From the UHGV virus genome UHGV-0153102: a stretch of 17,543 nt of DNA. One strand, 5' to 3'. The stretch comes from a virus. The position numbers and the translations under genes were made by a program. Below, in pieces: positions 1 through 17,543 of the stretch. Positions within the stretch are counted from its first letter, which is position 1, and the number at the start of each line of letters is the position of its first letter. The notes under the pieces were generated by a model. That model saw nothing but the letters and a program-made list of their open reading frames with translations, searched no databases and had not been told where the DNA came from.

Positions 1-393
<393 letters not shown>

Positions 394-395
394 TC

Positions 396-437
396 AATAA
401 AAACACCCGATAGCGAAAGTTATCGGGTGTTTTCTTG
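396..437. terminator. bidirectional intrinsic terminator between convergent atoB and yfaP-like genes
   Basis: Perfect 10-bp inverted repeat ACACCCGATA (403-412) / TATCGGGTGT (421-430) with an 8-nt loop, flanked by AATAAAA on the 5' side and TTTCTTG on the 3' side. Confidence 0.65.
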
Positions 438-466
438 AACATCGACGGCGAAGGTAACCCCATTAA

Positions 467-1255
467 TCACCAGTCAAAACTTTTCACCAGCGTCAGATCG
501 CCAGCATTACGCATCGGTACAATAAATGTTTCCTGTTTCTCATTGACCGATCCTTCATCGGTGATCAGCGTCAGTTGGGCGGTGGTTAATTCCGTTTCGC
601 TGCGCCCACCATAGTAGTTGATATACACCTGATAGCGCCCGTGAATTGGCGCGGGCATGGCGAAAATCTCGGGTCCGTACCCCGTCGTGACATCCATATC
701 CAGTGCACCACTGTTTTTCAGCACGGTGTTACCGTACCAGGCGTGTTCGCCATCGGGCGTAACAACGTGAAGGTCGAGGTCGGTATTGTCCGTATCCCAC
801 GAGAGAACCAGCCGTAAACGTGCACGAATCGTTCCTGTACCCGGCGTTGAGTAAAACTGCATTTTTTGTCGGCTTTGCCCATCCGGGCTGATGACCTGCA
901 CGCTGTTGCTGCCTTCAGTGAAAATATAAGGGCGTGCAAATGAACCATCGGATTCAATTCTCTGCGGCATACTGGCACCGTTGACCACCAGCCGGCCCTG
1001 CTGAACTTTACCCGCCGCAGCATAATTCTTTATTTTGCCGCGGATCTGCGCTGAGATATTTTGATCATCTGCCATGTTGACGGACGACGCCGGGTAATTG
1101 ATCGATTGTGAAAAACTGGCATCTTCGCCCTCTGCCGGATGCCAGCCTGAGAGCGGTGCATCAATCTCGACTTCCTGCACACCTTCACTGTGAGCGACAG
1201 GCGAAAGCGCCACCAGTAACAACGTATAACCAGGTGAATCATTTGATACCGACAA
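467..1255 (-). CDS. yfaP: YfaP-like protein (DUF2135 family); native 5' end apparently lost at the prophage junction
   Basis: 262-codon minus-strand ORF. It has no ATG start; the only candidate is TTG at 1253-1255, which lies inside the first prophage end repeat. The residues after it (SPGYTLLLVALSPVAHSEG) look like a signal peptide lacking its charged N-region. Position after atoB matches the recalled K-12 order. Confidence 0.7.
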   Translation of the reverse strand: MSVSNDSPGYTLLLVALSPVAHSEGVQEVEIDAPLSGWHPAEGEDASFSQSINYPASSVNMADDQNISAQIRGKIKNYAAAGKVQQGRLVVNGASMPQRIESDGSFARPYIFTEGSNSVQVISPDGQSRQKMQFYSTPGTGTIRARLRLVLSWDTDNTDLDLHVVTPDGEHAWYGNTVLKNSGALDMDVTTGYGPEIFAMPAPIHGRYQVYINYYGGRSETELTTAQLTLITDEGSVNEKQETFIVPMRNAGDLTLVKSFDW

Positions 1256-1270
1256 GGGTTTTAGTGAAAG
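1239..1270 (+). repeat. left-end repeat copy 1 (candidate transposase end-binding site, L1 analog)
   Basis: TCATTTGATACCGACAAGGGTTTTAGTGAAAGG; shares TCATTTGATAC...GGTTTTAGT...AAGG with the copy at 1386-1417. Confidence 0.55.
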
Positions 1271-1278
1271 GAGGTGAA

Positions 1279-1312
1279 ATCACCTGTAAGATACTGAAAT
1301 AAAACAGGTGAT
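1279..1312. repeat. 9-bp perfect inverted repeat ATCACCTGT / ACAGGTGAT separated by 16 bp
   Basis: Seen directly at 1279-1287 and 1304-1312, inside the presumed prophage left end. Confidence 0.5.
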
Positions 1313-1332
1313 GGCTAGATGTGCGGATAAGG

Positions 1333-1350
1333 TCTATTTGATACCGATTG
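1333..1350 (+). repeat. left-end repeat copy 2 (shorter core ATTTGATACCGATTG)
   Basis: TCTATTTGATACCGATTG; shares the core ATTTGATACCGA with copy 1. Confidence 0.45.
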
Positions 1351-1385
1351 TGCAATAATTAGTCATTTATTATAAAATCGGCAAC

Positions 1386-1417
1386 TCATTTGATACTGTG
1401 GTTTTAGTCTTTTAAGG
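1386..1417 (+). repeat. left-end repeat copy 3 (candidate transposase end-binding site)
   Basis: TCATTTGATACTGTGGTTTTAGTCTTTTAAGG; same orientation as copy 1. Confidence 0.55.
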
Positions 1418-1470
1418 CGTTCCAAACAATGCGAAATACTCGATATAGTGCAAAATGCGGGCTAATGCTA

Positions 1471-2016
1471 TTAACCCGCTTTTGGTTCTACCGCGTTAGA
1501 TTTGCGACTTCTCTCAGTTTCTTCCAAAATCTCTCTGACGCGTTCGTCAGACATACCTTCAAGCTGTAATGCAGCTATTCTTTTCCTTCCTTCTAAGCGG
1601 ATTAGATCTTGATTTTCAGGCTCTAACAACCGAGCTAAGTACTTGGCTCCATTCAGAACCAAATTTTTCGATAGCTGCTCTAAGTCTTTTTCATCAAGTG
1701 CGCTGATAATCGTCATAATTATCTTCTTGCTTTCATCTTGATTTTCCTTGATCTCACACCGATTCACTTGTGATGCATCACTGAATCCACATAGCCACTC
1801 AACACTTACTCCTTCGATAGACGCAATCTGAAGGGCGACACTTAAGGATGGCTCAGTGCCACGAGACAGATAATTGTTTAGTGTTGAAAATGAAAGCCCC
1901 CAATCTCTTGCTGCAGCTCTGACGCTGCGGGAGCCAATCAGCCTTTTCAGACGCTCAGCAATGCTTTCTTTTCTACCACCAGGAAAAGAAAGAGATGTTG
2001 TTGTTTGCTTGTTCAT
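1471..2016 (-). CDS. prophage repressor (Mu c analog) with an XRE/CI-type helix-turn-helix N-terminus and a helical C-terminal region
   Basis: 181-aa ORF divergent from ner. The motif ARDWGLSFSTLNNYLSRGTEPSLSVALQIASIEGVSVEWL fits an XRE-family HTH. No S24 peptidase-like domain is evident. Candidate RBS upstream of the ATG at 2014-2016. Confidence 0.75.
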   Translation of the reverse strand: MNKQTTTSLSFPGGRKESIAERLKRLIGSRSVRAAARDWGLSFSTLNNYLSRGTEPSLSVALQIASIEGVSVEWLCGFSDASQVNRCEIKENQDESKKIIMTIISALDEKDLEQLSKNLVLNGAKYLARLLEPENQDLIRLEGRKRIAALQLEGMSDERVREILEETERSRKSNAVEPKAG

Positions 2017-2200
2017 TTTCTTTTCTTCCTATCAATTTGAAATTATTAACTTTTAGTGTTGTCAGCAACCATTGATCCACAATAGACAAAAGAAAGATGT
2101 TTTTTTGCTTTACATGAAGCAGAAGTGGATCAATACTTATATCAAACTTGATAACTAAGTTTAGTTATCAAATTTCGTAACTTTTTAGGATAGATGAATC
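2017..2200. promoter_or_regulatory. divergent repressor/early promoter and operator region (candidate transposition enhancer equivalent)
   Basis: 184-bp AT-rich spacer between divergent genes. Contains a 24-bp palindrome TTGATAACTAA-GT-TTAGTTATCAA (2148-2171) and a 10-bp inverted pair ATTGATCCAC (2071-2080) / GTGGATCAAT (2126-2135). Confidence 0.65.
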
Positions 2201-2431
2201 ATGGCGAGAAATGAAGTTAAGCCTGATTGGCATCCTCAAAGAATTTTGGGGGAAGTCAGAGCCAGAGAAGGAAGCATGAGGGCGCTGGCCCGTAAAGCTG
2301 GCGTGGGTCAGAACAATCTGTACAACGCGGTATACCGCCATGTTCCCAAGTATGAGGGGATTATCGCGGAATGCCTGGGGGTGCCGCCCGAGGAGATTTG
2401 GCCCAGCCGCTACATTCGTAAGGTCGCGTAA
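2201..2431 (+). CDS. ner: Ner-like DNA-binding protein (Ner/Nlp family)
   Basis: 76 aa; motifs DWHPQ...LARKAGV...NNLYNA...EIWPSRY resemble Mu Ner; position is immediately upstream of the transposase gene. Confidence 0.85.
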   Translation: MARNEVKPDWHPQRILGEVRAREGSMRALARKAGVGQNNLYNAVYRHVPKYEGIIAECLGVPPEEIWPSRYIRKVA

Positions 2432-2433
2432 TT

Positions 2434-4521
2434 ATGTTTGCTTCAGTCAAAGAACTGGTTGGATTACCGGGGATGCCGGGAACGGAGCAAGGCGTTCGCT
2501 ATTCAATCAGGAAGTATGCAACCAGCGAAACCAGCAGACGCCGCAAGAAAGGCGCTAAAGGTTTTGAATACAGCATTGACTGTTTACCTGAAGTGACACA
2601 GCAGGCATTACGCGAACGTTATGCCCTGCAACTGATGACGCAAAAAGCCGATGAATCACCGGCTCCGGTGGTGACAAAGGCCAGACGCTCGTCTGCCGTG
2701 GTTGATGCGGTGGAGGCATATCGCGGATCACCACAACTGATGGTCGAACGCCTCAATGCCCTGACTGAAAACCAGCGCCAGGTGGCAGACGCACGCATTG
2801 CGATCGTCAGTGAGGTGCTGAAATTCACGCAACAACCCGGTTTCAGCTGCGCTAAAGCTATCCGGTTCATCGTTGACCGCCTGTCACACTCGCAACTGGA
2901 TGAGCGCATTGTGGCAATGGTTGAGATAGCGAACGCCAGAAAGGGAAACAGTCGCGTGTTGAGTGAAATCACGCTGAAACGCTGGATTGCGGCCTTTAAT
3001 AAGGCACAGAACGCTGCTGAACGCCTGCTTTTGCTGGCACCAGGTAAACGCCAGGAAATAAAAGCCGAAGATATTAACTGGTTGCCCGAATTTCTGGCGC
3101 AGTATCGCCAGTCAAACGGCCGACCAATGACCGAGGCTTACGAGGATTTTGTTGCCGAATGGCAGCACCGGCACGCTGATGAGCCTTATATGCTCGATAT
3201 CATGCCGTCTTATGACACCATTCGCCGCGCAATGAAGAAACTGCCGGAAGTGGTGAAACAAAAAGGACGGGTTACCGGCAGTGAATACCGCCAGCTTGAG
3301 GGATTCACGCGCCGCGACTGGTCAAAAATGCCGGTGAATTATGTCTGGATTGGTGACGGTCACGGCATGAAGCTGAAATGCGCGCACCCGGTTCACGGGC
3401 GGCCATTCGCACCGGAAGTGACCTTTGTTATCGACGGTGGCACGCGCTTTGTGGTGGGCTGGAGCCTTGACCTGGCTGAAAATGTTTTCGCCGTAGCCGG
3501 TGCCATACAGCACGGTATTCGCCATCATGGCAAACCGTTTCTGTATTACTCGGATAATGGCTCCGGGGAAACCGCCGACGTCCTGGATAAGGAGATTGTG
3601 GGGATACTGCCACGACTGGGGATTAATCACCCGACAGGGATTGCCGGTAATCCGCAGGGACGGGGCATTATCGAACGGCTTAACCGCACATTACCGATGC
3701 GCATAGCCCGTAAATACCGCACCTATTTCGGGAAAGGAGCAGATCGCGAGACGTTACGTAAAACCAACCGCGATTTACGCTCGGCATTCAGTGCCCTGCA
3801 ACAGGGCAAACGGCTGAACGCCCGGCAGCAGTCAGCGATGCGTGATTTACCGTCCTGGTCTGAACTGATTGATGCCATTCGTGACGGTGTTGAGTGGTAC
3901 AACAACCGGCCGCACGATGAATTACCCATGAAGCCGAACGGTAAACATTACAGCCCGGCGGAGTTCAGAAAAAAACGCCTGGCGGAAGAGGACACGGAAA
4001 TTGAATGGCTGTCCGATGTTGAACTGCGGGATATGTTCCGGCCGATGGTGGAGCGCCCTGTAAGACGCTGTGAAATACGCTGGCTGAATAATATTTACTA
4101 CGCGCCCGAGCTGCGTGACGAGCATGGCCGTAAGGTACTTATCAGCTATGACATTCATGATGCCGAACGAATTACCGTGCGCCGCCCGGATGGCAGCGTG
4201 ATTTGCGAGGCGGTATGGGACGGCAATAAACGCGAAGCCTTCCCTGTCAGCGCGGAATACTACAAACAGCAGCAGCGCCTTAAAGGCATGCGTAAACGCG
4301 CAGAGGAAAAAATCCGTGATGCCGAGGATGAGGTTGTCAACGTGCTGGAGCACAAGCCGCAGGAGCCCTGGCTGGAAAACATATACCGCCCTGTGGGTAA
4401 TACGGTGACCGTTCAGCAACCGGTCGCTGACGATGAACCTGATGAAGAATACGAGCGTAATTTCCAGCGGGGATTGCAGTTGCTCGAAGCGAAATTAAAA
4501 GAAAGTGATCCGCTGGCCTGA
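2434..4521 (+). CDS. Mu-type DDE transposase (MuA homolog)
   Basis: 695 aa. N-terminal Mu-type DNA-binding domain (LVGLPGMPGTEQGV...GAKGFEY). Central DDE core (WIGDGHGMKL...YYSDNGSGE). Start lies 2 nt after the ner stop. Confidence 0.9.
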   Translation: MFASVKELVGLPGMPGTEQGVRYSIRKYATSETSRRRKKGAKGFEYSIDCLPEVTQQALRERYALQLMTQKADESPAPVVTKARRSSAVVDAVEAYRGSPQLMVERLNALTENQRQVADARIAIVSEVLKFTQQPGFSCAKAIRFIVDRLSHSQLDERIVAMVEIANARKGNSRVLSEITLKRWIAAFNKAQNAAERLLLLAPGKRQEIKAEDINWLPEFLAQYRQSNGRPMTEAYEDFVAEWQHRHADEPYMLDIMPSYDTIRRAMKKLPEVVKQKGRVTGSEYRQLEGFTRRDWSKMPVNYVWIGDGHGMKLKCAHPVHGRPFAPEVTFVIDGGTRFVVGWSLDLAENVFAVAGAIQHGIRHHGKPFLYYSDNGSGETADVLDKEIVGILPRLGINHPTGIAGNPQGRGIIERLNRTLPMRIARKYRTYFGKGADRETLRKTNRDLRSAFSALQQGKRLNARQQSAMRDLPSWSELIDAIRDGVEWYNNRPHDELPMKPNGKHYSPAEFRKKRLAEEDTEIEWLSDVELRDMFRPMVERPVRRCEIRWLNNIYYAPELRDEHGRKVLISYDIHDAERITVRRPDGSVICEAVWDGNKREAFPVSAEYYKQQQRLKGMRKRAEEKIRDAEDEVVNVLEHKPQEPWLENIYRPVGNTVTVQQPVADDEPDEEYERNFQRGLQLLEAKLKESDPLA

Positions 4522-4528
4522 AATAAAA

Positions 4529-4558
4529 AAATAACCCGAGGGGTGACTCAGGTTATTT
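4529..4558 (+). promoter_or_regulatory. imperfect hairpin between A and B (12-bp arms, one mismatch, 6-nt loop)
   Basis: AAATAACCCGAG-GGGTGA-CTCAGGTTATTT seen directly; followed by a T-containing tract but not a clean U-run. Confidence 0.35.
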
Positions 4559-4603
4559 GAGGTTTCAGTCTCGGAGAATGCTGTCTCAAGCGAGGTGAAT
4601 AAT

Positions 4604-5536
4604 ATGACCGATATTAACGATGTAATCAAGACCATTGATGAACTTATTGATGGCGGCGTACTGACGCAGTATGCCATCGCCAGAGAGGCGGGAATTTCCG
4701 ACGGCACATTATCGGCTTTCCGTAAGGGAAAATATAAAGGCGATAACGCTGCTGTGGCTGCTTCCCTGCGCTCCTGGTATGAGAACTGGAATAAACAAAG
4801 CGCACTGCCGGAACCGCCGCAGTTTGTGGAAACTCAGACAGTCCAGGAGCTGCGCGCACTGTTTCAGGCGGTTCGCCTGATGGGCTGTATTAACGTTATT
4901 GTGGGCGTACCGGGTGTGGGTAAAACGGCCACTGCCCGTAATTACTGCCAGGAGCAACCAAACACCTGGATGATCACCCTGTCACCCGCGCACTCCAGCG
5001 TCACGGAGTGTCTGCTGGAGCTGGCCGATGCGCTGGGGATTGATTACACCCGCGCGAACAAAGGGGCATTATCCCGCGCCATCCGCCGTCGCCTGATGGG
5101 AACGCGTGGACTGGTGATTGTGGATGAGGCGGATCATCTTGGTATTGACGGTCTGGAGCAACTCCGGGCAATTCAGGACGCCACGGGGATCGGGATGGTG
5201 CTTATTGGTAACCCGCGCGGATTGTTTAAAGGTGGACGCCGCGCCTTTGATGATTTATCGCGCCTGTTCAGCCGTCTTGCCCGTACAAAACAACTTCGCA
5301 AGGCCAAAAAGGCGGATGTGCTGGCCATTGCCATGGCGTGGGGGATCAGTGGTGAGGCCGAGCTGGCCGTCATGCAGGCTATCGCTGAAAAGCCGGGAGC
5401 GTTACGCGTTCTGACACATACGCTTAACCAGGCGTGGCTCACCGCCAGCGGTGAAGGCGCGGCGCTGACAGAAAAACATATTAATGCGGCCTTTAAAGAG
5501 GTTTATACCAACCCTGAATTACTCTCACAGGTGTGA
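4604..5536 (+). CDS. DNA transposition protein B (MuB homolog, AAA+ ATPase)
   Basis: Walker A motif GVPGVGKT. Walker B-like VIVDEADHL. N-terminal HTH-like region. GAGGTG RBS 8 nt upstream of ATG 4604; the ORF-track start at 4595 is a GTG inside that RBS. Confidence 0.9.
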   Translation: MTDINDVIKTIDELIDGGVLTQYAIAREAGISDGTLSAFRKGKYKGDNAAVAASLRSWYENWNKQSALPEPPQFVETQTVQELRALFQAVRLMGCINVIVGVPGVGKTATARNYCQEQPNTWMITLSPAHSSVTECLLELADALGIDYTRANKGALSRAIRRRLMGTRGLVIVDEADHLGIDGLEQLRAIQDATGIGMVLIGNPRGLFKGGRRAFDDLSRLFSRLARTKQLRKAKKADVLAIAMAWGISGEAELAVMQAIAEKPGALRVLTHTLNQAWLTASGEGAALTEKHINAAFKEVYTNPELLSQV

Positions 5537-5538
5537 TT

Positions 5539-5760
5539 ATGGCGGTATTTAATATTCCTGATATTTACGGACGCTTTTACCTGGTTAATTTCGATAACGT
5601 GAAGGTGATTTCACTGGCCGAAAATAAAGAATGTGGCGATTTACTTTTTGAATTTAATGACCGCACACGAATGGTGATATCTGCCGGACTTGATCGCGAA
5701 GGTGCGACAGAAGTTTACAGCGGAATATGCCGTTCTGTTGGTGCGAAACAAGTCAGCTAA
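5539..5760 (+). CDS. small early protein at the position of Mu kil; function not established
   Basis: 73-75 aa ORF beginning at the B stop (GTG 5533 or ATG 5539). Assignment is positional only. Confidence 0.55.
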   Translation: MAVFNIPDIYGRFYLVNFDNVKVISLAENKECGDLLFEFNDRTRMVISAGLDREGATEVYSGICRSVGAKQVS

Positions 5761-5772
5761 ATGAGGTGTTAT

Positions 5773-6027
5773 ATGAATATGCAATCCTGCGGTAACAAAA
5801 TGAATTTATTCGACTCCCTGAACAGCGCGCGCCGTCTGACCGAACTTGCCGGTGCGGTACTGGAACGCAGTAAGCGCTATCCGCAACGTTTTGCACTGAA
5901 AACCACGCCGCCGGTAGGCAACGTGCAGGGAACCGGTGAAATTGAAATCACCATACAGACCAACGGCCTGCGCCGCCGTGTGAAGGCCACCCGCATCAGC
6001 GGCTGCACGGTTTACTGGGAGGTGTGA
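5773..6027 (+). CDS. hypothetical early protein
   Basis: ORF with AGGTG shortly upstream; start is ambiguous between ATG 5761, 5773, 5779 and 5800. Confidence 0.5.
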   Translation: MNMQSCGNKMNLFDSLNSARRLTELAGAVLERSKRYPQRFALKTTPPVGNVQGTGEIEITIQTNGLRRRVKATRISGCTVYWEV

Positions 6028-6028
6028 G

Positions 6029-6310
6029 GTGAAAAAAAATCTCATTGCATGGGCGTGGTCGAGTGGTCTTATTGAGTTTGGTTACGTCCTGCCGGAAGGT
6101 GCATTGCCGATAGTTGCCGGAAAGCCTGCCACGGTACGGCATGTGATTGAGGTTATGGCGCGTCATGGACGTGATGAACAGGAGCAGTTACTGGTTCCGG
6201 GGATACCGGAAGCGGTGACGGAGGAAGAAGCCTTTAATGCCATGATTCGGTTCTGCCGTGAGGTCAGACGCCGGGTCAGTTATCCAAACAGAACGAGGAC
6301 CAGAGGATGA
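6029..6310 (+). CDS. hypothetical early protein (GTG start)
   Basis: 93-codon ORF starting 2 nt after the preceding stop, with GGAGGTG just upstream. Confidence 0.5.
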   Translation: MKKNLIAWAWSSGLIEFGYVLPEGALPIVAGKPATVRHVIEVMARHGRDEQEQLLVPGIPEAVTEEEAFNAMIRFCREVRRRVSYPNRTRTRG

Positions 6311-6579
6311 GTAAAGTCGTACACATTATTTTCGAATATAAGGAGCACGTTATCCATAAAAACGCTGATGGAACAGTGCGCATGGGGGTAAGTCTGGACA
6401 TACGTTCAACCGGGATAAAGCAGAAAGGTGATGGACCCGCCATGATTTTTGGGGTGGTTATGCTCGCGGAAAGCAGAAACTTCGCAGAGCTTGTGGCAAT
6501 GAAAGCCAGTGCATTCATGAAAGACAGGGGCATGGCTTCCGGGGTTATTAACGGTAATGAATTTAATCAGCAGGGGTAA
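6307..6579 (+). CDS. hypothetical early protein
   Basis: 90 aa; start overlaps the previous stop (ATGA); N-terminus MSKVVHIIFEY. Confidence 0.55.
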   Translation: MSKVVHIIFEYKEHVIHKNADGTVRMGVSLDIRSTGIKQKGDGPAMIFGVVMLAESRNFAELVAMKASAFMKDRGMASGVINGNEFNQQG

Positions 6580-6583
6580 TTCC

Positions 6584-6877
6584 ATGAGCAAAGTACGCGT
6601 TATTTTTGAATTTAACCACGTAATGCATGAAGTAAAGCCAGCCGGTAATGATAGTCAGGAAATCACGGAGGGGGTTACTGCCACTGTAAAAATCGAACGT
6701 GATACGGAGAACAGACCGACAGGCCCATGTGATGTTTATGCGCAAATTCTTAAATATCACAGCCCCACAATTATTCAGTTTCTGACAGATGAACTTCAGG
6801 GTTCCATGCAGGCTCTGGGGGTGAAAAGCAGCATTGAGCGCCGCTCCTTGCAGAACGCACCAGATACATTGCAATAA
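6584..6877 (+). CDS. hypothetical early protein
   Basis: Internal ATG at 6584 (MSKVRVIFEF...) preferred over the ORF-track start at 6557 because it lies just after the preceding stop. Confidence 0.55.
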   Translation: MSKVRVIFEFNHVMHEVKPAGNDSQEITEGVTATVKIERDTENRPTGPCDVYAQILKYHSPTIIQFLTDELQGSMQALGVKSSIERRSLQNAPDTLQ

Positions 6878-6888
6878 GGAAAAACAAA

Positions 6889-7419
6889 ATGGCAAAACGC
6901 GTTACAAAATTAAAGGCTGTAGCCGAGGCCGCACCGCAGACCCGCGAAGAAGTCAGCCGCGATATCCGCACCCTGGGCGATATTCAGCGAGAGGCGCTGC
7001 GCCTGGAAACGGCGATGAATGATGAAGTGGCAGAAATCACCGCCCGTTATACGCCGCAGATTGAAAATCTTAAAAAGCAAATCAAAGTGCTTTTTAAAGG
7101 GATTCAGGACTGGTGTAAAACCAACCGTGATGAGCTGACGAACGGCGGCAAAACCAAAACTGCCAATCTGACCACCGGAACGGTGTCATGGCGGCTGGGA
7201 ACGCCATCATGCAGCGTCAGCCGTGATGTGGAAGGTGTGATTGACACGCTGCGCCGTATGGGGCTTGAGCGATTCATCCGCACGAAAGAGGAAGTGAACA
7301 AGGAAGCCGTCCTGGCGGAGCCGGATGCGGTGAAAGGCATTGCCGGTATAAAGGTGAATAAAGGCGCTGAAAGTTTTTATGTCGAGCCTTTTGAACAGGA
7401 TGCCGGACTGAATAAATAA
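6889..7419 (+). CDS. gam: host-nuclease inhibitor protein Gam (Mu Gam-like, DNA-end binding)
   Basis: 176 aa; motifs MAK...DIQREALRLETAMNDEVAEIT...NRDELTNGGKTKTANL...VSWR...RFIRTKEEVNKEA match Mu Gam as recalled; AAGGA RBS upstream. Confidence 0.85.
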   Translation: MAKRVTKLKAVAEAAPQTREEVSRDIRTLGDIQREALRLETAMNDEVAEITARYTPQIENLKKQIKVLFKGIQDWCKTNRDELTNGGKTKTANLTTGTVSWRLGTPSCSVSRDVEGVIDTLRRMGLERFIRTKEEVNKEAVLAEPDAVKGIAGIKVNKGAESFYVEPFEQDAGLNK

Positions 7420-7516
7420 CACCGCATTAATTATTTAAATATCACTTCATTTTAATTATGGCGCTCGCGTCAGGGGACTGCTTGCGCCTGAAAGCTGAAA
7501 ATAAGGAATCGGAAAT

Positions 7517-8059
7517 ATGGCATATTTTTATTTCAAATTAGACCGTGTGCAGACAAATAAATATTTCACCAAATATCAACAGGCTGTTTTACCGCTACGC
7601 AACAGTATTCTTCGGACATTACTGAAAAATACAGGCGCTGCCGGATTGCGCTTAAAGCCGTTCGCCATGGACAGAATCAGTGAGTTTTATTTTGCCGGTG
7701 CTCTGCCTGCGGGCTGGCGTAAGCGCGATGATGTGGCTTTTATCGGTGGCGGACAGTGCTTTATAGCCAGACCTGATGAGTCATGCCCTGAAGGACCGGC
7801 GATTGCCGCAATGATTGAAGCCGCTGAACGCGAGTTAAGAAAGCGTCCTGATTTCCTTGTCTGGCTCTGTGAAAAGCTGGGGGTAATGAGAATCCCCTCC
7901 ATGTTTAACACGGACTCCTGGTGGACCCCTTCGTTCTCCCGTGATGCCCTGTGCGTGGTGTTTAAAGTGGGCGCTTATGGCAGGGAAATAAACGGATGTA
8001 TTCCTGAAGAATGCCAGGAAATTAAACATTCTGAATATGTGGCGCTGACGGAGGAATAA
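7517..8059 (+). CDS. hypothetical protein (accessory early block)
   Basis: 180-aa ORF with AAGGA RBS, following a 97-bp AT-rich spacer; no family recognised. Confidence 0.6.
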   Translation: MAYFYFKLDRVQTNKYFTKYQQAVLPLRNSILRTLLKNTGAAGLRLKPFAMDRISEFYFAGALPAGWRKRDDVAFIGGGQCFIARPDESCPEGPAIAAMIEAAERELRKRPDFLVWLCEKLGVMRIPSMFNTDSWWTPSFSRDALCVVFKVGAYGREINGCIPEECQEIKHSEYVALTEE

Positions 8060-8062
8060 TTC

Positions 8063-8596
8063 ATGATTGATGCAAAAGTGCTTGAAGGGGTTAAAAACTG
8101 GCTGCGTTTTTCTGGCCGTCTGACCAGTCGTTCTCTGGCAGAAAAAATGAATATGCCGCTATCCTCCATGGTTTATTTTCTGCGTGATGCGGTTGATGCC
8201 GGGGTGCTGACGGAATGTAACGGTTTTTATGATATTCCGCGTCCCCGCCCGGTGCAGCCGATTCGTCGCAAATGCAGACAGGAATCTGCGGCTGATGATG
8301 TTCAGTGGTGCAGCTTCAGAAAATCCCTGCCATGGATTGAGGGGCATGATATTCCGTCGATGGCGTGGGAATTTGCTCAGGGCGTTCTGACCTGTGAAAC
8401 CGTTTATGTGGTGGCTGAAGTTGATGAGCAGGCCATGAAAGAAGGCGTGCCCCAGTTTGTGATGGCGTATATCGACATTCGCCTGGGTGTCATTATCTGC
8501 GGTTTAAGCGGCTGGAATATCACCGAACATGTTCTGCGTTACCTGATTGTTGACCGGACGGCTGCGCCTGCCGGGATATCTGCGGAGGTGGCGTAA
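8063..8596 (+). CDS. hypothetical protein, possible N-terminal winged-helix
   Basis: 177-aa ORF with GGAGGA RBS; N-terminus LTSRSLAEKMNMPLSSMVYFLRDAVDAGVL is HTH-like. Confidence 0.6.
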   Translation: MIDAKVLEGVKNWLRFSGRLTSRSLAEKMNMPLSSMVYFLRDAVDAGVLTECNGFYDIPRPRPVQPIRRKCRQESAADDVQWCSFRKSLPWIEGHDIPSMAWEFAQGVLTCETVYVVAEVDEQAMKEGVPQFVMAYIDIRLGVIICGLSGWNITEHVLRYLIVDRTAAPAGISAEVA

Positions 8597-9111
8597 TGTT
8601 CTTTAAAACATCAAACCCTTCCGCGCTGGCTGCGTGGCAAAAATACCAGCAGGACTGCCAGACGGTAAAAGATGAGGCGAAACGCCTTGAGGCCGTGCTG
8701 AATGTTGCGTGCCGGTCGGTATTTGAATTCAGTATCAGTGGTTTTTGTTTTAAGGGACTGCGTTTTACGGAGGACAAATATCCTTTTCATCGCGACTTAT
8801 GGCGAAAACCGACTGCGTCGAATGGCTGGAGCTGCACACCGCGCACATCACGTATCCCTAAAACCCTGCGTGTTGCCTCTGATGAACTGAACAGTCTGTG
8901 GCGTGAATATTCACCCGTCACGTATGCCAGAACCGATGCGCTGTTGTTCTGGCTGGGTATTGATTTCTCGGCAATCCTGTTTGGCCCTGTGAAGTGGTTC
9001 TGCGTTGACGATGTGATTTACCTTCAGTGCGGCGTAAAACCCGCAAAACAGAAAATGACCGAAATTCTGTCTGATGAGTTTTATGCTGCCGAAAAGCGAG
9101 TCAGGGGGTGA
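8596..9111 (+). CDS. hypothetical protein
   Basis: 171-aa ORF; start overlaps the previous stop (TAATG). Confidence 0.6.
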   Translation: MFFKTSNPSALAAWQKYQQDCQTVKDEAKRLEAVLNVACRSVFEFSISGFCFKGLRFTEDKYPFHRDLWRKPTASNGWSCTPRTSRIPKTLRVASDELNSLWREYSPVTYARTDALLFWLGIDFSAILFGPVKWFCVDDVIYLQCGVKPAKQKMTEILSDEFYAAEKRVRG

Positions 9112-9114
9112 TGT

Positions 9115-9666
9115 ATGATGATTTTACAACACATGGGGCGAAAAGGTCGTACACCCGCTCATGTCCGCGCGTGGACACCTGAAGAAGATGCGCTACTGAT
9201 TGCGCTTTATTCATCCACCCCGGTTAAGGATATTGCTGCCAGAATAAAAAGAACTGTCTGGGCTGTATATAACCGGACTGGTGTATTGCGCAGTTCATAC
9301 CCGGAGTTACTGAAATATAAACACCCAAGATTTACACCTGATGAAGATAAGTTTATTCGAAAAAATGCCAGAACAATGACCTGCCAGCAAATGGGAGAAT
9401 ATCTCGGACGTAATAAAGATTCTGTCAGATGTCGGGCAGGAATGATTGGTGCTGGATTAACAAAGTGCGGAGAGTTACGCCCCGGCACGCGCATATCTGA
9501 TGATGATGTACGTCTTATACGTGCGCTGCGTGATTCCGATTACCCACGCCGTCTGTCATTCCGGGAAATTGGCGAAAAGTTTGGAATATCTGAACATTCT
9601 GCTCACGCAGTTTATTACCGTCGCCGGACTGCCGAGGACGCTGTATTACGGGAGTTAACGCCATGA
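9115..9666 (+). CDS. hypothetical protein with three internal HTH-like repeats (Myb/SANT-like pattern)
   Basis: Three repeated segments start WTPEEDALLIALY..., FTPDEDKFIRKN... and ISDDDVRLIRALR.... Confidence 0.6.
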   Translation: MMILQHMGRKGRTPAHVRAWTPEEDALLIALYSSTPVKDIAARIKRTVWAVYNRTGVLRSSYPELLKYKHPRFTPDEDKFIRKNARTMTCQQMGEYLGRNKDSVRCRAGMIGAGLTKCGELRPGTRISDDDVRLIRALRDSDYPRRLSFREIGEKFGISEHSAHAVYYRRRTAEDAVLRELTP

Positions 9667-9992
9667 TAACGACCTTATTTGTTGAATCAGATGAACCTCT
9701 TGTGTGTGCCGCCGGAATGCCGCTCTGTGGCGGAACGCTGACCGGTGTTTATTTCGGGGATTTACGCGGTTATCCCTGGCATTCACTGAATGATGCTTTC
9801 CCACCTGATATGGAGGCTGTCGTGCTGATTGTTCAGTATGGTCACCGTCAGGAGCTGCGCATCGGCCATATGGGGTATGAAGGCTTTTTTGTTGATGAAG
9901 AAACCGGAGCCTGCCTTGAAGATGAAGACGGACAGGTGACGCACTGGTGTCATATTTCGGCTTTACCGGAATTACGGGAGGTGAATGCGTGA
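9663..9992 (+). CDS. hypothetical phage protein, possibly DUF551-like
   Basis: 109 aa; start overlaps the previous stop (ATGA). C-terminal VTHWCHISALPELRE resembles the VTHW..LPE ending recalled for DUF551 proteins. Confidence 0.5.
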   Translation: MITTLFVESDEPLVCAAGMPLCGGTLTGVYFGDLRGYPWHSLNDAFPPDMEAVVLIVQYGHRQELRIGHMGYEGFFVDEETGACLEDEDGQVTHWCHISALPELREVNA

Positions 9993-10339
9993 GAAGTTAT
10001 ATTGATAATGAAAAGCTGGAGACAATAAGCGACTGTCTTAGCTTGCTGGCAAAAATCAAAGAAACTATTGAAGAGATTAAATTTCAGCTTGAATACGCAC
10101 CATGTGGCGATGATGCATGGCGTAATGCTGCCAGAAAAGCACTGGCTGTCTTTCAGAAACAACGCCGGGCTGTTGAATACCGCCTTGCTGTATTGCGCCA
10201 GGAGGAAAAGGAAAGAAATATAAGACGTCATGAACGCGTTAATGACTTCCTTGTTCGTGAATTAAAAGGGCGCGTGCCGGAGTCGGTATTTTTTGAATGT
10301 GAGGCTATAGCCCGTAGCAAAGCACTGGAAACAGATTAA
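9989..10339 (+). CDS. hypothetical protein, predicted helical/coiled-coil
   Basis: GTG at 9989 overlaps the preceding stop (GTGA) and has GGGAGG upstream. The ORF-track start at 9947 would overlap the upstream gene by 46 nt. Confidence 0.5.
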   Translation: MRSYIDNEKLETISDCLSLLAKIKETIEEIKFQLEYAPCGDDAWRNAARKALAVFQKQRRAVEYRLAVLRQEEKERNIRRHERVNDFLVRELKGRVPESVFFECEAIARSKALETD

Positions 10340-10354
10340 GCAGGCAGGTGAATA

Positions 10355-10663
10355 ATGAGTATTGAATTAAGATCGTCTTATGAATATCGCAAAATCCTTA
10401 TCGCCGGAGGCATGAAACCGGAAGATGCAGAGAAATTCGTTTCTTTTATGGATAAAGAATGTGACAAGCGGGATATGCCAGAAATTATTATGGATGACAT
10501 GATTCTGGATTCAGCCGTGGCGTTAAGTCCGTTATGGATTGTGCATACTCTTGCGGAAATAGCTAAAAGAAGTGACAAGCAGGCGGCTGTCGCCGCCCTG
10601 CGATTACTGGCTGAATTAAGTTGTTCAGTCAATCCCAATACGTTCTTTGACGAACCTGGTTAA
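10355..10663 (+). CDS. hypothetical protein
   Basis: 102-aa ORF with AGGTGA RBS; its 3' end overlaps the minus-strand moron by 39 nt. Confidence 0.55.
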   Translation: MSIELRSSYEYRKILIAGGMKPEDAEKFVSFMDKECDKRDMPEIIMDDMILDSAVALSPLWIVHTLAEIAKRSDKQAAVAALRLLAELSCSVNPNTFFDEPG

Positions 10664-11035
10664 CATTGATTTGGTAACTTCTTTAATTAGATCAAATGGT
10701 GCGTCTGTAAACTCCTTTTTGATTCTTTCAAGGATTGGTTTTTTTCTCAGGGCGTTAGCTAAATCATGCCCCTGCTGGGTAAGCATAATGGGCGTGTTTC
10801 TGAAACCAACGCCCAGAGAATGGAAAAAGAAACCAATATATTTGGGTGTTTCTGACTGCATATCACCATTAACAATTGAGCCATTATCAGCGAGAAGCAT
10901 AAGATGAAAAACTTTTTTATCCTTTTCCTCTCCTTCTGCCTCAGCCATGCCCAGATCCTGTAGTGTAAGGAAAGGTGTTTCAGCATCCTGAAAAGTTGTG
11001 AGAATACTTAATACTTCATCGTAATCTATTTTCAT
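10625..11035 (-). CDS. opposite-strand AT-rich moron encoding a 136-aa protein of unknown function
   Basis: Only sizeable minus-strand ORF inside the rightward early operon. The surrounding ~400 bp is visibly more AT-rich than the flanking phage DNA. Own RBS (AAAGG) upstream of the ATG at 11033-11035. Confidence 0.65.
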   Translation of the reverse strand: MKIDYDEVLSILTTFQDAETPFLTLQDLGMAEAEGEEKDKKVFHLMLLADNGSIVNGDMQSETPKYIGFFFHSLGVGFRNTPIMLTQQGHDLANALRKKPILERIKKEFTDAPFDLIKEVTKSMLTRFVKERIGID

Positions 11036-11057
11036 ATCGATACCTTTAGTTTTATCC

Positions 11058-11085
11058 GGGCGGCGTTGCCATGCCGCCTGTTGTT
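11058..11085. promoter_or_regulatory. GC hairpin (GGGCGGC / GCCGCC(T), 8-nt loop) followed by TGTTGTT, in the spacer between the moron start and the gemA start
   Basis: Inverted repeat seen directly at 11058-11064 and 11073-11079. Confidence 0.4.
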
Positions 11086-11099
11086 ACGGAGACACGATA

Positions 11100-11612
11100 A
11101 TGAATCGCGCTTCCCTGATTACCTTAATACATGTCGCAAAACGCGATCTACAGCTTGACCATGAGACCTACACATCCGTACTACTGGCAGCCACCGGCAA
11201 ACCCAGTTGCCGGGATATGTCACCGGATGAGTTATCCCGCGTGCTGGATGTTTTCAAAAAACGCGGTTTTAAAGTGCGTCAGAAGCCGGTTAACCGGGCC
11301 TTAAAACCGGGTACGGTGACCGCCAAAATTCGCGCCATCTGGAAGGTGATGCACCGGCAGGGCTTTATCTCTGATGGCGGGGAAACAGCCCTTAACCGCT
11401 GGGTGAAATCGCAGACGGCCGCTCAGAACGGCGGCGAAGGTGTGGCTAACTGGCAGTGGCTGGAACAACACCCCGCGCTGGCCTCTGATGTGCTGGAGCG
11501 TCTCAAACGCTGGCACCGCCGCAAGATGCTGGATGTGCTGGGGATGCCAGCGCGTACAGTGATGAGTTATGAGCGCGTTTGCAGGCTGTATGAAGAATCC
11601 TCCCCCTTTTAA
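11100..11612 (+). CDS. gemA: GemA-like protein (Mu gp16 family)
   Basis: 170 aa; N-terminus MNRASLITLIHVAKRDLQLD...ATGKPSCRDMSPDEL resembles Mu GemA as recalled; lies just upstream of mor. Confidence 0.75.
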   Translation: MNRASLITLIHVAKRDLQLDHETYTSVLLAATGKPSCRDMSPDELSRVLDVFKKRGFKVRQKPVNRALKPGTVTAKIRAIWKVMHRQGFISDGGETALNRWVKSQTAAQNGGEGVANWQWLEQHPALASDVLERLKRWHRRKMLDVLGMPARTVMSYERVCRLYEESSPF

Positions 11613-11620
11613 CCCCAAAC

Positions 11621-11647
11621 CCCGCCACAGCGCGGGATTTTTATTTT
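11621..11647 (+). terminator. intrinsic terminator or attenuator after gemA
   Basis: CCCGC-CACAGC-GCGGG hairpin at 11621-11636 followed by ATTTTTATTTT. Confidence 0.6.
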
Positions 11648-11682
11648 AAACTTGCCCTGTGTAATGATGACCGGAGGCGGGT

Positions 11683-12105
11683 ATGGCTGAAACACAGATG
11701 AGCATGTTTGGTGACAGCGAACAGCTGCACGCGCTGATTGACCGTCTGGATGATATTCCTGATGATGAGCTGAAAAAGAACTGGCCCGGCACGCTGCGGG
11801 ACCTGGTTGATGTGATCAGTGCTGAACTGCACCGTCAGGGGATTGAACCTGCTCAGGCGGGAATGCTTGCCCGTAAGGTTGCAGCCGCACAGGCCGGGTA
11901 CATGGGCGGGCGTGGTTATTATCTCCCGGTCGGTGAATCCCTTTTCACCGAACTGCGCAATAATGAAATTTTTTCCCGCTGGAGCCAGGGCGAAAAAATT
12001 GAAACCCTGCGCCGCCACTACCAGATGTCAGAGACGCAGATTTACTCCGTTATCCGCAACCAGCGTCGCCTGCATCAGGAACGCACGCAGCCACGGCTTT
12101 TCTGA
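11683..12105 (+). CDS. mor: Mor/C-family transcriptional activator (single copy)
   Basis: 140 aa; acidic N-terminus; C-terminal HTH region ETLRRHYQMSETQIYSVIRNQRRL resembles Mu Mor/C; GGAGG RBS upstream. Confidence 0.75.
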   Translation: MAETQMSMFGDSEQLHALIDRLDDIPDDELKKNWPGTLRDLVDVISAELHRQGIEPAQAGMLARKVAAAQAGYMGGRGYYLPVGESLFTELRNNEIFSRWSQGEKIETLRRHYQMSETQIYSVIRNQRRLHQERTQPRLF

Positions 12106-12176
12106 TATTCCGCAAATCCTGCCCACTTTTTCCCACGGTTACGCTGACTCAGAGAACACCATGAGACAGCGTAACA

Positions 12177-12677
12177 ATGCCAAAACTCCCCGCACCCCTG
12201 CGTAAAAAGCTGATTGCCCTTGTTCTGGCCGGAGCCGGGACGTTCACCATTGCCACGCACTACACCGGCTACTGGGAAGGGAAAGAAAACACCACGTACA
12301 TTGATCCCACCGGCACCCCCACCATCTGTTACGGCCATACCGGCCCGGATGTGAAACCGGGGATGACAAAAACTGATGAAGAGTGTCTGGAGCTGCTGGA
12401 AAAGGACATGAAATGGGCCTTTGCGGCTATCGATCGTCATGTTCAGGTGCCGCTTACCCGTGGTCAGACGGTGGCGCTGGCCTCCTGGATTTTCTGGGCC
12501 GGTGAAACGAACTTTCGCAACTCCACGCTCCTGCGCCTTATCAATGCCGGGCAGATGCCCGCGTCCTGTAAGCAGTATATCCGCTGGATTTATTCAAAGG
12601 GGGTAAAACTCCCCGGTCTTGAGGCCCGCCGTTCGGCGGATGAATGGTTATGTCGTTACGATTTGCCGAAAGTCTGA
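12177..12677 (+). CDS. lys: SAR endolysin (phage lysozyme with N-terminal signal-anchor-release segment)
   Basis: 166 aa; N-terminus MPKLPAPLRKKLIALVLAGAGTFTIA is a weakly hydrophobic SAR-like segment; downstream motifs ICYGHTGPD and WIFWAGETNFRNSTLLRLINAG resemble Mu Lys. Confidence 0.85.
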   Translation: MPKLPAPLRKKLIALVLAGAGTFTIATHYTGYWEGKENTTYIDPTGTPTICYGHTGPDVKPGMTKTDEECLELLEKDMKWAFAAIDRHVQVPLTRGQTVALASWIFWAGETNFRNSTLLRLINAGQMPASCKQYIRWIYSKGVKLPGLEARRSADEWLCRYDLPKV

Positions 12678-12789
12678 ACCGCTTCTGGCGACCGCTCATG
12701 ATTGCGCTGCTGTGTGCCGTTGTGCTGCTGCGGGGTGTGCTGTGTCTGCGGTGAACAATCCCTTACCGGCCCTGATTGCCGGAGGCTGT

Positions 12790-13140
12790 ATGGCGGCGCT
12801 GGGGGTGATGAGCGTGCTGGCTGCCGTGGTATGGGGAATGCACCAGAAGACGCAGCGCCTTGAGGACAATAATCATGTGCTTGTGCGTGAACGGGACGAA
12901 GCCCGTCTGGTGCTGGCAAACCAGCAACGCACCCTGCAACTCATTTCACAAATCAGCAAGGCGGCCACGAATGAAAAACAGCAGAACATGCAGCACAGCG
13001 AGGAACAGCAGAGCATTGTCCGCCGGTCACTGGCAACGGTGCCTGCTGCCGCTGTGCCTGTGCCTGATGATGTGGCTGACCGGGTGCGGCGGGCCGTCTG
13101 TGAAATTCGTCCCTGTGCCGCCGGTGCCGATCCCCGCTGA
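12790..13140 (+). CDS. i-spanin (Rz-like inner-membrane spanin component)
   Basis: N-terminal transmembrane segment AALGVMSVLAAVVWGM then a helical, charged region. GGAGG precedes ATG 12790; GTG 12751 is an alternative start. The ORF-track start at 12619 is rejected as an upstream run-on. Confidence 0.6.
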   Translation: MAALGVMSVLAAVVWGMHQKTQRLEDNNHVLVRERDEARLVLANQQRTLQLISQISKAATNEKQQNMQHSEEQQSIVRRSLATVPAAAVPVPDDVADRVRRAVCEIRPCAAGADPR

Positions 13141-13342
13141 ATGGCTGGCTGACTGCCTGGTCCCTCCCGCGCCGCAGCCGTTCACGTTTGGTGCATCGGT
13201 CACTTACAACCTGCAACTGCTGGCGGTGATTAAAAACTGCAACGTGGACAAGGCCAGCATCCGCCGTCTGGAGACACAGCGACAGCATGAATTTACTGAT
13301 ATGGCCGGAACGACTGCTGTTCCGGCAGGAAAGACGAAGTAA
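13016..13342 (+). CDS. o-spanin (Rz1-like outer-membrane lipoprotein), +1 frame, overlapping and extending beyond the i-spanin
   Basis: Alternative-frame ORF with a lipobox-like WLTGC followed by a proline-rich segment (VPVPPVPIPAEW...PPAPQP). Start uncertain: TTG 13016 gives a plausible signal peptide; ATG 12971 gives an overlong one. Confidence 0.5.
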   Translation: MSAGHWQRCLLPLCLCLMMWLTGCGGPSVKFVPVPPVPIPAEWLADCLVPPAPQPFTFGASVTYNLQLLAVIKNCNVDKASIRRLETQRQHEFTDMAGTTAVPAGKTK

Positions 13343-13352
13343 GGAAAAAGGT

Positions 13353-13580
13353 ATGGATGATTCAGATTGTGCTCAGGCAGTCATGGAGCGTGCAACAGAA
13401 CGCGCCCTTTGTGACCGGCTGACACGTAAGCGCCGGGTGGCGGAGACACCGGGCAGGCGTGTATGCGCGGACTGCGGGGGTGACATTCCGGCTGCCCGTC
13501 TGGTTGCCGTGCCGGATGCCATCCGTTGTGTGAACTGCCAGAACATCATGGAGGCCGGTCATGTGGGTCAGCATCGTTAA
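13353..13580 (+). CDS. TraR/DksA-family C4 zinc-finger protein
   Basis: 75 aa from ATG 13353 with AAGGAAAAAGG upstream; CxxC-(17 residues)-CxxC spacing (CADCGG...CVNCQ). Confidence 0.65.
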   Translation: MDDSDCAQAVMERATERALCDRLTRKRRVAETPGRRVCADCGGDIPAARLVAVPDAIRCVNCQNIMEAGHVGQHR

Positions 13581-13872
13581 AGATTATGTCGTGCCGATCC
13601 TGTCGGCAACGGCCACAGCCGGGGGGATCTTCATGGCGCTGATGCGCAAAACCTTTGTCCCCCGCGAGGCCTTTGAAAAACTCTCCGACCGGGTTGAGCG
13701 GGTGGAGAGCCGGATTTCCGGCCTGCCCACGCAGCAGGAGGTGAACAGACTCAATATCGAAATCACCACCCTGCGCGGTGAGCTTAAGGCCACCAATGCC
13801 ACCCTGAAATCCGTCTCCCATCAGAACGAACTGCTGCTGGAGCAGGCTGTAAGGAAAAAACACAATGAGTGA
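13561..13872 (+). CDS. membrane protein with one N-terminal transmembrane helix and a coiled-coil region (possibly lysis-associated)
   Basis: 103 aa; GGAGG 6 nt upstream of the ATG; hydrophobic YVVPILSATATAGGIFMALM followed by a heptad-like charged region. Confidence 0.55.
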   Translation: MWVSIVKDYVVPILSATATAGGIFMALMRKTFVPREAFEKLSDRVERVESRISGLPTQQEVNRLNIEITTLRGELKATNATLKSVSHQNELLLEQAVRKKHNE

Positions 13873-14155
13873 TATCATTACTGAAGATCAGCGTCTTGTC
13901 ATTCTGCGGTCGCTGGCGGATTACAACGGCGAACTGGGCGAATCCGTGCTTCAGGACTGCCTGGATGATTACGGTCACCGCGTGTCCCGCGACACCGTTC
14001 ATACCCACATTGCCTGGCTTGCCGAGCAGGGACTGGTGCGTAAGCGCACGCTTGTTAACGGTTATTTCATCGCTGAACTGACCGGCCGGGGTCAGGATGT
14101 GGCGGAAGGCCGCGCCACCGTTCCGGGTGTGAAGAAACCACGCGCAAGGGGGTAA
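13865..14155 (+). CDS. hypothetical protein, possible winged-helix DNA-binding
   Basis: 96-aa ORF overlapping the previous stop, immediately upstream of the terminase small subunit. Confidence 0.55.
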   Translation: MSDIITEDQRLVILRSLADYNGELGESVLQDCLDDYGHRVSRDTVHTHIAWLAEQGLVRKRTLVNGYFIAELTGRGQDVAEGRATVPGVKKPRARG

Positions 14156-14157
14156 CG

Positions 14158-14739
14158 ATGGATAAGCCAACGCGTGGCCGTGTACGCAAGGTGGATTTGC
14201 TCCCCAACAGCATCCGTAAGCCGCTGCTGGAAATGCTGCGTGAAAAACGTCTGACGCAGGTCCAGATCCGCGAGGAAATCAACCGTCTGATCCGTGAAGC
14301 AGGTCTGCCGGAAGAGCAGCAGCTCTCACCGGCGGCCATCAGCCGGGAAGCCTCCCGTAATGAGCTGATTGCCCGTAATCTGCGTGATTTACGCGAGCAG
14401 ACAAAAGCCATGATGGCCGAACTGGGGGATAAGCCGACCGGTGAAACCACGGCACTGATTCTGGAGATGTCCCGTGCCCTGATGTACCGCCGTCTGCGTG
14501 CCGCCACCGAATCCCTGAACAGCGACAGCGATGTGGATATGCGCCTTATTAAGGACATCCTCCTGTCGGCACAGCGTGCAGAAAGTGCCGCCGAGCGCAG
14601 CATTAAGCGTGAAAAAGAAATCCGGGCCGCATTTGCTGAAGAGATGGCGAATGCGGTCACCGATGAGTTGCGCGGCGTGGATGGCATGAGCGAGCAGATC
14701 GAATTCCGTATCAGGCAGATGCTGCTGGGTAAGGCGTAG
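14158..14739 (+). CDS. terminase small subunit (Mu gp27-like)
   Basis: 193 aa; N-terminus ...VRKVDLLPNSIRKPLLEMLREKRLTQVQIREEINRLIREAGL resembles Mu gp27 as recalled; sits upstream of the large terminase. Confidence 0.7.
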   Translation: MDKPTRGRVRKVDLLPNSIRKPLLEMLREKRLTQVQIREEINRLIREAGLPEEQQLSPAAISREASRNELIARNLRDLREQTKAMMAELGDKPTGETTALILEMSRALMYRRLRAATESLNSDSDVDMRLIKDILLSAQRAESAAERSIKREKEIRAAFAEEMANAVTDELRGVDGMSEQIEFRIRQMLLGKA

Positions 14740-14749
14740 GAGGTGAATC

Positions 14750-14998
14750 ATGGCAACAGATAACCGCTCACTGATGAGCAGTGCCCATCAGAAAGCATTC
14801 AGTCTTGCAACACAGTTACCTCCTGAAACCATAAAGGTATGTCGTGAGTTGACTGAACTCAGCATTGCCGGGGAAATATCCCTGGAACAACTGCATTCGC
14901 TGCTGGCAGAGGCTGCCACTGATGAGTTGAGCGGCGTGGACGTGATGACTGAAGAGCTTGAGTCCCGAATCAAAAGCATTCTGACAGGTAAAGCATGA
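14750..14998 (+). CDS. small protein whose C-terminal ~28 residues duplicate the terminase small-subunit C-terminus
   Basis: 82-aa ORF; its stop overlaps the terminase-large ATG (ATGA). Its C-terminus AATDELSGVDVMTEELESRIKSILTGKA parallels the TerS C-terminus AVTDELRGVDGMSEQIEFRIRQMLLGKA; the similarity is also visible in the DNA. Confidence 0.55.
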   Translation: MATDNRSLMSSAHQKAFSLATQLPPETIKVCRELTELSIAGEISLEQLHSLLAEAATDELSGVDVMTEELESRIKSILTGKA

Positions 14999-16662
14999 TG
15001 AACAAAGCCAGAGAAACGTCGCCTTCACTGATGCAAATGACGCCTCCCCGCAAAATTGATCTGTCAGGTGAAAAAGCCCTGCTGGGCGTGGATGTGCCGG
15101 ACAGCCTTGATTTGCCCGGTGATATGCCGGTGTTTCTGGATTATCAGGCCCGCTGGTTTGCAGATGAAAGTCAGGTCTGCATCGCGGAGAAATCCCGCCG
15201 CACCGGGCTTACCTGGGCGGAAGCCGGGCGTAACGTCATTACTGCTGCAAAACCGAAGCGTCGTGGTGGCCGCAATGTGTTTTATGTGGGATCAAAGCAG
15301 GAGATGGCGCTGGAATATATTTCTGCCTGCGCGCTGTTCTCCCGTGCCTTTAACCAGCTGGCAGATGCTGATGTGTATGAGCAGACATTCTGGGATCGGG
15401 ATAAAAAAGAAGAAATTTTGACCTACATGATCCGCTTTCCGAACAGTGGATTCAAAATTCAGGCATTGTCTTCCCGTCCGTCAAACCTGCGCGGCCTTCA
15501 GGGGGATGTGGTGATTGATGAAGCCGCGTTCCACGAGTCACTGGATGAGCTTCTCAAGGCGGCAATGGCGCTCACTATGTGGGGCGCGCGCGTGCGTATT
15601 ATCTCCACGCATAACGGCGTCGATAATCTGTTTAATCAGTACATTCAGGAAGCCCGCGAGGGGCGCAAGGATTACAGCGTCCACCGCATAACCCTGGATG
15701 ATGCCATTGCGGACGGGCTGTACCGTCGTATCTGTTACGTCACCGATCAGGAATGGTCACCGGAAAGCGAGCAGAAATGGCGTGATGATCTCTACAAAAA
15801 CGCCCCGACCCGTGAGGATGCCGACGAGGAATACGGCTGTATCCCGAAAAAATCCGGCGGTGCCTATATCCCCCACGCGCTTATTGAAATGGCGATGATC
15901 CGCGACATCCCGATTCTGACGTTTGAAGCCCCGGACAACTTCATCAGCCGTGCCGCATGGCTGCGTGAATCGGAAGTTTTAACCTGGTGTGAAGAACATT
16001 TAAAACCGCTTTTAGAGAAATTAAATCCCCGTTCCCGCTTCAGCTTCGGGGAAGACTTTGCCCGCACCGGTGACCTGTCCTGCTTTGTGCTGCTGGAAAT
16101 CACCGAATCCCTGGCAAAGCGCGAGGTGTTTCGCGTGGAGCTGCGCAACCTGCCGTATGCCCAGCAGGAACAGGTGATGATGTACATCCTGACCCGCGTT
16201 CCGGCGCTGGTCGGTGCGGCGTTCGACGCCACCGGTAACGGCGGCTATCTGGCAGAGGCCGCACTGCTGGCCTTTGGCCCGGATATCATCGACTGCGTGA
16301 TGTTGTCGCCGAAGTGGTACGGCGAGTGGATGCCAAAACTGAAAGCCGAGTTTGAAGATCAGAATATCCTCGTCGCCCGCCATCAGACCACGCTTGATGA
16401 TTTGCGCCATGTGAAGGTAGTGAATGGTATCCCGCAAATCGACAAGGGGCGCACGAAGGACCAGAACGCAACGGCTGCGAACGCCCGCCGCCATGGTGAT
16501 TTTGCCGTGGCGCTCTGTATGGCAAACCGGGCGTCATACATGGAGGGCTTCATCCTGGATGAATCAGCCTGTCAGGCGCTACCGGAGCGGTCGCGGGCAA
16601 TGGAGGGCGGTTATCGTGATGACGATGAGGCATATCATGAATTTGATCGGGGGGGCTGGTAG
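14995..16662 (+). CDS. terminase large subunit (Mu gp28-like)
   Basis: 555-aa ORF in the position of Mu gp28; contains a Walker B-like VVIDEAAFHE motif. Confidence 0.8.
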   Translation: MMNKARETSPSLMQMTPPRKIDLSGEKALLGVDVPDSLDLPGDMPVFLDYQARWFADESQVCIAEKSRRTGLTWAEAGRNVITAAKPKRRGGRNVFYVGSKQEMALEYISACALFSRAFNQLADADVYEQTFWDRDKKEEILTYMIRFPNSGFKIQALSSRPSNLRGLQGDVVIDEAAFHESLDELLKAAMALTMWGARVRIISTHNGVDNLFNQYIQEAREGRKDYSVHRITLDDAIADGLYRRICYVTDQEWSPESEQKWRDDLYKNAPTREDADEEYGCIPKKSGGAYIPHALIEMAMIRDIPILTFEAPDNFISRAAWLRESEVLTWCEEHLKPLLEKLNPRSRFSFGEDFARTGDLSCFVLLEITESLAKREVFRVELRNLPYAQQEQVMMYILTRVPALVGAAFDATGNGGYLAEAALLAFGPDIIDCVMLSPKWYGEWMPKLKAEFEDQNILVARHQTTLDDLRHVKVVNGIPQIDKGRTKDQNATAANARRHGDFAVALCMANRASYMEGFILDESACQALPERSRAMEGGYRDDDEAYHEFDRGGW

Positions 16663-17507
16663 TGGGACGCATCATTGATACTGACGGAAAACCTTTCTCC
16701 TTTGACCCGGAGATGCAGAGTGCCGCGCTGGATATTCCGCAGATTGCCAGCCGTTATATTGAACATCCGGCTTCGGGTATCACCCCGAACCGGGCGGCGC
16801 AGTGCCTTCGCGGGGCTGAACGTGGCGATCTGATTGCCCAGTCCGATCTGGCCGCTGATATTGAAGAAAAGGACACCCACCTTTTTGCGGAGCTGGGCAA
16901 GCGACGTCTTGCCATTCAGGGGGTGCCATGGAGTATTGAGCCGCCACCGAACGCCAGCGCGAATGAGAAAAAGGACGCGGAAATGCTCGACGAATATCTG
17001 CATTCCGCAGACTGGTTTGATGCCATGCTGTTTGACGCCACGGATGCCATCCTGAAGGGCTATTCCTGCATGGAAATTGAGCACGGGATGCTCGGTAAAA
17101 TGCACATCATCCGCGCCATCCGCTGGCGTGACAGCGGGCATTTCTGCCTTAACCCGGATGATTTGAGCGAACTGCGGCTGTGTGACGGCAGCCATGCCGG
17201 GGTGGCGTTTCAGCCCTTTGGCTGGATAGTGCATCAGTCGCGTTCACGCACTGGCTACGGTGGTGCGACGGGGCTTGTCAGAACGCTTATCTGGCCGTTC
17301 ATTTTCAAAAACTATTCCGTGCGCGATCTGGCTGAATTTCTGGAGGTGTACGGCCTGCCGATGAAGGTCGGTAAATACCCGTCCGGGGCAACACCGGAGC
17401 AGAAAAGCGCCCTGATGCGGGCGGTGATGGATATCGGGCGACGTACAGGCGGGATCATCCCAGCCGGGATGTCGCTGGAGTTTCAGGCGGCAGCGAACGG
17501 TCAGGCC
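16662..17507 (+). CDS. portal protein (Mu gp29-like), 3'-truncated at the contig/adapter junction
   Basis: GTG start overlaps the terminase stop (TAGTG). Translation GRIIDTDGKPFSFDPEMQ...TPNRAAQCLRGAERGDL...LVRTLIWPFIFKNYSVRDLAEFLEVYGLPMKVGKYP resembles Mu gp29 as recalled. The frame runs into adapter sequence at 17508. Confidence 0.8.
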
Positions 17508-17543
17508 CTGTCTCTTATACACATCTCCGAGCCCACGAGACAG
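17508..17543 (+). other. Illumina Nextera transposase adapter read-through (non-biological)
   Basis: CTGTCTCTTATACACATCTCCGAGCCCACGAGAC(AG) matches the Nextera adapter read-through sequence (Tn5 mosaic end plus adapter). Confidence 0.95.

Follow-up and report, generated by a model that had tools for sequence, protein, structure and literature searches.

Three direct repeats at the left end of an Sp18-family prophage inserted in yfaP as putative transposase sites L1 to L3

Three direct repeats lie at the left end of a Mu-like prophage that interrupts the host gene yfaP. They most probably represent L1, L2 and L3, the putative transposase sites at attL of an Sp18-family prophage, a reading to which we give a probability of about 85%. 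The DNA analysed is a 17,543-nt stretch, called the window throughout, and all coordinates refer to it.

Results

The host/phage junction and the left terminus

The window starts with the 3' end of atoB, followed on the minus strand by a truncated yfaP (467..1224) that was recognised by Megablast, by comparison with CP024134 and by a Pfam YfaP_C match in the fused ORF. The yfaP gene of CP024134 corresponds to window 467..1243, and the insertion of the phage cost yfaP its first 19 nt, ATG included. Megablast matches to 5,425 E. coli genomes stop at window 1224. In strain 14EC017 the locus is uninterrupted and reads ...CCAGTAACAACG|GAAGAAAAATCTTTCGCAT; the start codon of yfaP follows 19 nt past the break. 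From 1225 the window reads TATAACCAGGTGAATCATTTGATACCG... This empty-site comparison places the host/phage junction at 1224|1225 and gives TATAACCAGG as the 5' start of the phage. The left terminus of the prophage, 5'-TATAACCAG, occupies 1225..1233 on the plus strand. T1225 is taken as the first phage base because several complete genomes have TATAACCAGGTGAATC... attached to host DNA of unrelated sequence; it abuts the bcsA region, a MASE1-domain gene, elyC, a fimbrial usher gene and others. At least six genomes carry an identical left end next to host genes that differ, which points to recent mobility, and the same terminal sequence stands beside differing host DNA in four prophage loci (L004, L005, L007 and L009). 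The Sp18/STEC lineage has TGTAACCAG / TGTAACCAGG in place of the terminus seen in the window.

The first-pass annotation had described a Mu-like prophage left end interrupting a host gene, which the empty site and the Mu-type genes presented below bear out. It had set the terminus itself at the TG at 1235-1236. The empty-site comparison moves it 10 bases further left, to a 5'-TA: bases 1225-1234 are identical next to unrelated host DNA and thus belong to the phage, and the TG corresponds to element nt 11-12, internal to the phage.

None of the complete E. coli genomes searched carried this yfaP insertion when at least 80% coverage of window 1-2100 was required. A search for contigs with the yfaP-phage fusion ORF recovered this insertion from three metagenome/SRA assemblies (ERZ27300004, ERZ28622596 and SRR29904445), in each case on a contig shorter than 4 kb that ends within the transposase gene.

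Genes beside the left end and membership of the Sp18 family

The next four genes lie on the phage side of the junction. A repressor-like gene of 181 aa (1471..2016, minus strand) shows weak HTH_3 / CI-repressor HTH similarity and is annotated as "transcriptional regulator" in L004. It is followed on the plus strand by a Ner-like winged-HTH gene (2201..2431; Pfam HTH_35, E 1e-21), by a Mu-type DDE transposase gene of 695 aa (2434..4521; Pfam Mu-transpos_C, E 2e-17, HTH_Tnp_Mu_1, E 1.6e-8, and weak rve) and by a gene for a MuB-like AAA+ transposition ATPase (4595..5536; Pfam Phage-MuB_C, E 8e-25, and AAA_22). With these genes (repressor-like, Ner-like, Mu-type transposase, MuB-like), the DNA is that of a transposable, Mu-like prophage at its left end. 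The N-terminus of the transposase matched 1tns, the N-terminal DNA-binding fragment of the Mu transposase, with an E value of 7e-6, and a phmmer search of solved structures with the whole transposase found only this MuA fragment and retroviral integrase cores. The window transposase is thus far from MuA itself. The morphogenesis genes here are Mu-like myovirus genes.

By sequence identity, the element in the window is an Sp18-family Mu-like prophage. Over its left 200 nt it shares 88% identity with a prophage present in 233 of 5,426 complete E. coli genomes; the family right end was found in the same number of genomes (233), at many loci. The Sp18 ends of O157:H7 Sakai, read directly, belong to the same element family as the window. 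The transposases of the window and of an Sp18-type phage are 93% identical, and the two phages share no DNA homology over 1563-2549, a region that includes the first ~39 transposase codons. Sp18 starts with TG and carries another immunity module, whereas the window phage starts with TA. At greater distance, the transposase gene shows 81% DNA identity to those of Yersinia phages vB_YpM_5 (YpM5) and vB_YpM_6, and the protein is 47% identical to that of Pseudomonas phage VW-6B and ~30% identical to D3112 A and its group.

Sp18 has been described as an intact Mu-like prophage that is efficiently packaged (PMC2669165), and Sp18-like phages occur at variable sites, also within Stx phages (PMC10132054, PMC7430833). 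A passage of PMC2628397 that cites Morgan et al. 2002 credits Sp18 with six putative transposase-binding sites. The family is known and widespread and its six putative sites have been noted before; to call the end-repeat novel, as had been done on first reading, was an overstatement.

Three copies of a 10-nt word at the left end

Both strands of the window were scanned with TTTGATACYG. Exactly three matches were found, all on the plus strand (1242-1251, 1337-1346 and 1389-1398), against an expectation of 0.06. None of 200 dinucleotide-preserving shuffles reached three matches, and the roughly 50-fold excess is confined to the end. A repeat search of the window yielded a 12-nt family, ATTTGATACCGA, at 1241, 1336 and 1388, with spacings of 95 and 52. 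Both approaches agree with the original observation of three same-orientation repeats between the disrupted host gene and the repressor stop: the copies are placed between the truncated yfaP and the stop of the repressor-like ORF, and their cores fall within the intervals first assigned to them (1239-1270, 1333-1350 and 1386-1417).

Site L1, gtgaatcaTTTGATACcg, occupies 1234..1251 on the plus strand and has its core at element nt 18. It was identified by the motif scan, the repeat search and cross-phage comparison; it starts 9 nt inside the host/phage junction, and its 10-nt TTTGATACCG corresponds to element nt 18-27. L2, aaggtctaTTTGATACcg (1329..1346, plus strand), and L3, gcaactcaTTTGATACtg (1381..1398, plus strand), both identified by the motif scan and the repeat search, have their cores at element nt 113 and 165 respectively.

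The motif proposed in the first-pass annotation was longer than this core, and only part of it is conserved. The TTTGATACYG core stood; the GGTTTTAGT half did not. The latter follows copies 1 and 3 only (1257-1265 and 1400-1408), at an unequal distance from the core (5 nt and 1 nt respectively), and neither copy 2 nor L3 of Sp18 nor any right-end copy has it. Because of this patchy presence and variable spacing, GGTTTTAGT was placed outside the conserved unit and rejected as a conserved second half-site.

The spacer between L1 and L2 (1252..1328) contains a palindrome, AGGTGAAATCACCT, at 1272-1285 and copies of CAGGTGA, as detected by the repeat search. It is kept in Sp18, and a Mu-like spacer is found instead in YpM5 and VL40. 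This spacer may be a packaging or host-factor region. An Rfam scan of 1000-2500 for structured RNA gave no match at E values up to 1, and a terminator and promoter scan found nothing within 1225-1470.

Inverted copies at the right end and conserved geometry

Since the right end of this insertion falls outside the window, the evidence on both ends comes from near-identical and related prophages. The right-end stand-in was L004, a 41-kb prophage locus of strain S1-CAM-01-A whose left end is identical to that of the window and whose shared part is 97.6-98% identical. The 8-mer TTTGATAC occurs seven times in these 41 kb, against 1.0 expected by chance: the left end has three plus-strand copies, the right end three minus-strand copies, and a single copy is internal. 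The inverted copies anticipated at the other end are thus present, and the same arrangement of three direct and three inverted copies was observed in each of L004, Sp18, YpM5 and VL40. Sp18 has L1-L3 and the entire right end in common with the window, the right end being compared through L004 only.

The distances of the cores from the right terminus are identical in the three phages compared. In L004, as in the window, the left cores start at nt 18, 113 and 165 and the right cores at nt 18, 40 and 75, all of them TTTGATAC. In Yersinia phage vB_YpM_5, the left cores are at nt 18, 122 and 164 and the right cores again at nt 18, 40 and 75, also with TTTGATAC; word and geometry are kept despite the diverged surrounding sequence. 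In the VL40 subfamily, where the word is TTCAAGATA, the left cores are at nt 18, 89 and 141 and the right ones once more at nt 18, 40 and 75. L1 and R1 are equally far from their termini, and both the Yersinia phage and the VL40 subfamily keep the position of L1.

A 4-bp target duplication and TA termini

Both junctions were read in 11 independent insertions (nine, plus those of Sakai and VL40), and a 4-bp duplication was found in 11 of 11, in place of the 5-bp duplication that had been proposed. The duplicated sequences are GACG, AGAG, TACG, TAGA, TTAG, TGCG, GATA, TTCG, CGAT, TAAA and TTCA, of which TAAA belongs to Sp18 of Sakai; they directly abut 5'-T(A/G)T...T(A/T)TA-3'. When the bcsA flanks were joined with a single GACG, the resulting sequence matched uninterrupted bcsA of thousands of genomes over 160 of 160 nt. 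A 5-bp reading (GACGT) is possible for L004 if T1 is counted as host, and it fails in the other ten insertions. It fails in the window too, since the host base that follows AACG there is G and not T. A duplication of 4 bp is already annotated in GenBank record LC727895. A literature search for a Mu-like phage with a 4-bp duplication found no such paper, and literal sequence searches of the literature returned unrelated primer lists only.

By inference from these 11 related insertions, AACG at 1221..1224 is the predicted left copy of the target duplication in the window. The right AACG copy would fall beyond the window, and the right junction is predicted to read ...CGCCGCGCTATA-AACG-GAAGAAAAATC, that is ...AATCGGTATCAAAAAAATCGCCGCGCTATA, AACG and then GAAGAAAAATCTTTCGCAT, the 5' end of yfaP. 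Exact scans of genome and metagenome contigs for the right end followed by 0-10 nt and the yfaP 5' end gave no match.

The right termini of all family members examined end in TA-3', and in ...TATA-3' in this lineage, rather than in the CA first proposed. Left termini are TA or TG: TG on the left is found only in the Sp18 lineage (Sp18 and most STEC copies), and the Yersinia phages and the VL40 subfamily start with TA. One could argue from the TG of Sp18 and of most STEC copies, together with the cleavage of MuA at a terminal CA (PMC3145075), that the sites are genuine and that the copy in the window is a dead relic inactivated by its TA left terminus. We consider this very unlikely. The TA-type left end is found, 99.6-100% identical, at many chromosomal sites with intact 4-bp duplications; TA-3' is also the end of every family right end examined; and among the other phages that start with TA, those of Yersinia are listed with a propagation host.

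Joint variation of the site word and the transposase N-terminus

A second subfamily, found in Shigella flexneri SFBU1023, E. coli ECMA0423 and E. coli VL40, has TTCAAGATA rather than TTTGATAC in six of six sites, at equivalent positions. Its transposase is 74.5% identical overall to that of the window. This identity is unevenly distributed, being 38-68% over residues 1-200 versus 85-98% over residues 201-640. In MuA, N-terminal domain I makes contact with the ends and with the enhancer (PMC3145075). Sp18-type phages, for their part, combine the same end motif with a non-homologous repressor/operator/ner module. Since they share the motif despite this other immunity module, the motif tracks the transposase and not the repressor, and this is the strongest computational evidence for the repeats as transposase recognition sites.

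The same observations bear on the idea that the repeats are repressor (immunity) sites or secondary operators downstream of the repressor gene. The repeats do lie directly 3' of the repressor-like gene, and a near-match, ATTTGATAA, is found inside an operator-like palindrome at 2148-2171. However, the motif is unchanged in Sp18-type phages whose immunity module differs, it changes along with the transposase N-terminus, and it is found inverted at the right end, 38 kb away; the repressor-ner intergenic region is without the motif, save one match with one mismatch at chance level. A role in immunity is therefore highly improbable.

To the same degree we doubt that the repeats are packaging (pac) signals for the terminase. 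Packaging of Mu-type genomes begins from the left side (PMC5977238), and other repeated elements are also found in this left end, but a left-only pac signal needs none of the three equally good copies that stand at fixed distances from the right terminus. The first copy, moreover, is at nt 18-27 of both ends, where Mu has its L1/R1 transposase sites, and the L1-L2 spacer is a better pac candidate than the repeats. Finally, an A+T-rich word clustered by chance in non-coding DNA, as the looser 9-mer with one mismatch might suggest (4 found versus 4.2 expected in the whole window), is excluded by the excess of the exact 10-mer over expectation and shuffles and by the conservation of its positions across phages with diverged surroundings.

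Discussion

A working model for the ends

The reading of the three repeats as transposase sites L1-L3 can be developed by analogy with phage Mu (PMC3145075), from which the binding protein, the stoichiometry and the chemistry of the following model are borrowed. The phage's own Mu-type DDE transposase (2434-4521) would bind each site as one monomer through its N-terminal domain, and the three inverted right-end copies, R1-R3, would be bound likewise. Both ends would then be synapsed into a transpososome with the help of the MuB-like ATPase (4595-5536). Nicking of the 3' strand would take place precisely at the termini of the element, which in this lineage read ...TATA-3' on either strand, and the 3'-OH ends would be joined to target phosphates 4 bp apart, which would leave a 4-bp duplication.

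Sp18-family phages might even constitute an undescribed mechanistic variant of Mu, characterised by TA-3' termini, a 4-bp stagger and a six-site word that switches together with ~200 N-terminal residues of the transposase. The sequence facts behind this proposal are solid; the proposal itself is tentative, and we put it at somewhat below even odds. If it were true, the phages would form a natural pair in which to map what sets end specificity and stagger length in Mu-type transpososomes. Mildly new points are limited to the stagger of 4 bp, the termini in TA-3' and the within-family change of recognition word. For transposition biology the interest is modest, and the element is not of a new kind.

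For annotation, the left boundary of the prophage is fixed at 1225 and the right junction is predicted. Sp18-family prophages can be delimited by a simple signature: TRTAACC..., TTTGATAC at nt 18 counted from either end, and a duplication of 4 bp. About 4% of complete E. coli genomes contain such prophages, whose insertion sites include Stx phages and other virulence-related elements.

Comparison with Mu and other transposable phages

The analogy to Mu is one of architecture only. As in Mu, there are three sites per end, with L1 far from L2 and L3 across a long spacer and R1-R3 close together. The TCAY-type cores of Mu start at nt 10, 116 and 154, and the extended unit found here, TCATTTGATAC, begins 3 nt 5' of the 8-mer core, at element nt 15, 109 and 162. 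In both phages L1/R1 have their inner edge at nt 27, at the end of RCGAAAR in Mu and at the end of TTTGATACCG here. The right termini also seem related (TGAAGCGGCGCA in Mu versus TATAGCGCGGCGA here), and the proteins show Mu-type features, namely the C-terminal transposase domain, the HTH_Tnp_Mu_1 N-terminal domain and the MuB-like partner.

The site word, in contrast, is different: TTTGATACYG here versus ...TTCAYT...RCGAAAR in Mu. Comparison with the Mu record confirmed the initial impression that the motif is unlike the 22-bp MuA consensus, which is unmatched here, with no CGAAA half; a weak resemblance to Mu L1 is limited to the outer-half TCAYTTGA. The orientation of the R sites differs as well, all three being alike here whereas R3 of Mu is inverted. 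Mu makes a 5-bp duplication and is cleaved at a terminal CA (PMC3145075); the corresponding features of the present family are 4 bp and TA-3'.

Other transposable phages have their own ends. B3 duplications are 6 bp (PMC8705779). Burkholderia phage KS10 carries family-specific direct repeats, with four putative transposase sites unlike the Mu consensus (PMC2628397). The site sequences of D3112/B3 and of KS10 are unrelated to those described here. As an outgroup remark only, the record of VW-6B seems to be without a left end; its right end carries a different repeat, CAGTCCARAAT, and reads ...GCGCTACA immediately before the last base of the record.

Mu and D108 are near-identical phages that differ in the repressor, in ner and in the 5' end of the transposase gene. 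The relationship between the phage in the window and Sp18 resembles this heteroimmune pattern, in a different phage family.

Spread of the yfaP insertion and comparison with a close relative

The same yfaP-phage junction was found in three independent metagenome/SRA assemblies (ENA ERZ27300004 and ERZ28622596, and Logan SRR29904445), which carry an identical yfaP-phage fusion ORF of 262 aa. The junction is absent from all 5,426 complete E. coli genomes. Such a distribution suggests that a clone bearing the yfaP insertion is in circulation. In the empty-site strain E. coli 14EC017 (L002, 387–1499), atoB is interrupted by IS421. This has no bearing on the end repeats, but the region seems prone to insertions.

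The S1-CAM-01-A prophage is 97.6–98% identical to the window. Compared with it, the window has an additional segment (7520–8054), which nearly matches the extent of an ORF of 180 aa (7517–8059), and is intact at 10042–11006, where S1-CAM-01-A has an ISKpn26 insertion.

Sequences between and beyond the end repeats

The spacer between the left-end repeats L1 and L2 (1252–1328) contains a perfect palindrome, AGGTGAAATCACCT (1272–1285), and repeated CAGGTGA words (copies at 1228–1237 and 1302–1311). Comparison of left ends showed that both elements are conserved in Sp18, whereas in the Yersinia phage vB_YpM_5 and the VL40 subfamily this spacer instead resembles Mu nt 28–70, CCGGGAGGA...CGGGAT...GATGGGAT. 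The spacer may be a packaging site or a host-factor site; in Mu, pac is located in this interval. Between L2 and L3, GTGCAATAATTAGTC (1349–1363) is similar to Mu nt 96–110, GTGCAAATTTTAGTC, which directly precedes Mu L2. A GYSCAA core could be aligned in all five left ends compared.

The right end of Pseudomonas phage VW-6B (MF975721, about 35200–35306), a distant relative whose transposase is 47% identical to that of the window, retains the terminal ...TTTTTCGCCGCGCTACA with a canonical CA, followed in the record by a single further base. Its triple repeat, CAGTCCARAAT, differs from the binding word of the window family. As VW-6B retains the terminal TTTTTCGCCGCGCTACA together with another triple repeat, conservation at the right end seems to be stronger over its terminal ~12 nt than in the binding word.

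Mosaicism of the immunity module

A near-perfect palindrome, TTGATAACTAAGTTTAGTTATCAA (2148–2171), lies between the repressor-like and ner-like genes and adjoins the sole promoter-like match found in the promoter scan (2109–2137). This palindrome is likely an operator.

When the window was aligned to an Sp18-type relative at the DNA level, identity was 81% over 1224–1562 and about 95% from 2550 on, and no alignment was obtained for 1563–2549. The unaligned part spans the repressor body and the operator region as well as the ner-like gene, and extends over the first ~39 codons of the transposase gene. Judged by this alignment, the immunity module is mosaic between the two phages over 1563–2549. 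Since the gap takes in the first transposase codons, the N-terminal part of the transposase, of the enhancer/operator-binding type, appears to travel together with the immunity region. The pair resembles Mu and D108 in this respect, between which the N-terminal part of the transposase likewise moves with the immunity region.

Follow-up and report, generated by a model that had tools for sequence, protein, structure and literature searches.

An Escherichia coli Mu-like prophage with a repressor that joins an XRE/CI-type DNA-binding head to a Mu Repc-type C-terminal half

The DNA described here, referred to as the window, is a stretch of 17,543 nucleotides of the virus genome UHGV-0153102. It opens with chromosomal Escherichia coli DNA, namely the 3' end of a thiolase gene followed by a yfaP-like open reading frame (ORF). 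The start of a Mu-like prophage was located at position 1225, the terminus being fixed by the alignment of five left ends; the same element is present at many different E. coli insertion sites, and all matches start at positions 1221–1227. The prophage left end, attL, occupies positions 1225–1404 (plus strand), on the basis of this common match start and of three conserved repeats of the transposase end-binding type, (C/T)ATTTGATAC(C), at approximately 1239–1252, 1334–1347 and 1386–1396. The attL segment is 90–99% conserved among all immunity variants; in the comparison with L002, L049 and L053, identity over attL was 78–92%. The end repeats are followed by the repressor ORF, a 184-bp control region, ner, the transposase gene and a MuB homologue (4595–5536, Pfam and PHROGs searches), and genes for Gam, a late activator, an endolysin and a terminase lie downstream. 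The Muvirus-type order c / ner-A-B-...-gam-...-late activator-lysis-terminase is present, together with the terminal transposase-binding repeats. The repressor ORF (1471–2016, minus strand) is divergent from ner, transposase and MuB, with the position and orientation of Mu c, and given this left-end gene order it occupies the exact place of that gene.

The ORF encodes a protein of 181 amino acids and was assigned as an immunity (c-type) repressor gene, with a match to phrog_3037 'transcriptional repressor' (4.5e-60). A search of 5.8 billion proteins retrieved 93 relatives, from Enterobacterales, which are named in their sources as "XRE family transcriptional regulator" or "bacteriophage CI repressor". 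When one genome per species was considered, the repressor family adjoined ner in 32 of 37 loci, and 24 of those 32 also adjoined a Mu-type transposase.

In phage Mu, the repressor and MuA possess a homologous N-terminal DNA-binding domain and compete for one operator/enhancer. The sequence-only reading had proposed that the window repressor carries an XRE/CI-type helix-turn-helix instead, and profile matches, structure prediction and fold searches agreed in supporting it. Codons 17–76 (1789–1968, minus strand) correspond to a five-helix XRE/Cro-CI helix-turn-helix domain, with the recognition helix at approximately residues 43–51 (FSTLNNYLS). The Pfam model HTH_3 (PF01381) matched residues 31–75 of the window protein (E 2e-4, 21.8 bits, just below the cut-off of 23) and Phage_CI_repr (PF07022) matched it with an E of 0.007 (17.1 bits, cut-off 22); many relatives, including those at 42–53% identity, pass both models. 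A family profile built from 41 relatives matched solely XRE/CI chains in the PDB (4ich, 1e-6; TP901-1 CI, 1e-3). The AF2 model (pLDDT 72) showed a strand-free N-domain of five helices (residues 19–75; helices 19–27, 32–39, 43–51, 58–68 and 72–75), a disordered linker and a helical C-domain. Foldseek superposed the N-domain on SinR, P22 c2, 434 Cro, ImmR and DdrO at 1.5–2.4 Å over about 60 residues (target TM 0.73–0.80), and neither a Mu repressor nor a MuA entry was among the 50 matches listed.

The head could, conversely, be a very divergent Mu-type winged helix misread as XRE by sequence methods. This candidate was refuted, and there is practically no chance that it is correct: the model is all-helical and lacks wing strands, the fold and profile matches are exclusively XRE/Cro/CI, and hhalign of the repressor N-domain against that of Mu Repc gave a probability of 0.2%. 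In addition, PF02316 was absent from the window repressor in the Pfam search, and no similarity between the repressor and the N-terminus of its own transposase was found by BLASTP. The transposase N-terminus, handled identically, does recover 1TNS and 1QPM. Profile and structure comparison of both N-termini thus showed that the repressor head is not of the Mu Repc/MuA winged-helix type.

The transposase (2434–4521, plus strand) is of the Mu type, 695 amino acids long, and matched PF02316, PF09299 and phrog_310 (3.6e-211). Its residues 1–64 (2434–2625, plus strand) constitute a winged helix of the I-alpha type, which is the enhancer-binding domain in Mu. PF02316 was found at the N-terminus at 1.6e-8, the N-terminal profile matched 1TNS (MuA I-alpha) at 6e-11 and 1G4D (Mu repressor DNA-binding domain) at 9e-9, and the AF2 model had 1TNS as best match (rmsd 1.9 Å, 65 columns, probability 1.00). 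The transposase therefore retains a Mu-type N-terminus, as had been read from the sequence, and the I-alpha signature residues are conserved in the 24 transposase-carrying loci. The intervening ner homologue (2201–2431, plus strand) encodes a Cro-like early regulator (PF13693, 1e-21; phrog_769, 1.5e-24) with 45% identity to Mu Ner.

The C-terminal half of the repressor had been described as devoid of an S24 peptidase signature. No match to S24 (PF00717) was obtained in Pfam (E up to 1), NCBIfam or PHROGs, so the description holds; it was incomplete, because this half is a homologue of the Mu Repc C-domain. Codons 94–173 (1498–1737, minus strand) encode an all-helical domain in the AF2 model that corresponds to the C-terminal (multimerisation/regulatory) half of Mu Repc. 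Window residues 94–178 matched phrog_7148 at 1.2e-4 (reciprocal 1.1e-4), relatives reached 2e-10, and Mu Repc itself hits phrog_7148 at 6.9e-73; reciprocally, Repc residues 90–185 hit phrog_3037. With an alignment limited to the C-domain type of the window, hhalign gave a probability of 94.4% (E 9e-8, 79 columns, window 94–173 against Repc 99–180), and the cross-domain controls gave E values of 0.2–0.3. The whole-family alignment A1 matched Mu over merely 42 columns (probability 61%), because A1 mixes several C-domain types. Pairwise BLASTP of the window repressor against Mu Repc yielded no match; the relationship is visible solely by profiles or via an intermediate, the Mu-type repressor of locus L052, to which the window C-domain is 38% identical (BLASTP, E 4e-11).

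The protein ends in P-K-A-G (1474–1485, minus strand), the counterpart of K-K-A-V in Mu Repc and a candidate ClpX recognition determinant. An A[G/S/V] end, mostly with K before it, was observed in 72 of the 93 XRE-family proteins and in all 24 Mu Repc-family proteins; the commonest tail in the XRE-head family is K-K-A-G. Sequence comparison thus indicates homology of residues ~94–173, and of the K-A-G tail, with the second half of Mu Repc. The repressor is a domain chimera, with an XRE/CI head on a Mu Repc tail half, and therefore a Mu repressor in which the DNA-binding head has been swapped.

The C-terminal half of Mu Repc multimerises. By homology to Mu Repc, the C-domain of the window protein would multimerise the repressor, and, together with the tail, would permit derepression by a protease of the ClpXP type rather than by RecA-stimulated self-cleavage. 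ClpXP dependence is extrapolated from Mu, the C-terminus of whose repressor holds a context-dependent ClpX determinant (as cited in PMC10584840), and the window tail is P-K-A-G, not K-K-A-V. Alternatively, the repressor could be inactivated by SOS or, as in TP901-1 (CI/MOR) and P22 (Ant), by an antirepressor, in place of Mu-like proteolysis; XRE repressors without S24 are often under antirepressor control, and SfMu, with a D108-like repressor, has been reported to be UV-inducible (PMC4406740). This route is decidedly unlikely here, since the repressor has no S24 domain, its C-domain and tail are of the Mu Repc type, and the early genes sampled included no recognisable antirepressor gene.

The distribution of the element was assessed in 5,426 complete genomes. 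A transposase body with about 95% DNA identity was present in 248 of them, constituting an E. coli lineage which carries many different immunity cassettes on this one body. The commonest was the XRE cassette of the L002 type (116 genomes in full, 190 in part). The full cassette of the window, 1618–2549, was found in 12 E. coli genomes, and its right part alone, from 2084 or 2144, in 10 further genomes. A classical Mu-type cassette was found in 14 genomes, in comparison with well over 100 for the XRE-type cassettes. XRE heads are therefore the large majority in the lineage, and the Mu-type head is a minority.

The Mu-type cassette is exemplified by L052, a sister prophage in E. coli O157:H7 F8492 (NZ_CP038282). 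Its transposase residues 101–695 are 97% identical to those of the window, and its repressor head is a PF02316 winged helix, unlike that of the window, with 42% identity to the N-terminus of its own transposase (E 3e-14); this is the classical Mu wiring. This PF02316 head and the C-domain homology noted above indicate that the same C-domain occurs on either head type.

When the window was compared with L002, L053 and L049, no DNA similarity was seen over the cassette, and from 2550 on the identity was about 95%; L002 and L053 also matched the window at 78% up to 1617, that is, over the last third of the repressor gene. The absence of similarity over 1618–2549 delimits an exchangeable immunity cassette comprising repressor residues 1–133, the operators, ner and the first 39 transposase codons; in L051 and L052, the variable block reaches about 55 transposase codons. 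Among E. coli relatives, transposase residues 1–45 were 22–42% identical, and residues 101–695 were 97–98% identical. I-alpha thus belongs to the exchangeable regulatory block, as between Mu and D108, whose heterology reaches into the transposase gene (Mizuuchi et al. 1986, as cited in PMC3820752). When the I-alpha peptide was used to search for Mu-type repressors with that same head, merely five short fragments were obtained, and so an ancestral classical cassette for I-alpha-1 was not found.

The control region contains a Pe-like early promoter (2109–2137, plus strand), with a -35 TTTACA (2109–2114), a 17-nt spacer and a -10 AATACT (2132–2137). A promoter consensus scan alone was not above chance; the promoter skeleton is conserved in an alignment of 37 control regions, most of which come from different genera. 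The inverted-repeat search and the natural recombinants described below revealed two candidate operator boxes flanking the -35: the left box ATTGATCCAC (2071–2080, plus strand) is the inverse of the right box GTGGATCAAT (2125–2134, plus strand), which is situated within the promoter spacer and runs on into the first bases of the -10. The arms match at 10/10 positions, at 54 bp start-to-start, none of 300 shuffles scored as high (0/300), and the boxes are the only two exact copies in the 17.5 kb.

Between the boxes, just upstream of the -35, lies an A-rich element, GACAAAAGAAAG (2085–2096, plus strand), a candidate bend, UP element or I-alpha site; it is kept in most control regions of the 37-locus alignment, with any repressor or I-alpha type. 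Downstream of the -10, a 32-bp palindrome, AAACTTGATAACTAA gt TTAGTTATCAAATTT (2144–2175, plus strand), is a candidate Ner operator; its 15-nt arms are 93% complementary and it is unique in the window. Inspection by eye of 2017–2200 gave no convincing match to the IHF consensus WATCAANNNNTTR. CTTTT-type words were also considered as candidate sites for I-alpha; this stretch is AT-rich, and chance occurrences of such words are expected.

In natural recombinants, the cassette falls into two modules, left and right, with the boundary at 2084 or 2144. In loci L047 and L048, both the XRE repressor and the DNA surrounding the -35 are different, and the Ner is 100% identical to that of the window, with the same I-alpha; their boxes are replaced, and the palindrome persists with two or three substitutions at its centre. 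One transposase I-alpha and Ner was thus found with three XRE repressors and three box sets. Similarly, L002/L053 and L049 combine two different repressors with one Ner-2/I-alpha-2. On the other hand, L043 has a head nearly identical to that of the window and a different ner and I-alpha, and keeps the boxes as TGATCCAC/GTGGATCA with a spacing of 52 bp; L045 has the ner/I-alpha type of L043 with a different repressor head. Significant inverted pairs of their own, spaced 46–62 bp around the -35, were present in L007, L011, L013, L014, L035 and L039, and where Ner is of another type, different repeats stand at the position of the palindrome.

These combinations suggest that the control region is built of two modules that assort independently of each other, one with the repressor head and its boxes and the other with the Ner operator, ner and I-alpha. 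Given such assortment, repressor and transposase would read different DNA words, unlike in Mu and D108. The earlier proposal that immunity and transposition control may be wired differently can be maintained insofar as the two proteins have no common DNA-binding domain and the modules assort independently; it is less secure with regard to competition, which steric occlusion may preserve, so that repressor and transposase might still compete.

Co-inheritance was the basis for assigning the boxes to the repressor head and for regarding the palindrome as the Ner site; it spans only a few hundred base pairs, so that linkage is a confounder for the box assignment. The recognition helix (STLNNY) is highly conserved across members whose boxes differ, which would be better explained by a conserved operator, for example the A-rich AAAAGAAAG / TTTCTTTT. 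Such palindromes, AAAAGAAAG ... TTTCTTTT, seen at other loci, could be the true or additional repressor sites; since they stay the same when the repressor head changes, they were given no preference over the boxes. A dimer operator would not typically consist of single 10-bp boxes with a 54-bp separation.

The model favoured here, and considered probable, comprises a chimeric immunity repressor, a box-based early shut-off, two modules and control through a Mu-type C-domain. On the evidence of the natural recombinants, the XRE head would read the inverted boxes. As these bracket the -35 and touch the -10, the bound repressor would silence the early promoter and keep ner, A and B off. Ner would act at the palindrome, and the C-domain, if it multimerises as in Mu Repc, could bridge the two boxes.

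I-alpha may bind in the right-hand module or at the A-rich element flanked by the boxes, or may no longer have any specific site. It is tentatively suggested, at rather less than even chances, that I-alpha is uncoupled from the repressor and co-inherited with Ner and the promoter-proximal leader, that the enhancer lies in the Ner-operator module or is absent, and that immunity acts on transposition solely via transcription. A possible, if somewhat doubtful, alternative is that a Mu-like outcome is reached by other means, with I-alpha sites interleaved with the boxes (e.g. in the A-rich element) and a bridged repressor occluding the enhancer, so that immunity acts directly on transposition. The position of this element between the boxes and its conservation across most loci are in agreement with such an arrangement, as are the resemblance of its bottom strand, CTTTCTTTTGTC, to the CTTTT(Y)AGTAA repeats of the Mu operator region and the homology of the window I-alpha to that of MuA. 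However, an element that is the same across different I-alpha types cannot explain the hypervariability of I-alpha; in L002 and L049, the I-alpha-2 loci, the element is absent or changed, and words of the CTTTT type arise by chance in an AT-rich stretch.

I-alpha could also be a relic, its variability deriving from ancestral Mu-type cassettes such as that of L052, with the cognate enhancer sites lost after replacement of the left module by an XRE type and transposition being enhancer-free or dependent on a weak enhancer. Classical and XRE cassettes do coexist on one transposase backbone, one I-alpha type occurs with three unrelated left modules, and MuA can do without its I-alpha in certain conditions (PMC3362531). 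The relic is nevertheless unlikely, since I-alpha is intact and the conservation of its signature residues in 24 loci argues for purifying selection; moreover, the element has clearly moved to many sites.

No description of the XRE-head/Repc-tail hybrid, of both head types on one transposase backbone, or of the two-module cassette structure was found in the open-access full-text literature. The general point is not new, because CI/XRE-type repressors in Mu-like phages have already been described. Data indicate that the hybrid repressor is the commoner arrangement in the E. coli relatives of Mu and a common variant in enterobacteria, that immunity heads are exchanged as cassettes on a conserved regulatory tail, and that a Mu-type life cycle does not require the shared-domain wiring. 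The near-identical prophages, O157:H7 included, offer a natural set for the study of I-alpha recognition and of the derepression trigger. Were the uncoupling of I-alpha to be correct, it would rewire the textbook overlap of operator and enhancer in Mu, and the allelic series on a 97%-identical transposase would make the function and specificity of I-alpha testable. The results also permit a better annotation of several hundred genes that are now recorded as "XRE family transcriptional regulator" or "hypothetical protein".

Compared with known systems, the window agrees with Mu Repc and D108 c in the left-end position and orientation of the repressor gene, divergent from ner-A-B, and in the homologous C-terminal half with a similar tail of the K-x-A-(V/G/S) kind and no S24; as in Mu and D108, its immunity cassette is exchangeable and extends into the transposase gene at its 5' end. 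It differs from Mu Repc in having an XRE/CI helix-turn-helix instead of the PF02316 winged helix common with the transposase, and from Mu in having a pair of inverted 10-bp candidate boxes instead of arrays of CTTTT-type sites and in the apparently independent assortment of repressor head and transposase I-alpha. Documented Mu-like phages with a CI/XRE-type repressor in the c position include some in which it has S24, Shewanella MuM16-1 and BcepMu, and others in which it does not, B3 (HTH-only) and the Bacteroides hankyphage (RepC_HP) (PMC8541194, PMC12135933). The S24 repressors of MuM16-1 and BcepMu have been linked to mitomycin induction (PMC8541194); the window repressor has a Mu Repc-type C-domain in place of S24, and its tblastn similarity to other CI-type repressors of transposable phages is mostly limited to the HTH. 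Variability of repressor and ner is accepted as an immunity determinant in Pseudomonas Mu-like phages (PMC4378225). Finally, Lambda CI, P22 C2, 434 cI and TP901-1 CI have the same fold of the DNA-binding head as the window repressor, and TP901-1 CI also has a helical C-terminal part without a peptidase; unlike the lambda CI group, the window repressor lacks the S24 autocleavage domain and possesses instead a C-domain of the Mu family.

In the control region between the repressor gene and ner, the -35 hexamer of the early promoter is closely preceded by an A-rich element, GACAAAAGAAAG (window 2085-2096). In the aligned control regions it was kept in most related loci, and its conservation held across differing types of repressor, Ner and I-alpha, the N-terminal winged helix of the transposase. 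In some loci, two elements of this type flank the -35 in inverted orientation, as AAAAGAAAG ... TTTCTTTT. The window also carries a direct repeat of 23 nt with 78% identity between its copies. The repressor gene contains one of them, AAAAGAAAGAGATGTTGTTGTTT (1984-2006), within its 5' end; the second, AAAAGAAAGATGTTTTTTTGCTT (2088-2110), falls in the early promoter, at its -35 region. This repeat may be a chance product of T/A-rich DNA.

A Dam site, GATC, immediately adjoins the -10 hexamer of the same promoter (GGATC followed by AATACT, window 2127-2137). Of the 37 control regions that were aligned, 31 have kept this arrangement. By analogy with IS10, early transcription could be coupled to the methylation state of the DNA through this site; alternatively, the GATC beside the -10 could simply be a piece of the operator.

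Additional types of the exchangeable cassette (repressor, operator, ner and I-alpha) were observed in two related prophage loci, L051 (E. coli strain 107) and L041, on a backbone that is the same as, or related to, that of the window prophage. The repressor heads of both belong to another HTH subtype, PF12844/PF13443-like, joined in L041 to a C-domain of the same type as that of the window repressor and in L051 to a C-domain of another type. Each locus has its own compact palindromic candidate operators around the -35. A further member of the repressor family, P0014 (279 aa), known from a sequencing-run assembly only, has two tandem HTH heads, one window-type and one O157-type, preceding one C-domain; it is either a fused repressor of double specificity or an assembly artefact.

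The prophage interrupts a yfaP-like host ORF (window 467-1255, minus strand), whose listed TTG start (1255) falls within phage DNA; the gene is thus 5'-truncated. An element near-identical to the window prophage is present at many different E. coli sites. Its left terminal dinucleotide in the window is TA (1225-1226, TATAACCAGG...), as it is in the related locus L048, whereas the relatives L002, L047 and L052 have 5'-TG, the canonical terminus of Mu.

MuA is recognised by ClpX through its RRKKAI tail. The C-terminus of the window transposase (4489-4521) reads ...LKESDPLA and does not include this tail, whereas the window repressor retains a Mu-like K-A-G tail.

Follow-up and report, generated by a model that had tools for sequence, protein, structure and literature searches.

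The gene block between gam and gemA of a Mu-like phage genome probably represents the distal half of the semi-essential early region, with a conserved gp11–gp12 pair and exchangeable cassettes

The closest described counterpart of the locus analysed here is the semi-essential (SE) early region of phage Mu, in which gp11–gp15 (old names E10–E15) lie between gam and gemA as a series of small abutting ORFs. To our knowledge, no gene-level functional assignments have been made for the Mu SE region in about forty years. Two pieces of background bear on this part of the genome: Gam is a RecBCD blocker and thus a host-nuclease antagonist, and 'arm' is a Mu early phenotype consisting of a stimulation of Mu replication. 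The early transcript includes the SE region, whose deletion restores the viability of infected cells, and a Mu phage with this deletion has been described (PMC3325207). The functions of the SE-region genes have been called 'largely unknown' (PMC3820752), and the region is also treated as largely uncharacterised elsewhere (PMC8705779, PMC3325207). In the Mu-like Pseudomonas phage JBD30, Gam and GemA have been implicated in an interplay with Gabija, a defence system (PMC12407980). No functional study emerged from a literature search on gp11, gp12, DUF5420, PF26885, DUF2513 and 'arm'.

A second described relative is the Shigella phage SfMu, whose early region carries gp11 (annotated 'DUF5420'), gp12, gp13, gp14 and gp15. 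A third group are Mu-like E. coli prophages, known from STEC genomes and as insertions in Stx-converting phages. Of 5426 complete E. coli genomes, 232 carry the block, at 90–99% nucleotide identity, and it is also present in two Stx phage records (LC727881 and LC727895), annotated there as inserted Mu-like phage.

The window, which is the whole analysed stretch of 17,543 nucleotides from the virus genome UHGV-0153102, showed the gene order ner, A, B, small ORFs, gam, the block, gemA, mor, and lys along the + strand. This order was collinear with Mu from ner to mor, in agreement with an earlier sequence-only reading that had assigned the block to a Mu-like semi-essential early region between gam and gemA. 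The upstream edge was gam (6889–7419, + strand), encoding a Mu Gam/Ku-like DNA-end-binding protein that matched PF07352 (E = 7e-42) and was 57% identical to Mu Gam, and the downstream edge was gemA (gp16 family; 11100–11612, + strand), whose product matched PF06252 (E = 2.8e-28) with 45% identity to Mu GemA. The block shares with Mu gp11–gp15 its position between gam and gemA, its strand and, from its layout, the early operon, and it too consists of small abutting ORFs.

Seven ORFs on the + strand make up the block, and their coordinates and junctions were as the sequence-only reading had given them. ORF1 (7517–8059; 180 aa) was joined to ORF2 (8063–8596) by TAA + 3 nt + ATG, ORF2 to ORF3 (8596–9111) by TAATG with a 1-nt overlap, ORF3 to ORF4 (9115–9666; 183 aa) by TGA + 3 nt + ATG, ORF4 to ORF5 (9663–9992; 109 aa) by ATGA with a 4-nt overlap, ORF5 to ORF6 (9989–10339; 116 aa) by GTGA, also with a 4-nt overlap, and ORF6 to ORF7 (10355–10663; 102 aa) by a spacer of 15 nt. 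The start of ORF6 at 9989 was a GTG downstream of GGGAGGTGA, as also annotated by PGAP, which called the same seven CDS in the chromosome of E. coli JKHS016, a sequence 98.8% identical to the window lineage's. By inspection, a GGAGG/AGGA-type Shine-Dalgarno sequence preceded every one of the seven starts, within the preceding gene. A consensus scan detected promoter-like and terminator-like sites in the block in no excess over shuffled sequence, including a terminator-like hairpin within ORF6 at 10274–10289, and Rfam gave no RNA family anywhere in the window.

Profile searches, which the sequence-only reading had proposed for each protein, placed all seven in PHROG families (E = 1e-38 to 1e-101), and were less informative on function: six of these families have no assigned function, an NCBIfam scan of all block proteins gave nothing significant, and PDB sequence searches yielded only chance-level or designed-protein matches for ORF2, ORF4, ORF7 and the ORF1 profile, and designed coiled coils only (E ≥ 0.002) for ORF6. 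The dN/dS values, from comparisons with a coverage filter that cover ORFs 1–6 and not ORF7, ranged from 0.08 to 0.34 and indicated purifying selection on these six genes. Because of the strong PHROG matches of all seven proteins and these dN/dS values of ORFs 1–6, the seven ORFs are more than chance frames.

The sequence-only reading had recognised no Mu protein among the products; two of them turned out to be homologues of Mu proteins. ORF2 was 66% identical to Mu gp11 over 177 aa, with matching synteny, and its score with Gp11_C (PF25754) was 139.1 bits, the gathering cut-off being 27. It consisted of a winged-helix N-domain, a disordered linker, and a beta-rich Gp11_C domain in a structure model of low overall confidence (pLDDT 64). 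ORF3, a basic protein (pI 9.0), showed 54% identity with Mu gp12 over 169 aa (E = 3e-68) and had an alpha/beta fold without a solved relative; the Gp12 family PF26885 was precomputed on 95%-identical homologues at the matching locus position. The 1-nt overlap between these genes is shared with the Mu homologues and was retained in 51 of 69 gp11/gp12 junctions, and an apparent 40-nt overlap in 15 others was attributed to the longest-ORF rule, which picks an upstream start. The pair was adjacent and invariant in all 47 related loci. Among GTDB species representatives, a scan for gp12 found a single locus, in Citrobacter braakii, and the family is therefore narrow. A paralogous relationship between ORF1 and gp12 was also considered and rejected (hhalign probability 0.12%, E = 0.46).

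Two further genes had homologues in SfMu. Like the window, SfMu carries one gene more, its gp11, downstream of gam and ahead of the Mu-gp11 homologue; ORF1 occupied this position and was 41% identical to the SfMu gp11 product over 180 aa (E = 2e-45). ORF1 matched phrog_2260 (E = 2.4e-73) and had a dN/dS of 0.34; the name 'DUF5420' is a RefSeq label, and the Pfam copy used gave no DUF5420 match even for SfMu gp11 itself. In some related prophages ORF1 was missing or substituted by a divergent allele. ORF7, an acidic protein (net charge −6), was homologous to SfMu gp14 (36% identity, E = 2e-13) and matched phrog_1988 (E = 1.3e-38).

After gp12, the contents of the three regions diverged. Mu continues with gp13 (a 60-aa, Cys-rich, zinc-ribbon-like protein), gp14 and gp15, and the window with ORF4, ORF5, ORF6 and ORF7; SfMu lacks ORF4, ORF5 and ORF6 and retains Mu13 and Mu14. 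ORF4 was a very basic protein (pI 10, net charge +13) that matched phrog_323, 'transcriptional regulator' (E = 5.8e-52). As a whole protein it scored 25.2 bits against Pfam Myb_DNA-binding (cut-off 24.4), with no single stretch passing, and HTH_AsnC and HTH_10 were both under the Pfam cut-off. Its tblastn matches were the DNA-binding portions of phage HNH and methylase genes, and three candidate units within it self-aligned weakly, with one invariant column. From its sequence, ORF4 thus apparently comprises three tandem Myb/SANT- or homeodomain-like HTH units. It occurred in two allelic forms, at approximately 97–100% and 70–75% identity.

ORF5 was strongly acidic (pI 4.3, net charge −14) and matched phrog_6925 (E = 3.5e-51). 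It represented an orphan family with the C-terminal motif VTHW..P..P, and an exhaustive HMMER search found only 16 representatives among 1.84 billion and no informative relative. It was the most conserved protein in the block, with the lowest dN/dS of ORFs 1–6 (0.08) and 81–85% identity in lineages in which gp11 and gp12 were at 59–68%. The motif resembles DUF551, which we regard as a lead only; assignment of ORF5 to DUF551 (PF04448) was rejected, since the window protein gave no match and only two of six family members did so, with a best E of 0.025. ORF6 was probably helical or coiled-coil, matched phrog_6158 (E = 3.1e-54) and had a dN/dS of 0.14.

The spacer between gam and ORF1 contained a conserved non-coding element (7450–7492, + strand) of the form TTTTAATTAT-GGCGC-N19-GCGCC-TGAA. 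It was near-invariant across the window lineage, Mu and SfMu, and was recognisable also in a distant locus (L067); in the window as in Mu it lies in a spacer of approximately 97–98 nt after gam. The hairpin was not significantly stable as an RNA fold (z = −1.45) and was not followed by a T-run, and the element was not detected by the promoter/terminator consensus scan. It could mark separate regulation and, like the terminator-like hairpin within ORF6, was counted against a single early transcript.

At the other end of the block, a gene of 136 aa lay on the − strand between ORF7 and gemA (10625–11035), antisense to ORF7 and overlapping its final 39 nt; it had been missed by the sequence-only reading. 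Its product matched PF10711 under the gathering cut-off (E = 6.6e-5) and phrog_585 (E = 7e-18), and PGAP named it 'DUF2513 domain-containing protein'. The cassette had a low GC content of 0.42 and was a rare insertion; among the 5426 complete E. coli genomes, only 7 had it. In alignments, the ORF7 C-terminus past about residue 83 was unlike the alleles of prophages without this gene. The window thus differs from Mu in having ORF1 ahead of gp11 and the antisense gene ahead of gemA, where SfMu has a different small antisense ORF. Block genes are translationally abutted in an operon, unlike autonomous morons, and the DUF2513-like gene is the sole part of the locus that looks like one.

Comparison of the 47 related loci revealed 22 gene orders, in which the gp11–gp12 pair was the sole constant. 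The non-core genes were gained and lost; most cassette breakpoints coincided with a gene junction or lay no more than about 25 nt from one, and the abutting geometry was preserved in all cassette combinations. By gene content, prophage sequences naturally without ORF1, ORF4, ORF5, ORF6, ORF7 or the DUF2513-like gene occur, and gp11–gp12 was never missing. In complete E. coli genomes, the core was present in 232 of 5426, ORF1 in 214 of these 232, and ORF5–6 in 144 of 5426; the exact set of the window (ORF1, ORF4–7 and DUF2513) was rare among Mu-like E. coli prophages.

These results suggested that a Mu-like E. coli prophage rather probably carries, in this block, the distal half of its SE early region, composed of conserved gp11–gp12 and swappable accessory cassettes and not one system. 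The sequence-only reading had taken the seven genes for a possible undescribed module. This view did not hold, because four of the seven genes have Mu or SfMu homologues, all seven proteins belong to PHROG families, two Pfam families are named after Mu gp11 and gp12, and the cassettes are exchanged independently around the gp11–gp12 pair. Its statement that function is not assignable from sequence remained true also with a predicted fold, and the literature concurs (PMC3820752, PMC8705779, PMC3325207). By analogy with Mu, with which the layout is collinear, the block would most likely be transcribed within a long early transcript, with which the promoter-like and terminator-like sites, in no excess over shuffled sequence, agree indirectly. 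Its genes may be translated by coupling or re-initiation, as the preceding gene contains a separate Shine-Dalgarno sequence for every start. The constant adjacency and overlap of the genes suggests that gp11 and gp12 act jointly, probably on nucleic acid. The winged-helix and beta-rich gp11 and the basic gp12 would be partners that aid phage DNA transactions or redirect those of the host. ORF1, the putatively DNA-binding Myb/HTH-like ORF4, ORF5, ORF6 and ORF7 would be dispensable cassettes swapped at or near gene boundaries, each most likely acting alone as a host-modulating accessory factor. As a tentative extension of this reading, a gp11–gp12 nucleic-acid-binding complex might underlie an unassigned Mu early phenotype, for which 'arm' is one candidate, and at least one cassette might inhibit a host defence or DNA-repair factor, with ORF5 as the best candidate.

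A different explanation is that the block is an anti-defence island, in which at least one of ORF1, ORF5, ORF6 and ORF7 is expressed early and blocks host immunity (restriction, Gabija, RecBCD-linked or abortive infection systems). The cassettes are present or absent between prophages of >90% identity, as typically seen in loci with accessory or counter-defence genes, and the block resembles temperate-phage moron and anti-defence islands in having small single-gene cassettes swapped between near-identical phages, often with an HTH protein. The small acidic proteins ORF5 and ORF7, and the position next to Gam, which together with GemA has been linked to Gabija in JBD30 (PMC12407980), are also consistent with such a role. 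Against this, the searches made here revealed no relationship, in sequence or in fold, to known anti-defence proteins, none of the seven PHROG families fell in the 'host takeover' category, and PADLOC, which holds defence models only, gave no match except an insignificant one of ORF7 to PDC-S72 (E = 0.068). In addition, the gp11–gp12 core is invariant and not variable, and the low dN/dS values, lowest in ORF5, gave no sign of arms-race diversification. The Acr loci of Pseudomonas Mu-like phages are late-region loci and are not part of the early operon. Nothing specific thus spoke for the counter-defence role that the sequence-only reading had put forward, and we consider an anti-defence island doubtful, with such a role possible for individual cassettes.

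Less probable, and in our view unlikely, is that the genes regulate the phage and not the host, with gp11 and ORF4 tuning the early-to-middle switch, transpososome activity or lysogeny. The winged-helix fold of gp11, the HTH/Myb signals of ORF4 and its PHROG 'transcription regulation' family, and the location of the genes just upstream of gemA and mor point in this direction; ORF4 is, however, absent from Mu, SfMu and several related prophages, and it is therefore not a required regulator. That the ORFs are chance frames or pseudogenes of a defective prophage, which the six proteins without assigned function and the several orphans of very narrow distribution might suggest, was effectively refuted by the dN/dS values of ORFs 1–6 and by the conservation of ORF lengths, start contexts and junctions between lineages down to about 50% identity, together with the strong PHROG matches and the occurrence of the exact ORF5 protein in thousands of assemblies.

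The result is a map and not a discovery: it corrects the idea of seven genes as a novel unit and sets the invariant gp11–gp12 core apart from the optional cassettes ORF1, ORF4–7 and DUF2513. The core merits a targeted experiment in Mu, and the cassettes are suited to screening one by one. The SE region is of relevance to host viability in Mu (PMC3325207) and adjoins Gam, which is now linked to an interplay with defence systems.

The window is an E. coli prophage of the Mu-like, transposable type. The region at 7400–11100 aligned over its full length with the chromosome of E. coli JKHS016 at 98.8% identity. Of 5426 complete E. coli genomes, 232 contained related sequence (90–99% identity), which also occurred in two Stx-phage records, where it is labelled as an inserted Mu-like phage. 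The plus-strand gene order was ner, A, B, five small ORFs, gam (6889–7419; PF07352, E = 7e-42), the block of seven ORFs, gemA (11100–11612; PF06252, E = 2.8e-28), a Mor/C-family activator, and lysozyme; a repressor gene lay upstream in divergent orientation. In Mu, mor and C are distinct genes separated by gp18–gp20, whereas the prophage had a single activator gene in this region (11683–12105), resembling Mu C (40%) more than Mu Mor (28%) and followed directly by the lysozyme gene (12177–12677). The ORF at 5761–6027 is probably the kil equivalent, judging from Pfam PF26843 (Kil_protein) on the 84-aa product of identical loci in public assemblies and from weak BLASTP similarity of the product at approximately 5773–6027 to Mu Kil (33% over 39 aa).

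The seven ORFs of the block lay exactly where the sequence-only reading had placed them: ORF1 (7517–8059), ORF2 (8063–8596), ORF3 (8596–9111), ORF4 (9115–9666), ORF5 (9663–9992), ORF6 (9989–10339), and ORF7 (10355–10663). The tight junctions were also as described, being in order TAA-TTC-ATG, TAATG, TGA-TGT-ATG, ATGA, GTGA, and a 15-nt spacer, and a Shine-Dalgarno motif was seen by eye before each start, embedded in the 3'-terminal part of the upstream gene. These ORFs were not chance frames; the PGAP annotation of JKHS016 independently called the same seven CDS with identical boundaries, and the PHROG matches had E-values of 1e-38 to 1e-101. The dN/dS values, taken as medians of pairwise values against distinct orthologues, were 0.34, 0.23, 0.17, 0.27, 0.08, and 0.14 for ORF1 to ORF6, respectively, compared with 0.11 for gam and 0.24 for gemA; ORF7 was left out because allelic variation at its 3' end meant that no comparison passed the coverage filter. 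All seven genes were thus present as claimed, but an eighth had been missed, a DUF2513-like gene on the minus strand (10625–11035, 136 aa) between ORF7 and gemA.

Direct comparison with the annotated genomes of Mu (AF083977) and SfMu (NC_027382) overturned the statement that none of the proteins matched a Mu protein. ORF2 corresponded to Mu gp11 (66% over 177 aa; PF25754 Gp11_C, E = 6e-41) and ORF3 to Mu gp12 (54% over 169 aa), and homologues of ORF3 carry a precomputed match to PF26885 (Phage_Mu_Gp12), a more recent Pfam family. ORF1 matched SfMu gp11 (41% over 180 aa; "DUF5420 family" in RefSeq), and ORF7 matched SfMu gp14 (36% over 87 aa, E = 2e-13). Counterparts of ORF4, ORF5, and ORF6, which belong to PHROG families 323, 6925, and 6158, respectively, were absent from Mu and SfMu.

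We compared 69 loci encoding a gp12 relative (68 from IMG/VR and one from GTDB) and assigned their ORFs to classes from BLASTP matches to the proteins of the window, Mu, and SfMu. Instead of the undescribed module suggested earlier, the block was a mosaic, with 22 distinct gene orders among the 47 loci spanning gp11 to gemA. gp11 and gp12 were adjacent in all 47; the 1-nt TAATG overlap was kept at 51 of the 69 junctions, and a further 15 had an apparent 40-nt overlap, which we attribute to the longest-ORF rule taking an upstream start. Some loci had ORF1, others lacked it, and in others a divergent allele took its place; ORF4 occurred in two allelic forms (approximately 97–100% or 70–75% identity) or was absent; ORF5 and the DUF2513 gene were each present or absent; and ORF6 and ORF7 were both present, reduced to ORF7, or replaced by Mu13/Mu14-like genes. 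In pairwise nucleotide alignments, most breakpoints (~7534/8055, 9672, 9980, 10341, and 11127) fell at or within approximately 25 nt of gene junctions, and one (~10599) lay within ORF7, towards its 3' end. Whichever cassettes became neighbors, they still abutted or overlapped.

Counts in complete E. coli genomes agreed with this mosaic picture: the gp11–gp12 core was found in 232 of 5426, ORF1 in 214, ORF5–ORF6 in 144 (123 at ≥80% coverage), and the DUF2513 cassette in 7, all at ≥99% identity. The window therefore combines common parts into an eight-gene set that is itself rare. From its genome count and identity, the DUF2513 cassette looks like a recently acquired moron. Its GC content was low (0.42), its gene converged on ORF7 and overlapped the last 39 nt, and the ORF7 C-terminus beside it differed past about residue 83 from that of cassette-free alleles. 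The DUF2513-like gene is possibly expressed in the lysogen.

In prophages lacking ORF1 (window 7517–8062), a mini-ORF (about 14 codons at ~4420–4475 of the related locus L015) started at the ORF1 start-codon position with a similar opening and ended 3 nt before the gp11 start, so an abutting upstream frame still precedes gp11. Further unclassified insertions were seen in the same interval in two other relatives (L004, 5283–5666; L077, 5018–5501). One insertion among relatives, of approximately 385 bp, lay between ORF4 and ORF5, and another carried two additional plus-strand ORFs (65 and 98 aa) replacing the DUF2513 gene; the cassette repertoire thus exceeds the set in the window.

NCBIfam and PADLOC scans of all proteins gave nothing significant. 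ORF4 was basic (pI 10.0, net charge +13) and by eye contained three units in tandem, each about 45 residues long and opening with a (W/F)TP(E/D)ED-type motif; the units aligned only weakly with one another. It just reached the whole-protein cut-off of Pfam Myb_DNA-binding, and the AsnC and HTH_10 models matched unit 3 below cut-off; tblastn located similar units in mycobacteriophage regions labelled as HNH endonuclease or DNA methylase genes. ORF5 (109 residues, pI 4.3, net charge −14) had only 16 representatives in 1.84 billion clusters, a conserved C-terminal VTHW..P..P, and a resemblance to DUF551 that was faint at best. Of the block genes it was the most constrained, with 81–85% identity in a divergent group of loci (L005, from Citrobacter braakii; L048–L051; L065–L072) where gp11 and gp12 showed 59–68%, which points to unusually strong constraint or recent transfer of this orphan acidic protein. 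ORF6 and ORF7 matched only designed coiled-coil or helical-repeat proteins among PDB sequences, with weak E-values, and were taken to be small helical proteins without an informative relative.

A conserved non-coding element of approximately 43 nt (TTTTAATTAT GGCGC N19 GCGCC TGAA) occupied 7450–7492 in the gam–ORF1 spacer. It was near-invariant across the window lineage, Mu, and SfMu, although Gam is just 57% identical to Mu Gam, and was recognizable in a distant relative (L067). The element had a 5-bp GC stem without a T-run, its RNA fold was not significantly stable (z = −1.45), and it had no Rfam match; a role in protein binding or RNA processing is possible.

The region was collinear with the Mu early operon, and promoter-like and terminator-like consensus sites were not enriched over shuffled sequence. 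[quoted passage not shown] On the basis of collinearity, site counts, and this literature, we interpret the block as a set of accessory early-operon genes, which would be translated by coupling. Anti-defence by single cassettes is a less likely reading: in its favor, the cassettes vary in presence, encode small, acidic proteins, and lie near Gam, and in a Mu-like Pseudomonas phage both Gam and GemA are implicated in licensing Gabija targeting (PMC12407980), but it had no homology support and the low dN/dS speaks against arms-race dynamics. A phage-directed regulatory role for gp11 or ORF4 is possible, at a lower probability still; ORF4 is missing from many relatives and hence cannot be a required regulator. 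Under the accessory early-operon reading, we infer that the conserved gp11–gp12 pair probably acts jointly on nucleic acid and that the cassettes would be individually dispensable and host-modulating.

This type of region has been known since classical Mu genetics. Two block genes carry Mu gene names in Pfam, all seven are catalogued in PHROGs, and annotations of this specific prophage exist in hundreds of genomes. The block is not a new system; the sequence-only reading described it correctly, and what it described is an ordinary, still unexplained part of Mu-like phages. What the present analysis adds is that the invariant core can be told apart from the optional cassettes.

Follow-up and report, generated by a model that had tools for sequence, protein, structure and literature searches.

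An 82-codon gene between the small and large terminase genes of an Escherichia coli Mu-like prophage, probably a recombination chimera that carries a second copy of the small-terminase tail

The DNA analysed here, a stretch of 17,543 nucleotides referred to below as the window, belongs to a Mu-like prophage of E. coli and is 99.9% identical to the prophage of E. coli TOE17, which adjoins cheR and a truncated response-regulator gene. The gene order around the small terminase gene, terS, begins with a TraR/DksA zinc-finger gene and continues with a DUF2730 gene (Mu gp25-like) and a gene of the VpaChn25_0724 family, which occupies the gp26 position directly before terS; there follow terS itself, an extra gene of 82 codons, here called ORF82, the large terminase gene, terL, and the portal gene. 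A preliminary description of this DNA had taken it for a Mu-like phage with a gp27-type small terminase (TerS) and an extra gene between terS and terL, all of which holds. ORF82 is annotated in RefSeq, and in 14 of the loci that we inspected it is present with its 82 codons, in 8 distinct alleles. The features to which the argument refers are the following.

14158..14739, plus strand: terS, small terminase of the Mu gp27 family, 193 aa, complete (PF11985, phrog_426)
14644..14739, plus strand: tail copy 1, the last 31 terS codons (..MANAVTDELRGVDGMSEQIEFRIRQMLLGKA) and the stop codon, the authentic K-type TerS tail
14738..14746, plus strand: Shine-Dalgarno sequence AGGAGGTGA for ORF82, overlapping the terS stop codon, as read from the sequence
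14750..14998, plus strand: ORF82, the 82-aa extra gene between terS and terL (phrog_30922)
14750..14902, plus strand: ORF82 head, codons 1-51, the orfX part, a predicted three-helix bundle
14903..14998, plus strand: tail copy 2, ORF82 codons 52-82 (LAEAATDELSGVDVMTEELESRIKSILTGKA) and the stop codon, probably the 3' end of a displaced terS allele
14996..15000, plus strand: TGATG, the stop/start overlap of ORF82 and terL
14998..15042, plus strand: hypervariable first ~15-17 terL codons, probably part of an exchanged junction cassette
14998..16662, plus strand: terL, large terminase of the Mu gp28 type, 554 aa (phrog_2)

TerS is complete. Namely, its residues 12-193 align with positions 1-173 of the 173 of PF11985 (E 4.9e-33), it matches the terminase small subunit profile phrog_426 (E 2.6e-54), and both its length of 193 aa and its C-terminus are the same as in relatives without ORF82. 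The terL product matches the terminase large subunit profile phrog_2 (E 5.8e-43), is 72% identical to Mu gp28 and, according to PGAP, starts at 14998. These results bear on the explanation that ORF82 is nothing other than the normal 3' end of terS, split off by a sequencing frameshift, as had been envisaged beforehand, or by a misassembly. Apart from one short read-assembly contig (P0010/L094) in which a G run of ORF82 has lost 1 nt, the sole support for such an artefact is the repeat itself; against it stand the full-length TerS, which ends as in every relative, and the recurrence of the architecture, with allelic variation, in 25 complete E. coli genomes and 8 IMG/VR contigs. Population data thus refute the artefact, to which we attach practically no probability.

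When related Mu-like phages were surveyed for the extra ORF, as had been proposed, ORF82 was found in 25 of the 230 E. coli genomes with this prophage type (in 29 places), and tail-less relatives were found in the same slot elsewhere. The remaining genomes, about 205 of the 230, are exactly 259 bp shorter at this locus, terS being joined directly to terL by TGATG. In Mu, D108 and SfMu, no gene intervenes between terS and terL, the gap in Mu measuring 7 nt. Proteins of the ORF82 kind that carry the tail come from E. coli only, both in a search of 5.8 billion proteins and in an HMMER scan of 1.84 billion representatives.

As had been claimed, the ends of TerS and ORF82 are homologous in protein and in DNA alike, the homologous segment measuring 31 codons and not about 28. 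TerS residues 163-193 align without gaps with ORF82 residues 52-82 (18 of 31 identical, 58%; 24 of 31 positive; E 2e-10, BLASTP), and the two DNA copies (14647-14739 and 14906-14998), which lie 259 nt apart, are identical in register at 61-62 of 93 nt, or 66%, as against a mean of 25% (SD 4.6%, best 43%) for other 93-nt windows on both strands of the window (n=34,900). The homology is confined to the tail, since the 160 nt 5' of each copy show 31% identity, which equals background. ORF82 residues 52-82 contain the tail motif of the K type (..DELRGxDGMSExLExRIxxxLLGKA), from which they depart by V at G176, where Gly is invariant in 26 gp27 proteins, and by T at L190, a position nearly invariant in gp27; in one allele (P0006), moreover, a Leu within the ORF82 tail helix is replaced by Pro. 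The TerS tail of the window, for its part, is identical in two related loci, L009 and L088. Other small carriers of the tail were not found, the HMMER scan of 1.84 billion representatives having given only ORF82 clusters, the protein P0041 and two long repetitive proteins, and a tail-profile search only gp27 fragments. Two candidate carriers of 55-71 aa, P0062 and P0063, are really TerS proteins with a third type of body, interrupted by Ns or a frameshift.

The head of ORF82 belongs to a family, here named orfX, of small ORFs that Mu-like phages of enterobacteria carry between terS and terL. The family occurs in some Mu-like phages of E. coli, Salmonella and Yersinia, and its proteins, of 56-87 aa, comprise phrog_30922 and relatives. 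ORF82 residues 2-82 align with positions 2-82 of the 82 of phrog_30922 (E 6.9e-52), which is already catalogued, without an assigned function; positions 51-82 of the same profile also match the TerS tail (E 6e-8). By BLASTP, the head is homologous to the tail-less ORF in the same slot of the locus L029 (E 4e-7) and matches an unannotated 58-aa ORF of Yersinia phage Tongde (E 7e-5); the tail-less ORFs of L029 and L024 have 65 aa, and that of L028, again in the same slot, has 87 aa. A search with the head profile gave 39 family members, among them many Salmonella alleles of 65 aa (E 1e-17 to 1e-25), Yersinia and E. coli forms of 56-58 aa and P0041 of 67 aa, the latter (P0041/L088) being 54-57% identical to the ORF82 head. 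These tail-less members share with ORF82 both the homologous head and the genomic position, whereas the TerS tail is restricted, within the family, to the E. coli forms of 79-82 aa. The head, of about 50 residues, has the conserved motifs A-H-x-x-A-F, C-R and I-A-S/G-G, and the gene is placed directly after the terS stop codon, with its own Shine-Dalgarno sequence and 5' of terL, in the window as well as in L024, L028, L029, L002 and L088. AF2, run on the family alignment, predicts helices at ORF82 residues 5-20, 25-39 and 45-60 with pLDDT of 78-89, then, with low confidence, a linker at 60-65, and lastly a short helix at 68-79. On this model, the ORF82 protein would have a three-helix head, to which a flexible linker attaches a short helix, the copy of the TerS tail.

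As to what the head does, it has no significant match in Pfam, NCBIfam or PADLOC, and a Foldseek comparison of ORF82 with PDB and BFVD gave no match with E<0.001. Tail-less members do match phrog_220 (E ~3e-5), a weak match that we distrust because it falls on an internal stretch of a composite profile of 1338 positions. Nor is there a PF11985 match for ORF82 at E<0.1; it is the gene at 14158-14739, and not ORF82, that matches the Mu gp27/DUF3486 family over the whole profile, which spans an N-terminal DNA-binding region, a central helical region with the motif KREKEIRAAFA and the C-terminal tail. When the orfX family was aligned with the 26 gp27 proteins by hhalign, the tail alone aligned, with a probability of 3.7%. 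As judged from these comparisons, the ORF82 head is unrelated to the gp27 body.

Where, then, does the tail come from? Within one terS clade, whose TerS proteins are at least 97% identical, the terS-terL junction takes four forms.

Form A (L088): terS (..IEFRIRQMLLGKA), spacer GAGGTGAATC, tail-less orfX of 67 aa, 119-nt gap, terL beginning MSKRTGEEK..
Form B (L009/L014): terS and spacer as in A; an orfX remnant, ATGGCAACAGA, which is a 9-codon ORF overlapping an A-type terL start
Form C (window): terS, spacer and orfX start as in A; the ORF then enters a TerS-type tail and is joined by TGATG to terL beginning MNKARETSP..
Form D (L001, ~205 genomes): terS (..LESRIKGILLGKA) joined by TGATG to terL beginning MNNAEELSP..

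The TerS proteins of L088 and of the window are 99% identical in amino acids, and the two loci share the tail, the spacer and the ORF start and differ in the 5' end of terL. The spacer, GAGGTGAAT followed by C or A, recurs in every ORF82 allele, in L088 and in L009/L014, whose deletion remnants also retain the Shine-Dalgarno sequence, and all junction forms re-converge at CCNCGCAAAATTGAT, in the terL sequence that encodes PPRKIDL. The ORF82 tail is closer to the terS tail of the L001 type (72 of 93 nt, 22 of 31 aa) than to the resident one (62 of 93 nt, 18 of 31 aa), and the likeness continues beyond it: the 57 nt 3' of the ORF82 tail agree at 36 of 57 positions with the 5' end of L001 terL, as against 19 of 57 with the flank of the resident terS. 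Searched with BLASTN, 14900-15045 matches across the gp27/terL junction of 206 ORF82-less E. coli genomes (128 nt at 76.6%, E 2e-17); a donor junction closer than 77% was not found in E. coli complete genomes.

One could suppose that ORF82 arose on the spot, the 3'-terminal ~259 nt of the resident terS having been duplicated in tandem and the proximal part having then diverged into a new ORF. Indeed, the two tails stand in register at a period of 259 nt, the very length by which the ORF82-less relatives are shorter, and the 82 aa of ORF82 come close to the last 85 residues of TerS. However, the background identity over the 160 nt 5' of the tails, the hhalign result, in which nothing aligns apart from the tail, the clear tail-less homologues of the head in the same slot of other phages and the greater nearness of the ORF82 tail to a foreign terS tail largely refute such an event, which we regard as very improbable. 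Another possibility, that the L001 type is a recent deletion derivative of the window form, produced by recombination between the two tails, was considered and dropped. It is unsupported because the L001 tail differs throughout (from the two window copies, identities are 45/54 and 42/54 in the proximal part and 27/42 and 33/42 in the distal part) and because the junctions are only 77% identical.

The colinearity of the foreign tail, which extends through TGATG into about 17 terL codons, therefore speaks for ORF82 being a chimera born by recombination, and our preferred reading, which we hold to be probable, is that of a chimeric accessory gene formed when genomes recombined at the terS/terL boundary, which in Mu-like phages is a hot spot of mosaicism. 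In this scheme, the first ~51 codons of ORF82 come from the fast-evolving small-gene family orfX, while the last 31 codons, TGATG and the first ~17 terL codons come from the terS-terL junction of a Mu-like phage related to L001. An ancestor like L088, with terS, a tail-less orfX, the 119-nt gap and terL, would have recombined with a genome like L001: the right crossover would have been homologous, in the conserved terL sequence at PPRKIDL, and the left one an illegitimate in-frame join of the 3' part of orfX to the start of the donor terS tail. The scheme predicts a donor junction in which a terS ending in ..LESRIKSILTGKA is directly joined to a terL starting with MNKARETSP. We infer the direction and the order of these events, and it may also be that the tailed form is the older one, from which the tail-less or ORF-less forms were derived. 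The suggestion of a duplication remnant, made in the preliminary description, thus comes closest to the chimera as far as the outcome is concerned and misses it in the mechanism, the tail having in all probability been taken from an L001-type terS allele and fused onto a pre-existing accessory gene.

Like other mosaic junctions and small moron-type insertions, the locus presents a variable cassette between conserved sequences, here the KREKEIRAAFA-tail region of terS and the PPRKIDL region of terL, with at least 4 alternative fillings in one lineage and with unrelated small ORFs in the corresponding place of other Mu-like phages. The ORF82 insertion is not a classic moron, because it lacks a promoter and a terminator of its own, and it differs from mosaic and moron insertions in general in that the crossover made an in-frame fusion that duplicates a functional peptide of an essential neighbour.

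The signals for translation are clear. The Shine-Dalgarno sequence of ORF82 is strong and lies 3 nt (ATC) 5' of the start codon, its GGAGG core being 6 nt 5' of it. At the other end, the overlap of the ORF82 stop with the terL start, reported earlier as ATGA, is found in all 8 alleles as (C/A)TGATG; ATGA is the form of this allele only, and the conserved coupling element is TGATG, because most alleles read CTGATG. The same TGATG joins terS to terL in L001, which has no ORF82, and of 79 related IMG/VR loci, about 60 have a terS stop that overlaps the terL start or directly adjoins it; coupling is therefore usual at this place. Around ORF82, promoter and terminator signals do not rise above chance, which places the gene inside the late operon, and no RNA elements were found. 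We infer the translational coupling of ORF82 and terL from sequence. Namely, ORF82 would be translated from its own strong Shine-Dalgarno sequence, and ribosomes ending at its UGA would restart on the overlapping terL AUG, so that ORF82 would have replaced terS as the gene that delivers ribosomes to terL from upstream. In that case, the main constraint on the DNA of the ORF82 tail is probably that the frame stay open up to the TGATG junction.

How strongly selection holds the tail can be seen from the changes counted among the 8 alleles. There are 44 synonymous changes and 1 non-synonymous change in terS (omega 0.01), and 12 and 0 in its tail (omega 0), while ORF82 has 17 and 25 (omega ~0.6, P 0.05-0.1 vs neutrality) and its tail 5 and 6 (omega 0.45-0.5); compared tail with tail, the counts differ at P = 0.0046 (Fisher). 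With 42 changes in 8 alleles, the omega of ~0.6 is not cleanly separable from 1 or from ~0.4 (P 0.05-0.1). That said, ORF82 does not show the conservation of a terminase gene, either in its omega of ~0.6, as against 0.01 for terS and 0.08 for terL, or in its presence in 25 of 230 genomes. The exchanged beginning of terL behaves similarly, pN/pS being ~1.0 in the first 18 codons (14998-15051) and 0.08 in the remainder. In Salmonella, the tail-less orfX has a pN/pS of 0.41, as against 0.09 for terS and 0.07 for terL; as far as such ratios indicate, the orfX family is fast-evolving in general, and ORF82 may be a normal fast-evolving yet functional accessory protein. About 1.3 nonsense changes would be expected in ORF82 under neutrality, so that its intactness alone is weak evidence, the more so because an open frame is also explained by the need to read through to the TGATG junction. 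Every complete allele has exactly 82 codons and preserves both the GKA end and, in the tail helix, the hydrophobic face (L-E-x-R-I-x-x-I-L), which is compatible with retained binding to the large terminase (TerL).

To judge what the tail may do, we compared the tails of gp27 proteins, which fall into two types, K, with the motif given above, and I (..AEKIVKQAGLTAETAADIRRQILGIA). Over 29 loci, each tail type always keeps to one TerL type: K tails go with a TerL that has the N-terminal PRKIDL..GVD.. region, and I tails with a TerL that does not have it. The type of the TerS body, on the other hand, does not track the TerL type. In particular, L042 and L048 combine an I-like TerS body with a K tail and a K TerL, L037 a Mu-like body with an I tail and an I-type TerL N-terminus, and L092/L093 a third body type with a K tail and a K TerL. 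In lambda and P22, the C-termini of TerS bind the N-termini of TerL, P22 gp3 residues 140-162 binding TerL 1-58 and the gpNu1 C-terminus of lambda binding gpA (PMC9611059). Like those tails, the gp27 tail is a short, flexible, helix-forming C-terminal segment co-inherited with the adjoining N-terminal region of TerL, and it is exchanged en bloc with terL, whatever the TerS body; unlike them, it is a putative docking element, and it has no sequence similarity to the tails of P22 or lambda. Most likely, the TerS tail is in this phage group the element that docks on the N-terminal region of TerL. The genes being adjacent, a pairing of tail and TerL types could also arise from linkage alone.

If the tail does dock on TerL, ORF82 could be a working partner of TerL, as had been suggested, its tail docking on the TerL N-terminus and the protein acting as a third, regulatory terminase component or as a competitor of TerS; variants of this idea would have the tail tether the head to the packaging enzyme, hold new TerL inactive or interfere with co-resident Mu-like prophages, of which many hosts harbour 2-4. 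The tail does keep the K-type motif DEL-G-D-M-E-LE-RI-IL-GKA, and the perfect linkage of tail type, and not of body type, to TerL, together with the lambda and P22 precedents, lends such docking some plausibility. What is more, ORF82 would be made beside TerL, given its strong Shine-Dalgarno sequence, its head is predicted to fold (pLDDT 78-89), and its length of 82 codons is intact in 8 alleles that differ by a pS of ~0.10. Nevertheless, the gene is missing from ~90% of the sister prophages as well as from Mu, D108 and SfMu, and its tail has accumulated 6 non-synonymous and 5 synonymous changes, as against 0 and 12 in the real tail (P 0.005), with substitutions at G176 and L190 and, in P0006, a Pro in the helix. 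Other orfX members have no tail, and no other small tail carrier turned up either among the 1.84 billion representatives or in the tail-profile search. We consider a working TerL partner unlikely, and keep it in view at all because the core motif and the hydrophobic face of the helix are preserved and the gene is strongly signalled for translation.

A more specific version, to which we give somewhat less credence still, makes ORF82 a natural mimic of the TerS tail that docks on the N-terminal domain of TerL (PPRKIDL...GVDV); made in cis as a monomer, its synthesis being coupled to that of TerL, it would cap TerL or compete with TerS, and it could then serve as a packaging timer, as a chaperone or as a weapon against co-resident Mu-like prophages. 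The TerS tail of such co-resident prophages (L001 type) resembles the ORF82 tail more than the phage's own TerS tail does. If the mimic were real, evolution would here be seen recruiting a portable TerL-binding peptide to a new protein. Returning to the chimeric accessory gene that we prefer, its tail, unlike those of P22 and lambda, is weakly constrained and sits on a carrier that is not a terminase. Since this tail evolves almost freely and is altered at positions that are invariant in real TerS tails, we rate the ORF82 protein as a dispensable accessory of the orfX type with a decaying copy of the docking tail, which may keep some affinity for TerL, and not as a required terminase component. 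In other words, ORF82 is probably a real but low-impact scar of recombination and not a new packaging subunit.

It is instructive to set ORF82 beside known modifiers of packaging. The packaging hijackers of satellites (SaPI TerS variants and Ppi; PICI Rpp) are small proteins that act via the interfaces of terminase subunits. ORF82 differs from these in being encoded by the phage itself, within its late operon, and in that an interaction with TerL is only a candidate; it has no sequence or fold similarity to the SaPI and PICI hijackers, and its membership in anti-phage defence or satellite interference finds no PADLOC or NCBIfam match and no fold similarity. The same differences and the same lack of similarity apply to pUL33, the third terminase subunit of herpesviruses, which is likewise a small protein acting at such an interface (PMC9611059).

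Mosaic junctions, small inserted ORFs and C-terminal tails that bind TerL are all of known kinds. New, in our view, are the duplication of an interaction peptide of an essential neighbour onto a different protein and the mapping, by comparison, of a module of Mu-type terminases in which the tail and the TerL N-terminus are exchanged together; a literature search gave no account of a peptide duplication of the ORF82 type or of such a module, and one on Mu gp27/gp28 or genes between them gave nothing relevant.

Although ORF82 is probably a minor accessory gene, its locus amounts to an experiment of nature from which one can learn. An essential operon is seen to tolerate insertions, and every variant of the junction, be it ORF82, a tail-less orfX, the 9-codon remnant or direct overlap, would keep the delivery of ribosomes to terL. 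The last ~31 residues of gp27 stand out as a module of their own, which accompanies the TerL N-terminus on at least 3 unrelated TerS bodies; this yields, for Mu-like phages, a testable map of the TerS-TerL interface, which no structure covers. Finally, if ORF82 does bind TerL, it would provide a ready-made competitor peptide with which to study or inhibit packaging of the Mu type.

At the prophage end and in its early and middle region, two genes of the window were placed through their counterparts in L004, an annotated relative:

window ~1334-1732 (from L004 2235-2633): 132-aa gene following cheR, annotated only as "response regulator"
window ~10624-11034, minus strand (from L004 11525-11935): DUF2513 gene

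The former directly abuts the prophage end, and cheB appears to have been the insertion site of the Mu-like prophage, having been truncated by the insertion. The DUF2513 gene, lying on the opposite strand, is the only exception to the single direction of the early and middle region, and looks like an inserted cargo gene.

As concerns the small terminases of the gp27 family, their alignment (A3) shows the C-terminal tail in either of two types, one ending ..LLGKA, the other ..ILGIA. Tail swaps in this family are not tied to the TerS body, while the TerL type matched in every case (L042, L048, L037, L092 and L093); the breakpoint of the swaps lies at the conserved KREKEIRAAFA motif. L092 and L093 carry a third TerS body type, likewise with the K tail (..LLGKA). 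In some alleles of ORF82, the 82-aa ORF between terS and terL, codons 1-17 are replaced, with MEKNIRALIISARHEAF.. in place of MATDNRSLMSSAHQKAF.. (L084, P0005 and P0006). Because of these replaced N-termini, and of a start codon that is GTG rather than ATG in 6 of the 14 loci read, we conclude that the head of ORF82 is itself mosaic.

Other small ORFs occupy the same slot in related phages:

L002 (Yersinia phage vB_YpM_Tongde, MT591577) 2088-2264: unannotated 58-aa orfX-family ORF (MKNNYRAQLISAHKKAF...)
L066 3076-3267, L071 2093-2299, L072 and L074 3082-3288: unrelated 63-68-aa ORF (phrog_1761/5120)

The first lies between terS and an annotated 64-aa ORF (phrog_21398), and the slot of vB_YpM_Tongde therefore holds two small genes. 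The second is found in remoter Mu-like phages, with TerS 33-38% identical and an I-type tail, and its start overlaps the terS stop.

The first ~17 codons of terL (window 14998-15051) are hypervariable in both sequence and length, as compared across L001, L009, L024, L033 and L088. There pN/pS is ~1, versus 0.08 for the remaining gene; outside this N-terminal stretch TerL proteins are 96-99% identical, conservation setting in abruptly at PPRKIDL. Immediately upstream, relatives differ as follows:

L088 (closest tail-less relative) 2705-2823: non-coding gap of 119 nt between its tail-less orfX and terL
L009 3093-3122 and L014 2487-2516: orfX deletion remnant, a 9-codon mini-ORF, MATDWFSYE*

The gap is without counterpart in the window. 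The remnant retains the orfX Shine-Dalgarno sequence and the first 11 nt of orfX, and its stop falls just within terL. This survival as a mini-ORF suggests that the upstream initiation site is retained so as to feed terL translation.

Follow-up and report, generated by a model that had tools for sequence, protein, structure and literature searches.

A Nextera Adapter Tail at the Right End of an Escherichia coli Mu-like Prophage Contig

The UHGV virus genome UHGV-0153102, a contig of 17,543 nucleotides that was analysed over its full length and is referred to here as the window, ends in 36 bases that are almost certainly (probability of about 0.97) an Illumina Nextera (Tn5 tagmentation) adapter, which entered the assembly with reads that had not been trimmed; no observation speaks against this explanation. 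The tail is an adapter foreign to the locus, whose true continuation is a different one. It represents a routine artefact of assembly rather than a biological feature. The portal gene of a Mu-like prophage is interrupted at the same point. The features of the window and the positions of the same adapter in deposited phage records are collected in Table 1.

Table 1. Features of the window and positions of the adapter in deposited phage records
Record	Feature	Position	Strand	Basis
Window	Host flank: atoB 3′ end and yfaP, interrupted by the left end of the prophage	1..1224	+	E. coli homology; Pfam Thiolase_C, DUF2135
Window	Left ~16.3 kb of a Mu-like prophage	1225..17507	+	Collinear E. coli prophages; Pfam; TOE17 annotation
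Window	Genuine 5′ part of a Mu-type portal gene, codons 1-282 of 529	16662..17507	+	Pfam PF06074; 100% identity to TOE17
Window	Tn5 mosaic end (ME), CTGTCTCTTATACACATCT, 19 nt	17508..17526	+	Exact unique match; transposase-recognition part, reads outward from the insert
Window	CCGAGCCCACGAGAC, Nextera-specific read-1 read-through part (i7 side)	17527..17541	+	Within the 34/34 match
Window	AG, first two i7 sample-index bases; compatible with AGGCAGAA, not diagnostic	17542..17543	+	IMG/VR continuations
NC_070684.1/MH000603.1 (NC_070684.1 is Streptococcus phage D1024)	36-mer	33824-33866		
NC_049392.1/LR597637.1 (NC_049392.1 is Escherichia phage ESSI2_ev239)	36-mer	29123-29160		
MZ092003.1	Adapter	28032-28067		
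MK373781.1	Adapter	146326-146360		
MH973725.1	Adapter	6673-6707		
LT985568/573/588/592, LT993247, LT996076	Adapter	near record ends		

Adapter Match at the Contig End

A pattern search of the whole window places CTGTCTCTTATACACATCTCCGAGCCCACGAGAC at 17508-17541 on the plus strand, with all 34 of its 34 positions matched. This string consists of CTGTCTCTTATACACATCT followed by CCGAGCCCACGAGAC and represents the Nextera read-1 read-through. Together with the bases that precede it, the complete tail reads ...GGTCAGGCC|CTGTCTCTTATACACATCTCCGAGCCCACGAGACAG. It fills the last 36 bases of the contig on the plus strand and points outward; 34 of these bases belong to the constant adapter, and the AG at the very end belongs to the variable index. 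The first-pass annotation had proposed a Nextera read-through at 17508-17543. These coordinates are exact and are refined here by the division into 34 constant bases and two index bases, and the identification agrees with the exact match to the read-1 3′ adapter used for tagmentation libraries.

The match is unique. No second CTGTCTCTTATACACATCTCCGAGCCCACGAGAC site is present on either strand of the 17,543-nt window when up to three mismatches are allowed, and none of 200 dinucleotide-preserving shuffles of the window contains the string. For an exact 34-mer in 17.5 kb, counting both strands, the chance expectation is ~1.2e-16. The ME (19/19) also occurs only once on the two strands of the window, where it abuts the insert sequence directly. 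TruSeq, P5, and P7 11-mers are found nowhere in the window. At the left contig end there is no adapter, as E. coli atoB-yfaP homology begins at base 1. An 11-mer near position 488 that is common with the read-2 Nextera adapter lies inside native yfaP and was rejected as a chance match. Scans of the window for tRNA genes and Rfam families return no matches.

The same 34-mer has been named as a custom adapter for removal in a metagenome announcement (PMC6460022). It also served as the read-1 adapter (cutadapt -a) of a tagmentation (ChIPmentation) library, in which its read-2 partner is CTGTCTCTTATACACATCTGACGCTGCCGACGA (bioRxiv 10.1101/2021.08.13.456193). Its first part, CTGTCTCTTATACACATCT, is the core of the “WT ME” oligonucleotide of Tn5 biochemistry and differs at three positions from the natural Tn5 outside end, CTGACTCTTATACACAAGT (PMC3347997, Table 1).

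Nextera artefacts are recognised by an ME that is followed by CCGAGCCCACGAGAC (read 1) or GACGCTGCCGACGA (read 2), with an 8-nt index and P7, ATCTCGTATGCCGTCTTCTGCTTG, after the constant part. An Illumina Nextera read-1 3′ read-through therefore runs from CTGTCTCTTATACACATCT and CCGAGCCCACGAGAC through the i7 index into ATCTCGTATGCCGTCTTCTGCTTG. The tail of the window shares with this layout the whole of the constant part (34/34), a terminal position, an outward orientation, and two next bases that are compatible with an index. Unlike a full read-through, it comprises 36 nt only: two index bases (AG) follow position 17541, and the other six as well as P7 fall beyond the contig end.

Native Sequence Beyond the Junction

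Comparison with relatives shows where the genome stops. The last 901 bases of the window were used as a query against 5,426 complete E. coli genomes, and the locus is present in 231 complete E. coli records. All 20 matches listed, out of these 231 records, span query positions 1-865, which corresponds to window position 17507, and extend no further. E. coli TOE17, one of the 20 listed, is 100% identical up to 17507. Matches of the whole window to Mu-like prophages, which lie at many chromosomal sites, likewise stop at this base. In the TOE17 alignment, identity is maintained through ...GGTCAGGCC and is followed by complete divergence, the native continuation being GATCCGTTTGAAACCATGATT....

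Independent assemblies of the locus were sought through the 555-aa protein encoded immediately upstream (14995-16662), and nine assemblies with the identical protein were retrieved from NCBI, ENA, and Logan. In all nine, the 555-aa protein gene is accompanied by a 529-aa Portal_Mu gene and then a Mu F gene. Past the junction point, TOE17 and each of the nine read GATCC(G/A)TTTGAAACC, and the mosaic end is present in none of the nine. GCA_966505585.1 is 100% identical to the window across the preceding 5.5 kb.

The first-pass annotation had named the same 36-nt sequence, contiguous within independent long-read assemblies of the locus, as the observation that would speak against an adapter. This comparison did not refute the adapter: a search at E ≤ 10 finds the 36-mer in none of 20,395 complete E. 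coli records, and no independent assembly of the locus has it at this position. The genome-adapter junction itself, i.e., GGCAGCGAACGGTCAGGCC joined to CTGTCTCTTATACACATCT, has no match in IMG/VR, the GTDB species-representative genomes, or the JGI metagenomes.

The Interrupted Portal Gene

The reading frame that opens at 16662 matches the Pfam profile PF06074 (Portal_Mu) with an E value of 6.5e-54 and a score of 183.9 bits (gathering cut-off 23.9). Residues 62-281 align with positions 2-218 of the 336 positions of the profile, and positions 219-336 are missing. The genuine part of the frame is a clear member of the Mu portal gp29 family (PF06074 Portal_Mu/DUF935) and comprises 282 residues, ending in ...EFQAAANGQA. 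The junction 17507|17508 falls between two codons of the portal frame, and the adapter continues this frame without a shift and without a stop codon, which adds 12 spurious codons (LSLIHISEPTRQ) after residue 282. The TOE17 orthologue is identical to residue 282, proceeds with DPFETMISWGER..., and reaches a total of 529 aa; 247 portal codons are absent from the window. The earlier estimate that the last ~12 predicted codons are not real is confirmed as exactly 12.

The portal gene is cut by the contig end and not by biology. The statement of the first-pass annotation that the gene is artificially truncated holds, with 247 codons lost. The causal step in that statement, by which the gene would be truncated on account of the adapter, needs refinement: it is the contig end that truncates the gene, and the adapter marks the break, which it need not have caused.

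Unlike a full gene of the gp29 family, the copy in the window is a 282-codon fragment with a 12-codon artificial tail. The gene order typical of Mu-like phages, in which a Gp27-like protein is followed by the 555-aa protein, the portal, and Mu F, is represented in the window by its upstream part only. Mu F is absent from the window, and relatives carry both a complete portal gene and Mu F. The 555-aa protein is encoded on the plus strand. Its gene separates the Gp27-like gene from the portal, at the place where Mu has its large terminase subunit. The protein has no Pfam match at E ≤ 0.001 and is annotated in RefSeq as a “hypothetical protein”; in the assembly collection, the index lists 1,012 blocks with exactly this sequence.

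Prophage and Host Context

The sequence upstream of the junction is that of an E. coli chromosome and a prophage inserted into it. The host flank is 99.8% identical to the atoB/yfaP sequence of E. coli strains such as 14EC017. The prophage part is collinear, at 97-98% identity, with Mu-like prophages that occupy different sites in many E. coli genomes, and its Pfam matches include Mu-transpos_C, Phage-MuB_C, and HTH_35. Its left arm encodes an HTH repressor (minus strand), a Ner-like HTH_35 protein, and a 695-aa MuA-type transposase. These are accompanied by a MuB-type AAA ATPase, early genes, Gam, Mor, and lysis genes including a lysozyme. The arm ends with the Gp27-like protein, the 555-aa protein in the terminase position, and the portal fragment.

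The related prophage of TOE17 has a length of ~39 kb and splits cheB. Its right end lies ~23 kb past the position equivalent to window position 17507, and the genes beyond that point encode head, tail, and baseplate proteins, an invertase, and the Com/Mom region. Because the TOE17 prophage runs this much further, to a right end in the split cheB, the right end of the window is not a phage end, in keeping with the earlier warning that any such end inferred here would be false. The RefSeq annotation of the TOE17 prophage (L037) places a minus-strand “tRNA-OTHER” at 19345-19424, with the Mu F-like head morphogenesis gene on one side and a virion morphogenesis gene on the other; this region corresponds to sequence beyond the window end.

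The prophage of the window is inserted in yfaP, beside atoB, and homology to prophages elsewhere starts at 1221-1227. On account of these host and prophage homology limits, the ORF at 467-1255 (minus strand) is a truncated yfaP (DUF2135), and its apparent TTG start codon belongs to the end of the prophage. A terminal 5′-TG, as expected for a Mu-type element, is not obvious at the left junction (…AACG|TATAACCAGG…). Three direct copies of ATTTGATACCGA are found just inside the left end, at 1241-1252, 1336-1347, and 1388-1399, the third having the form ATTTGATACTGT, with spacings of 95 and 52 nt. Their position and arrangement suggest that they are putative transposase-binding sites like Mu L1-L3.

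In many E. coli genomes, similarity to the host flank begins only at window position 32 or 55, and the start of the atoB fragment (~30-54 nt) may be polymorphic among strains. The start of the window is not an artefact, because two genomes match it from base 1.

The Same Tail in Other Sequences

The exact 36-mer is found in 35 unrelated IMG/VR stretches, and the 25 nt upstream of it are different in every contig. It is always located near the end of the retrieved stretch and faces outward, such that plus-strand matches lie near right ends and minus-strand matches near left ends. All but one of these stretches (34/35) extend past AG; 33 continue with the index AGGCAGAA, and one reads AGACTCCT. 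The 33 stretches with AGGCAGAA stop at varying points, the longest passing through ATCTCGTATGCCGTCTTCTGCTTG into poly-A. This continuation into index and P7 is the layout of a flow-cell library molecule, and it is on the basis of this layout that the final AG of the window is assigned to the first two index bases. One IMG/VR stretch (L030) is the only other to end after exactly the same 36 nt. An origin in the same project as the window was rejected for this stretch, which resembles no E. coli genome and is unrelated.

Most of the adapter-bearing IMG/VR contigs derive from one metagenome, 3300045988. Several stretches form pairs from single contigs, i.e., L009 and L019 (3300045988_128065), L033 and L010 (…_069050), and L027 and L017 (…_019790), and the lengths of L009 and L019 sum exactly to the full contig 3300045988_128065. 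In these pairs, adapter, index, P7, and poly-A face a reverse-complement adapter, and the contigs appear to be two unrelated pieces glued via adapter sequence. Two further stretches, L028 (11448 nt) and L029 (11687 nt), terminate in the adapter on both sides, and their perfect terminal inverted repeats, of 185 and 122 nt, respectively, are made of adapter and genomic sequence. Artefactual inverted termini of this type could pass for biological terminal repeats.

In the GenBank phage collection, the genuine part of the query matches only two Mu-like inserts, and the matches to its final ~36-45 nt come from phages that infect Streptococcus, Paenibacillus, Pseudomonas, and other hosts. Several unannotated “Bacteriophage sp.” records (LT98xxxx) have the match within about 80 nt of the record end. 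The adapter-bearing genomes include two RefSeq records, and the adapter is internal in some of them; in two deposited phage records, it lies under an annotated “hypothetical protein”. These occurrences suggest adapter-mediated misjoins or untrimmed ends in the public records. Adapter contamination is of the kind screened for by NCBI VecScreen and FCS-adaptor. The window carries the same 36-mer and is one more instance of such contamination in deposited records, with no substantive difference.

Formation of the Tail and Alternative Explanations

According to the adapter reading, Tn5 transposase would have cut the sample DNA between 17507 and 17508 during library preparation and ligated the adapter. 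With an insert shorter than the read length, read 1 would enter the ME and then CCGAGCCCACGAGAC, the i7 index, and P7. Adapters that were not removed, or were removed incompletely, would lead the assembler to keep genome-to-adapter k-mers and to stop inside the adapter; the native path past 17507 would read GATCCGTTTGAA.... The junction 17507|17508 would thereby be the site of a genuine Tn5 cut, introduced in vitro. A tail of k-1 bases would correspond to an assembler k-mer size of 37, an estimate that was set aside. We infer both this read-through route and the reason for which the assembler ended the contig at 17507. The stop could have been caused by a coverage gap, or by a graph branch or repeat, and a repeat-induced branch is possible because the portal region is present in 2-4 copies in certain E. 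coli genomes.

With low probability, the position of the break might reflect a real feature of the source genome. Such a feature could be a repeat boundary from a second, partly identical Mu-like prophage, or the endpoint of a rearrangement or deletion in the portal gene, with an adapter-bearing read capping the contig. In that case, the real cause of the break position would be routine prophage mosaicism.

An in vivo insertion into the portal gene, by a natural Tn5/IS50 or by an engineered mosaic-end mini-Tn5 of a mutant library, with the contig breaking at the repeat, is a very improbable origin of the tail. It has in its favor that the tail begins with a 19-nt end of the Tn5 family (the mosaic end being derived from Tn5 ends), oriented as for a transposon entered from its flank, and that transposon ends often break assemblies. 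However, the 19-mer is the engineered ME and not the natural outside end, from which it is separated by the three differences given above. A natural insertion would show the outside or the inside end at the junction, and its second junction, with the 9-bp target-site duplication, would lie past the end of the contig. The interior of Tn5/IS50 or of a marker is not present either; the next 15 nt are the synthetic, Nextera-specific primer-site sequence CCGAGCCCACGAGAC. In addition, the same 36-mer elsewhere runs into index, P7, and poly-A, and it is present in no complete E. coli genome.

No better standing is given to a chimeric join or a Nextera mate-pair junction adapter, which marks an internal circularisation junction. 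Mate-pair junctions also start with the mosaic end, and some IMG/VR contigs carry two back-to-back adapters internally. A mate-pair junction has the reverse complement of the mosaic end, AGATGTGTATAAGAGACAG, immediately after the mosaic end itself. The window, by contrast, has CCGAGCCCACGAGAC after the ME, and the reverse-complement ME occurs nowhere on either strand. Even a mate-pair junction would still be an artefact.

The least credible reading is that of native sequence that resembles an adapter by chance, or of a strain-specific portal variant, for which the sole point is the open, in-frame continuation of the portal; against it stand the chance expectation given above, the drop from 100% identity with the closest relatives to noise exactly at 17507|17508, the end of the Portal_Mu profile match at residue 281, and the presence of the 36-mer in phages of unrelated hosts.

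Implications

The value of identifying the adapter tail lies in quality control and data hygiene only, and the tail can be used to flag the entire assembly for quality. If it is kept, the portal protein acquires a false C-terminus (…AAANGQA-LSLIHISEPTRQ) and looks like a partial protein or a novel variant. The contig end could be mistaken for a prophage or packaging boundary, when ~23 kb of prophage, including the 247 portal codons, are simply missing. Adapter tails also give rise to spurious similarity, which here links an E. coli prophage to phage records of Streptococcus, Paenibacillus, and Pseudomonas, and they can seed chimeric assembly joins. The remedy is to trim 17508-17543 and to mark the portal gene as 3′-partial. 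The tail is also a reminder that the same adapter is present in public phage records.
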